From: Tubulanus polymorphus
Taxonomy: Eukaryota; Animalia; Nemertea
Direction: 5' to 3'
NCBI RefSeq assembly: GCF_964204645.1
Contig: NC_134035.1
Span: forward strand, 8,278,451 to 8,342,450
DNA length: 64,000 nucleotides
Below, piece by piece: positions 1 to 64,000 of the stretch. Within the stretch, counting starts at the first letter, position 1. The number at the start of each line of letters is the position of its first letter. The notes under the pieces are model-generated. The model worked only from the letters and a program-made list of their open reading frames with translations, searched no databases and was not told where the DNA came from. The translations under genes were made by a program, and so were the position numbers.

Positions 1-69
1 TTAAATCCATTTGATGATAAAAGGCATATTTTAGATGATGGTATAAAAACATTACCTTATGGCCATTAA
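1..69 (+). CDS. Protein-primed family B DNA polymerase (pPolB), C-terminal end only
   Basis: Frame 1 reads LNPFDDKRHILDDGIKTLPYGH*, matching the conserved Polinton pPolB C-terminal motif (DDKR...GxxTLPYGH). The stop at 67-69 overlaps the stop of the convergent ORF (TTAA at 66-69). Confidence 0.88.
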   Translation, partial: LNPFDDKRHILDDGIKTLPYGH

Positions 70-1367
70 AACATAAAATCAATATCATCAAACTCGAAAT
101 CACTATTGGCTTCTTCATTTTCATTTAATTGTTCAGGTTCTTCTTCAATTCCATTTTTCTCATTTAAATAAATTTCTATCTTGTTCCACATTTCATCTCG
201 CTCTCTTTGTTTCTTTTTGTTTGTTAATTCATCAAATGGAATTATAATATCTAGGTTTAAATAATTTACAATCTTATTTAAAAAGAATTCATAATTTATT
301 GAATCTGTTATTCTATTTTCCAAATGATACATTAATATTTGTTTAAATATTTTTTTTATATTTTCCATATCTTCTTCTGTTAATTTAGGTTTTTCATAAT
401 AATCGTTAAATAATAAATATAAATACATTTTCTTTTGTTTTGTGTTAAATGTTGACGGAATAATTGTTTTTATAATATCTTTTTTAGTTATTTCACCATT
501 TTTATTTTCTATTATTTTCATTTTTTCAAGCCATTGCATATATTCTGGTGTATGATCTTCTATAGAAAATATTTTAAAAATTTCATCTAGATAATTTAAT
601 TTTGGTTCTATGAGAAAATCTCTAGTTTTTTCTTCACCCCATAAATTCTTTTGCCATCCACATTCAACACAAAATAACACAGCACCTTCTTGTCTTAAGG
701 TCGCATAACTACATTGTGGGCATTTTCGTTTATAATTTATTGGTAATAGATCTTCATTAAGCTCTTGGTATTTTCTTACGTTTTCTTTATGTTTTATTGT
801 TCTATTATGTAGATTTGAATTACTTGTTGTAATAATCAATTTACAATATTTACAATAATATGTTTTTCTTGTTAATTCATTATATTGTTTTTCTAACTTT
901 TCAACTGTTTCTTTATTATCTGGTAACGTTTTCTCATATTTTATTTTTTCTAATAAATTATTTTTTCTTTCATTGAATTCAGTTTCAAATTTATTAGAAA
1001 TTTTATCTATATGTGCTTTACGAAATTGATGATTCTCCCAATCTTCTATATTTTCAGGGTTATATTTTATTCGACAAGGCTCACAGAAATGATCTTTTAT
1101 ATTATCCTTATCATAGAATAAGAAAGGTCTTTTCCAAATAACTTCAGGTTCAACTTCGGCAGATTTACTATCAACATTAGCCGTTGCGCCATTAATTCTA
1201 CACTTCTCTGAATGTTTTTTAACATAATTTCTTGAGAATAATTTATTACATTTTGGGCAGTTTATTTTAGGGGGTTTATAATTTTCATCATGTTTTTTCA
1301 TATGTCGAGCCATATTACTTTTTCTTAGAAGTTCACCACAAATTTCGCATGCTATCTTCTCATCCAT
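66..1367 (-). CDS. Multi-zinc-finger protein with a C-terminal VLTF3 (poxvirus/NCLDV late transcription factor 3)-like region
   Basis: N-terminal C2H2-type fingers (CEICG..RHMKKH; CKYC..HNRTIKH) and a Zn ribbon CPQC-x12-CVECG. The C-terminal segments KPKLTEEDMENIKKIFKQI and SINYEFFLNKIVNYLNL...QRERDEMWNKI resemble VLTF3 motifs (PPx..E..L..MF..IQ; FLSYSYVLYK..ELL...D.IWKKI). Recognised by eye. Confidence 0.65.
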   Translation of the reverse strand: MDEKIACEICGELLRKSNMARHMKKHDENYKPPKINCPKCNKLFSRNYVKKHSEKCRINGATANVDSKSAEVEPEVIWKRPFLFYDKDNIKDHFCEPCRIKYNPENIEDWENHQFRKAHIDKISNKFETEFNERKNNLLEKIKYEKTLPDNKETVEKLEKQYNELTRKTYYCKYCKLIITTSNSNLHNRTIKHKENVRKYQELNEDLLPINYKRKCPQCSYATLRQEGAVLFCVECGWQKNLWGEEKTRDFLIEPKLNYLDEIFKIFSIEDHTPEYMQWLEKMKIIENKNGEITKKDIIKTIIPSTFNTKQKKMYLYLLFNDYYEKPKLTEEDMENIKKIFKQILMYHLENRITDSINYEFFLNKIVNYLNLDIIIPFDELTNKKKQRERDEMWNKIEIYLNEKNGIEEEPEQLNENEEANSDFEFDDIDFMF

Positions 1368-1435
1368 TTATTAAGGAAAAATTTTATTAAAATTAATTTT
1401 TAGTGATGAGCGGTAATTTTTTTATGTTATAAATA

Positions 1436-2188
1436 ATGGTAGAATTAAAAGAATACAGAATATTTGTAGATTCTAGAAGGCTTACAAATTATAAATCTCA
1501 TAATTTATTAATACAATTAGATAGAGAATTTAAGAATTGTGTTGATTTAAAATTAGTAAATATTAGTTTATGTAATTCTTTTTACAATGTAACGGATAAA
1601 AGTCTTGAACATTTAATTTTTTCAATCTTTTATAAAAAAAGGAATAAATGGTTTTTTATATATTTAAAACCAGGATTATATAATTTAAATACATTAGCAC
1701 AAGAAATTAATAGAAAAGCTCGAGCTAAATTAGGAAGTGATTCTGGATTTAATATTAGAATTTTAAAAAGTGCTAGTTCTAATAAAATAAAGATTAGGTT
1801 AGACGAACAATTTAAATTTACAGTAAGAAAACCTTTAGGTAAACTGTTAGGAATTGCCCCTGATATTGTTACAGCATACGCAGAAGGTAAATCAAACTTA
1901 ATGCCTTTTACACATTTTTATATTTATTGTAATTTAATCGATCCTACAAAAACATTCGAAGCAACTAAAGATATAACTTGTAATTCTGGTTTACTAAACA
2001 TTTTACCATTGAAGAATGTTAAAGAATTTGGAACGCAAATAAATTATAATTTAACAGAATGTGATTTCAAACCTTGTATTCCTCAATTTAATAATTTTGA
2101 ATTAGAAATAAGAAATCATAATGGATACTTAATTGATTTGAATAACTTTCCTGTAATTTATGAATTAGTTATAAGATGTAAAGAGTAA
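1436..2188 (+). CDS. Minor capsid protein (penton, single jelly-roll)
   Basis: Motif pattern typical of Polinton/PLV pentons: IFVDSR, LVNISLCNSFYNV, PGLYN, LGKLLG, YIYCNLID, LLNILP..FG..INY, ELEIRNHNGYLIDLNNFPV. Confidence 0.75.
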   Translation: MVELKEYRIFVDSRRLTNYKSHNLLIQLDREFKNCVDLKLVNISLCNSFYNVTDKSLEHLIFSIFYKKRNKWFFIYLKPGLYNLNTLAQEINRKARAKLGSDSGFNIRILKSASSNKIKIRLDEQFKFTVRKPLGKLLGIAPDIVTAYAEGKSNLMPFTHFYIYCNLIDPTKTFEATKDITCNSGLLNILPLKNVKEFGTQINYNLTECDFKPCIPQFNNFELEIRNHNGYLIDLNNFPVIYELVIRCKE

Positions 2189-2204
2189 TTTTTCACCTAT
2201 ATAA

Positions 2205-2558
2205 ATGAATATAACTGTTGGACCGAGTATATGTTTTGGTTTTGATTTTAAACGTGAGAAAGAAATGAAATTTAACATTAATGATGTAATAACACATATC
2301 AAAAATATTACATTTTCTAATGAAACAACATTTGAGTATGAAACAACAATAGATAAAGAAACTTTTAATGTAGAAAAGATTACTAATTTAATTAGAGAAT
2401 CTTTAAGATTTTATGAATTAGATGAAGATTTTATCATCGATGATATTAAAAAAATAATAATTGAAATATATACAAATGAAACTAGTAATGAAATAAATGT
2501 TGAATTAATCATAAATAAGTTAACTAAATATTTTGATGATAGTAATTTTTTTGATTAA
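2205..2558 (+). CDS. Viral hypothetical protein (acidic, 117 aa)
   Basis: Intact ORF in the tightly packed array; starts in TATATAAATG. Confidence 0.7.
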   Translation: MNITVGPSICFGFDFKREKEMKFNINDVITHIKNITFSNETTFEYETTIDKETFNVEKITNLIRESLRFYELDEDFIIDDIKKIIIEIYTNETSNEINVELIINKLTKYFDDSNFFD

Positions 2559-2561
2559 TAA

Positions 2562-2783
2562 ATGAGTGATAATAAGTGGATAATAACTGGATTATATAAT
2601 GGAGCATTACTATCAGTTGGAACTGTTGGTTATTCAATGGTATTAAAAAAAGTATTCAAAATGGGAAGTGTTAATGTTGATAGATTTGATATAAATGATA
2701 TTTTAAAGTTAACGTTAGCAATTACTTTATCTAATTTAACAATTGATTATTTGGAAAAACAAAAATATATTCCTCCCATATAA
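2562..2783 (+). CDS. Small viral membrane-associated protein (73 aa)
   Basis: Two hydrophobic/amphipathic segments; TAAATG start. Confidence 0.7.
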   Translation: MSDNKWIITGLYNGALLSVGTVGYSMVLKKVFKMGSVNVDRFDINDILKLTLAITLSNLTIDYLEKQKYIPPI

Positions 2784-2807
2784 ATGCATAATTTTTTTGC
2801 TAAATAA

Positions 2808-3230
2808 ATGGCTTCTGCAATTATAACTATTATAGGATCGGCAATTGTTAACGCTTTAGCATTTACAGGTGGTGGTTATTTATTTAAACATATTGATAAA
2901 AATAGTTCATTAGGAGAACAAAGAAGACATAACTTAGCGTTAGAGAAATATAATAAAGATGCAGAAGAATATAGAGAAAAGAGACAAAACTATATGGATT
3001 ACATCAATAAAGAATTATATGATCAGAAGATTTCACATAGAGATTTTCAATCAGTCGATGATGCAATGAGTTTATATAACGCAGTAACAAATAAAGAAAA
3101 ATTACATCTATACAAACCTAAATTATCAGATTATTATTCCCCAAGTAAAGAACAACAGAAATATGAAATAATATGGATTTTAGGTGGAACAGTTATTGTT
3201 ATATTTATTGCTTATAAGTTTACTAATTAG
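2808..3230 (+). CDS. Viral membrane protein with N- and C-terminal hydrophobic helices and a central coiled coil
   Basis: MASAIITIIGSAIVNALAFTGGGYLF...EQRRHNLALEKY...IIWILGGTVIVIFIAY; TAAATG start. Confidence 0.75.
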   Translation: MASAIITIIGSAIVNALAFTGGGYLFKHIDKNSSLGEQRRHNLALEKYNKDAEEYREKRQNYMDYINKELYDQKISHRDFQSVDDAMSLYNAVTNKEKLHLYKPKLSDYYSPSKEQQKYEIIWILGGTVIVIFIAYKFTN

Positions 3231-3249
3231 TAATTTTTATTCTAAATAA

Positions 3250-3684
3250 ATGGAAGATAAAGTTGATAGTATTGATATTATTCCTCATGATATAAATAAA
3301 ACTAAATTAAAAACATATTTAGAAAAACAAATATTAGAATTTGAAAGTGACTTAAAGATAAAAAAGAAAAAATATTTAAAAAGTAAAATTATATATTATT
3401 TGATTATCAGTGGTTCGGTTACAATTAGTTCTGTAATAACATTTCTAGCAATATTCAGTCCATTAACACCTTTAGCTATATCAATTGGTGTATTAGGATT
3501 AAGTTCAAGTGTTTTAACTGGTATAAGTTCAAAATTAAATATAAAAAGTAATAAAGAAAAAATAAAATCTAATATAAAAGAAATTAATAAATTAAAGAAC
3601 ACACTAGATTATATAATAAGTTTAAATGGTCATATAACAGTTGAAGAACAAGATAAATTATTAAAAGAATTAATAAATTATTAA
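3250..3684 (+). CDS. Viral 2-TM membrane protein flanked by coiled coils
   Basis: Two adjacent hydrophobic helices (IIYYLIISGSVTISSVITFLAIF; LAISIGVLGLSSSVLTGI); a homologous relic lies at ~32880-33090. Confidence 0.75.
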   Translation: MEDKVDSIDIIPHDINKTKLKTYLEKQILEFESDLKIKKKKYLKSKIIYYLIISGSVTISSVITFLAIFSPLTPLAISIGVLGLSSSVLTGISSKLNIKSNKEKIKSNIKEINKLKNTLDYIISLNGHITVEEQDKLLKELINY

Positions 3685-3700
3685 TTTTTTAATTATATAA

Positions 3701-5089
3701 ATGGTAGATAGTTTTCCAAAAGCTTTCCGATATAATAAATCAATTAAATATAATATTCCAGCAATAGATTTTAATAAAGATATTACATATAGAAATGAAG
3801 TTTTAAATTCATTAATTGATTTATATATTTATGTTACTGAAACTAATAATTTTAATGCAAAGATGGAAAATATATTTCATGTATATTTAATTAATTTTAA
3901 AAAATTGAAAGATGAAAAACAATGGTTATTAAAATCTAATATGAAGTATTGGCAGAACCAATTAAATTTTGCTGTTTATTGTGCAACAACAGGATGTGGA
4001 ATAAGTTGGAATGATCATTTGAATAATTCTAAATATAAACTAATTCAAAGTTTATTTAGATTTCATACATACTTTCAAATCAGAATAATATTAAATGAAT
4101 TAGAGTGCGCTTTACCAGGATCTAGATATTTTAAAGAATTGGATAATAATATTAATTTATCTAAGTTTTATAAAATTTGCAATGAATTTAATATAGATAT
4201 AAATAATTCTGATTTTAGAATAAAAATTGGAACAATAAGATCACTTCCTTGCCCTAGAAAGATTGCAGAATATTGTGCACTTCCCATACCATCTAATAGT
4301 TTTTATAATATCTATAATAATAAATTAGGTTATGGTAAAATAGAAACAAAGGATTTAGAAACATTCAATTTCAATAAATTACCAAAATTTTATGATAATT
4401 TAAAACAAGAAAACAATAATGGTTGGGTATATTTTATTTTAGAGAATAGTGAAGGTTTTACTAAATCAGGTATAGAAAGAATAAATCAATCTATTAGAAC
4501 TTATTTGATTTGTATTTTAGGTGCGCAAGTTGAAACAAGATCCCCAATAATTGGAAATTTGAATACATCATTCGATACACAAAAACAATTTAAAGTTTTA
4601 TTTGAAGATTCAATTCATAATGATAAAAATAGATCGATTCCAGAAAACATTATAAGATATCAAAATTATTTAGATAAATCTCATGTAAGACTTAATTATT
4701 GTATAGGCCCTAATCTATTAATTATTTCTAATGATTTAGTATTAAAGATGGGAAATATAATTGGTTATAATAATCTAATTAAAACTGCAACAATAAATAA
4801 TTCATTTGGATTAAATGATATAAATAAAAAGATTATTACTGCTCCAAAATTAATGGAAGGTGAAAAAAATAAAAAACATATTCAATCAACAGAAACTAAA
4901 ACTAAGAATATTAAATTAAATAATGATTCTAAAACAAAAGATTACAATACATCAGAAAATATTAGAACTGATAATATTCAACATGATATAATTAAACTAA
5001 ATGATGATAATAAATCACATGAAAATACTAAATTAGCTATAACTTGTATAGGAATTGTTATAGGAGGAATATTATATTTTAAATTTTAA
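3701..5089 (+). CDS. Viral protein with a C-terminal TM anchor (462 aa)
   Basis: Intact ORF with the motif WQNQLNFAVYCATTGCGIS and C-terminal LAITCIGIVIGGILYF; a homologous relic lies at ~33090-34390. Confidence 0.8.
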   Translation: MVDSFPKAFRYNKSIKYNIPAIDFNKDITYRNEVLNSLIDLYIYVTETNNFNAKMENIFHVYLINFKKLKDEKQWLLKSNMKYWQNQLNFAVYCATTGCGISWNDHLNNSKYKLIQSLFRFHTYFQIRIILNELECALPGSRYFKELDNNINLSKFYKICNEFNIDINNSDFRIKIGTIRSLPCPRKIAEYCALPIPSNSFYNIYNNKLGYGKIETKDLETFNFNKLPKFYDNLKQENNNGWVYFILENSEGFTKSGIERINQSIRTYLICILGAQVETRSPIIGNLNTSFDTQKQFKVLFEDSIHNDKNRSIPENIIRYQNYLDKSHVRLNYCIGPNLLIISNDLVLKMGNIIGYNNLIKTATINNSFGLNDINKKIITAPKLMEGEKNKKHIQSTETKTKNIKLNNDSKTKDYNTSENIRTDNIQHDIIKLNDDNKSHENTKLAITCIGIVIGGILYFKF

Positions 5090-5105
5090 TTTTTTTATTA
5101 TATAA

Positions 5106-6536
5106 ATGGATGTAGAAGGTGGAGAAGATATTGGAATGGATCCTTTTGATGAACCTAACATAACTGATGAACAACCACCTGATTTTGATGAAACAAGTTT
5201 TAATGATGGTAATGAACCAGAATATAACAATAATTTAAATATGCCTGATTATATTAAAAATGCTGAATCACAATTAAATCCTGAAAATTTAGACCCAGAT
5301 TTAGTAAAACAAGATTTAGATAATTTAAACAAAATACCTAAATTAGAAGATTTAATTGAAAAATCTAATTTTAACATAAATGATGAAGACGTTGCACTTT
5401 TAGCAGATCAATTAAAATTTTTAGATAATGGTAAATGTTATTATCGTTTGAAAGGTGATTATTATATTGATGTCACTTATAAAAATAATAAAAATAAAAT
5501 ATTATCAGAATCAACTTTAGAAAAATTAAAACCAGATAGAATTAAAATAATAAGTAATAGTAATGAAATAACTGATGTTACACAAAAAGAAATAGATGAT
5601 AATATAGATGTATTTAAACAAAGAATTAATGAATTATTTGAAATAATCAAAAAGAAATCAGAAACAACTTCTGAACAGAATATAACTTCCAAAAATAGTA
5701 AACATAGATCAAATAAAGTTCCAATTGAAAAACTTTTACCGAATGGATTACTTGATGCAACAGATCAAGAATTAGAAGATTTAGATATATTTTCTGATAA
5801 AGCAATTAGAGAAATTATTAGTATAAGACTTGCATCTGATAAAATTGCACATAATAAAAGTATAAGAGATTTTAAAATTAGAACTTTAGAAAAAGAATTA
5901 ACTGATAAAAATAAAGAAATAGAACAACTAAAGTCTGATTTAGATCATCAAGTAATTGATGAAATAGAATATAGGCAAAAAGAATTACGTTTAGAAAAAG
6001 AAAAAGATGATTTAGAATATAACATAGAATTACAAAAAGAAGAAATTAAATTATTGTTAAAATCATATGATTATAATATTAATAGATTAAAAGTTATTTT
6101 TAAAGATTTGTTGATTAAACCAAATTCTGAAATATCACTAAAAGACAGAATAAGATTATTATTTAAATTAGAAGGAATAACAATTCTTTCAATTCTAACA
6201 GCTGTAACTATGTTATTTACAACAATTGGTTTAGCTATATCAAATGCTTTAAAATCTACTCCCACTCCCAATAAACCAGATAAACCTCCAGGCAATAATT
6301 CTATACAAGATAAAGTTAAGGATGGTTTAAAGAAATTAGCAAAATATTTATGGGAACTATCTAAAAAATCTGCTGCAGCTTTACCAGGAGTTATTGCTTC
6401 AATTGTTGGTTTTATATTGAAATCTGCAGGAAACATTATTAACTTTGCTGCTGAACATATTATTTTATTTTTAATTACAGTTGTAAGTGCTATTATTTTT
6501 GGGTTAGTAAATATGATATCAAAAAATATTAAGTAA
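5106..6536 (+). CDS. Viral coiled-coil membrane protein (476 aa)
   Basis: Acidic N-terminus, long heptad region, and 2-3 C-terminal hydrophobic helices with a Pro-rich linker (PTPNKPDKPP); a homologous relic lies at ~34406-35765. Confidence 0.8.
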   Translation: MDVEGGEDIGMDPFDEPNITDEQPPDFDETSFNDGNEPEYNNNLNMPDYIKNAESQLNPENLDPDLVKQDLDNLNKIPKLEDLIEKSNFNINDEDVALLADQLKFLDNGKCYYRLKGDYYIDVTYKNNKNKILSESTLEKLKPDRIKIISNSNEITDVTQKEIDDNIDVFKQRINELFEIIKKKSETTSEQNITSKNSKHRSNKVPIEKLLPNGLLDATDQELEDLDIFSDKAIREIISIRLASDKIAHNKSIRDFKIRTLEKELTDKNKEIEQLKSDLDHQVIDEIEYRQKELRLEKEKDDLEYNIELQKEEIKLLLKSYDYNINRLKVIFKDLLIKPNSEISLKDRIRLLFKLEGITILSILTAVTMLFTTIGLAISNALKSTPTPNKPDKPPGNNSIQDKVKDGLKKLAKYLWELSKKSAAALPGVIASIVGFILKSAGNIINFAAEHIILFLITVVSAIIFGLVNMISKNIK

Positions 6537-6577
6537 ACCATGATTAAAAATAAATAATTAATTTTTTTGTTAAATAA

Positions 6578-7825
6578 ATGAGTGGGAGTTATATAAGTCC
6601 TTCGAAGAATCATAGAATATCTAATGCTATTAAAGCAGAGAGATCACATCATATAATTACTCATAACCCTTCTAATATTAATCCCGATGAAACTTTATAC
6701 GTTAGAATCCCTCGATTAACACAAAATACTTTTTATGTTCCAAACAGTATTTATTTATCAGCCGATATAAAAGTAACTGGCCATGATAACAATTATGTTG
6801 TTGATAATGTTGGAAGATATTTGATTAAAAAGTTAACAATAAAGATTGGTCCGGAAACAGTTTTCTCATTAGATGATTATAATTTATTTATGCATTATAA
6901 AGATTTATGGTTAACTAAAGAAAATAGAAATAATATGATATTTCAAGGCATCCAATCGGAAAACCATAATAAATTAAGATCTGAAGCCAATAATGCAGTA
7001 GTAACTCGTGCCACAGATAATTTGATTAAAAAGATTTATGGAAGCAAATATAAAATTCCATTAGACTTTGAATTGATAAATAATAATGCACCTTTATATA
7101 AATACGCAATTCAAGAAGATATTATATTTGAGATAACATTTGCTCCTGTAAATGAAATTGTATTATCTAGCGTTGTTAAAGATATGGGTTATAAATTATC
7201 GAATATATGTTTAGAATATAACACAGTAACTAATGAAAATATTGCTAGCACAATTCAAACTCAATACAATCAAGGATTTTCATTATTATATGATTATATT
7301 GATAAATTTAAAACTGTAACTATTAATGCAAATGATGAAATAATTAATGAGAATATTAACTTTCCTAGAAGATCTATTAAAGGTATATTAATATTTTTTA
7401 CTATTGCAACATATTCTAATGGTGCAATAAATGTTGATAATTATTATAATCCTGAAATAACAAAAGTAGAAATAACTATCGAAGGTATAGCGAATAAAAT
7501 ATTTTGTCAAGGAATGAGAATGATTGATCAATGGCCAGAAATTAGAAAACATTTTATGAATGAAAAAGTGAAATCATTTGAAAATTGTAACATTAATCAA
7601 ATTGATTATTATACTGGTAATAAATATGCATTATGGTTAGATTTTAGAACAACTGAAGATAACTTATTACATGGTTCTGGAAAAAAACTACAAAATACAA
7701 AAGATGGAATACAATTATTCATGAAAAAGAATAAAGGAATCAAAAATTTTAAAATGCACATTTATATTATATCTGACGCGCAATTAAATATTGTAAATTC
7801 ACAATTAGATAGTATTCAATATTAG
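6578..7825 (+). CDS. Major capsid protein (probable double jelly-roll)
   Basis: 415 aa, beta-rich, adjacent to integrase and ATPase. Motifs NPSNINPDETLYVRIP, LIKKLTIKIG, YKIPLDF, YKLSNICLEY, INFPRRSIKGILIFF and YALWLDFRT...LHGSG resemble Polinton/PLV MCPs. Confidence 0.8.
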   Translation: MSGSYISPSKNHRISNAIKAERSHHIITHNPSNINPDETLYVRIPRLTQNTFYVPNSIYLSADIKVTGHDNNYVVDNVGRYLIKKLTIKIGPETVFSLDDYNLFMHYKDLWLTKENRNNMIFQGIQSENHNKLRSEANNAVVTRATDNLIKKIYGSKYKIPLDFELINNNAPLYKYAIQEDIIFEITFAPVNEIVLSSVVKDMGYKLSNICLEYNTVTNENIASTIQTQYNQGFSLLYDYIDKFKTVTINANDEIINENINFPRRSIKGILIFFTIATYSNGAINVDNYYNPEITKVEITIEGIANKIFCQGMRMIDQWPEIRKHFMNEKVKSFENCNINQIDYYTGNKYALWLDFRTTEDNLLHGSGKKLQNTKDGIQLFMKKNKGIKNFKMHIYIISDAQLNIVNSQLDSIQY

Positions 7826-7855
7826 AAATATAAAGTTAAAATTAAGCGTATATAA

Positions 7856-8983
7856 ATGGGAGGTAAAAAATCTCCTAATACTAAAGAACAATATTTAAGA
7901 AATTTATATTACAACCCTGAGAGTTCGGTTGCTTATTCTTCTACTAAAAATATATGGCGTAAAGTAAAACAAGATAAATTAGATAAGATAATCCCACACA
8001 ATTTAATTAAATATAAAGATATAAATGAATTTATGTTAGAACAACCAACGTATACAACACATAAAAAAATTGTTAGAAAATATGAAACTCGTAAAACTAT
8101 GGTAAGTTATGTAGATCAACAGTGGCAAGGAGATTTAATTGATATGAAAAATGTTAAGAAAGATAATGATGATTATTGGTGGTTATTGAATATAATTGAT
8201 ATTTTTAGTCGTTATGTATGGAGTTTCCCACTTTATAGAAAAGATGCTGTACAAACATCAAATGTTTTAAGAAAATTTCTTTCGGATGATAAACTAAAAC
8301 CAGAAAAAATACAATTTGATGATGGAAAAGAATTTGATAATTCACTTGTTCATGAACTCTTAGATAATCATAATATTAAATATTTTTCAACAAAATCAGA
8401 TAAAAAAGCAGCAGTTGTTGAACGATTTAATAGAACATTAAGAACAAGAATGTGGAAATATTTTACAGCAAATAATACTTTTAAATGGATTGATGTTATA
8501 CCAAAATTGATAGAAGGATATAATAATTCTTATCATTCTTCTATTGGAATGAAACCTATTGATGCTAGAAAATCTGAAAATGCTGAAATTGTTTGGAATA
8601 ATTTATATGGAGCATTTCTTATAGATGATTTTGGTGAACCTAAATTTAAAGTTGGTCAAAATGTTAGAATTTCTAAGTATAAAAAGATATTTGATAAAGG
8701 ATACGATCGAAATTTTACTAGAGAAATATATAGAATAAAAAAGGTAATAACAACAAAACCATATGTCTATAAATTAGAAGATTTAGATGGTGAAGAAGTT
8801 GATGGCTACTTTTACGAAGAAGAATTAAGTTTAACTACTGAAAATCTAGAACAAGAATATAAAATTGAAAAAGTATTAAAAACAAAAACTATTAAAAGAA
8901 AAAAATATTCTTTAGTAAAATGGGTTGGATGGCCAGATAAATTTAATGAATGGATATTATCAAGTAAAATTAAAAATATATAA
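7856..8983 (+). CDS. Retroviral-type (rve) DDE integrase with C-terminal chromodomain
   Basis: WQGDLID, IDIFSRY, QFDDGKEF and VERFNRTLR (DDE triad intact), YNNSYHSSIGMKP, and the chromodomain YKIEKVL..YSLVKWVGWPDKFNEWI. Confidence 0.95.
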   Translation: MGGKKSPNTKEQYLRNLYYNPESSVAYSSTKNIWRKVKQDKLDKIIPHNLIKYKDINEFMLEQPTYTTHKKIVRKYETRKTMVSYVDQQWQGDLIDMKNVKKDNDDYWWLLNIIDIFSRYVWSFPLYRKDAVQTSNVLRKFLSDDKLKPEKIQFDDGKEFDNSLVHELLDNHNIKYFSTKSDKKAAVVERFNRTLRTRMWKYFTANNTFKWIDVIPKLIEGYNNSYHSSIGMKPIDARKSENAEIVWNNLYGAFLIDDFGEPKFKVGQNVRISKYKKIFDKGYDRNFTREIYRIKKVITTKPYVYKLEDLDGEEVDGYFYEEELSLTTENLEQEYKIEKVLKTKTIKRKKYSLVKWVGWPDKFNEWILSSKIKNI

Positions 8984-9592
8984 ATGAATAAGGAATTATT
9001 CATATTTGAGCCTCATAATATGTTAATTTCTGGTGTAACAAATTGTGGAAAAACTTATTTTATATTACATTTATTAGAAACTGTTTATGAAAACTATTTT
9101 GATAATATAGTATTATTTTGTCCAACATATGAATTTAATCAAACTTATGATAGAAATATTACTAGGAATAATAAATTTATTATATTAGATCCTAAAACAG
9201 TAAAAGAAAATTTAGATAATTGTATTAAAATAGCAATTGATATTTATAAAGGATCAAATACATTATTTATCATAGATGATTGTGCAAATTTACATGATTC
9301 TAAAATTAGAGAAAGTGAGTTATGTTATTTAGCTTTCTCTGGGAGACATTTTGGGATAACAACTTGGGTTTTAAATCAAAAATATAATTCAATTGTTAAA
9401 GACTTTAGAGAAAACATTAGATTTCTAGTTTTATTCTACAATAAAGATAGAAAATCAATGAAAAATGCACTTGAGGAAAATGATATTATTCCACATGATT
9501 TACATAATGAATATATGGATGAGTTGAAAAATATTAAAAGATCAAAATTACTATTTAGATTACAACACCCATTTAAATATGAATTTATTTAA
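8984..9592 (+). CDS. A32/FtsK-HerA family genome-packaging ATPase
   Basis: Walker A GVTNCGKT, Walker B FIIDD, GRH motif, downstream Q and REN; abuts the integrase stop (TAAATG). Confidence 0.92.
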   Translation: MNKELFIFEPHNMLISGVTNCGKTYFILHLLETVYENYFDNIVLFCPTYEFNQTYDRNITRNNKFIILDPKTVKENLDNCIKIAIDIYKGSNTLFIIDDCANLHDSKIRESELCYLAFSGRHFGITTWVLNQKYNSIVKDFRENIRFLVLFYNKDRKSMKNALEENDIIPHDLHNEYMDELKNIKRSKLLFRLQHPFKYEFI

Positions 9593-9595
9593 ATT

Positions 9596-9845
9596 CAATT
9601 AGTTTGTTAATCTAGTTGAATTCTAGTTATTGGTAGTTGTAACAAAAATCAAATAGATTTAACAATATTTTAACTAGCTTGTTAATCTATTTTAATTCTA
9701 GTTACATTCTAATTGAATTCTAGTTGTTAATAGTTGAAACAAAAAATCAACTAAATTTAACAAGAAATAAATAAAAACAACAATATTTCAACTAGCTTGT
9801 TAATCTAGTTGAATTCTAGTTACATTCTAGTTAAATTCTAGTTGC
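9596..9845. repeat. Intergenic imperfect repeat array inside the viral element
   Basis: Reiterated ~11-bp unit TTCTAGTT(GAA/ACA) nested in ~120-bp repeats (AACAATATTTyAACTAGCTTGTTAATCTA at ~9661 and ~9779); no ORF. Confidence 0.8.
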
Positions 9846-9877
9846 AACATCACACAATTAATTTTTTTGTTATATAA

Positions 9878-10483
9878 ATGGTAGGTGAAAAGAAAATAAA
9901 ATCTAAAAATGGTGATGTTCCAATTGAAAAAACTTTAGATAATTTAGGAATAACAGAAACAAAATTAACTCCAGATGATGGTGCTTTAAATAATGTTACA
10001 ACAAATAATAATTATGAATATTATCTTTATTGTAAACATCAATTAGAAATATTAATAGCATCTGGAAAATGTAAAAATTTTGTCGGTAAAAATTTAACTT
10101 ATAATGAATTAGACACAATGAAATCAGATGAAATTATTAAATTATTTAAGATTTATGAAGCCGCGAGAACAGCTAGAATTAATGACGCGATATCAGAAAA
10201 AGTAGTAAAAGGTTATAGTAAATTATGTAATTATATACTACCAATTGAAGATGAAAATAGATTATATTCCGATTTAAAAAATGATTATTTAGTTATGACT
10301 GAATTAAATAAATGGATTGGATATTTATCATTTCAATTAGGTGGATTTATGACATTATTATCAACTGGAGTTATAACATTTTCAAATATTGAAAGTAAAA
10401 ATATTTCTATAATAAATGAGCGAGGTGAAAGAAGTGAAGGAATTACCTGTGAAGAAAAAACCGAGAACTCAGAAACAAATTGA
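9878..10483 (+). CDS. Viral hypothetical protein (201 aa, hydrophobic segment near the C-terminus)
   Basis: Intact ORF with TATATAAATG start. Confidence 0.75.
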   Translation: MVGEKKIKSKNGDVPIEKTLDNLGITETKLTPDDGALNNVTTNNNYEYYLYCKHQLEILIASGKCKNFVGKNLTYNELDTMKSDEIIKLFKIYEAARTARINDAISEKVVKGYSKLCNYILPIEDENRLYSDLKNDYLVMTELNKWIGYLSFQLGGFMTLLSTGVITFSNIESKNISIINERGERSEGITCEEKTENSETN

Positions 10484-10793
10484 ATGGTCTCGGCAATTAG
10501 GAATTAAATCACAAGAATATAAAAAAGCTGTAAAAGAAAAAATAAGTAATAAAAATGTTAATAAAAATGGTGAAAATATTGTTATTTCTACTCCTTCTAA
10601 TGATAGAATATTTGATAAATGTCTATATTTTACAGTTGGATTTGTAATTGTATTCATTTTGATTGGGTGTAATTGGTATAAGAAATCAAATAAAATTCAT
10701 GATATTAATAATTCTGAACCAACTGCTATCAAAAATGAAAGTACTTCTGAAATTCCAAAAATTGATAATAAAAAAAATGGATTAATATTTTAG
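10416..10793 (+). CDS. Viral single-pass membrane protein with a basic N-terminus
   Basis: KKKPRTQKQIEW followed by the TM CLYFTVGFVIVFILIGC; the ATAAATG start lies inside the upstream ORF. Confidence 0.7.
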   Translation: MSEVKEVKELPVKKKPRTQKQIEWSRQLGIKSQEYKKAVKEKISNKNVNKNGENIVISTPSNDRIFDKCLYFTVGFVIVFILIGCNWYKKSNKIHDINNSEPTAIKNESTSEIPKIDNKKNGLIF

Positions 10794-10949
10794 AAAAAAA
10801 GCAAAAAAAAATAATTTTTTTAAATTAATTGAATATTAATTGAATATCTCACTACTTTTGTCTATCTATGTGGAGCAATTAAATTGTCCAGATAAGTCAT
10901 TTCGGATTCTAGATATTCATTATTTTTATTAATTTATTTTTTTTAAAAT

Positions 10950-11276
10950 TTAATCAACAATTTCTAAATCATGATGACCGTCTTCATTTTTTCCATGATA
11001 TATTATTTTAAATCCTACTAAATCTTTCAATTCCTCCGTACTCAATGAAACCCATTTATCGGGTAAAAACACTTTAAATTCTCGCGATGTACTAACATTA
11101 CAGTAGCTTAAATTAGCTGATACTTTCTCTCCATATTTAGTTTTTATCTTTTCTAATTTCAATATTTTATGTTCAATTTCTTTTGTAACATCAACTAACT
11201 TTTTTATTTCAAATTGTTTTTTTGCTGGTTTTATTCTGTTATTTATTGTTGCTAAGAATGCTTTTCTATCTCCCAT
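10950..11276 (-). CDS. Small viral protein, possible OB-fold ssDNA-binding protein
   Basis: KILKLEKIKTKYGEKV...FKVFLPDKW...IIYHGK beta-strand pattern; TATAAATG start next to the terminal repeat. The fold is an inference. Confidence 0.6.
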   Translation of the reverse strand: MGDRKAFLATINNRIKPAKKQFEIKKLVDVTKEIEHKILKLEKIKTKYGEKVSANLSYCNVSTSREFKVFLPDKWVSLSTEELKDLVGFKIIYHGKNEDGHHDLEIVD

Positions 11277-11281
11277 TTATA

Positions 11282-11412
11282 AGGAAAAAAAATTACTTGT
11301 GGTGATGAGTAGGAAAAAAAAAATTACTTGTGGTGATGAGTGGTGTCTCGTCCTCTCGTCCTCTGATCTGAAACCCTACTTTTCTAATTACTAATTTGGG
11401 TTTAAGACTACT
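11282..11412. repeat. Right terminal (inverted) repeat region of the element, with a ~30-bp direct duplication
   Basis: AGGAAAAAAAATTACTTGTGGTGATGAGT x2, CTCGTCCT x2, ending in ACTACT. The reverse complement of ~11330-11395 aligns to ~38412-38475. Confidence 0.8.
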
Positions 11413-11585
11413 AGAGACCCTGCAGTGCAAGTCATCAGGCTGTACTTAGAAATTGGATACCGGCAACGCTACTGAAGGGAGCGAGAACTCAGCGGACCCA
11501 TTAAGGCAATGGGCGCCATGTGCTTGTGCCATTGCGCAATGCATTAAACTTTTCTTATATCCTTAGATTTTGTTATTGATTTCAG

Positions 11586-11875
11586 AGAAATCGGAAGGCC
11601 AGGAACAGAACGGACGAATCCTCTATTATCCCGGTGCGTTATCGGCAGGCGAACACCTAGGTCAGCGGCAGTTTTTTGACTTGCACGAATGCAATCCGTC
11701 ACCTCTACCTCAAAGATATCCGGGCGAGTACGTTCCGCCGGTGCCGTTGTCCAGCGTCGCCGGTCAACAGTGCGAGCTGCCGCTTCTCTGGGATTACGGG
11801 CAAATCGACGGCCCGGGCGCCAAACAAACACTTCCGTTACACTCACGCGCGAGCGACGAAGCACCAATCACGTGA
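11586..11875 (+). CDS. Candidate terminal exon of an unidentified host gene
   Basis: Pyrimidine-rich acceptor (TTTCAG 11580-11585), CpG-rich open frame to TGA, AATAAA at 12007-12012. No recognisable domain. Confidence 0.3.
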
Positions 11876-12406
11876 CCAGGCTCTTCCCGAATATCAGCGT
11901 TAAGAACTCACGACGATGACGTCAGCGAGAATTGGAAAAATGGGGCCGACGATAATTATTACTAGACGATAGGGTGTCGGTGATCGTTGAAGGGACATTT
12001 CATTCAAATAAAAAGGCAACATATCTTTGGATAAATTTGTGCGATAGATGGCGTTTGTTTATATATCGTGACGTGATGAAAATGAAATAATAATCAACTG
12101 TTATATACTGTATCTTTGTATGCTGAAAAACGTATTTCTCTGCCACCGACAATCCTCGAAGAAAAAGCCACAACAACTTAAAGAAACTATTTTATTATTT
12201 AACCGTTTTAATATGTATATTATATGTATATATCTCTATTTACTTTATGAATTACTCTGAAATCGTCGTGTATTCGTCGTTGTTATCGTGAGAATTATAT
12301 CTTTGTTTAATACATAGATTTAACGTCATTTACGAATTAAACCCAACATTGAGATGTATCAAGCGAAAATAATATTTTTTTGTTTCCGTTAAATAAGTTC
12401 CCGGGA

Positions 12407-15400
12407 TCAACGCGAGGTGGCGCACACCTTGTAATGATAGAAGGGTTTTGCGATCATGCCGTGGGTTCTATCCAGCGGTGGAAGCGCTTCGTTCTTCGGG
12501 TTTTCGAAGTTGAACAACTGCAGCAGACGCGTGAAGAACAAGAACATTTCCATTCTCGCCAAGCCTTCTCCCAAACAAGCTCGTTTACCTAATAATAGTA
12601 ATACAATATACATTGAATTTACTTCTTTCGATATTACATCGCTTGAGATCGTGGTCACGTGATATTGTAGAAATATTCAAGATTTTCTACCAGTAGACGC
12701 CACAAGTTACATAGTTAAAAGATATTCTAGCTAGTTTTGGCAAAGTATGTGGCTATAAACTGTCCATATGTATATTAAAAGTTTTTTCTTCATGAAATAG
12801 GGGATTGTCAATCTTATTTATCTGATTGAGTGCCTAATTTTGATTTGATATGATTTGAATTCTGTGTCCCTTTACAAACCCACCACACCCACCACACCCA
12901 CCACACCGAGGCAGGAGGTTTTAATCGATAGGTCAAAAACTTTGGATTGAAAAATTTGCATTCTCATTCGATGGATGTTTCGTCGCTTTTATTTAAGATA
13001 GACCTACCGACGCAGAAGGCGATCATGTTTTGCGTGTTGGTAAGCTTGCCGTTCTCGTCGAGGAAGTTTTCGGGATCGAAATCGTTCGGCCGTTTGAACA
13101 GGGCCGGGTCTCTGTGCGCCGCGTAAATGTTGCCGAACACGAAGGCGTTTTTCGGAATCGTGTACCCTCGGAACGTGACGTCGCGTTCCGTATTCGTGTG
13201 CGGTATCGCCATCGAGACGATCGACGAATGCCGGAAGATTTCGTTGATGACGGCGTCCGTGTACGGCAGACTGGTGCGGTCGCGTCCGGTCGGCACTCGC
13301 TCGCGTCCGATTACTTCGTCGATTTCGGCTTGAACCTTTCTCTGTATGTCCGGGAAGTGCATCATATACAGGATACCCCAGCGAAGAGAGGTGGCCGTCG
13401 TCTCAGATCCAGCGATAAACATGTCGTAGATCATCCAATTTAACTGGGCCTCTGAAAAAGTGATCGTAGTATGATGATAATTGGAGGGTTGTGGAGGAGC
13501 CGTGTTAACCTGATGTCGAATCGGTAAAATGCAATGTGACAAAATTGCTTTCGAAACTTCGACCAGGTCGAAACGTCGAATCAATGAATTATTAGTTATA
13601 AAGGAAACTTTTCGGACTCATCGTTCTCGTTTTATTAGTGTCGGATTCTCTATATATCGTCACAACACGGAGAACATAGCGTTTTACCATTGTTTATGTA
13701 CATTGATGGCTAACCTGATTTCATCAAAAGAACGACCTTTCGCTACTAGAGTATCTTTGATGAAGCTATAAACTCGAAAGCGCGTACCTTTATCAACATT
13801 AAGTTAACCTCCAAAAAGCCATTCTTTGCGTTAACCGATGATAATTGGTTACTTCGATAAAATCGATGGACCACTATCTGTACGTGCTGTCGAGATACTA
13901 TGGAAATCTCACCCTAAGATTTAAAACAGTCAGAAATGTTTCCTTGAGCTCATAATTCATTCATATTTCGACTATATCCTGATGTATATTCATCCTCTGG
14001 ACCCAGTTCCACAGTGTTCCGAGTTAAGATTTCGATTTGACTCCGAGTTAAAACATTGAAAATGAATTAGCAACTCAGAGTTAACTCTAACTCACAACTG
14101 TGGAACCGAACCCTGGTCATGAAGGGCAGTGTATTATTTCTATAGGCACCCCTCATTTCAATAGTTCTAAAAAAATCGGGCACCACTAAAACTAATGTGT
14201 CTGATGGTTTGGATAAAGTTGCATAAAGGTAAAAACAACTGAAAGTACATCAGACCTCAGGACACACTGGTTTAACAAACAACGGTAATAGAAAGATAAG
14301 ATTTACTAGATGTTAAGGTCTTAACTGATATGCGACTAGATAATAGAAATATCACGATCAGTTTGACAAGATAAAGAGAACCTCCAGCTTTCCTTGTCAA
14401 ATGGTATTGTCAATACCATTCCGCATTATTTCATTGTTAATTCTTGTCTACTTGAAACGAGGCGTAGGCCTGAACGTTGTCCCTAAATTCTAGAATTCAT
14501 AAGCGAAGGTCAATACTTAGTTTCCTAAAGATAATTTGATCAACCTTTTTGGTTTATCTACAAACCTGTAAACGTGCTGTCCGGTTTGTCGGCAGTGCGG
14601 GCGATCTCAGCCAAATAAGCGTCGATGAAATCACGAATTTCATTCCCGTCGAACGTGCGCTTGTGTTCTTCGACGACCTTCTTCAAGAAGGCGCCCACGT
14701 GGTGATAGTTGGTGTGGATGATTTTCTCCGTCGAAGTCTGAATCGGCAGATACTGCAGGACCTTGAAGTGGTGCAACGGCGACGTGATGGACGCTGCGCG
14801 CACGTTTTCCTCGAAGCGGTCCTGCAAGTCGATGAATTCGGCGTTCGTGTACTCGTACCTCTGCCCGAGCGCGGTTTGACACATGACGTTAGCGACGGCC
14901 ACGTTGATGATTTTTTCGAGGTCGTACGGTTTACCGTTATGTTTGCGAATGTCTTCGACGACGTACTCGAGCTCTTCGCGGATGTTTTCGTCCATTTTCA
15001 TTTTTCCCATGCCGAAATTTCTGAGCACGGTCAGGGCAAAACGGCGCTGGTCTTTCCACAGGCTGCCGTCCGATGCCAACACACCTGTAACGCAAAATAG
15101 ATTGTAAATATGTAAGATTATTAGTGATTAGTGAGTTTTCGGGCTAGCAAAGCAAAGAATGGCATGGCATGGCATGGCATAGCATAGCCTAGCATATAGC
15201 ATAGAATGGAGCATAGCATAGAGTATACCATAGAATAGAGGATTGCTTAAAGTAAAGGATAGAGTAGAGCATAGAGTAAAGGATAGCTAGAATATAGTAT
15301 AGCATTGCATTAAGATAGAATAGAGTATAGCATAGCATAGCATAGCATAGCATAAGTATATTCTATGATTTTTTTATATGTCTCTATCACAGACCTGTGA

Positions 15401-16134
15401 TACTTACCGTTTCCTTGCGTAAGAACCCGTTTGAAATACAAATCAGGACGGGCGGTTAGCTCGTCACCGGCGAAAGCTTCCTTTATCATATCTTGTTTCA
15501 GTAGGAATACCATTACGTTGCTTCCCACTTTCAAACTGATGATATCCGAACCGAGTTGCTTCGAAAGCTTCATGACATATTTGGTCATATCGGGCTCTGG
15601 ATAAAAAATTGAACATTAAGTTATTTGAGAATTAGGCCTTACCGAATACACGTTCTCTCTATCATTGCCACCGCCCGACGATAGGCAAAACCACAAGTTA
15701 CTAAACCGTAATCTGTATCTGTTTTTAGGGCAGACTATATATTTAATTTTACTTGCAGAACCTGAGTGGAAAACTGTGTGGTGGGCTTAATGTCTCTTTA
15801 CGTCAGCTTAACATTCAATAAGTTGCTAGACTAACTTCAGGGGAGTTTTCGCTGGTTTTTAGTCGTTTATTGAAGTATTTTACCGGCTTCAAAACATCTA
15901 TTCTGCGTAGGCTTGTTCACTCATGAATATTTTATTGTAATAGAAGAAAAAAGCGATGAAATTTCGATGTATCGACTCACCAACTTGCAACATGTTTCCA
16001 ATGATCGGCCATCCTTTGATGGTTGGAGGTAGACCGGATTTACCGCCACCCAGTATCAGATAGACTACCAGTACAGCTAGCACACACGCGAGAACAATTT
16101 GAGAATGTTCGACTATGAGCTCCAAGAGGGCCAT
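12407..16134 (-). CDS. Cytochrome P450, CYP2 clan (5 exons, ~495 aa)
   Basis: Exons 16134-15981, 15596-15408, 15084-14566, 13451-13008 and 12588-12407, all GT-AG and in frame (1488 nt). Signal anchor, [23 protein letters not shown] and the heme motif [11 protein letters not shown]. Confidence 0.95.
13997..14115. mobile_element. Short Harbinger-like MITE
   Basis: Imperfect TIRs (GACCCAGTTCCACAG...CTGTGGAACCGAACC) flanked by CTG; a related copy lies at ~58390-58497. Confidence 0.6.
15160..15355. repeat. Degenerate pentanucleotide microsatellite (GCATA/AGAGT) in CYP intron 2
   Basis: Directly visible. Confidence 0.85.
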
Positions 16135-16730
16135 CTCGAAATCTTAAGCGTCAAGCCTGTTCAAAGAAGAAAAAACGTTCGAAAACTAGCAATAACGTAG
16201 CACCCACAAAACGAATGAAGAATGAAAATCCGACAGTTGATGATTATTGTGTGTATAGTTTACTAGCTGACTGTTTTGGGATCTATCTAAATCCCATGAG
16301 ACAATAATGAAACTATAGCCTAATGATGTTAATAACTTTATGCACTGAGCAGAATACCTCAGTTCATTCGTCGCCGATTTGATTCTTTATCGTCAAATTT
16401 AATACATATGAAAACTACGGATTGAAAATTACAATACACCAAAGACAAGTAAATAGTTTGAAAACGTTTTCAGAACACACCCACCTTGTTGAATCCAGAT
16501 CTACTTCGAACGACCGCTTTCACCGTGTCCTGTCTATGTCTTATACGCTAAGACATGCAATAAGGACGAAGTCCTGTCCAGTTATGGCTATCGCAGATGA
16601 AATCGGAATCGCAGATAGTCTTTCCGGTCAAGAGTTCAAAGAGCAGAGCCGATTATTGACATTGTTTTATAGAAATTAGTGCATAGAATTGTGCAAACGG
16701 TATGTTCAGGGTGAAAGGTTGTTACATGTA

Positions 16731-16805
16731 CAACGTTTATAACAATTTTTAAGACTTCCGAGGCTGCAACGTTTATAACAATTTTTAAGACTTCCGAGGC
16801 TGCAA
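16731..16805. repeat. 36-bp tandem duplication
   Basis: CAACGTTTATAACAATTTTTAAGACTTCCGAGGCTG x2. Confidence 0.9.
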
Positions 16806-17096
16806 TATTCTCTCCGAGAACCTGTTTTGGCTTTGTTGATCGAAGCGCTGGCCACGATATGTTCACCGAAACCCTTGGGGGACGACAAATACGTATATAA
16901 TGGGTGTTTGGGCCAAAATGCGGTTGTATTATGTGTGCTTTAAACAAGTCGTATTTAAATCCAATTAGACACCCTTGGAAAGCAAGTACTTATACTTCAC
17001 GTATAAGTAGGCTAATTGTCAAAGGACATGACGAGATAAATCCCACAATGATTCCGTCAAAGATGAAAAATTCTTGAATAGAAGAGTATATACTTT

Positions 17097-17137
17097 GAGC
17101 GACGTTTCGGCTAAATACTATTAGTCATCATCAGGCG
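17097..17137 (-). ncRNA. Minimal hammerhead-ribozyme-like motif (Penelope-type)
   Basis: Minus strand: gcCTGATGAtgactaatagtatttagccGAAACGTCgc, i.e. core CUGAUGA, stem II, GAAAC and GUC. Stem I is short, so it may be decayed. Confidence 0.6.
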
Positions 17138-17451
17138 TACTTAAAAAACATGTTTACCTGCCACTTGTGTGTCCACACATTGCCTGTATACATGTTGATA
17201 TATCTGTCAATTCTATCTATATAATGCTGGGGAACGTATCACAGAACGACTTGGTGATGTTACGTCGTTCTATGAAACAGTCCCCACTCGTCTGTACGTA
17301 GCCCTCCAGAAAATCCGATTGTCATCGGCGAAGAATAATGGACGATCTTATGTCTGTGGGGTCCCGGATTGCCAGGAACCCGGATAGGAGATCAGGCGAG
17401 GTCTTGTGCGATACGTTTTGTAAGTCTGGCGATTGTTTGAGGGGTGGACAG

Positions 17452-17511
17452 CAGGGGCCGGTTTCACAAAGCATAATTGAGGGTTAATTACGTTTTGTGA
17501 AACCGGCCACA
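17452..17511. mobile_element. Tiny Harbinger-like MITE
   Basis: CAG-GGGCCGGTTTCACAAA...TTTGTGAAACCGGCCA-CAG. Confidence 0.65.
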
Positions 17512-18246
17512 GAGGTCTGCATAGAATCTACAGCTCAAGCGAACTAGACATTTTTAATTCATTTGATTTTAAAATAGGGGTCGTCCCTGTTATTGATAAG
17601 TATATTTGATTGGTAGATTTCGTTTGATTTGTTTTGATCAAGTGACTGTTATAAACCCAGCTCACCTGCTTGGAACGAAACAGGAGATTTGATTTTGAAA
17701 TCGGAAAAAAATAGAAACTACTTTAAACTAGACAACGAAACGAATTCCTAACGTACGTATATTCCCGCTGAAAGCTCATCCATTTCAGCGTGACAAACAA
17801 ATTGCAAAATAATATCGTATAGATTCTTGACACATGAACCGCGTTGTGAAAGGGTGTACTGCCATTGGCCATTGATTGCAAAGTTCAAAATTATTAGTAT
17901 GTATTATATATGACAAAGAACCGTTTCTAAATGTCTGCACAATTCTAAGACGTATATTGAAAGGTGTACACTAAATTTCGTGCATTTACTTTGCTAATCT
18001 TACTGGTTTTAGAGCCTCATGATGAGTTGGGTGATCGATCATGCACATAATCTGCCATGAATTCCGACACGGGCACACCACGTACTGTGCCTTAAGTTTT
18101 GTTGAGAGCGACGATTCTGTTATTATGACAATCAATATGTTCGTTAGTTAAACGAGGAGGACTTTCGAAAAATACCGATCAATCGTTAACGAAAATCGGT
18201 CGGGAGAGTGTGCGAGATAAAAGATCTACGACTAAGTCCACCACCA

Positions 18247-20973
18247 ATGGGTTGCGCTTCTTCGGTTGACACAGTACCTCAGGTAAACGTGTTTGAATTT
18301 AGACTATTTTAGACTCTGACTAAATCGCCGTGGTAAAAATTACAATGAAAACAAGTGTAAATGACTCTTACTTGAATATGATTAAGATTCCTTTATTTCG
18401 ATTTTGGACATTTATTTATTGTTAAATTCTAGTTCTTGATAGTTTAGTTATCTAGTTCGACCACTTAGCATATTCCTTTCATGCATTTCTCCACTTACTT
18501 TTTCTAGTGAACTGATATTGTAGTTCATTTGGGATCGAAGGATAATACAGTTTATTCTATAAACATCGCCTTTATATCTTATTACGACTTGCAATGTAAA
18601 CGAGAGTTTATCTAACGAATAAAATACTAAGTTCTTAGTTCGAGGGAAATGGATAATTGGATCTAAAACAAACGCTTATTGTAGTATTAGCGCAAATAGA
18701 AAATAATGAAGCAATGTTCACAATACAGATATATTCAAATGAAAACTTACATGTGCATTTGATGTCATTATTTCATTTATTCAGTATTTTGAGTAATTCG
18801 AGTGGATGTTATTGAGTTGCAGGACCCAAATTACTATCAGGGCATCCTCTAAAACAGCGAAGATATGGAAATCATGGAAACCTTGATCCGATAATGTTAC
18901 AAATTCTCTAACATCATCTATGCAGCTATCAACCTGCTGTCTGTATGCTCTACCCAGACGTTCGTGAGATATTCACCATATTCCCAAGGCATGGTAGTCC
19001 AGGCATCGCCACCCCCTGTGACAGTACCCCAGACATTTTTCTTCGAAAAAAATCAAGTTGTCAGTCTTAACCATCAATTTCACACAAACATTCACCATTT
19101 GTAAAAAAAATGTTAGCGTCCTGGCTTAGCCATTCAAAAGGTGATCAACTGAGTATGTGGGTACAGGCAGCAGATTGACAGCTGTACTAATGAAGGCTAA
19201 ACCGCCGAAACGTCATTGCGATATCAATACGTTATGAAAATCGGGATTTCCATATTATCATCGCTGGTCTGGCTAACGGAAAAGCACCAACTCCATCTTT
19301 TACAATCAACACGTTCGTTTTTAAAAAGCAGGCATCGAAAATACAGATCGAGTTGTACAAGAAAGAATTTGAAGCATACGATACTCGAGGTACTGGTGAA
19401 ATCAGCGGGAAGGATCTGGGCAAAATTCTGCGATCGTTCGGTCACAATCCGACGAACGGCGACATACGGCGCATGGTGAATGGTACGTCGTTAAATACAA
19501 TTAGTATTCAACACGTTTAGTAAATAACCGTCAGCTAAATTATAAAATGTCTTTGATTTTTAACTAAGGTATTATTAATTCGTTTGGACATGGACAATGA
19601 TCCGACTTGTTCTATACACTGAGAATAATCCTGGTGACCGGTTAGATAACAAAGAGCCACACGATACATAATCAAAAAAGTCTGAATTCGCTAATTCGAA
19701 TGTTATTGGCCGCAACGGTTCAACTGGTGGCTCCCGGCCATCGTCAGGTGGAATGAGAAACCGTATAAACCATATACACATTGCAATTTGGTTCATAAAC
19801 GGAAGATCTGTCAACGATAATTTAAGGATATATTGCTTCTCCCTCAGGGAAGAGCATCAGTCAAAAACCAAAGAGTATTATCATTGATTATCACAACTGA
19901 CGATGATTTTTTGACAAAAAAAGTCTCAATTTCTTTTAATTTGTACATAGTGGGTTTTTATCTTATTATCTTTAACACGTTTGAGTGTGGTTATTGTACT
20001 ATCGTATATTTTTGTCGGTTGAAAAACTGCATTATTGAAAATTTTCGAATTTTTTTGAATAAGTGTAATAAGGGTGTCGCCAGGATTTCCAAATAACTAA
20101 TAATTCCTTAAATAAATTTAATTAGATTTAATTGAATTGGATTGGCCTTAACCAATAATACGTATATGGCTTCGTATTCTTTATTGAAGAACATGGTTTC
20201 ATCGACTACCAACGGTTTATCGAGCTGGCCACGTCCATGAATTCCGACGAGGAACTGCGGGTGGCTTTCCACCTACTCGACAGGGACGGAAACGGCTACA
20301 TCTCGGCCCAAGAGCTGAAACGCGTCGTCAAAATCATCGACGAGGACTACACCAACGAGGAAGTAGAAGCTATGATCGAAGAAGCCGATCTTGACGGTGA
20401 CGGAAGAGTGAACTATCAGGGTAAAGTGTTCAGTTCAGTTTATAGATCAGTTTTTTTTTCAATCTAAAGATAATAGGTTGACTCCGTTATGTTTTGATCG
20501 GTAGATTTGATTTGGTTTTATTTGATTTGATGTGGCGTCCCTTACAAACCCACCACACCTGCCGGGGGCGAAATAGGGGGTTTGATTTTGAAATCGGAAA
20601 TCGAAGTACAGATATTAGTTAGTGTGATCGGCGGTCGAATCTAAACAGAATTCTTGGTTTAAATCGAAGTACATAATTGGAAATATCGGTTCCAGTTCGT
20701 TCATGTACACAATCTTCCGAACTGCCTGGACCGACAAGCGAATGGTTGGGGTTAATTTTGATGGCTGCCTTATTTAATACATTGGATTTGGAAATAACCA
20801 TAAAACTACATAATAATGTTTAAGATCATATTGTCCTTTGTTCTGCTTCAATATCCGATCAGCAAAAGATATCGGTTCGTAATTGGTAGTTTTCCTGATC
20901 TTATCGGCCTTTTATTCTTTTTATACAAACAATTTTTCCTTTCACAGAATTTGAGGAGTTTTATAGATCATAG
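18247..20973 (+). CDS. Calmodulin-like EF-hand protein with an N-terminal MGC motif (4 exons, ~147 aa)
   Basis: Exons 18247-18282, 19332-19482, 20190-20420 and 20948-20973, all GT-AG and in frame. EF loops DTRGTGEISGKD, DRDGNGYISAQE and DLDGDGRVNYQE; CaM-like LRSFGHNPT. Confidence 0.85.
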
Positions 20974-21689
20974 CAAGTGATGGCGAATCGGTCGAGAAGG
21001 GAACAGGACAGCATTACATTCAACAGTGTTAAACACTTGTAACAAACACTCCATAGAACGATGGAATCAAGAGAATCCAGTCGTACTGGACAGAAGAAAG
21101 ACGTATGGTCTGCAAAATATACATGTGCTATATTAGCGCGACGAATGGAACTGATTATTGCATACAAACTGTCGTTATGTTTGATTTATTGTTTATTTTT
21201 AAAGGATAGTATAGTCACAATATGTAAATACGTAGTGTAATGCGTTAACTTTTAGCAACGCATTTACGAAACTACCCGTAATCCAAAAGCAAATAAAAGA
21301 AATGTATGGTAATCGTATGTGGTATGTGGAAAAAAACTCGTTATTTTTGATAGGCTTGCTATTGTAGAATGAAAATTGAAAAAATTACTCATACTTATTA
21401 CCTTAAAGGAGAGGTATTATCATGCAGTGCATTTCTTAGTTTTAATTCAGATTTTTATCAGAGCGTATAATAACGTTTATTATGGATGTAATATTGTTTA
21501 TTCATTTCATTTTATCGTAACTTTGTACAAACTACAGTATACAAACATCTAATAATCATTTAATACAATAATCATTCAATTCAATACAATAGTATAGTGC
21601 TTTCAGGAACTTACATTTTGACCAGAGCATTTTTCGAGAAGGCGAAAAGGGTTCTCAATTTTTAATGACTAGGTCTTGTTAAACAGACT

Positions 21690-22340
21690 GTGGTAAGCAC
21701 TGTGATCTTAGAATTGTATATTCTGGACATTTCAAATAAAAAGTGGTATTCATTACGTTATTCCAATTACGTTTTGGTTGCATTTTAAACAATATCTCTC
21801 GTTTTGAGGTGTATTATATGGTGGCTGATGAGGGCCAAATGCAATAATTTTTACACGATCTCGATTATGGAAAAACACAAAACAAAACTTATAGAGCAAA
21901 AACGTTTTTTCGTCCTAGCAAAAACGAATTTTACCGCGCAAAAACGAAAATATTCAATTATGCTCTATGATTCGTTTTGTTCGTTTTGCTAGGGTGCAAA
22001 AACGAATTGTATGGCGCAAAAACGAAAAATCATAGAGCAAAAAACTTTTCGTTTTTGTGCTATAATATTTCGTTTTTGGTCGTGTAAAAATTGATGCATT
22101 TGGCCCTTATCCGCCACCATAGTATTACTAAACCTACCAGATTCAATCGGTAGTTTATGATTACTACATCTCAACCGGCACAATGTGCGTCGCAAAGGAA
22201 TAGGTAAGTCATGCAAATATTGTTCGAACTTAAGTTCAGTTTAGATCATAGAATATGTTAATCCTTTTGAGCTGCTGCGGCAATCGGCCCTCCATTTTTT
22301 GAGTAAATTGGTCTTGAAGACGCTGTTTGATTAATTCACC
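21690..22340 (-). mobile_element. Decayed non-LTR retrotransposon 3' fragment interrupted by a MITE (~21818-22122)
   Basis: LCRLRCSNHKLPIESGRF is typical of LINE ORF2 C-termini; the insert has TIRs TATGGTGGCtGATgAGGGCCAAATGCA / TGCATTTGGCCCTTATCCGCCACCATA. Confidence 0.6.
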
Positions 22341-23019
22341 AATAAGTTCAGGATTAACTCGCTCGTGATTTACCGCACTCTTCTAGGATACATTTTATAT
22401 TAACCTAACCACTTAATAATGCTAAATTCAATTCTCTCGTAGATTAATCAGCCTGATAATGTTAAAAAGGGCATCAACATCGATGAGTTGTTTGTATTAA
22501 TTGGATTAGGTAATTAGTTGTGCTCAAAAGTAATATCAGTGTCGCAAACATGTCAGTGTCAAAACATGTCGGCAGTACTTTTACAGCAGAACTCATTTCA
22601 TTGTATATAAACAAAAATATTATTAAGCGCACAGTTTTCTAGTTGGAGTGTAAGATAGAAGTTGAAAATAAATCATCTAAATTCAAGATCATCGCGTTAT
22701 TTAAATGATGAGAAAAGGACAAGATTTACACGCCATGACAGTATACGGGACGTCAAGAAGTTTTTGGGAATAGAATGAATTTGAAATTGAAATTTGGAAT
22801 CGAAATTTCGATTTGAAATTGAAAGAAAACGGAAATTCGACTGCAACGCGCTCTCTACGAGAACATACGTCTGGAACTAACGGTTTATCCGAAAATAGAA
22901 TGGAGAAAAACGATTCCGTATATAATCTATATATTCACAACTTTATTAGAAGACGACGATCAATTTTTCATAGATAAAATGTTATGAAAAGTATGCTGTG
23001 TGAAAAAGAAAACCAATAA

Positions 23020-30612
<7,593 letters not shown>

Positions 30613-32431
30613 AGAGTATCCACAATATCTATGTGTAGGGCCGGGAGTAGGGTTTCGTTTTTCTAAACATCATATTCCCTGGAAGTTGAATGACACTGGT
30701 CACCACCACGCGTATGATATTGATATTGTTTTTACGTTATGATATCCATAATCCGTCTTCCACAGCCTATTTTCTCAACAACCCGCGGTTGTTTCAGACG
30801 TTACCGGGCGATCTTCTCTCATATGCTCTGTCGTAAACGCTGGTACTGCCGGTAATAACGCAAGTTCTTTAGATGAATATTGAACAAATCTCTATAGGCC
30901 AAATAGCGAAGCGATTACACTGGGCTCTTTCTTTCATTTAGCAGTCGCAAAAATACGTGTAGTTTCTCATTAGATCATCGTGTCGAGTGAAACTGGTTTT
31001 TTGGTAGACTGTTTTGTAGTAGCACCCTGGCGGCACGCACGTCTGAAATCAGCGACGTGACAGAAGCTACCAGGAAATATATGACGTCACGGTGAATCTG
31101 TGTTAATAGAAATTCTGAGTGTTTACCACTGCTAATTAATTTGTTATCTTTCGGAAACTAAAATGATACGCATCAGTACCCCGGCCTACCTATAAATAAT
31201 GGTAAAATATGTGGAAATGAATAAAAGAAACAATGTTGATAATGATCCAAGGCTAGTTAGTTACCCAAGTGTTTGTTTGCATAAAATGTCCGTCCTTAAG
31301 TGCACCGAATACTGTAATGGAGTACTGGACGCGTGATCTAAGCTATAATGAGTATATATATATGCATAGCACTCAGTACCGGGTTCTGTTGTTCGTGTCG
31401 CCAAAGCATTAATGGACATCAAATGAATGGCCTGGCTGAACTCAAATGTGCCGGTCAATAATTAATATCTCGGCAGGATTAGAACCATAAAACTGAGCTC
31501 GTTTCGCGTGACTATCGATGTTATGTTTCATTTAAAAGCGCTGTTGAAGTACATTTGAATACCCATGGCTTAAGAATTTTGGCACGCTGCCTGCCTGCCG
31601 TTTCCGTTCAGATAAAGAACCATATCCCGAGCAAGAAATATTTCTGACGCGTTATTCGATCTCCCGAGGAAACGCTTTTCTGTGGAAATAAGATGACCAT
31701 CAAAATTAAACTCTGACTGAAATCACCTCGGATTATTTTCCTAATAATTATTCAAGCCAATTTCCTCGTCAGTAAATTAACCCATCGGAACCTAGTTCCA
31801 AGGCACGCGACTGGATTAGAATAAGATTCCTGGCAGGAATAAAGTGAAATACATACAACGCAAATTGAATTTATATTTTTATTGATATACGCGGGCCGGT
31901 AAAATTAGACTTAGTGCTAGCTATATATGTACACCAAAAGAATACATCTCGATCATATCATTATGCCATATCGTTATTCACCATCAAAGAAGGCCATAGG
32001 CACAGACATGCAGCCTCTTAGTTTTTTTATTGTCCTTTGTGAAGAAGGCCGTCATCTTAAGTCTCCTCAATTGTTTCTATCAAAGGGACATACATGAATT
32101 AATAAAACTTTACTGAATACATGAAATTTTTGTTCTTATTGTGTCAAGATTGTAAATAAAGACGGGTAGTGCGGGACGGATCTAGTATTATCCGTCCAAA
32201 ATCATTCGAACCAAATACAACGGAAGTACAGTCCTTTGATATACGGAATGGGGGCGCGCTCATATTCGTCATCGAAAATCATCGAATTTAATTAAAATCA
32301 TAATTTTTCATGCAACTAGATTGTACACGGAATTTACTTTGCACCGAGGCGATTCCAAACAACTTTGATTTCGTTGTAAGATCGTTCGTTGCGTGCCGGC
32401 ACTAGCCTAGCACTCATGTCCGAGTAATGAC

Positions 32432-32535
<104 letters not shown>

Positions 32536-32877
32536 TTCAACTTTATTTTCCCTCGAATTACAACACATATTATATACATACAAAGTTATATAAAAGAATA
32601 TAAGGTATGTTATATATTAGTGTCATCATGGCCGCATAGACCAGTGTTAAGCTCTAGTCTATACGTCCATGGTGATTTTCATGTTGTAAAGGCTGGCTTA
32701 TGTCGACAAGCAACGCGACGCCTACCGACTCCTACCGACGCAACTGAGAGCAACCGCGATCGCAGCCCACCTTATGTCGACTGCGCTCCGATTCGCAGCA
32801 ACTGAGGCCGACTAGCGGGATATGAGATCCTCCCAATTGCTTCCCTGCTTATGTCGGTTGCGATTACTAGCGTAAAA

Positions 32878-35790
32878 TAAATTTGGAAAAACAAATATTA
32901 GAATTTGAAAATGAATTGAAAATCTTAAAAAAATTCTTTAAAAAGCAAAATTATATATTATTTTATTATCAGTGGTTCGGTTGAAATTAGTTCTGTAATA
33001 ACATTTTTAGCAATATTCTCACCATTAACACCTTAAGCTATATCAATTGGCGTGCTGGGATTAAGTTCTAGTGTATTGACTGGCGTAAATTCATTAATTA
33101 ATTCATTAATTAATTTAGATATTTATGTTACTGAAACTTATAATTTTGTAATAATGTAAAGATGGAAAATATATTTCATGTATACTTAATTAATTTAAAA
33201 AAATTTAAAGATGAAAAGCAATGGTTGTTAAAATCTAATATGAAGTATTGACAAAACCAATTAAATTTTGCAGTTTATTGAGCAAGAACAGGATGTGGAA
33301 ATAGTTGGAATGATCATTTAAATAATTCAAAATATAAATTAATGCAAAGTTTTTTTGGATTTCATACTTATTTTCAAATTAGATTTATATTAAATGAATT
33401 AGAATGTCCTTTACCAGGATCTAGATATTTTAAAGAATTAGATAATAATATTAATTTATCAAAGTTTTATAAAGTTTGTAATGAATTTAATATAAATATA
33501 AATAATTTTGATTTTCGAACAAAAATTGGAACAATTGGATCAATTCCTTGTCCTGAAAATATTTCACAAAATTGCACACTTCCCATACCATCTTATTGTT
33601 TTTATAATAGCTATAATAATAAATTAGGTCATGGTAAAATAGAAAATATGGATTTAAAAACATTAAATTTCAACAAATTACCGAAATTTTATGATAATTT
33701 AAAACAAGAAAATAATAATGGTTGGGTTCATTTTACTTTAGAAAATAGAGAAGGTTTTACAAAATAAGGTTTACAACGAATAAATCAATCTATTAGAATA
33801 TATTTGATTTGTATATTAGGATAACAGGTTGAAACAAGATCCCCAATAATTGGAAATTTAAATACATCATTTGATACACAAAGACAATTCAAAGTATGAT
33901 TTGAAGATTCAATTCATAATGATAAAAAATAGATCAATTCCAGACAATATATAAGATATCAAAATTATTTAGATAAATCTCATGTAAGATTAAATTATAG
34001 AAAAGGTCCTAATTTATTAATTATTTCTGATGATATAATTTTTTAAATGGGAAATATGATTGGTTATAATAATTTAATCAAGACTGCAACAATAAATAAT
34101 TCATTTGGATTAAATGATATAAATAAAAAAGTTATCATTGCTTCAAAACTAATGGAAGGTGAAAAAATTAAAAAAAATTATGCAATCAACAGAAACTAAA
34201 ACAAAGAATATTAAATTAAATAATGATTCTAAAATAAAAGATTATAATACATCAGAAAATATAAAAACTGATATTATTCAGCATGAAATAATTTAAAGTA
34301 ATAATGATGATAAATCACATGAAAATATCAAATGAGCTATAAATTGTATAGGAATTGTAATAGGAGGAATATTATATTTTACATTTTAATCTTCATAAGA
34401 TATAAATGGATGTAGAAGGTGGAGAAGATATTCCAATGGATACTTTTGATGAACCCGGTATAACCGATGAACAACAACCTGATTTTACTGATACAAGTTT
34501 GAGTAACGATAATGAAACAGCATATGATTCTAATCAGCAAGACCTGATACTAATGAATATGTTAATAAAGCACGTTCAAGATTGAATATTGAAAATATAA
34601 ATCCAGGACTAGAAAAAAAGAATTAGAATATGATGAATTAATTGAAAAATTTAAACCAATATTAAAAAAATCTCGATTCAATATAACTAATAAAGGTATG
34701 ATTTATTAAGTAAAAGATTTGAAATATTCAAATGGTGATTATCATTGGCATTTGAAAGATGACTATTATTTTAAGATATCTTGATAAAGTCTTGATAAAA
34801 TAATAAGTTAAAAGTCTTGATAAAATGATATCAAAACCAACTTTAATTAAATTAGAACAATCTTGAATTAGGAAAATCAATAATGATGTTATAACTGATG
34901 TTACTGAACAAGAGATAACACTAAATAAAAGAGAATTTAATCGAAGAAATGATGATTTTTTGAAGATAATTAATGAAGATTTAGAACCAGAAACAATTCC
35001 TAAAGAAGTTGTTAATTCCAATACTAGTAAACTTAAATCAAGAAGATTTCAATCTGAAAACAATTTACAGAATGGATTTTCTGACGCAACAAAAATTAGA
35101 AGATCTAAATATATTTTCTGATAAAGCAATTAGAGAAATAATATGTATAAGAAATGAAGCTCATAAAATTGCGCACGATAAAATGATTAGATATCAAAAT
35201 GATTACTTAAGAAGATGAATTATCTACAGCAAATGAAGAATTAAAACAATCAAAATCAGATTTAGATCATCAAGTAATTGATGCAATTGAATAAAAAATC
35301 ATATGATTATAATATTAATAGATTAAAAGTTATCTTTAGAGATTTGTTGATAAAACCAAATTCTAAAGTATCATTGAAAGATGGAATTAAATTATTATTT
35401 AAATTAGAAGGTATCACAATTCTTTCAATTCTAACAGCTGTAACTATGATATTTACAACAATAGGTTTAGCTATATCAAATTCATTAAAACCTACACCGA
35501 ATCCTAATAAACCAGATAAACCTCAGTCATAAAAGTCATAATTCTAAACAGGATAAAGCTAAAGATGGTTTGAAAAAGTAAGCAAAATATTTATGGGAAT
35601 TATCTAAAAAATCTGCTGCAGCTTTACCCGGAGTTACAGCATCAATAATATTGTTGGTTTTGTTTTAAATCTGCTGGAAATATCATTAGCTTTGCTGCTG
35701 AACATATAATTTTATTTTTAATTACAGTTGTGCTGTGCAATTATTTTTGGATTAGTGAATATGATAAAAAAATAAATAATTAATTTTTTT
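32878..35790 (+). pseudogene. Decayed copy of the Polinton membrane-gene block (homologous to ~3315-6570)
   Basis: Long near-identical nucleotide stretches to ORFs 3250, 3701 and 5106, with in-frame stops (e.g. TATTGA for TATTGG at ~33247), frameshifts and internal deletions (near 33090 and 35283). Retains TATAAATG at the start of the 5106 homologue (~34406). Confidence 0.93.
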
Positions 35791-35799
35791 CTTAAAAGT

Positions 35800-36120
35800 C
35801 AGTTAACCTACACGGTTCTATCTGTCTACTCATTTTCCTCGTGAATCCTGTACACTAGTAGCAATAACTCGTGATTTCTTGCTAAGATCAATTAAACTAC
35901 AAAGCATTACCTGTTTACTCATTTACCTAATGAAGCTACTTTAAACTAGTTGCGAAAACTCGTTATTTCTAAGGAAATCAGTTGGATTACATAGACAAGA
36001 ACTATAGGGTACCTGTTCACTCATTTACTATACATCAGTAGCGAAAACTCTTTCTAATTTCTTGATGGGATAAATTAAACTACTCATTTTCCTGATAAAG
36101 CTACTATAAAACTCGTAACT
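35800..36120. repeat. Degenerate tandem repeat (~85-90-bp unit)
   Basis: Recurring CTGTtTACTCATTT...ACTAGTaGCgAaAACTCGT, about 4 times. Confidence 0.6.
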
Positions 36121-36544
36121 TTTGATAAAATACTCTTAGTCAGTTTTGAACTCCAACACGGTGAAGAGTTTTATAGCTGTGACAAACAGAGTCAACTATA
36201 TTTCACCGCGAAATAATCTTCTTGTCAATACAATTACTCACAGATTTCTCTAACTCTTAATTCCAACTGTTTACCAGTTGAACAAGATTATAATAAAAGA
36301 TTCTATTCAAAATTGTTATCTTCAAAAGTGTTTTTATTTTAATTTTGAAATTTGAGGAAAGTCATTGTGAGTTTTTCTTATGGAAACTGCTATAATAGAT
36401 TCATATACAACACTGAGTATGGAATCTAAGGTCATTTGAATTGATGAATAGGCGAAGGTGTGGACGTTTTTAAAATCTACATAGCTTTCAATATAGTTTC
36501 AGTAATTAGCTATAATTGAGAGTATAGTCTGATTGGTCGACGCA

Positions 36545-37489
36545 ATGGCTGCAACTTCAGTTCCTCAGAACCGCACAAATCCATCAATCGCCTACACAAC
36601 CATCGTACTGGCTGCAACTACGATGAACGGAACTTATCTTTGGTTTTTCCTCGCATTCGTCAGTCTTTTTTTTATTCTAGGATTCATCGGTAATCTGCTG
36701 ATCGTAGTAGTGATGCAGCAACGTAAGCTATGGCGACGTTCTTTCAGTCGTATGTTCGTTCAGCTAGCCGTCTGCGACACTTTGGTTCTCCTCAACCATT
36801 TGATGAGATACATCAACGTTATATCTTATACATTTCACGGGAGGAAAATATTGGTCAAACCGTCAACACGAATTCAATGTATGTTTTTTGAGTATTTTGT
36901 AATGGTTGGCCTTTCGAGCAGTCCGTGGACGCTGGTCCTCGTATCTACCGAGCGAATGTGTGTTGTTTGTTTTCCGTTTAGAGGTCCTCGTTTCTGGAGC
37001 CCGAATACCGCTTCTATACTCTGCTTCTCCGTAATCTGCTTCATAGCGCTAATTCATAGTTCTATATTCATAACTATCGACGTTAGTGACTACGTTTGTA
37101 TTGAAAATGAGCCAATATTTAACAGGCCTTTGCTGTCGTCTATTATCATCTCTATAGGCCCGTTTATTTCGTTAACCATCATGTCTGCAATAACTTCTAT
37201 CGTTTTATTCCGAAAAAAAGGTAAATCAGAAACAACTCGAGCATCGAAATTCTCAAACCAGGTAACCGTGTTGGTTCTGCTACTGTGCATCTTCTTCATG
37301 GTAACAACATTCCCTACTGCTTTATTAAGCCCTTTTGTCGGAACAATTCCACAAGCAAAAGACATTTTCGCCGCCCTCGCCGATATTTTGATGATAAATT
37401 ATTCGTTTAATCTCTACTTGTATCTGATGACGGGCAGAGAAATCAGAAAAGAATTGAAAAATTTGATTTTCAAAAAGGGATCGTCTTGA
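36545..37489 (+). CDS. Intronless class A (rhodopsin-like) GPCR, invertebrate orphan peptide-receptor type
   Basis: Seven hydrophobic helices; GFIGN (TM1), LAVCD (TM2), STERMCVVCFP (DRY-like), NYSFNLYLY (TM7). First ATG at 36545. Confidence 0.92.
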   Translation: MAATSVPQNRTNPSIAYTTIVLAATTMNGTYLWFFLAFVSLFFILGFIGNLLIVVVMQQRKLWRRSFSRMFVQLAVCDTLVLLNHLMRYINVISYTFHGRKILVKPSTRIQCMFFEYFVMVGLSSSPWTLVLVSTERMCVVCFPFRGPRFWSPNTASILCFSVICFIALIHSSIFITIDVSDYVCIENEPIFNRPLLSSIIISIGPFISLTIMSAITSIVLFRKKGKSETTRASKFSNQVTVLVLLLCIFFMVTTFPTALLSPFVGTIPQAKDIFAALADILMINYSFNLYLYLMTGREIRKELKNLIFKKGSS

Positions 37490-38078
37490 GCGGCCACAAA
37501 AATATTGCTGTACATCAGATCTTAAAACTGTTCATCTCTGACAATCGAGCTCAACCGGTAGCTGGACGGTCGTTTAGAAAAATCGATTATCTGTACCGTA
37601 CCCTGTCTTCCATTTAATTAATTGAATCAATTAAGCAGTCTTTATTCGCTAAATTAGACTATTAACTCTCCATCTTTCTTTCCTCGTTTCTAATTTATCC
37701 AATTAGTACAAATATATCAATTCTAACTTTTTGATCATACGGAACATTCAATTCAATTATGCTGACGACGTCGAAAAAATTCCATTCGTTCATCGCCGTT
37801 GAACTGTTAAACGTCTATTCAATGATGAATTAAGAATAATTCTTCAACCGTCGAAAGTTTCGCAAAAGTCTAACACTTCGATTCATAGACAATTAGATAA
37901 TTTGCTCCTCAGAGTAAACGAAATACCAAAGCTGTTATTAGCAATAATTGATTGCTGGCTAGAGCAGTTTCAAACCTTATCGAAGTATCAAGGATTTAAT
38001 GATTAGAATTCAATCAATGATAAATGAAGAATAATTTCTTAAACAGACGCGTCTACGAGTTTCACTTAATCACGAATT

Positions 38079-38410
38079 TTATGGCAGTGTCACGTGTTCT
38101 ACATTTACGGTTTTCACACCAACGCATTCCTCACTTCGCAAATTTTCTCTACAGTTTGCCGTGACGTGCCCTGGTTCATTGCATCGGAAACACAACACCG
38201 ATTGGCTATTTCCAGGTCTTACGCGACCACGAGATGGAAGATGTGTCGAGTTAACTCTCAAAACACGATTCTCTTCCAAATTGTCCGATTGACTGGTCTC
38301 TTCATAATCATGCAATGCGACTTTGAATTCAGCCAAAGACACGGTCTTTTCTCTTTGATCGATGGTGGTATAGAACAGTTTGAATTCGACGGGCAAGCTT
38401 TTAGTTATCA
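38079..38410 (-). mobile_element. Ty1/copia-like gag fragment
   Basis: KSLPVEFKLF...SLAEFKVALHDYEE and the zinc knuckle CFRCNEPGHVTANC; no LTRs seen. Confidence 0.7.
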
Positions 38411-38411
38411 T

Positions 38412-39735
38412 CAGTAATTGCAAAATCAGAGTTGCAGATCAGAGGGCGAGAGGGAGTCACATCACTCATCACCACTCATTGATTTTTCTTCATTATAAAT
38501 GGGAGAGAGTGAGTTCCAAACAGAAAAAATTTGATGTCTATAAAAATGAATATTATTGCCCATATTGTAAAAAATACATAGATAAATCACACAAATATCG
38601 GAATGAAAAAACTGTAAAACATAGAAAAAATTTTATAGATTTTGAGACACCAGAAAATTCCAATGAAAGAAAAGGACAATTAGAAAATATGAAAATAGAT
38701 GAAATTAGATGCGATGTTTGTAAAGAATCTATAATAAAAAGGAATTCTAAAAGACATCTTCAATAAAAAAGACATCAACAAAATTCAAGTAAAAATATTT
38801 TAAAGATCCATAGATGAAGCAAAAACAGTACAAATCTCATTTTCTAATGAGTAATATATATTTATTAAGCGAACGTTTTCGGGAGTTACATTATCCCCTC
38901 TTCGGGCTTAGAGCAAGTGATTAAATTTACGTATCATACTGGTATTTATATAGAATAAGACGAAGCTAATTACAAACGATTTCACATTACTGAGTGACAA
39001 GATAATTACAATACAAAGATAATTAATGACACACAATCTAAATTACTGAGTGAAGATATTTGACTAGTAGTTAATTATCTAAAACATTGAGAATGAATCC
39101 TGAGCCGTGTTCGAATAGTTGTTGATTAAGGGAGTGCTGTTGAGTTTTGATAAAGTGCTCCTCTAATTTTGCAATCTAAATCAGAAGATCCTTTATATAA
39201 AATTTTGAAATTCTTTTCGCTAAACGGGACCTGACAGTCATGGCAATTTGACAGCGAATAAAAAGTCAAAAAAGTAATGAAATGTTTCCGAATAATTCAA
39301 AATTTTCAACAGAAAAGGATATTGAAGCATCATCTTATATTGAATTACCATTTACAACAAAAGCAGTGATTTATGTTCAAGATGATGACAATAAATGTTT
39401 TTTATGGTCAATTATAGGTTGTTTTCACCCTGCTGAGGAAAATATTTGTAGAATTACAGATACCGGAAATATGAAACATTACATAAAATTGATCAATATC
39501 CAGTTACTATAGAAATGATACCAAAAATAGAAAAAGTGAATAATTTAAAATTAGATACATTCGAATTAATGCAATTACCAGTTACAAAAGGCGATAATAT
39601 TAAAGATAACACATTAGAAGCTTTATATTTAACAGGAAAATGTGATGATGAAAATTGTATAGATTTATTATACTTTAAAATAAAAAAGATGAAAATGAAT
39701 ATTATATGAGGTGAAAACAAATATATTTATTATTC
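38412..39735 (+). pseudogene. Decayed left end of a related Polinton: TIR remnant, Zn-finger ORF and pPolB N-terminal fragment
   Basis: 38412-38475 aligns to the reverse complement of the right TIR; TATAAATG at 38494-38501; fingers YYCPYC..KH and CDVC..RH similar to ORF 66-1367; SSYIELPF..KAVIYVQDDDNKCFLWSIIGCFHP is the typical Polinton pPolB N-terminal motif. Contains stops and frameshifts. Confidence 0.8.
38850..39260 (-). mobile_element. Penelope-like element 3' fragment (GIY-YIG tail plus hammerhead-like motif) inserted in the Polinton relic
   Basis: Minus strand FSEKNFKILY...LEEHFIK..HSLNQQL resembles a PLE endonuclease C-terminus; CCGAAGAggggataatgtaactcccGAAAACGTTC at ~38870-38906. 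Confidence 0.65.
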
Positions 39736-40568
39736 AGAACAAGTGATCACTGACAAAATTTTGGCTGGAAAGTGGACAATTTATAATAATAATAATAACA
39801 ACAATTAACAGAATTACAAGAGGGTTTCTGCGAAAGCAGCAGAAACCCTAATAAGAAACACGCGAATCTCAATAGGGCTTTCTGTGAAGTAACAGAAAAC
39901 CCTTCTTACAGCTCTCTTCTGTAATACTTTATTTTATCTTACAATACAAATATTTCGAAAAGGCGACTAGCATTTTCACAACGGCCAAAAATTGTTTTGG
40001 CACAAACATATTTTGAATGCTATTTATTTTTTTATAGAGGAATTATTCTCACTTACGAATGTTTTTCGATGGAATTGTTTCTTTTTATGACGAAATCATT
40101 TTCTATGTCTATGGCCCTTATCAGCCACGGATAGATATGTTTCTGAAAACTGATTGCAGTCAATAAAATATTGAATTGAATATGCTTTCGGTAAATAGTA
40201 CATCCCCGCATATATCGATGACGTATTTCACAAGCGACCATCCATAATGAAACTAACGCTGCAGTAGTGAGTGGCGAATATTGGGTTTATGTACTTTTTA
40301 GAGCTCGGTTCCAAGGTTTTATTCGGCGAATTTAAGCTCTGCTCGTTCAATTTTTCGTTGAAACATGCTGCGATACGACGGGCTGGTGATTCTATGATCG
40401 ATGTAAGCGAGTCGACCAGACGAAAAAAGTGCTCGAATCCATTCCGACCAAACAAGAAACGACGGCAACGCCAATTCGAAAAAAAAACAAAAAAAAAACA
40501 TCCGCGATGAATCGGCAGTAGGCCTAATAGCTGATTAGTGTCTACGATTTATGACAGCTGCATGTGTC

Positions 40569-40717
40569 CAGGGTCTAGTTTCACGAAAAAGTTTAAGCCT
40601 TAATAAAACGGTTAAGTTTGAATTGTCGTCCTCAGTGATTTGATAGAAAACGTGAAGTAACTAATGGCAATTACACTAAAAATTTGAGTTAGACTTTTTT
40701 GTGTAACTGGGCCCAGG
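40569..40717. mobile_element. Harbinger-like MITE
   Basis: CAG-GGTCTAGTTTCACGAAAAA...TTTTTGTGTAACTGGGCC-CAG. Confidence 0.6.
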
Positions 40718-40924
40718 AGGGATGAGTTTTACCTTGTCCTTAGTTAACAACATTGATTATTTAAATAGCCTTTTAAGGAAGTAGATATTATGTCGACGCG
40801 GCATTATTCTAATTAACTCATCTTTTCACCACACTCTCCAAACAATGATTATCTACAAGCTATTTCAGTTTAGCCTGAGAGATTGCCGTATGGCCTAGCT
40901 TTTTGGCGATACAAACCTCAATGC

Positions 40925-41515
40925 AGATAGCAGATTGTCTGAGGGGGTGCATGGTATAGACAGCAGATTGTCTGAGGGGTGCATGGTACAGACAGCAGAT
41001 TGTCTGAGGGGGTGCAGGGTACAGACAGCAGATTGTCTGAGGGGGTGCAGGTTACAGACGGCAGATTGTCTGAGGGGGTGCAGAGTACAGACAGCAGATT
41101 GTCTGAGGGGGTGTAGGGTACTGACAGCAGATTGTCTGAGGGGGTGCAGGTTACAGACAGCAGATTGTCTGAGGGGGTTCAGGGTACAGACAGCAGATTG
41201 TGTGAGGGGGTGTAGGGTACTGACAGCAGATTGTCTGAGGGGCTGTAGGGTACTGACAGCAGATTGTCTGAGGGGCTGTAGGGTACTGACAGCAGATTGT
41301 CTGAGGGGGTGCAGGGTACAAACAGCAGATTGTCTGAGGGGGTGCCGGGTACAGACAGCAGATTGTCTGGGGGGCTGTAGGGTACTGACAGCAGATTGTC
41401 TGAGGGGGTGCAGGGTACAGACAGCAGATTGTCTGAGGGGGTGCAGGGTACAGACAGCAGATTGTCTGAGGGGGTGCAGGGTACAGACAGCAGATTGTCT
41501 GAGGGGCTGTAGGGT
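40925..41515. repeat. 33-bp GC-rich minisatellite (~18 units)
   Basis: Unit ACAGCAGATTGTCTGAGGGGGTGCAGGGTACAG. Confidence 0.97.
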
Positions 41516-41638
41516 AAATACAGATGTACAGAGGTACCTGTTTCATTAGGCCTACTGCTCAATCTTAGCATGTATGAACGAAGTATAAAATCAAAATGAT
41601 CAAATGATTTGTTTTTTTTTTTTGTAGTTGATACAAAA

Positions 41639-44600
41639 ATGAGTCGTCAAACTTCAGCGAACAACAGCACAAAACAAGGCCGAAATCATGGAATTAATCA
41701 ACCAGGAGGTGAGGTTAAGATATTCATCTCTTCAGTGTATGGGAATTCTAGAGTGAAATTTGACGCCCATCAACTGAATCTTATAGGCGTAGACTAATTT
41801 TCAACTCACAACCTGAGGGCTCATAAATTAGTTTTCACTTGAACCTAGGATTAGCTTTCAATGCATAACTACACTACAGTGCTGAGTATAAATTGGCAAT
41901 GGACAATTATATCCATGTAACTATTGATTAGTAATAAAATCTTTGAAAGATGGCAGCACTAGCAATACGCGGCTGCGCAGGCTTAAAACAGAATCTTGTA
42001 TGTGACGTCGTAGATCCTCGTAGATAGCTCGTAATTTTGAATAATTTTCATTTTCAGTTCCTGTAGCTGCTAGTAATGGCAATGATTTGGCCTCTCTGTT
42101 CGAATGTCCGGTATGTTTCGATTATGCTCTTCCTCCTATTATGCAGTGTCAAAGCGGACACATCGTGTGTTCGAGTTGCCGACCGAAATTGAGCAGCTGT
42201 CCGACGTGTAGGGGACCACTAGGTGAGTGTCGAGTACAGGCAGTGATATATCCGTTTGTCCATTTCTACGATCGTCGTACCCGCACCGCTGCTGCTGGCA
42301 GGCGAGGATCGGCCAGGTTCGCTAGTGGTTACTCGGTTATCGCGCTTCAATTTCTTTTACATTTCAATTAAATTCGAATCAGCTTTTCTCTATTAGTAAA
42401 TCGATTTCCGGTAAAACTATGCCATACACTCGAATGCGTGACATCAATCTTGTATCCATTTGATGACTTGTTTGACAACATTCCCATTTGAGAGCCTTAA
42501 AAAATCCACTTCAAAGCTCATTGAAAATGAACTAATTTTCAGTACGCATAACTGAGTGTATTGTAGCGCCATCTGGTGTGTGCGGGTACTCCATTGAAGA
42601 AGAAGCCTACAATTGGGTACTGGCACTCACCAGGCGCCACAAAACACTGTCATTCGTAGTGAACATCAGTTCATTTACGATGAAATTTAATCTTTATTTT
42701 TAGACTTCCAAATCCGGAAAATTATCAAAGTCATTGAATAGTTTTCAGATTCGCTTTCTCGCGCAGTGTTTTGTATCGATTTCACTATAAATTGTTTTAC
42801 TGGTGTGAGATGTGGACGAAGTAGGGTGGACCGCACCGAAATGGAGGGGACTATAAACAAGGGGCCGAGTAAAAAAGTTTACAATCACTTGTAATATGTA
42901 CGCTATATCAGGTACTTCAATCAAAGATAGTCGAAGATGATAAAATGTTGTGAAATTCTTTGTAGGTAATATACGTAACCTGGCGATGGAGAAAGTCGCC
43001 AGTACGGTGATGTTCCCGTGTAAATACGTCAGTACTGGTTGCCCGGTGACGTTACTTCATACAGAGAAAGGCGACCACGAAGAAGGTTGCGAATTCAGGT
43101 AAACATGTCGTATTCTTACTTGCTGTGTTTTGTGTGTGTCATGTATCCTGTGTTTACATTATGCCTTTGCATATTTTTAGCCCACTTGGGATTGCATATG
43201 GTCACCAGGGGGCATTGAATAGTAGAATAACTTAGTATTTCCATATTAGATTGGAAACGAGGCATATTTTGTTATCAAAATCAATTACAAAATCGTAGCT
43301 GCTGACATGTTCTATGATTGCGGTGAGTTTCAAGGTCATTGGTTTTTGTATATGGACAGCAGGGGGCGTTGAATAGTAGAATAACTTAGTATTTCCATAT
43401 TAGATTGGTAACGAGACATATTTTGTTATCACAATCAATTATGAAATCCACGGCTGACATGTTTTATGATTGTGGTGAGTTTCAAGGTCATTGGTTTTTG
43501 TATGTGGTCACCAGGGGATGTTGAATATTGAAATTGTTAGATTGTTGAGCATTGGAAACCACTTCCCAAGTGGGCATGGTGTCCCTGGACCCCTTGTTTC
43601 ATTCAAATTGTTGTCCTTACTTCACCGATGGATATCCAGTACAATTGTGGTTACGTCATTATTTCATCAGTGACATTAAGTAGTTTTTGTAGTGTTCTCG
43701 TCGTTGTCGGTAGTACCCACTACATTTCCAATCGAGTATGATATATCTCCTTGTCCTTTAGGCCCTATGGAAATATTCATTCGCGAGGCTCATGACAGGT
43801 TACTGAAAGGGTTAATATTGAGATAGCAAAATGTTTTTCTGTGACTTCAGTTACTTGTTTGTTTTCGTTCTAAATTGACAACATGAGGTTGGGGCAATTT
43901 TCTGTTACACAATTTCGCTATAGGTGGAAAGATTTTCTCTGAATTTAGTTTTGAATATGACGTTTATAAAGATTAAAGAAGTTTACACATCCTGGGCCCA
44001 GCTTCACAAAAAGGATTAAGGCCTAATTTAAGATAAACTGAATTAATGAAGAAAATAAATTGATTAAAGAGTTAAACCTTTTTGTGAAACTGGATGTTCT
44101 GCCAATGACGTCTGCTTATGTCACAATCAATATTCATGGAAATTCTAGAATTAATACAAACACCGTGCAAACATATATGGTCATCGAGGTCATTCTCATC
44201 TGTCCGGTGGAACTCGTGTGACCACCAGGTGGCGCTGTTGTTGATGGGTTCGATAGTGACTGATGGCGCCTCCTTTGAGCAGCGAGACCTATTAATAAGA
44301 TTAATCGGTCCAATATTGGCAGATTAATTTTGAATGTCCGGCTGAAGTGATTAGTCTGTGCAGGAACTATTTAATGCTACCTATAGCAGACTTGAGTTGG
44401 CCTTTCAGATTTCTCTGTATTTTGACGCTGATTGAAGGTGCCTTCATCCCAAAACCTACGCACAAGATGAATCCATTGCTGTCACTCAATAAATAAATTC
44501 AGCTACCATTGAATAGGCCTACTCAAGACAGAGCAGGCGAACAGTACTACATAATTGGTACCATATCATCTTATGTTTGGTCAAACAATATGCCGTATAG

Positions 44601-47600
44601 GCCTCCTATCAGAGATTTTAGTCGGCGGTTTAACATCCTTTATGACCCCCTCCTGGAAAAAATCCTGGATCCACACCTGCGATGGTGCATCAATTATTTT
44701 CAATATACGAAACCTCATAAATCTTAGATCGGGAGTAAATAGATTCCGTGGAGTATTAGGTAGAATCTCTTATCTGGACATAGATGAATGGAAGTGCAAT
44801 TTATGCAATTCTGGTCACAGGGGTTTGGCGATGGGCTTGGACTTTATTTCCGGGTTGTTGATAATCTCGCGAGAATGGCGCTAAATATGAACTGCGAATA
44901 AATTCAAAATATCATAGAAATACCTTGTGTTTATATTGTTTAATTATCTTCGTAAATAACTCATTCACTGTAGGTTGAGAACATATAGAGAATTCATTTG
45001 AATGTATTGGATCGAACTTGTTGCTAACACGACCACATAGACAGATTCTTTCTTGTTGAATTTTAATTTAGATTTATCATCAGGAAGAGTTCTTTAGGAA
45101 CTTCTTTCGAGTAAAACAGGAAATGTATGCTGTATGAACGTATTTTTGTAGAATTCTTGTATCTATTTCAAGGTTAGAATAAACTTTACTTACTTACTTA
45201 CTAGATTGCGGAGCATTTCAAAGCACTTCCCAAGTGGGCATGGTGTCCAAGGACCACTGGTTCTTTTTTTCAATTTAAATGACTTTACGACGTTGGGGCC
45301 CGCATTTGTTACCTGCACGAGACGCCATTATGGAAAGATTTTCTCTGAATTTCTTATTGAATATGATGTATATGAAAAAGTTAATACATGAATTTATCAT
45401 AGAAGTAAAAGCCCCTATAGCATATAATTCTGGCCAAATTTGTCCACCGATGATGCGTTTGTATGACACGATGAATAAATATGGGAATTCTAATACAATA
45501 AACACAGTGCAAACATAAATGATCATCAAGGTCGCTTTCGCCTGTGAGTTGGGATTCGTGTTAACACCAGGTGGCGCTATTACTGATGGGTTCAACAGCG
45601 ACCGACGGCGCCTACTTTGAGCGGCGAGACAAATCAACAAGATCGTATTTGATATCGCGGTCAGCGCTATGGGCACTATGGTAAAGGAATAACGTTTGGC
45701 GAACCCCGTAATTTTGAATTTCGATATCATTTTGTCCAGACTGACGCACCCTGTATTGATGTATATCGGCATGGTGTACGACCATTCGAAAATGCTGTAC
45801 AGCAAAAAAAGAAAACAGATCGACGCGCAAAACGCGTTTAAACGGCGCGGCGTGATCGCGATCGGAGCTTTCAACGGCGAAACTATGATAATCAGACGCT
45901 CGACTTGAATTAGGACGATCACCCAGTTACGCGCGTAAAGAAACGTATCGTTCGGTATCGTTAAGGCGCGGTGCATGCGTGGAAAAATCATACGAGGTCG
46001 TTGGCCGAACACGTAACGTCCGTAGACGATGTGAAATGCTACGTACCTCAGCGTTTCGTAGGGCAGCTTGTTAATCAGGAACGCGATCTCGACGACGGCC
46101 AGGATCCGAAGCGCGTTGACCGATCGGTGCGTCGCGCGCAGACGACCCAATACGACGATCGTGATCGCGTTCAGAGCTATGCCGACGACGCAAAGCGGGC
46201 CCATACCGTAAACCTTGATCTGGTAGCGAACGTATTCTTTCCATACGAACTTCGGTTCCGGACACGGCGAAATTCTCGACGAGTTTTCGTTCGCCATTTT
46301 GTAGTATCGGTCGAGTCGCTTGTCATTCCGAGTCGGTTACTGTATCCGTTCAACATCGGCTTCTATCGTTCGTTTCAACGCGCGATCAACTCGACACAAT
46401 GATGGCACTCTCCGTAACTAGGGAAGATCGAGTCAAATTCAATTGATGAATTGAATTATGCGATAATGTAGCTCGTAGATTTTCAAAATTGGCGCCTAAT
46501 CATAGTAAATGTATGAACTGCTAGTAGCTGAATGGAAATAAGTTTTATCATTTTCTATTTCTACTCGTGATATAATTCTGTGAGTTGTCGACTGATTTGT
46601 ATTTTAAAATTTTGTATGAAATATGAATTTACGTCTGTACAAAGCTAAGGCGGCCGTAAATTGTGAATTCATTAGTGTTAGCATCGTGCTGCATTTCACC
46701 CAACCGCCCCAGGAGAGGGATAGGGAGAGAGAAATCCCGAGGAGAGACAGAAGTGTCCCTCCTCTAAACGTTCCCACTCCCTCACTTTTTGAGATTATTT
46801 GATAAATGCTGTAAAACCCGATAAGTCGAGATGATAAACAATATCCATGTATGATGAATAACGAGAGAAATCCCACAATAGATTCAGCAAAAATTGAAAA
46901 CTTCTATATTAAAATGATATCTATATTTCGAGCTATGTTTCGGCTAAATACTAGCCGTCATCAGGGCGTACTGATGATGGCTTATTTAAAGTATTTAGCT
47001 GAAACGTTGCTCATTTTTGGCTGAATTTATTTTGGGATTTCTCTTGTTGCTAAGAAACCTGTTTGCAACACCAAATGTGTTGACGCTAAGAATCGGAGAA
47101 TCGGAAGTCATCAAACAGTGACATGAATCAAATAGTTGATATGAATCAAGTTTAAAAGTTAAAATCAAGATTAATTACAGAATTGAAATGAGTTAAAACA
47201 TTTATTTTTCGAGAATTAAGATCAAAATTCACAAATTTTGATCTCTCACTAAGGATTCTAGAGACCTGACGACGATCGCTAATCAGTGTTTGAAACGTCG
47301 TATATTTTGAGTACATATAGTGGGCTTAAACTTATTATCCGTTCTCCAAGTTAGAGTGTAGCTTTTCTCTAACACGATGACACAATGATTCGTTTATGTT
47401 TTTCAGACCATACAGCTGTCCATGTCCGGGTGCCTCGTGTAAGTGGCACGGCTCACTCGAACAAGTCATGCCCCACCTAATGCATTCCCACAAAAGCATT
47501 ACGACTCTACAAGGTAAACTTCCTCTTCCTCTTGTATAAAGCTCGTCGTTGTGAACTCAATTCCATTGAATTCACGCGCAGCAACATGCTGTGAGTGATG

Positions 47601-48946
47601 TAATGTTTTATTGAATCTACGATATAACTCGCTTTATTCGCATCGGTTTTATTCGCATTTCCATGTATTTCTGACTAATCAGAAAAAAGTGTCAGGAATG
47701 TATTTTGCTTAAAACGTGTTCACTGCCGAAATGATCATACGGTGCCGACCTGAATTGCCACTATGAGTATACGTACAAGGGTGCGGTGTGGGCGAGTGGT
47801 TAGAGCGTTCGACTCTGAGAACCCAGGGCCCAGTTCCATAGTCATGGCTTCGACTTAAGACCAATTTAAGACCATCTTAGTTCTATAACCAATCTAACAA
47901 CTTAAGACCAGTCTTGAAATTTAAGACCATTTTTGGACTTAAGTCTCAACTGAGGAACCAGCACCAGGTCACTCCCGCAATGTCCCCGGGCGAGACATTT
48001 TTCCTCATTGCCTCTCTCCACCTGAGAGTAAATGGGTACCTGGCCTGATAGATCAAATGACACTACGATGGATAAATGACACTATTATTATCATTGTCAT
48101 TTTCTGATAACCTGATTGTTTTTCTCTATTCGCAGGTGAAGATATAGTATTTTTAGCAACGGATATTAATTTGCCCGGCGCTGTCGATTGGGTGATGATG
48201 CAGTCATGTTTCGGTCACCATTTCATGTTAGTACTTGAGAAACAGGAGAAATTCGAAGCGCAGATGTTTTACGCAATCGTACAGCTGATTGGCACGCGTA
48301 AACAAGCTGAAAACTTCGCTTATCGGTACGTAAGCCCGACCCCCCCCCCCTAGGCAGTTGTGCCGCTGACATCGGTACCAAATTCTGGTAAACAGGGAAA
48401 ACACAGGGAATTCGATGAAACTGTGGAAAACATAGGGAAATGGTGTTTATTTTTCCCGCAAAATGTTTTATGGTTTTCATACCTGTCATCAGAAATTAAC
48501 AACTTCATAATCTTCTTTTCATGCTGACAATTTTAAAAATTCCTATTAAGACATATCAGCTGAAAGTCGAAATATTTACCCGGCTAGCTTACTACTTGGG
48601 TCTGTTGAGATAACAACTCTGGTCTTTCCTACAGCTATTTATCAGAACGCAAGGAAAGTTCTGCTTTTACCGGGAAAACATGGGGAATTTAGGAGTCGAT
48701 TGATTGTGGTCAGTTCCCCCGAAAACCTAAACAACGAAAAACGTTTTTCCACTTTCGTTCGATTTCAGGTTGGAATTAAACGGACACCGACGACGCCTGA
48801 CGTGGGAAGCTACACCGCGCAGTATTCACGACGGCGTACAGGTCGCCATCGCTAACAGCGACTGCCTCGTATTCGACACGAACATTGCGCAATTATTTGC
48901 CGACAATGGCAACCTTGGAATCAACGTCACCATATCGATCACGTGA
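41639..48946 (+). CDS. SIAH1: Seven-in-absentia (Siah) E3 ubiquitin ligase (6 coding exons, ~280 aa)
   Basis: Exons 41639-41708, 42058-42222, 42966-43098, 47407-47513, 48136-48325 and 48769-48946 (843 nt, in frame). MSRQT start, [64 protein letters not shown]. Confidence 0.97.
43195..43530. repeat. ~150-bp tandem duplication (about 2.3 units) in Siah intron 3
   Basis: GGGGGCrTTGAATAGTAGAATAACTTAGTATTTCCATATTAGATTGG repeated at ~43208 and ~43361. Confidence 0.85.
43870..45050 (-). pseudogene. Decayed paralogue of the nested GPCR, interrupted by a MITE (~43991-44095)
   Basis: 44140-44320 aligns to 45485-45665 (CACCAGGTGGCGCT..TGATGGGTTC..GGCGCCT.CTTTGAGC.GCGAGAC); 43925-43970 aligns to 45331-45375; reading frame broken. 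Confidence 0.75.
45275..46297 (-). CDS. Intronless class A GPCR (FMRFamide-receptor-like orphan), nested antisense in Siah intron 3
   Basis: Seven hydrophobic helices; [48 protein letters not shown]. Confidence 0.92.
   Translation of the reverse strand: MANENSSRISPCPEPKFVWKEYVRYQIKVYGMGPLCVVGIALNAITIVVLGRLRATHRSVNALRILAVVEIAFLINKLPYETLRYVAFHIVYGRYVFGQRPRMIFPRMHRALTIPNDTFLYARNWVIVLIQVERLIIIVSPLKAPIAITPRRLNAFCASICFLFLLYSIFEWSYTMPIYINTGCVSLDKMISKFKITGFAKRYSFTIVPIALTAISNTILLICLAAQSRRRRSLLNPSVIAPPGVNTNPNSQAKATLMIIYVCTVFIVLEFPYLFIVSYKRIIGGQIWPELYAIGAFTSMINSCINFFIYIIFNKKFRENLSIMASRAGNKCGPQRRKVI
46861..47050. ncRNA. Back-to-back pair of Penelope-type hammerhead-like motifs within an inverted repeat
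   Basis: Minus 46930-46967: gccCTGATGAcggctagtatttagccGAAACata. Plus 46968-47012: taCTGATGAtggct..agctGAAACGTTgc. Flanks 46861-46895 and 47012-47048 are inverted; same family as 17030-17140. Confidence 0.65.
47779..48045 (+). mobile_element. tRNA-derived SINE with a Harbinger-like MITE inserted (47823-47968)
   Basis: A-box-like head GTGGGCGAGTGGTTAGAGCG; body TGTCCCCGGGCGAGACA..TGCCTCTCTCCACC..GTAAATGGGTACC; the MITE is flanked by CAG. Confidence 0.65.
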
Positions 48947-51900
48947 TCGGGGGACGCGAGAGAACACGTCGCGCGCGGAGGAGAATATTCGCGTTTTATT
49001 GAACCGAGTTGATGGCGCATTCGTACGGCGGTAAACCGCGCCTTACTCAGTATCATTACACGGTTCATTGGGAGCCTTCATAGTTTTCTTTAACCCTTTC
49101 AGTGCATTTACACCGCAGTGCGGTGTATAAATCGGGATGACTTCGCTAGTACGCCGCTTTGAAGTGTATAGATGTTATTAGCAATTAGTTTTTGTCTCGA
49201 AGATAAAGATGGCAGCACCTGTCAAACATAGTGAAATATCAGTAACTAATGATACACCGCACTGCGATGTAGACACAATAAAGCGGTATGCCCCTTATTC
49301 AACTCACTGGGTGGAATTTTTATAAATTTTCAAATTATCTATAGAATTTTCGGGTATAAATTAGTCGGCTTTGAAATGGCAAGAGTGCTTGCTTTTGAAA
49401 AAATTTTGTTAGGCCCTTTAAAAGTGCTTACTTTACAGTAGACTCTAACCGTGGTGGCAGGCAGTGCTGCGACCTGCAAATTAAGGCAGTTCAACCGATC
49501 CACTGATACCGAGTAAGGCGGAGTCAACTGTTGAATGTATAGAGATATATAGTTCATGACTGTTGTTGAATAATGGCGCTAACTTAGTTTTAAAATTGTA
49601 CAGTAGACAGTAGACTCAGCTCCAGACGGTTAACCATTCAACTCGGATATTTGTTAACATTTTTTCTGACGCTTTTCATGAATTTATTCGTTCTCGGGCT
49701 TAATTTACGAGACTCTTATTTTCGTTCTGTCCGTCTGTCGTTCAGCATCTTCGTTAATGATGGGTCGATCTTGATGAAACTCGAATACAATGTTAGTATG
49801 TGGGTCTAGTCGTGCAGTGAAGAGAATAGGCCCAGTGCGCCACCTAGCGGCAGAACTAGGCACTAAAAACTCTGCGATATTACCTCGAAGATGACCTCAT
49901 AACTAAAGAATGAGGTCGAAATTCAAAAAGTGGTCTCGACAAAATTTTGCTGTTGGCCATAGATATAACATGGAGAATGCAATGGGAATGAATGTATTAT
50001 AGGAATTTCAGATTTCAAAAGTTGTCCTCATGCAGACATCAGTGACAACGGATTCCATCCTGAGCCCGAGAACCATTGTTGCCTATAGCTTGTATACATA
50101 CCATCCAATTCTGGTGTCACTCAAAATGGACATATTTCTATGGTTTGATAAAATCCGACTTGTGGAGCGTAGAGAGTCTACTGTAGTTATTTCTATGATC
50201 GGTTAGTCGCGATGCTATCCGGATTTTGTGAGGTGTTTTTACGAACGCCGATGTAAGATTGAGGTATATATCGATGATGTGATGACATACACAGGGTGCT
50301 AGACGGTGTATCTTCTTATCGTCTGCCGAGAGAATATCTAGAGATATTTATTACCATTGCGGCGTTCTTTTCTCTCTCCTACAATGACCGTACGGGGAGA
50401 GGTAAATAGCAGATATGTACTAAGAATTATTACGGATATATAAAATAATGAACCGATGGTAACTGAATTTAAGTTAGTCGGTTATTTTGACACTTGTATA
50501 GAATGATGAAAATGAATAGTATTTTTCTGTGTATTCCTGACAGGTCTATACGTGTACATATATAGTACATGATATACTTGTCGAGCTTCTCGGGAGTTTC
50601 GTGTAATGTAGACACTTTGTAATGTATACTCCAGATTCGATTCATTGAGCTTTTATAACGTGTAAACCTGGTACTATAGATAAATTTATATATTGATTAC
50701 CGATTTTGTATTGCTCGACTAATGTCAAAAAGGTCACCACCGGACGAAAATTACATTGTGAAGTTATTGTAACGTTGGTACGGTAGACTATGTTTGCCTC
50801 GGATCTTGCGGGACTGTTAGATTTTCTCTGCGACATGCGAATTCTGGGGTAGTCGCAGCAGAGATTAACGCTATGAATTGAAGTAAAACGATTCGTAATA
50901 TTTGTTATCCGAGGCATGCGATTATCCGAGGCAATCTACTCTATAAATGAGTCTATCGTATTATTTCTTTATTCACAGATCATATTTGGATATTGCGTTG
51001 TGTTTGTTGATGGTTTTATCGGCTGTAGCATCCGGTTCCGCGTTTGTAAGTCGGACACTTGCTGTCAACTATGAGATATCTCATACTCTCAGTTCCTTCT
51101 CGTTCGTTATTTGATATTTGTGTTATGGCGATCGCGATGACGTGGTTTCCTTATTGTCTGATGGCAGTGTTAAAAAATCCTGCTCAATTGTCGACACTCG
51201 TCGGCCGATTTCAGCCGGTAGCCCGTTTGTCTGCTATTAGATAACTGATAGTAGAAGCAGCTAAGACGGATGATTGAGGGAGTTGATATGTTGAATATCT
51301 GAAATAGATTGAAAAAGCGAACTGATTTTTGACGCTAATGAGATTTACAATTGTCGGAAGTAGTTGTTGTTAAAATAGGAGCTACATTTATTTGATTAAT
51401 TTCTTCTTTTTTTTTGCGTTGAACAATGTTGTTTTATTCTTTTTTGCTGATAAGTGTATCTTTTTTTTTAGGACAACAGCAAAACCCATTTATATCACGT
51501 ATACTCTTCTTCTGCTATCTCATTATATTGATGATAAATGCAGTACATAAAAAGTGGCTACATGTACGATAATATGTCGAGATAAAAGTACATTCCGTTT
51601 TTTTTTTTAATGGCAATCAAGATGGCTTATTTTGCTGATGAAGCTCTACATGTTTTGAGGCCCCGATGTGTTCTTATTTTTGCTTCCGCCACAAAGACTG
51701 TCGCAGTTTTAAGCCTAGCTCGGGTCGACTAATGACTAGATCATTGTAAGAACAGCGGTAGTAAACACGTCACCGCTGATTTGTTTGTCTCACGATCTTC
51801 AGAACACTCGGGTCGACTACGACGCGATCATCCCAGAGTTTCACGGTTTGTTGACTCGCCATTTTGAACGCTCGATTTCACGTAACGCAATACTCGTCGC

Positions 51901-53209
51901 TAATTCCCTACTATGTTAAGATCAGTCGTGGAAAGTAGAACTTGTTCTACCCTTACGATTCCACTTACTATCGGTCTGTATAAGTGAAAGGCTGAATCGA
52001 AGAACATGTCTCGCACTTTTGAGCCCAAACGTCTACTTTTACTTAGTAGCCACTAAAGAACAATAAGCAATTAACGATATCGGCTACTTTTCCAGTAGTA
52101 GCTACTTTCCATGTTCTTGGATTCAGCCTTTCAAGTGCACTCACGTCGAAAAGGTTCTGACTGCTTACGGTCCAACGTATTTTAGTCGATCTGAATTAGG
52201 CTTTAGAGAAGTTGATCGTTCTCATATCGCGAGGGATTACGATCCGCGTAGAATCTTGAATTAGTTTTTGACGTTTTTAGTAAAACGTTTCCGGTATCAT
52301 TAACATTCTATTTAGTACGTACAGTAGAGTCTTCGACTCGAATCAAGTTACAAGCTCTAATTATTACTAAAACTCATACAAGTGCCATAGAATATGAACG
52401 AAGATACCATCGTCTAAGTCATTACCGAACAAAAATCACCGGTCTCCTGGTTTATTTGAGTTATGAGTCGTGATCACACGAGAGTTTTTGACGCGGATCA
52501 TGGCTGGTGCCAAATCGGTCCGTGCCTGCTTGACAAGGGATGGCAAAAAATGGCCCCACCCGAAAATGTCTGAACCAGGCGTGTATCGAATTCTAGTACG
52601 CGCCATTATTCCGTGTGAATGCTGACTGGTTCTGGTATTGACTCGCCACGTACCGCGGGAGATCAGTAACCGGTAAGTGATTTACTTGCGAATGCGCTCT
52701 CTAATTTGGCTCGGTCTGACTCGGACCTAGTCCGGGCCAAATCGTCTCGGTGTGATCGCAGCTATTGTGAGCCTACTGTACGTACTAAATGTACATGTAT
52801 ATACTGTATACCAATGCCACAGGGTTTTTTACACAATGCAGCTTTGCAGCATTCCGTAGACGTAGATACAGATGCTATTTTTCTTTACGTACGTATGTAA
52901 TTAGCTTTCCTTTATTTGAAGCCCTCGAGAAAATTTTGTATGCAATGCTGAGAAGATTCGTAGAGAAGCCGTGTTAACCCGGTGTAGAATAAATAGGAGA
53001 CTAGAAGTACTTTAAAGGTCGACTAGTTTATTGGATGCGCGAGCTTTCGCTACTAATGTATTGTAGCTTCATCTGGTAAATGACTCATTCATGTGATGAA
53101 GCTACTATACATTAGTGGTGAAAGCTCGGGCGTCAAATAAAGTAGTTAACCTATTGGTCTCGTATTTAGATAATGCTGTAAGCTTGGAAATATTGTATAT
53201 CGATGTCGA

Positions 53210-53345
53210 CCTGGGGCCAGTTGCTCGAAAGTTGGTTAAAGATAACCGGTCGTTAAATACCATAGTAACAATGAAATTTCAATCGTCACCATATCAACTA
53301 TCCACTGTGGTTAACTCTAACCAACTTTTGAGCAACCGGCCCCTG
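53210..53345. mobile_element. Harbinger-like MITE
   Basis: CTG-GGGCCAGTTGCTCGAAAGTTGGTTA...TAACCAACTTTTGAGCAACCGGCCC-CTG. Confidence 0.75.
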
Positions 53346-54089
53346 ATTTTTATGCGCGAATTGAAATGAATCGAGTAAATATTGACGCTCTAATTTATGA
53401 CTGATAATCTCGGACACATTGTCTGTAAATACGAATCGAATGATTATTTAAGATTGTTTGTACCGATTTGGACCCGAATGCGCCGTTGCGAGTCGGAAGC
53501 CAGTTGATGAAAGCCGGTTCATGTGTGGATAATATTGACATACTCATTTCTCGCGAGGTGTATTCCTCTCTTGAGGAGTAAAGATTAGTCAATTTTCTAT
53601 GTTTTGATCTGGAGTCAATTTTAACCCAGAACTGTGTTCCCGCGTTGTTACTACACGGTATTTAGCCGATGGTTAACGTTGACTTATTTTTGGGCAAAAC
53701 AGCCCGGAACTCTATATCCTTTCTACCCGTGTGTGCCTATAAAGTGTCTGCTTTCGTGTGTGTGTCAATTATATGTTTGTAATTCACATAGGTGTATGTA
53801 GTGGCGATGTTTCCAAAACACTGCCTTCAGATCGGATGGCTCGGGGTCCTGAAGTCGTCGGTTCACTTTGGTGAAATGTATTAATTGATTTGTGTTTCGC
53901 TTTAAGCAAGTATCTGATGTTAAATTACCCATCCCTTCAGATGACAGTCTGACTTTAGATACCTACTGGGGGTCAGTCAAAAACTGCCATGCATTTTTAG
54001 ATAGAGATTGCTCGGACCAGACTGTAGAGCTGGTGAAGTGTTGATGATCGGTTTTTGTAACATCAATTGTCTAATTGGGTGGGCATGGA

Positions 54090-54252
54090 CAACTTATTGT
54101 CTGAGTGGTGGGTACAGACAGCAGATTGTCTGAGGGGGTGCAGGGTACGAATGGCAGAATGTCTGAGGGGTGGGTACAGACAGCAGATTGTCTGAGGGGG
54201 TGCAGGGTACAGACAGTAAATTGTCTGAGGGGTGGGTACAGACAGCAGATTG
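54090..54252. repeat. Second, short array of the 33-bp minisatellite
   Basis: Same unit as 40925-41515, with shorter variant units. Confidence 0.9.
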
Positions 54253-54611
54253 ACAGCTATATATGATATAGCTGCAGCTATCAATTCTAGCTTATTCGTT
54301 TTCGAGTTCGTGGCGCATCATTTCAACTATTTAAACTATTTAAGATGACTTGATCCGTGAAACGCGTCGATAAACGATGATAGACTTGACTTGATAGAAA
54401 AATCTCGCGCTAAAAAATATCGAATAGTTTTAATCGAAATTCTTAGTGCGGCATTGCTTATATTTATATATATATATTAGTTACTGCAATACATAAAGCT
54501 GTTTAATATTTATGTTTCATATCACGTCTAGATTTATATTCACGATGCTCCAAACATAGCTTTCATATATGTATCATTATGTTTTGTATATTTTGTTGAC
54601 CAATCCTGTGC

Positions 54612-54688
<77 letters not shown>

Positions 54689-54692
54689 ATAT
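54612..54692. repeat. (AT)n microsatellite
   Basis: Directly visible. Confidence 0.95.
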
Positions 54693-57100
54693 ACGCCTTT
54701 TATTCGTAACGTATTTCGGTATCACGAACGAAAACCAAGTGGAACGAAACTCGTCATAAAGTCTCAATACCGTAAGATTCTCTTCGATCGGGCGCTGAAC
54801 GATGAAATCAATCCGGATTACGTTTAAATCCATATTCTACGTACGAAGTCGAACTCGCGTGTGCGTCATCATAGATCATTACGTCGTTTCTAATCCAAAT
54901 GACGACTTATACTTAGTAAATCGAATTGGAAACACAAATTGGTAATCAAAAATGGTGGCCACTAATTGTCCGACGATGAATTAAGCGAGTTTGACGCGGT
55001 TACAGTGGAACCTCGTTAAAACGAACTCGTATACAACCATCGGTTATAACATAGAATTTTGTCCCAAATAACACAATTTCCCTTATTTCATACTGGTTAT
55101 AATGAACATATTTTCTGATCCCGTGAAGTTCGCTGTAACGAGGTTCCGCTGTATTTATATATGCAATGTTGATAATTTCAGTTGGATAAGATCGAAATTA
55201 AGATCATACTGATGCGAATAGAGTGCGTATATGATATATGAATATGGTGAAATCTTATTGCTTTTTCGGGCTGGTTTTATAATTGTTCATTAGACGAACG
55301 GTGAGATTTTAATGAATATATGACACGTGTATGTTTTGCGATAACCGTGTATTTTTCAATGAACAGCTACTAGTAGACTGCACTGGCCTCGGATCTCGCC
55401 GGAACTGTGGTAAAACCTCGCCTTACTCGGACGTGGCCAACTCCGACTTAAGACTCATAGGCGTCCCCAAGGGTAGCGGACGCACCCCCTTTTCGAGATA
55501 GCTAACTTCTCAAGTTACTGTTTTATCAATGTTCAAGATTTTTCTTGCCAATTTGACTAGTCTTTTAACTCTAAATGATTCATTTAGAGCCTGGAAAATG
55601 TCTCTAAAGCCTGCAATTTTCAAAAAGTTTTTTGGTGGAGACCCACCGAACAGATGCAAACCCCCTATGAAAATTCCTGGGGACGCCTGTGAGACTAACT
55701 CGAAGTAAAAAGTAATAATCTTTCAGGTTTTCTTACGTATTGTCCTATCATTTACTTTGGAATAGGCAAATATAGGACATTCGTCTGGAGAACGTGATCA
55801 TCCGAGGTAATCGCGAGTCTACTACACTATATGAAACCGCAATCAGTTTCCGGTTGTGTATACTGACGTAAATACACTTTGGAATCTACGTTACAGTGCT
55901 AGCGTGTTAAAACAGTATACATGAGAACGCTCAGGCCGGGGAGGCTGGGGCCTTCATCTCGTACACTTCAGCTCTTATTCAAGAAAAATCCCAATCAGAA
56001 CTGTTTCGTATGTTGTATGTATTGATTTCAGATTCGGGAATTAAATCAACATCGACGAATGGATTTTATTCAAAGATAAATTTCATCGTTTATTCAGTAT
56101 TCACAGCCGCGAATTCAAGCGTTTTTCATTAGTTCTTTAATTACAAACTTGTTAAACGATGTTTGCGTGGAATTTGAAAATAAAATACTTATAAAACACC
56201 GAACCGGGTTTTGATTAGTTTTTTTCTAGCTTTTCGATATAATTCTGTTTCGATGTATGTAGGTCTGTCTTTTGTTAGTTGCACCGGTCTTCAATTGAAA
56301 TCTCAGACGACCATTGTTCCATTTCCCACAGTCAAACGTAGGGCAACTCTAGTAGGCAAGTGGTATCATTAGGCAGATGTGGCCGACCCGTACCCAGTTC
56401 CTTCAGTACTTCTACTGCAAATTGAGATCAGCAGACCCTGGTTTTTTATGGGTGCTACTACAACATTTATATTAGACACCAAAACGACAGTGTCTACAGA
56501 TCGGTCATTCCTAGATATAAGGAGTTGTCAAGGTGTACATTTCGAGGAAGCGTCTACATCATTATTTACATCCCAATTACTGTACTGACCCTGGTCATCT
56601 TGGTCAATCATTGATTTGATGGTTTTATAAGCAATCATTAATATACACACTACCTAAACTCTGCTTCCAATTTGGTAACCCCATACGAGGAAAAAATCCA
56701 GGTTCCAACTATCGATTTAGGCGTAGTCTGCTGTACAAGTACAAACAAAAGTTGATCAGCGCATGTTTGTAGAAACAACGTCTCAAATGCTACGAGGATC
56801 AAAACATGTTCGCCCAGGCGTCGCCACCACAGTAACAGTACCCGAGACATTTTCTTTGAAAATGAATAAGGGCGTTACGTCTGAACCATCAACTTTAGTC
56901 AGACATTTGCGAAAAATGTGATCGTCCTGACTTCACCATCAAAAAGGTGATCATCTGTACAGACAATTGCATAAAGGATGATCAGTGATAAAACAAATCT
57001 AACCACAGTTTCAAACCTCTTCTTCATAAAATGCGTCGTTTCCTTTTATCGAAACAAATATAAATTACAAGGCAGATTTATGCTATCGAAATGCTAGCTA

Positions 57101-60100
57101 TCAGTTCGTATCGGACTTATGCTTTTTCTTCTTTTTCTTTTTCGACGACGATATCGAAACGCTTTCGTCGCCGTCGATTACGCGGCTAACGTCTAACGAA
57201 GTTTCGCCGTCTGCCTCGTCGCGCTTGTGTTTTTTCTGTTTCTTCTTTTTTTTCGAAATGTTCGTCGGAGTATCGACGGCGGAATCGTCGACGACGTTCG
57301 AGCCCGGCGGCGATAAAACGCTCGCGTTCGCCGACGAGTCGACGGCCGACGCGTCGTCGTCGCCGCGGTGTTTTTTCTTTTTCAGCTTTTTGCGTTTCGG
57401 CGGCGTCGAGTCGGGCGTGGCGTACTCGCTAAGATCAGTTTCGACGCGCGTTTCATCTCCTTTCGTTTGTTCGGCGTCAGTGTTTTTCTCTTTACGTTTA
57501 CGTTTCGCGGATTTGAATCGAATGTCCGGTAATTCTTCATTCGCGATACTATCGTCGTTATTCGCCGCCAGTGGAGTTTCGTTTAGATCCTCTTCAACTG
57601 TAAAAGTCGAGATTTCATTCACGTACCATATTATTTCATAGCAAAATACATGTACAGTAGATTCTGCGTGTCTTAGATCTTGCGGGTCAAATCTATTTCT
57701 CTCCGAAAAAACTGTCAACCTCCGATAAACCGCCCACATCAGTGTATAACGATTTTGGCGGTATATCGGAGGTGTTTTACTATGTATTTTATAGAGATGT
57801 ACATTTAGAAAACCTGGCGGTAGGCGAGGGTGGTGGTAAATGGGAGGGCGGTGTATCGCGGTTTCACTGTATGCGAATTCTGGGGCAGTCGGAGCAGGGA
57901 TCACGATGAATAGGGGCGAGAAAATTTGTATTATATTGACAGTGTCCGTGGCACGCGATCCATGGTATTCGACTCCAGGCTTATGTAGCCTACTGTACTA
58001 CACATTTTCAACCTCGCTAGGATTCGAACCCTCAAGACTCAGCCATGGCACGAAACCCTGCACGTTTATGAGTAACCCGAGTGTGCAGGTATTAGCGGGG
58101 TTTAGCCATACAAAAACATGCGGCGCCAAACAAATTTCACGGTTTACATGTTTAACTAAATGGAAAAATCTGGCGCTGGCAGTGCGATTTGGCTAATCAG
58201 ACAGGGTTTTGTGCTGTGGCAAAGTCTTGTGATGCCATCATGTTTGAATCCCTACGCGAGGAGGGAGGCATTTTCTAAGCTCAGAAATTGAAACATTTTC
58301 ATTCGTTCATTTTCTAACTACAGTAAACAGTAGTGCAGGGACTACAGTCGAACCAGCTTAATTAATCCGGATTTTGATTTACCGGTAATCTGGATCCAGG
58401 TTCACAGTTCCGCGTTAAGATTTGACTCGGAGTTAACTCGCTGAAAATGAACTAATTTAATCTTGGAGTTAATTCTAACTCACAACTGTGGTCCTGGATA
58501 TCGTAAGCAGTATTCCATTAATCTATTTACATAAATTAAATTTATATAAAACATGATGCTTAAGCCGAACTCAGAACTGTGGAACTAGGTTCAAAACTGG
58601 ACAATACCTTTGATTTTGCGTTTTTTCTTGGCAGGTTGCACCGGAGTCGTAGACGGCGACTCTTCAAACATTCGTTTCTGACCGCTCGATCCCACCCTAG
58701 AAATTTATTGAAAAAGTAGAAATAAAACATTAAGAGTTTAATCAATAACCGATTTGAGATAAGCAGGTTTTCAGGTGTCGAAACTAGTAACGATTCAAAG
58801 AAAGTATATGTGATGGGGTGATGTTTTATTCACTGTTTAATACGTTGATCTTTCAGGTTTTGCACTATGAATACTTTAGTGCCATCTATCTGATTTAGCA
58901 TTTACTATTCTATTACTATTCTACTGGACATAGGTCAGTTTCTTAAACATTCTGGCTGTTTCATGTAATAGTTTTCATTGATATATATTGGTTGTCTGCC
59001 AGTGACATCTATGCCATTTGTTCATTGGACAGAACTTGTATACACAAATACTTCTCTTTGATGATTGGCTAATATTTGTCAGTATTACGTACAGTAAGAA
59101 CTATCTGTACAGTGAATGCATGTGGGAGCGAGAAAAAAGTGTTCACTGTTGGATGGAGGTGTTCACTTTTGGGAGGGTCAGACCATCGTGCAACATGGCG
59201 CGACACCTAAGGCGAATTTATCACAACGTACCTAATTCCGGATTCATTAGCAAAGGGAAATCTTATTTCTATTTTACCAAATTGAACTGATTACCAAATT
59301 TACCGAGTCCACTGTAATAAATAATTACTAATGACATTAACCTCTTCGTCACCACTTCTGACGTATGTTTACATTACAATGAGCTTCTCTCACCATGCAT
59401 GACGTTTATCTACGTCGCAAATATACGTGATAAATACGATTGCTGGTGTGCGGTGTTCTCCATAAGGGGTTTTTGAGGGGTGGGCCTCCCCTCAAAAATT
59501 TGAAAACGTGAAAATCCGCCCCTGTTAATTTTTGCCGCCCTTCTATAAAAGTCAAGCGCCCCTACAAAAAACTGATCTACTTGTCCCAATAAGTTGAAAC
59601 ACTACCGGTACGTCAATAATTGTATAAATAGAGTGAGTCAGACAAAGCTTCACGCCATGTAAACTTATTACATATGTCGATAATTGTAGAAACGGCTCAC
59701 CACAAGCCACGTGGCGCCGCTCAGGTAGGCCTATAAATACCCTGGGATTTCCCGGTGGGCCAATATGCTGTTGGTGTGAAGCTGTACTAAATAGTTGTTC
59801 GCTTCGACTACCAGGTAGTTTCAATTTCTACTCATAGATGGAGGTTAAGTACCTCAAATATCGTATTGATTTGAATTGAATGATGCCATCGGGTTCGAAT
59901 CCTGGTGACGGGCGGAAGAGGTGTATAGGATTATACACCGCACCGTGGAGTAGACGCAATGAAAGAGGTTAATCGGATTACGCAGGTTACTCACATTGAA
60001 ACGTATTGCCCTTTAATCGAGAGGACACCGCTGTGCGGATAAACCGAAGTCACCCGTAGCACCACTTCCTGACCGACGGCCAGAGCGGGCACGGCGCCTA

Positions 60101-61103
60101 CGCTTTCGTCGAACTTCGGTATCGACGCGTTGAAACGTCCGTGCACTAAACAGCCGATGTGGCCTTTACTGAGTTTATTGACGACGCCGATGACCGTTTC
60201 GCCGGGCTGCGGCTGGAAAATGATGAATTTCAAACGTATCTCGAAATACGTCAGTCCGCTGTCGTCTATTAGTCCCGACTTGCTGAGTACTTTTACACCG
60301 CTGTACGCAATCGGAACGCCTTTCAATCTGAAATCGATAAATTTTTCACTTAAAACATAGAAAAACTTACTTTTTCACTAATTCCGCGGTGGAGTTTGTA
60401 CTATTCATTGTATTTCACATGAAGAGGGGATATGATCCCGAAAATGCTCATTAAGTGTTCATACTCATTAGAAAATCAGATTCATAACAGTGATTATTTA
60501 TTTTATAGGTTTTTGTATTATCCGACTTGGACATTGCTGGACAAATCTACCCAGTCCCAAATGATCTATCTCACTTAACAGGGGGCACGTCTGATAGCAT
60601 CTTTAAGAATGAGTTCCTAATCTGCAGAAAGATGTTTTTTAATAAAGACCAGGATCAAAAGTTAACTGTAGTTGGAAAAAAGCAAGAATAACAAAACAGT
60701 TTTAATCGTAACTACATCAGTTATCCATCAATTTAACTTTTTAACCAACATTTCAGCAACTGGCTCTCTTGGAATCCAGTTTCAGAAAAACATTACCAGC
60801 GACGCATAGAATGAAATAATGAAGGAATGAATTCATCGACGAGTTAAACATTTTCCAGGTACTGATAATATATGAACACTGCTGTTGTTACGACACAAAC
60901 CTCTCCGAATACATATTCATTTCCACGTTCAGTTGACGTATAATTCCCGTTTTCGGATTGCCGGAAAAAATCGGATAAAGCGCCATCGGTTGCTGCACTT
61001 CTCGCGCTATGAAACAGCTATGCGGGTCGTCGAGCATATCTTCCGCCTGCGCGAAAGTGAGAGTGGTTTCATCTCTGACGGGAACCGTCGATGATGACGA
61101 CAT
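57101..61103 (-). CDS. POLR1F: RNA polymerase I subunit RPA43 (4 exons, ~373 aa)
   Basis: Exons 61103-60901, 60327-59995, 58696-58608 and 57597-57101 (1122 nt, in frame). LKGVPIAY, FIIFQPQPG..GVVNKLSKGHIGCLVHGRFNASIP, and a lysine-rich tail. Confidence 0.93.
58010..58262. mobile_element. Inverted-repeat element (MITE-like) in an RPA43 intron
   Basis: CCTCGCTAGGATTCGAAC..AAGACT..GCCATGGCACGAAACCCTG pairs with CAGGGTTTTGTGCTGTGGC..AGTCTT..GTTTGAATCC..GCGAGG. Confidence 0.55.
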
Positions 61104-64000
61104 TGCGGTACGGTCAGACGTATTATCACTTCTATTCAAACACATATGAATACCGATTCAACGGACACAGCACAGCTGAAAAATACAAATAAAATAGACT
61201 CCACCTGATTCGGATGTGTCCAGAACGGAATGTTTATGTTAGTGCGTCAGTAACCATTTAGTGTTTACTCCCCTCAAATTTGGAAGGACTTTTTTTATCA
61301 GAAGAAAGAGTCAAAAAGAAGGACAATAAAGATTATGTTTGTCTAAACTTTTTTCAAAAGAAGGACAAAAGAAGGACTTGGAAGTACCGCTGGAAACCCT
61401 GTTTCACGATGGGATATTTTCACTAAGCTCATCCGGTTAAAAAAGCTTACCACAAACGATAAGGTAACTATATACTAACTACCATACCAAGTTCAACTAA
61501 GCCCCATCTCATGATGTGGGCTCATGATTGATGTTCCTTTTATTTTGGACACTCCTCCTTTCAATCAGAGGTGAATCTAGTAGTAACGGATGTCAAGCAT
61601 TTGTCAAGTAATGGAATATCTTGTCCGGTAAAGTAGAAATATGCCAAGTGAACAAATACATTTTTCGATTTGAATTGAATTAATTTGTGATTTAAATGGA
61701 ATCGTGCCGGAATTACATTATACGGGACACTAATTACGACTCCATCTATTGTTGTCAGATCTCACCCACATTTTCAAAAAAGAATTTTGGAAATTCAACT
61801 CCTTCGTTGAACTAGGAGAGAGCGATTTAAAAAGAATCTTCACTATTTTCCGCGTGGTCGTTTTCGATCCATGGGCGCCGCCATTTTGCTCTACGTGGGT
61901 TCGAATCCCGACCATTTATAACTTACGCTACTTGTCGCGGGGCAGAGAACACCCCAGTCTCTCAAACGCAGATATAACGATATAAAGGCCGTAAAAACAC
62001 AAACCCCGTAAGGCCTGCTTAAACAAAATGCTTATCAGTCCTATGTTATGGATTCTACATTGAATTTCTATTGAATGGCGGTAAACCAAATGCCGCCCCC
62101 TGTCAAGACCCGGCCTCAATACTGTATTTTACTTAGTTTAGTAAGGTTTACTGCATTACATCTTACAACATAAATCTTTGCTTTCTCGCGGAATATAATC
62201 CGTCAGAAAAACAGATGAAATATTTTTAATTCGTTTGGTCGGGGGTAGCGATCGAATTACGACCAACATGGGTCATGGGTATGTTGTATGGGTCAACAAT
62301 TCTCGAAATTTGGATACAATTTTTTTTGCAATTGCAAAGTAATCCATTCTCAAATCATACTGAGGTACCAGGCATTCGTATTTACGATCTGTCCGGCCTC
62401 TTCAATAGGAACGTGTCCCTTTTCAAGGTAAAAGTTTTTCTTGAAATAGAACTGTCCCTCAAAAGCTCGACACGGGCCTGGCCTATTCAGAAATTAATAT
62501 ACCGGTATACACATAAATAGGGTTCATAAACAGCGCAAGGCGGCCTATTGCAAAATAACATATCGCCAGATGAAATATCGATTCGATCAATCATCACATA
62601 AAAATTCATGTAGGTCTATAAAGCAAGTAGGCATGCTAGGTCAGATCCAGATGTCTTGTGGCACAGCTGTTGCCCGCTTACTTATTTCTAGAGGTCTCGA
62701 ACACGAGGCGAATTAAATGCTTCGCCCCCTGTGTGCGGGTGATTTTTCCAGCACATTTTGTCGCACGCCAATTATGCGTTCGCTGACGCAATGCAAATTA
62801 ACTTTGCGCAGCGCAAAAGGGCAAATACTATTCACTCACGAGTGTGCTTTGCAAGAACGCAGGCCTATATACTGATACTTTTCTACTTGATAATGTGAGG
62901 AGTTTTTGAATTGCAAAATAATCTACATTATCAATTCATGAACCTCATTAATATACATTGAAATCATAGACCCATAGAAATGTCCTAGGGTGTCACTTAA
63001 GATTTTTTTTGTTAATGGGCTCCGTCAGAATTAATACAAGCGGATATATATCTAAATATGCCATACTTTGCGCCGTATCCGCCAAGCGCTGAAAGCAACG
63101 AGCATTTATGAATCCTTGAAATTGCTCGAAGGTTCTTATAGTCTTAATTTTGAAATTCGAAGCTTGAGAGGCGCATTTTCTGGACATTTTAAAGGCAAAT
63201 ATTCATTGAAATTTCCGGTATGTGAATAAACAAAATCTGGAACTAAGGGAATGCGGAACTTGGATTTTAAGGGGGGGGGTCGTCTTCATCCCCTTCTCTG
63301 GCGACACCCATGATAAGTGCTTAATATAGCTAATTCAGGAAGCAATCATATTATGATGAATTTCGTATGAGAAAAATATGGTCTCTCTTCGGTTATCTTT
63401 TACCTTCGATTGATTAATTGAATAAAAATCGATATATCCGATTATATCGACAGCTGCTGCTGCGTGGAAAACGTTTGGTCGATGACTAAAACAGCAGCTG
63501 ACTAAAGACAGGCACGCTGAAGTCGCCTATAAACCGATATTAAAACAGCTTTCGTATCGATGTAGACTAAGCGGTAAAAAACGGTTGTGATTTAAGTATA
63601 CGAAATCTATCAACAGAAAGGTAATCAATTATTAAGCATTCGCCGTGTTTGAGATGTAAGCCTATTTAAAAAATGTATATCATATATGGGAGACTCCTCT
63701 TCTATTGGAATGCTTTCAAGTCGAATTCTCTTCGTTAGCGCAGCCGATGAAATTGAAATCATTTAACCATTCACCAAATAATCATTCAATGATCCATTAC
63801 GGTTTACAAAATGACCCGGCCGATTAGGAGAAACAAGGTATCATTTGATTCTTGCCGTGTCAAAGTGACAAAATTGGCAAAGATATCATACTGAATGAAT
63901 TACATACATCATAAAATACCGACTATTAGGAATTAGGAAATTGATGAGGATTTTTGACCACAGATTTGGTTTCATTAACAGGGGTTGATAGGGGTAGACG

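Follow-up and report, generated by a model that had tools for sequence, protein, structure and literature searches.

A VLTF3 gene with a four-finger extension and start motifs resembling poxvirus late promoters in a Polinton from the nemertean Tubulanus polymorphus

Homologues of VLTF3, a late transcription factor of poxviruses, are already on record as accessory genes of Polintons and PLVs, namely in stony-coral polintoviruses (PMC11131425, citing Krupovic and Koonin 2016) and in Zephyrvirus VC123/VC126 and Polintoviricetes-related maps (bioRxiv 10.64898/2026.06.19.733378), according to the accessible portions of both sources. In these portions, a fusion to zinc fingers, the domain architecture and a link to the motif TAAATG were absent, and the term "promoter" gave 0 matches. 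In the accessible part of PMC8502044, VLTF3 appears only in a legend, on MELD viruses that have other replicases. Mriyaviruses (PMC11253617, in part) are similar in having small genomes with VLTF3 and without an RNA polymerase, but they also have VLTF2 and a HUH endonuclease, lack a DNA polymerase and have been placed in Nucleocytoviricota. The statement in the same excerpt that VLTF2/3 homologues are undetected outside Nucleocytoviricota is contradicted by the gene described here and by PMC11131425.

Virophages and PLVs have been reported to share the promoters of their helpers (accessible parts of bioRxiv 10.1101/2022.07.28.501842 and 10.1101/2025.10.09.676808). Sputnik, mavirus/EMALEs and Gezel-14T, as described there, resemble the present element in having a promoter motif of a large DNA virus, which is read as dependence on its transcription; however, their hosts are protists and their helpers Imitervirales, whereas the present element lives in an animal, uses a motif of poxvirus late type and encodes a late factor of its own. 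PLVs packaged with entomopoxviruses were found in occlusion bodies (Barth et al., PMC11296320, in part); they are set beside this element by description, and a term search of the accessible main text of that paper showed no mention of VLTF, promoters or TAAAT. No report of a poxvirus-type promoter in Polintons or of a zinc-finger VLTF3 in Mavericks was found in the literature covered, most subscription papers and supplements being outside its scope, and nothing further came from the accessible part of bioRxiv 10.1101/2024.03.23.586382 or from a term search of 10.64898/2026.10.13.758929 (0 matches). Apparently new here are the four-finger extension of VLTF3 and promoters that appear to be of poxvirus late type in a Polinton, the presence of VLTF3 in polintoviruses itself being already published.

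The window, i.e., the whole stretch of 64,000 nucleotides analysed (contig NC_134035.1, positions 8,278,451 to 8,342,450), was found to begin with the right part of a Polinton/Maverick in the animal genome. GC content was 22–24% in the first 11.4 kb compared to about 35–42% across most of the rest, and it climbed to about 40% past the right terminal region of the element, the left end of which falls outside the window. The following features were identified:

1..69, plus strand: probable C-terminus of a protein-primed DNA polymerase, from the translation; tail to tail with the VLTF3 gene
66..1367, minus strand: VLTF3 gene, intact, 433 aa, with four zinc fingers, then zinc ribbon and helices of VLTF3 (A2-like) type, and an acidic tail
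1365..1410, minus strand: the VLTF3 gene's own promoter, with TAAATG overlapping the start codon, a T tract upstream of it, and CTCATCAC at 1403-1410
1436..2188, plus strand: probable penton (250 aa), putatively assigned; the sole gene with TAAATA rather than TAAATG
6578..7825, plus strand: major capsid protein, weak Capsid_N match (E 0.01), 764 homologues; TAAATG start
7856..8983, plus strand: retroviral-type integrase with chromodomain, Pfam rve E 2.8e-10; TAAATG start
8984..9592, plus strand: A32-like packaging ATPase, Pfam Pox_A32 E 9e-13; TAAATG start
10950..11276, minus strand: conserved 108-aa gene adjoining the terminus, 73% identity to a gene of locus L003
11274..11413, no strand: right terminal region of the element, with two repeats that contain CTCATCAC and, probably, ACTACT as its end

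The first feature, with 22 C-terminal residues within the window, we take to be the putative end of pPolB from the C-terminal motif of that polymerase. Three hallmarks of Polintons, a retroviral-type integrase, an A32 ATPase and a double jelly-roll capsid gene (Capsid_N weak), were found together in the element, in agreement with the first-pass annotation, in which the VLTF3 gene had been described as Polinton-encoded. No RNA polymerase gene was present within the 11.4 kb of the element in the window, and no A1/VLTF2 or G8/VLTF1 homologue was recognised by Pfam in the same part. Besides, none of seven proteins matched PHROGs, and the 108-aa gene matched no family in Pfam or PHROGs and no solved structure.

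The homology to VLTF3 (vaccinia A2) that had been proposed for the 66..1367 protein was borne out by profile, embedding, sequence and fold searches. The three C-terminal motifs quoted for it were all present in the expected order in the intact ORF, and the C-terminal half, on which the proposal had been staked beforehand, matched VLTF3 by profile, just under the cut-off, and by predicted structure. Residues 203-403 matched Pox_VLTF3 (PF04947) with E 2.2e-5 and 24.7 bits, which is 0.3 bit short of the cut-off of 25; the whole 433-aa protein showed no Pox_VLTF3 match in Pfam at E ≤ 1, and the PF08792 (A2L_zn_ribbon) model gave no score on its ribbon. In the ESM Atlas, PF04947 was found on 27 of 30 feature matches (top score 0.96), and some of the PF04947 clusters had Preplasmiviricota as their commonest phylum. 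A HMMER search of 1.84 billion representative proteins gave five matches, of which P0002, P0003 and P0004 showed 50%, 39% and, over part of the length, 40% identity to the element protein. P0005 matched at E 2.9e-5, and P0006, a ribbon-repeat protein, was judged to be spurious. P0005 is a bona fide VLTF3 (87 bits in Pfam plus an A2L ribbon) with 63% identity to the VLTF3 of a 232-kb contig, L077, which looks entomopoxvirus-like by gene content. A profile of the three fingered proteins scored 49, 30, and 35 bits with P0005 and the VLTF3s of L001 and L002, compared to 8.2 bits for the best of 900 shuffled controls. In pairwise comparison, the element protein scored 40.4 bits with the VLTF3 of L077 and 33.5 bits with an Imitervirales-type VLTF3.

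Identity to known VLTF3s was about 20–25%, and ribbon cysteines and core residues were kept across homologues that are 34–46% identical. Word-index searches for homologues with the whole protein and with the C-terminal half gave nothing, although the full HMMER search matched. Scans of viral contigs with the capsid, ATPase, integrase, a VLTF3 alignment or a capsid alignment gave no usable Polinton loci, and a scan with the C-terminal half gave only two giant-virus contigs, each with an ordinary VLTF3. The VLTF3 tree comprised 14 rows, with the Polinton label of P0003 and P0004 being an assumption, and as it contained two outside lineages only, it can neither root the gene nor fix a poxvirus origin.

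Compared to poxvirus VLTF3 (vaccinia A2L; PF04947, PF08792), the element protein is organized alike, its ribbon preceding a helical core, and it has conserved residues in the same order and its best Foldseek matches in this family. It differs by about 205 extra N-terminal residues that contain the four fingers, by an acidic tail and by its origin in an integrating element, and no RNA polymerase, A1 or G8 homologue lies beside its gene in the element part within the window. Judged from its sequence, the gene is an intact VLTF3 of the A2 family of poxviruses, borne by a Polinton and extended by four fingers that are conserved. Its parts are, from the N-terminus:

1290..1349, minus strand: finger 1, residues 7-26, C-x2-C-x11-H-x3-H; zf-C2H2 matches weak and under the cut-off; kept in P0002 and P0003
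1200..1259, minus strand: finger 2, residues 37-56, C-x2-C-x11-H-x3-C (C2HC); tandem pair with finger 1
1011..1085, minus strand: finger 3, residues 95-119, C-x2-C-x14-H-x5-H, JAZ/matrin type; its P0003 counterpart above the zf-C2H2_jaz cut-off
789..854, minus strand: finger 4, residues 172-193, C-x2-C-x11-H-x5-H, U1/matrin type; zf-U1 E 1e-6, 28.9 bits, cut-off 22
660..722, minus strand: C4 zinc ribbon, residues 216-236, CxxC-x13-CxxCG, x13 as in the entomopoxvirus-like P0005
156..623, minus strand: helical VLTF3 core, residues 249-404, from PF04947, Foldseek BFVD and VIA-align

The ribbon was found N-terminal to the helical core as had been described, but with a spacing of x13 and not x12; both cysteines of its first knuckle were invariant in 19 of 19 aligned rows. 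A single-sequence fold of the protein was poor (pLDDT 41.8) and was kept out of the fold searches, and the fold model was made from the 19-row alignment (mean pLDDT 70.4, pTM 0.40). Since 11 of the 19 rows are Imitervirales-type VLTF3s, the fold searches are not fully independent and are possibly biased. Among the viral models of BFVD, Foldseek ranked cowpox VLTF3 first of 18 matches at E ≤ 0.001 (E 1.1e-6) and entomopoxvirus VLTF3s 6th and 15th, and 10 of the 18 were named VLTF3 or late transcription factor. Against PDB, Foldseek gave nothing at E ≤ 0.001, the weak rows being poxvirus Rap94, TFIIB and C2H2 arrays. VIA-align against 911 chains placed yeast TFIIB at ranks 1–3 and BRF2, archaeal TFB and cyclins lower. 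TFIIB, TFB and BRF are similar to the element protein in having an N-terminal zinc ribbon and then a cyclin-like helical domain, but they have two cyclin repeats, whereas only one was aligned here; the best TFIIB alignment (model 250-405, 90 residues, rmsd 3.3) had a Z of 7.5, which is within the range common among helical arrangements, and came without a sequence match. Solved structures, when searched by sequence, yielded no more than weak matches to Rpb12 ribbons (E of at least 0.012), with no VLTF3 structure and no TFIIB match. The model thus suggests a moderate resemblance of the ribbon and helical part to TFIIB and its cyclin repeat.

The first-pass annotation had also described several N-terminal C2H2 fingers. 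Four fingers were indeed present, but finger 2 is of C2HC type and none is of Kruppel type: the canonical x12/x3 spacing was found in 0 of 4, the gaps between fingers are 10, 38, and 52 residues, and the four do not form a Kruppel-type array with TGEKP-type linkers. A long helical hairpin is predicted by the model between fingers 3 and 4. In Foldseek, the pair of fingers 1 and 2 was weakly similar to tandem arrays of C2H2 fingers (about 60 columns, E about 0.1-1), and all leads that the finger half yielded in the ESM Atlas were under 0.9. As all four fingers were kept in two distant homologue clusters (P0002 and P0003), the fusion appears to be a stable architecture. Fingers of the U1/JAZ type as a rule bind to RNA or to duplexes and do not read the bases, and the tandem pair of fingers 1 and 2 could be a DNA binder. 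The idea that the fingers confer sequence specificity was not supported, because two of them are of U1/JAZ type and because CTCATCAC, the sequence suggested as being bound, is absent beside the orthologue in L003, the sole relative in which the 5′ end of the gene is available.

Late promoters of vaccinia have TAAAT(G) over the start codon and, upstream at the 10th nucleotide, a conserved T (accessible text of PMC11980589; poxvirus late promoters are also described in that of PMC5294985). The TAAATG promoters noted from the window at first sight held up: the motif overlaps the start codon in 13 of the 14 plausible element genes, and the 14th (1436) has TAAATA just before its ATG, while its orthologue in L003 starts with TAAATG. 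TAA precedes 38 of the 414 ATGs of the element (9.2%), which gives a binomial p of about 4e-13 for the gene starts. TAAATG is not enriched window-wide (98 compared to 85.8 ± 9.3), so the signal is positional.

Related loci (57 metagenomic and 3 from MAGs) were fetched with a capsid alignment; of the resulting 61 sequences, window included, 5 had no complete ORF of at least 100 aa and 56 were scored with a threshold of 50%. TAAATG starts were found in 114 of 129 ORFs from 34 loci (window included) and in 1 of 99 ORFs from 22 loci; the threshold sharpens this split, but loci with many ORFs are still nearly all-or-none. Upstream of TAAAT, T was present at a distance of 9, 10, and 11 nt in 79, 71, and 72% of 109 start sites, compared to 31–38% at 169 other TAAATG sites, with p-values that overstate independence because the loci are related. 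At position -3, T was found in 89% of the ORFs of positive loci, and a purine in 66% of those of negative loci. A stop-start junction was rejected as the source of the motif, since TAA is the stop of the upstream gene in only 4 of 114 cases, and so was an effect of composition, negative loci being at 29–31% GC and positive ones at 38–44%. An avoidance of TTTTTNT, the poxvirus early terminator, on coding strands was also rejected: it is depleted (z -4.7), yet A runs are depleted equally or more, and 2 of 4 positive groups of relatives showed no depletion. In L077, 3 of 8 genes had a TAAATG start, among them the VLTF3 gene. The start-site data support promoters with the build of poxvirus late promoters.

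In the reading that we tentatively favour, VLTF3 may amplify transcription of the element by the RNA polymerase of a co-infecting helper of poxvirus type, in the role of a TFIIB-like initiation factor. As the 11.4 kb of the element in the window contain no RNA polymerase gene, the late-type promoters would be read by the polymerase of the helper. By analogy with TFIIB, the ribbon would dock on that polymerase and the helical domain would help to open the promoter. The promoter of the VLTF3 gene is itself of late type, so the gene cannot start the cascade alone; factors of the helper would start it, and the part of the protein would be to amplify it or to compete with A2 of the helper, not to trigger it. 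The fingers would likely tether the protein to nucleic acid, fingers 3 and 4 perhaps to RNA or to duplexes without base reading and the pair of fingers 1 and 2 possibly to DNA.

It is unlikely, in our judgement, that the gene is instead an uncoupled accessory, captured by one sub-lineage and at most modulating, with the helper's own late factors serving the TAAATG promoters. The distribution of gene and motif bears on this. Of the 34 loci with the motif, 2 were found to contain the VLTF3 gene, namely the window and L003, the latter being a metagenomic Polinton, its capsid 76% identical to that of the window. With a mean of about 3.7 kb around their capsid genes, the 33 positive relatives are too short for an absence of VLTF3 to show. 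L003 ends inside the N-terminus (finger end) of a P0002/P0008-type orthologue, which lies at a different position in the element than in the window, and close relatives hold other accessory finger genes at various positions. A six-frame search of 62 loci with the VLTF3 profile gave no further member (next best E 0.0055, 14.5 bits, i.e., noise), and PF04947 was found in 0 of 3 of the MAGs behind L060-L062. The motif is clade-wide: on a tree built from 36 of the 59 capsid rows (matches of at least 220 residues) it requires only 3 changes, and it spans capsids of 31–76% identity, positive clades reaching down to 31%. The representative search gave only 3 other Polinton-like clusters, and the fingered gene was present in 3 clusters, counting the protein of the window. 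Few homologue clusters compared to a wide spread of the motif make for a weak lean towards an accessory gene, as do the patchy accessory genes, VLTF3 included, of coral polintoviruses (PMC11131425, in part). The TAAATG motif thus looks more widespread than the gene, but short contigs and divergence can explain this gap, and the intact gene with ribbon cysteines and core residues kept across distant homologues argues against an uncoupled accessory.

Amplification through a helper's polymerase also has to be weighed against a helper-free nuclear factor, a TFIIB substitute that works with host RNA polymerase II and TBP and takes TAAATG as an initiator, which we regard as improbable. Such a factor would be in line with the cellular TFIIB chains being the best structural matches, with an integrating element present in many copies (11,767 contigs from a single sequencing run map to 1-10800 at an identity of at least 85%), and with mriyaviruses, which have VLTF2/3 and no RNA polymerase and were inferred to be nuclear (PMC11253617, in part). 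As these presumed nuclear viruses without RNA polymerase keep VLTF3, VLTF3 does not imply a helper. However, the gene's own promoter belongs to the class that the protein would have to activate, the T tract is at vaccinia spacing, and AATAAA is not avoided on the coding strands of the window (54 compared to about 47 expected; 5.7 per kb). Besides, transcripts that begin on the ATG with T at -3 would lack a 5′ UTR unless they gained a poly(A) leader, and addition of a 5′ poly(A) leader is a behaviour of poxvirus polymerases. Least probable is a decoy or defence protein of a helper-dependent element, mainly an inhibitor, that blocks late genes of the helper by binding its polymerase or late complex or sequesters double-stranded RNA by its U1/JAZ-type fingers: the strong divergence from known VLTF3s, the added fingers and the acidic tail would fit it, and PLVs that inhibit their giant viruses are on record in partly accessible reports, but the element's genes share the promoter type and would be shut off as well by a general block.

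Helper dependence in some form, whether by an amplifier, an accessory or a decoy, appears likely; these gradings are judgements and not measurements. A wider reading, in which a large branch of animal Polintons would be endogenous virophages of poxvirus-type viruses with late promoters, the finger-tethered TFIIB-like factor of this lineage would reprogram the helper's RNA polymerase in favour of the element's genes, a step beyond known virophages, and sister branches with other upstream motifs would use other machinery, is doubtful. Whether Polintons are autonomous or helper-dependent is stated to be open in the accessible text of PMC5499653, and an element with a late promoter on nearly every gene, a clade-wise presence or absence of this promoter and a late factor of its own offers a direct test of helper dependence. 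These features also point to the group from which the helper of an animal Polinton would likely come. If amplification through a helper is true, virophage-like antiviral biology would extend from protists to animal genomes, and the element would be a small system for working out the role of VLTF3.

The promoter stretch of the VLTF3 gene (1365..1410) was found to resemble the right-end region of the element, and the form CTCATCAC...TTTTTCCTTA-TAAATG is common to the VLTF3 gene and the 108-aa terminal gene. CTCATCAC occurs three times in the element, upstream of these two genes among other places, and once in the second terminal copy. As a conserved target of the fingers it was unsupported, being present in 8 of 77 loci and not in L003; it appears to be a segment of the terminus that was duplicated. 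A possible RNA run reached 1 of 30 bins, which says nothing on expression. A 1,238-base contig from another run than the one with the 11,767 contigs spans most of the VLTF3 gene; both of these runs may stem from the source of the window itself. Beyond the element, the window was found to contain cytochrome P450 exons and a degraded second copy of the element at about 32.9-35.8 kb.

Since the close relatives L004 and L006 (metagenomic Polinton loci) carry U1-type fingers in other genes that lack a VLTF3 domain, such fingers are mobile within the clade. In both loci, the finger gene directly follows the capsid gene:

L004 2461-3684, U1-type-finger gene without VLTF3 domain
L006 2287-3117, U1-type-finger gene without VLTF3 domain

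The VLTF3-like homologue P0004 did not contain fingers. For P0004 and the capsid homologue P0033 (54% identity), the longest contig listed was in both cases 12,994 bases, and the two may be located on one and the same element; if so, a sister clade would have a VLTF3 without the finger fusion.

L003, the closest long relative, was found to contain a nucleotide-supply gene adjoining the finger-VLTF3 gene in divergent orientation:

L003 10340-10981 (-), deoxynucleoside kinase (Pfam dNK, E 1.7e-31)

Such genes are uncommon in Polintons, and the presence of this one would fit cytoplasmic replication. L003 also shares with the element a conserved protein to which no family was assigned:

window 10950-11276 (-), conserved 108-aa protein; counterpart at L003 125-466

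Family and solved-structure searches, PHROGs included, gave no match for this protein, and we take its TKYG...VFLP pattern to be reminiscent of small OB-fold single-strand binding proteins.

The TAAATG-negative Polintons L016-L020 and L036 were found nested among positive clades, and they often showed, as judged by eye, a TATA/TATAG-like word a few bases 5′ of the ATG. TATA at the initiation region is a feature of ASFV late promoters, according to PMC5294985. The word in these loci may represent another promoter class, used with another helper.

Outside the element, the window contained genes of the host:

window 12964-15588 (-), cytochrome P450 exons (Pfam E 8e-51 for one exon)
window 36545-37489 (+), GPCR-like ORF (by inspection)

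These genes indicate an animal genome. Polinton capsid genes were also found within bacterial genome bins or records (the MAG loci L060-L062 and the capsid homologue P0055), and this bacterial filing is probably due to contamination with host DNA.

Further copies of parts of the element were present in the window:

window 32874-35796, partial, degraded second copy (81-86% identity to 3310-6574)
window 38410-38509 and 39282-39512, inverted copy of the right-end region (about 78-85% identity), with a 76-aa ORF nearby

In the second copy, stops and frameshifts interrupted the counterparts of genes 3701 and 5106 (named by window start position). The 76-aa ORF close to the inverted copy may be a piece of a Polinton polymerase, which it resembles in a motif. 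At window 40983-41571 lies a tandem repeat in which both strands have open frames.

Follow-up and report, generated by a model that had tools for sequence, protein, structure and literature searches.

How the genes of an animal Polinton are expressed, and whether any such element needs a helper virus, are questions raised by a locus in the genome of the nemertean Tubulanus polymorphus. The window analysed here (64,000 nucleotides of contig NC_134035.1) opens with a Polinton-like element whose genes start at a motif resembling poxvirus promoters. The best explanation, to which a probability of about 0.6 is given, is that the element is a virophage-like Polinton of a putative pox-like helper virus and uses the RNA polymerase of that helper.

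Gene content and class of the element

The element carries the Maverick/Polinton gene set (Table 1): rve integrase, A32 ATPase, capsid genes and pPolB, the last as a tail only, which is likely that of a protein-primed DNA polymerase. Only the right end lies in the window; the relatives L019 and L067 have TIRs, and the terminal ACTACT is the reverse complement of AGTAGT near the left end of L019. ESM Atlas neighbours of the putative major capsid protein are Capsid_N, DJR-like and Capsid_NCLDV, while the product of ORF 3701 (462 aa), a family-wide protein, gave no fold match. Neither an RNA polymerase nor a capping enzyme was found in the 14 visible ORFs or the accessory ORFs scanned, the left arm of the element being outside the window. 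In a relative, the contig with the VLTF3 cluster measures 16.9 kb, and L001 shows 11.5 kb of the same gene set; this indirect estimate of size suggests that a multisubunit polymerase would hardly fit.

Animal Mavericks/Polintons (Polintoviricetes, "adintoviruses") and coral polintoviruses share with the element the pPolB tail, rve-chromo integrase, A32 ATPase, capsid genes and Polinton-type end, and VLTF3 is reported in some of the coral elements (PMC11131425). The adenovirus-type cysteine protease of Group 1 Mavericks (adintoviruses) turned up neither among the 14 ORFs of the visible part nor among those scanned from TIR-bounded relatives, and the capsid groups with NCLDV/PLV-like clusters. 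The element may be one of the animal PLVs that Bellas and Sommaruga 2026 noted outside both Maverick groups.

Table 1. Positions of element genes, putative promoter motifs and relics in the window
Feature	Position	Strand	Remark
Likely protein-primed DNA polymerase, C-terminal 22 codons	1..69	+	Runs off window; same tail motif in L039
433-aa ORF, N-terminal C2H2/U1-type zinc fingers fused to VLTF3/A2-type domain	66..1367	-	
VLTF3/A2 domain (zinc ribbon + helical domain)	111-752	-	About aa 206-419
Promoter-like motif, VLTF3 gene	1365..1386	-	
Motif, ORF 1436	1414..1438	+	TAAAT 3 nt upstream of ATG
250-aa ORF, likely minor capsid protein	1436..2188	+	Weak DUF5901 match only
Motif, ORF 2205	2186..2207	+	-19 TAA is stop of upstream gene
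Motif, ORF 2562	2543..2564	+	Mostly within coding end of ORF 2205
Motif, ORF 2808	2789..2810	+	
Motif, ORF 3250	3231..3252	+	ORF has weak SLATT-like match
Motif, ORF 3701	3682..3703	+	-19 TAA is stop of upstream gene
Motif, ORF 5106	5087..5108	+	-19 TAA is stop of upstream gene
Motif, major capsid gene	6559..6580	+	
Likely double-jelly-roll major capsid protein	6578..7825	+	Weak Capsid_N match; ESM Atlas neighbours
Motif, integrase gene	7837..7858	+	A-rich variant
rve integrase with chromodomain	7856..8983	+	
Motif within integrase C-terminus	8965..8986	+	A-rich variant; TAA of TAAATG is integrase stop
A32-type packaging ATPase	8984..9592	+	
Motif, ORF 9878	9859..9880	+	Downstream of 285-bp intergenic repeat region
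Motif, ORF 10416 start	10397..10418	+	A-rich variant within coding sequence of ORF 9878
Motif, terminal 108-aa ORF	11274..11295	-	Inner edge of terminal region
Right terminal region	11266..11412	.	Duplicated 26-bp unit with CTCATCAC; ends ACTACT
Relic 1 motif	34387..34408	+	Anchor and ATAAATG retained, T-run lost
Relic 2 motif	38480..38501	+	

A common motif at the gene starts

Positions 1-13000 contain 25 ATG ORFs of 50 aa or more; once five antisense shadow ORFs inside the element and six host-side ORFs are set aside, 14 element genes remain. Thirteen of them start at the ATG of ATAAATG, as compared with 12/398 non-start ATGs in the element (Fisher p=5e-17), and ORF 1436 starts three bases after a TAAAT, so that all 14 visible genes follow the motif; the L001 orthologue of ORF 1436 starts directly at TAAATG. 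A run of AAT5+ ends 6-12 nt before the ATG at 11/14 starts and at 2/398 non-start ATGs (p=2e-17). The preliminary description had claimed 13 such starts, a T-run at 11 of 14, and occurrence on both strands and inside an overlapping ORF (10416), and had asked for enrichment over internal ATGs; all of this is borne out, with every coordinate correct.

The signal becomes stronger once exact spacing is counted. The fixed point of the motif is its 5' edge: with the fourth base of TAAAT numbered +1, all 14 starts have AA at -18/-17, T at -14 and A at -4, ORF 1436 fitting once it is anchored on its upstream TAAAT. TAA at -19..-17 is found at 13/14 starts versus 9/209 other TAAAT sites in the element (p=2e-14), and T at -12, i.e., nine nucleotides upstream of TAAAT, at 12/14. 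Genes 7856, 8984 and 10416 have no T-run and carry AAAAT/AAATT with the same anchor.

This arrangement is similar to that of vaccinia, in which post-replicative promoters are described as a T-rich core, a 5-7 bp spacer and TAAAT(G) over the start codon (PMC5294985), late promoters as having a conserved T at the 10th nucleotide upstream (PMC11980589), and intermediate promoters as having an A/T-rich anchor 15-19 nt upstream followed by T (PMC11980589, PMC5294985). The element likewise has a T-core about 5-7 bp from TAAAT(G), a T about 9-10 nt upstream and an A/T-rich anchor followed by T. The motif is a candidate promoter, for which the earlier term "late" is better replaced by "post-replicative (intermediate/late)".

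Two further claims hold in part. Both relics were said to carry the motif: that of the start at 38499, which sits in a stretch 78-85% identical to the terminal region of the element, keeps the T-run, whereas that at 34406, in a degraded copy (about 32950-35780), keeps only TAA at -19 and ATAAATG. No host gene was said to start in this way; neither of the two GPCR-like host ORFs checked begins at TAAATG, but 1/27 host-side ORFs of at least 80 aa does, albeit without the core.

Composition might produce such starts in a tightly packed element of 23% GC. TAAATG alone is not enriched in the whole window (98 versus 85.8 +/- 9.3 in shuffled sequence), and the ORF definition (first ATG after a stop) favours an in-frame TAA before the ATG; a control with in-frame Met codons says nothing about TAA, since TAA in frame ends the ORF. 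The signal is positional, however, and the start counts and the independent upstream anchor both speak against composition, as does the distribution of the motif among relatives.

Distribution among relatives

The capsid gene starts at TAAATG in 14/15 members of one clade (GC 20-44%), including loci of 36-44% GC, and in 0/48 relatives outside it; eight of the latter are AT-rich and were scored with the same ORF definition. The motif is clade-restricted and independent of GC content, with no AT-content effect. A compositional artefact is largely refuted by the start counts, the anchor and the AT-rich outgroups, and its probability is negligible.

In 12 other clade loci, T at -12 is present at 48/51 TAAATG starts, which had been chosen on TAAATG only. 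T occupies -3 at 45/52 clade starts, whereas the other groups mostly have a purine there (23/29, 12/25, 92/118 and 63/86). The T at -3 argues against a Kozak signal and fits A leaders made by slippage, as described in PMC6211774.

The motif might instead act on RNA or translation, through stop-restart coupling on a polycistronic mRNA, as a trans-splice acceptor or as start-codon context. Start 8984 adjoins the upstream stop, start 2562 lies 3 nt from one, and at three starts the -19 TAA is itself the stop of the gene before. T-runs also resemble pyrimidine tracts and poly(T) terminators of the ASFV type (PMC7163114), and therefore a second, terminator role is possible. Such an action is improbable as the explanation of the motif, since the full motif is present where no gene lies upstream (the divergent and terminal starts 1367-, 1436+ and 11276-) and where gaps of 41 and 285 nt precede the gene, AG occurs within 15 nt at only 6/52 clade starts, and the T at -3 is the reverse of the outgroup context. 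Two TAA words kept at a rigid distance of 16 bp would also be typical of DNA recognition.

An element-encoded VLTF3/A2-type factor

The VLTF3 domain of ORF 66-1367 was overlooked in the preliminary description. VLTF3 is named in 28/30 ESM Atlas matches of the protein (score 0.96); Foldseek places cowpox A2 (VLTF3) first (E 5.7e-6), an unnamed protein second and entomopox VLTF3 third and fifth, with non-pox VLTF3 within about 2 logs in E-value. It is linked by phmmer to P0124, which is PF04947 at 1e-24. Only four matches were obtained among 1.84 billion proteins, the sole non-Polinton-type one being an entomopox-like VLTF3, and a profile of four Polinton-type rows alone picks up entomopox VLTF3s. 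A direct Pfam search with PF04947 gave no match at E up to 10, let alone at the gathering threshold; by the three other methods, the protein is assigned as a divergent VLTF3/A2 (PF04947) member with a predicted zinc ribbon followed by a helical domain. Its best matches are poxviral, an affinity taken from rankings rather than a tree, in which AT-driven composition could favour entomopox sequences.

The sister clade has a different VLTF3-like gene together with an asfarvirus-like T-core plus TATA motif; between the two clades, the kind of motif thus changes with the kind of VLTF3. VLTF3 and an NCLDV-like motif are both absent from two TIR-bounded outgroup elements. It is conceivable, if tentative, that an endogenous animal virophage family re-tunes to different large-DNA-virus helpers by swapping its captured late factor and all promoters together, one clade having poxvirus-type VLTF3 with TAAATG and its sister the asfarvirus-like combination. 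If so, the promoter predicts an undiscovered pox-like virus of the host and a genome-encoded defence against it.

Which polymerase reads the motif

At starts with TATATAAA directly before the ATG, a canonical TBP/Pol II start, 25-30 nt downstream (PMC5294985), would fall inside the ORF. Element-wide pox-late-like starts and a pox-like late factor of its own suggest that the element borrows a pox-like RNA polymerase. The motif would act as a post-replicative promoter of poxvirus type, with an upstream core and a TAAAT initiator over the start codon, read by the polymerase of a co-infecting pox-like large DNA virus with the assistance of the VLTF3/A2-type factor of the Polinton. Transcription would start within the AAA of TAAAT, and slippage would add a 5' poly(A) leader, turning the poor T at -3 into A and making the leader usable. 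All genes, integrase and VLTF3 included, would form one class, silent until helper late factors appear, as in mavirus and CroV; the element's VLTF3 might then amplify the helper machinery or divert it onto element promoters.

The preliminary description had proposed cytoplasmic machinery of pox/NCLDV type. The machinery is favoured by the vaccinia-like architecture, clade specificity, independence of GC content, the pox-like VLTF3 and the lack of a visible RNA polymerase gene; "cytoplasmic" cannot cover the entire cycle, because an integrated copy first needs nuclear transcription.

The VLTF3 gene strengthens the link to poxviruses, yet it opens the main alternative, a helper-free explanation, since medusavirus and mriyaviruses also encode VLTF3 without an RNA polymerase and are thought to use the nucleus (PMC11253617, PMC8400408). 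Here, the element's own factor would redirect host Pol II/TBP in the nucleus to a core-plus-TAAAT promoter, the pox-like motif having been inherited with the captured factor. Such redirection must occur in some form in those viruses, and the co-variation of motif and VLTF3 types agrees with it, as does integration in many divergent copies (only 1,796/38,251 reads of X6 are at least 99% identical). More speculatively, expression could be bootstrapped by the extra zinc fingers and by CTCATCAC, which is found both close to the VLTF3 gene and in the terminus. This explanation is unlikely, though far from negligible: the VLTF3 gene has the same promoter as the others, so no early class is visible; searches of the window revealed neither a VLTF2/A1 nor a G8 partner, whereas A1, A2 and G8 are all required in vaccinia and VLTF2 accompanies VLTF3 in mriyaviruses; if transcription began at TAAAT and no slippage followed, the leader would be about 2 nt long, with T at -3; and the structural similarity of VLTF3 to TFIIB is not significant (E 0.26). 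Mriyaviruses and medusavirus are also larger, and the portions of the two reports available describe no TAAATG promoter. AATAAA is not avoided on the window coding strand (55 versus 47.5 expected), which is uninformative because outgroup D behaves alike (O/E 0.92).

The shared promoter-like motif, the matching factor and the contrast between clades predict that 5' ends map to TAAAT and carry A leaders, that the element is silent in the absence of infection, and that the 22-bp motif is active in cells infected with a poxvirus. If a helper is used, the mavirus provirophage model applies to animals as well, and a pox-like virus would be hidden there. If none is used, the element offers a minimal system in which to study how VLTF3, a hallmark gene of NCLDVs, acts on host Pol II. 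No virions of animal Polintons have been seen, according to one report (10.64898/2026.06.19.733378).

Comparison with known systems

Helper-matched promoters are already known from mavirus: they match the late motif of CroV, which induces them (10.1101/068312). Mavirus/EMALE provirophages of Cafeteria are, like the element, integrated, rve-bearing and AT-rich, with genes sharing a giant-virus late promoter motif (10.1101/068312). They differ in their protist host, TCTA motif of CroV and demonstrated helper, whereas the element has an animal host, a pox-type motif, its own VLTF3 and a helper that is only inferred.

Yeast cytoplasmic linear plasmids (VLEs) are not known to carry a capsid or integrase. 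They resemble the element in protein-primed linear DNA, a TAAAN initiator and 5' poly(A) made by slippage, but encode their own RNA polymerase and capping enzyme and have an early-type upstream sequence (PMC6211774).

No report of pox-type promoters in an animal Polinton was found in the literature; the word promoter is absent from PMC11131425 and PMC8502044. Entomopoxvirus-associated PLVs (Barth et al. 2024, PMC11296320) are also Polinton-like and proposed poxvirus parasites in animals. As compared by text only, they differ in coming from occlusion bodies and in their gene set (protease and L2 mu core among the matches listed); the main text mentions no promoter, TAAAT, motif or transcription, and the supplement no VLTF.

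From vaccinia, the element differs in having one putative promoter class with rigid spacing for all its genes, in being integrated, at roughly 15-17 kb, and in that no RNA polymerase was found. The match to an entomopox stretch (L081) is partial: its nine TAAATG genes share T-19 (7/9), A-18 (8/9) and T-14 (8/9) with the element motif, and less often T-12 (3/9), T-13 (3/9) and A-17 (2/9).

Promoter-like motif of the element

The Polinton-like element carries a real, clade-specific, pox-type promoter-like system together with a matching captured transcription factor. The element spans positions 1 to about 11412 and has a GC content of 23%, compared with roughly 39% in the surrounding animal genome. 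Its genes include an rve-chromo integrase and an A32 ATPase; the capsid protein is likely a double-jelly-roll protein, and positions 1-69 likely encode the tail of a protein-primed polymerase.

The preliminary description reported ATAAATG at 13 of the 14 gene starts and an upstream T-run at 11, and both counts hold against other ATGs: ATAA-ATG (the hyphen marks the ORF start) is present in 13 of the 14 non-shadow ORFs vs 12/398 other ATGs, while an AATTTTT run precedes 11 of the 14 starts vs 2/398. Counting from the 5' edge of the motif reveals an exact spacing, with AA at -18/-17, T at -14, and A at -4, each in 14/14 starts (the A after the hyphen in TAA-AT being +1). TAA occupies -19 to -17 in 13/14 starts and in 9/209 other TAAAT sites. 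A motif pattern composed post hoc from the element's own starts matches 16 sites when the two strands of the 64 kb are taken together, and 13 of these sites are gene starts. The same motif had also been claimed for two relics of the element, which is true in part: the site at 34406 has lost the T-run, and the sequence around the one at 38499 is a copy of the element's terminal region. Both relics lie within 30 kb of the element, and the host species contains many divergent element copies according to the reads of run X6.

The word CTCATCAC occurs upstream of the VLTF3 gene (1403-1410), in the terminal region (11302-11309 and 11333-11340), and in relic 2 (38465-38472), and was not seen in the closely related metagenome locus L001; the zinc fingers, or else a host factor, may bind it. 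The 285-bp non-coding region, which has a counterpart at the matching position in L001, is possibly an origin or packaging signal.

Features of the element, its relatives, and the flanking host DNA
Feature	Position	Description
VLTF3/A2-type factor	66-1367	zinc fingers, then zinc ribbon and helical domain
Small or coiled-coil proteins	2562-2783, 2808-3230, 5106-6536	hydrophobic segments; family-wide
462-aa protein, ORF 3701	3701-5089	family-wide (28 loci); invariant Cys/His residues
Non-coding region	9593-9877	285 bp; duplication spaced 118 bp, repeated CTAGTT words
Relic 1	32950-35780	five genes, with stops and frameshifts
Relic 2	38409-38860	degraded, same family
VLTF3-like ORFs	L052:6543-7049, L060:5082-5576	short, without obvious zinc ribbon
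Deoxynucleoside kinase gene	L001:10340-10981	PF01712, E 2e-31; same promoter motif in front
Cytochrome P450-like exons, host	12400-15010 (-)	named by sequence appearance only
GPCR-like ORFs, host	36545-37489 (+), 45275-46297 (-)	intronless; named by sequence appearance only
30-bp tandem repeat	40983-41571	named by sequence appearance only

Distribution of the motif among relatives

To gather relatives, 35 capsid proteins were aligned and used as the query, and the best 80 of the 230 metagenome loci confirmed in this way were taken; a quick IQ-TREE capsid tree of 71 rows was rooted at the midpoint, the capsid start being readable in 63. TAA-ATG opens the capsid gene in 14/15 members of one clade (clade A, SH-aLRT 98) and in 0/48 others, including 0/8 of those with a GC content of 36% or less. 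The exception, L061, has TAAATGA preceding its capsid ATG. At homology-defined starts (61 of 81 sequences, after removal of near-duplicates and of loci without a group), TAA-ATG is found in 45/52 cases in clade A and in 0/29, 2/25, 0/118, and 2/86 in the other groups, where -3 is mostly a purine; because clade members share descent, the starts cannot be counted as separate events. T is present at -12 in 48 of the 51 TAA-ATG starts from 12 other clade A loci. GC ranges from 20 to 44% across the clade; the motif is inherited, lineage-specific, and independent of GC.

A TATA box at -30 in the distant relatives finds weak support: TTTAAA accompanies 12/25 starts in group C, and ATTAAA is scattered in group D. 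Group C starts (L047, L055, L063, and L080) often read TATAT-ATG (TATATG in 7/25) and have TTTAAA at around -30, which may represent a third type of promoter.

In the sister clade B (L052 and L060, 47-49% GC), TTTC, 7-11 nt, and TATA precede most genes. This post hoc pattern has an ATG within 15 nt in 6/6 hits in L052 and 6/10 in L060, the shuffled means being 1.7 and 2.0 hits, respectively. It resembles the late layout of the asfarvirus ASFV, described as a TATTT core with a TATA initiator (PMC5294985, PMC7163114); the TATAG could alternatively be a splice acceptor. The VLTF3-like ORFs of both loci match PF04947 at E 6e-4 and 4e-5, so that one falls short of the cut-off and the other lies close to it; against the profiles of clade A and of the entomopox proteins they give no match (hhalign 1-3%). 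Neither VLTF3 nor a clade B-type motif was found in the TIR-bounded outgroup elements L019 and L067, a search that a very divergent VLTF3 could escape, as even the clade B genes were barely picked up by the clade A profile on its own (E 0.8). A 109-aa ORF at the corresponding position in outgroup elements was ruled out as VLTF3 (hhalign 0%).

The captured late transcription factor

The homology of ORF 66-1367 to the poxvirus-type late factor VLTF3 is solid. Its VLTF3 region was not picked up by Pfam or a word-index search. Four proteins pass E<=0.001 in an exhaustive phmmer search. Three are of the Polinton type (among them P0121, which closely resembles the N-terminus of the last ORF of L001); the fourth, P0124, clearly combines Pox_VLTF3 with an A2L ribbon and is near named entomopox VLTF-3. 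A profile of the four Polinton-type rows alone retrieves the five entomopox-type proteins of full length, with E-values from 1e-12 to 6e-7 when the database size is nominally one million, and the ESM Atlas assigns the Pox_VLTF3 set to 28/30 hits, with a best score of 0.96. For the AlphaFold model (pLDDT 77, 5 input sequences), the top structural match is cowpox VLTF3; entomopox VLTF3 takes ranks three and five, and VLTF3s of other NCLDVs come after these. Against PDB, neither Foldseek with the model (E<=0.001) nor a sequence search gives a significant match. The apparent pox affinity of the factor reflects the order of matches rather than a phylogenetic placement. Both P0123 and the capsid protein P0024 (54% identical to that of the element) come from ENA contigs of 12,994 nt, a hint that VLTF3 may be present in another clade A element.

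Resemblance to known promoters and possible transcription machinery

Vaccinia late promoters are described as having a T-containing core 5-7 bp from TAAAT(G/A) (PMC5294985); they also conserve a T ten nucleotides before TAAAT, and in intermediate promoters a T follows an AT-rich stretch located 15-19 nt upstream (PMC11980589). The motif of the element shares features of both, so "post-replicative" is the safe label. Among nine TAAATG genes in the 20-kb entomopox stretch L081, T-19 is present in 7, A-18 in 8, and T-14 in 8, with T-12 in only 3/9, so the match is partial. Slippage at the initiator, reported to give 5' poly(A) leaders in vaccinia and yeast linear plasmids (PMC6211774), would explain the otherwise poor T at -3. 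A reading in which the motif acts at the RNA level fails, because the motif also stands at divergent and at terminal starts and because AG is lacking. Neither avoidance of the poly(A) signal AATAAA (observed/expected 1.16 in the window; 0.93, 0.51, 1.06, 0.92, and 0.20 in groups A-E) nor TTTTTNT, which is depleted as A-runs likewise are, discriminates.

Scans of the window and of accessory ORFs revealed neither an RNA polymerase nor a capping enzyme nor VLTF2, and no poxvirus RNA polymerase subunit turned up among 38 ORFs and proteins; an element of roughly 17 kb leaves little room for such genes. Since all genes, VLTF3 included, have one promoter class, an external trigger likely starts expression. 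A contig set that may derive from RNA (X8) gave no record over positions 1-10800, which speaks neither for nor against transcription. Mavirus offers a precedent for a helper-induced integrated element: its promoters correspond to the late motif of CroV, and CroV induces the copies that are integrated, the proposed route being a late factor entering the nucleus (10.1101/068312). By this analogy, expression of the element may depend on a helper virus (probability about 0.6). The main rival, a partnership of the captured VLTF3 with the Pol II of the host, draws on RNAP-less mriyaviruses and medusavirus, which suggest that such a pairing is possible (PMC11253617, PMC8400408); we consider it rather unlikely.

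Helper-matched promoters are already known from protist virophages such as mavirus (10.1101/068312). For the pox-type version in an animal Polinton, full-text literature searches with most subscription papers outside their scope turned up no paper describing one in its title or at the beginning of its abstract. Polinton-like viruses in entomopox occlusion bodies are known (PMC11296320, where no text on promoters or VLTF was found), as is VLTF3 in some polintoviruses (PMC11131425, PMC8502044, 10.64898/2026.06.19.733378); the consulted passages of the egovirus preprint have no promoter text (10.1101/2024.03.23.586382).

Other proteins

The model of the 462-aa protein (pLDDT 68 overall, core confident) matched nothing in BFVD, so nothing marks the protein as a polymerase or a capping enzyme; Pfam and PDB sequences also gave no match. 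The small or coiled-coil proteins with hydrophobic segments suggest a particle containing a membrane, and no maturation protease was seen. No match was obtained in PHROGs with 11 proteins, in PDB sequences with the capsid (none significant), in viral contigs with the capsid, the capsid alignment, and P0123, or in genome contigs with the ATPase.

A weak HNH match adjoins the integrase in L002 (5568-6083), and the polymerase ORFs of L019 and L039 contain an endonuclease VII-like domain. Capsid homologues with 55% identity to that of the element (P0046 cluster) are annotated on short contigs in several Bartonella assemblies, likely host-animal DNA carried into them.
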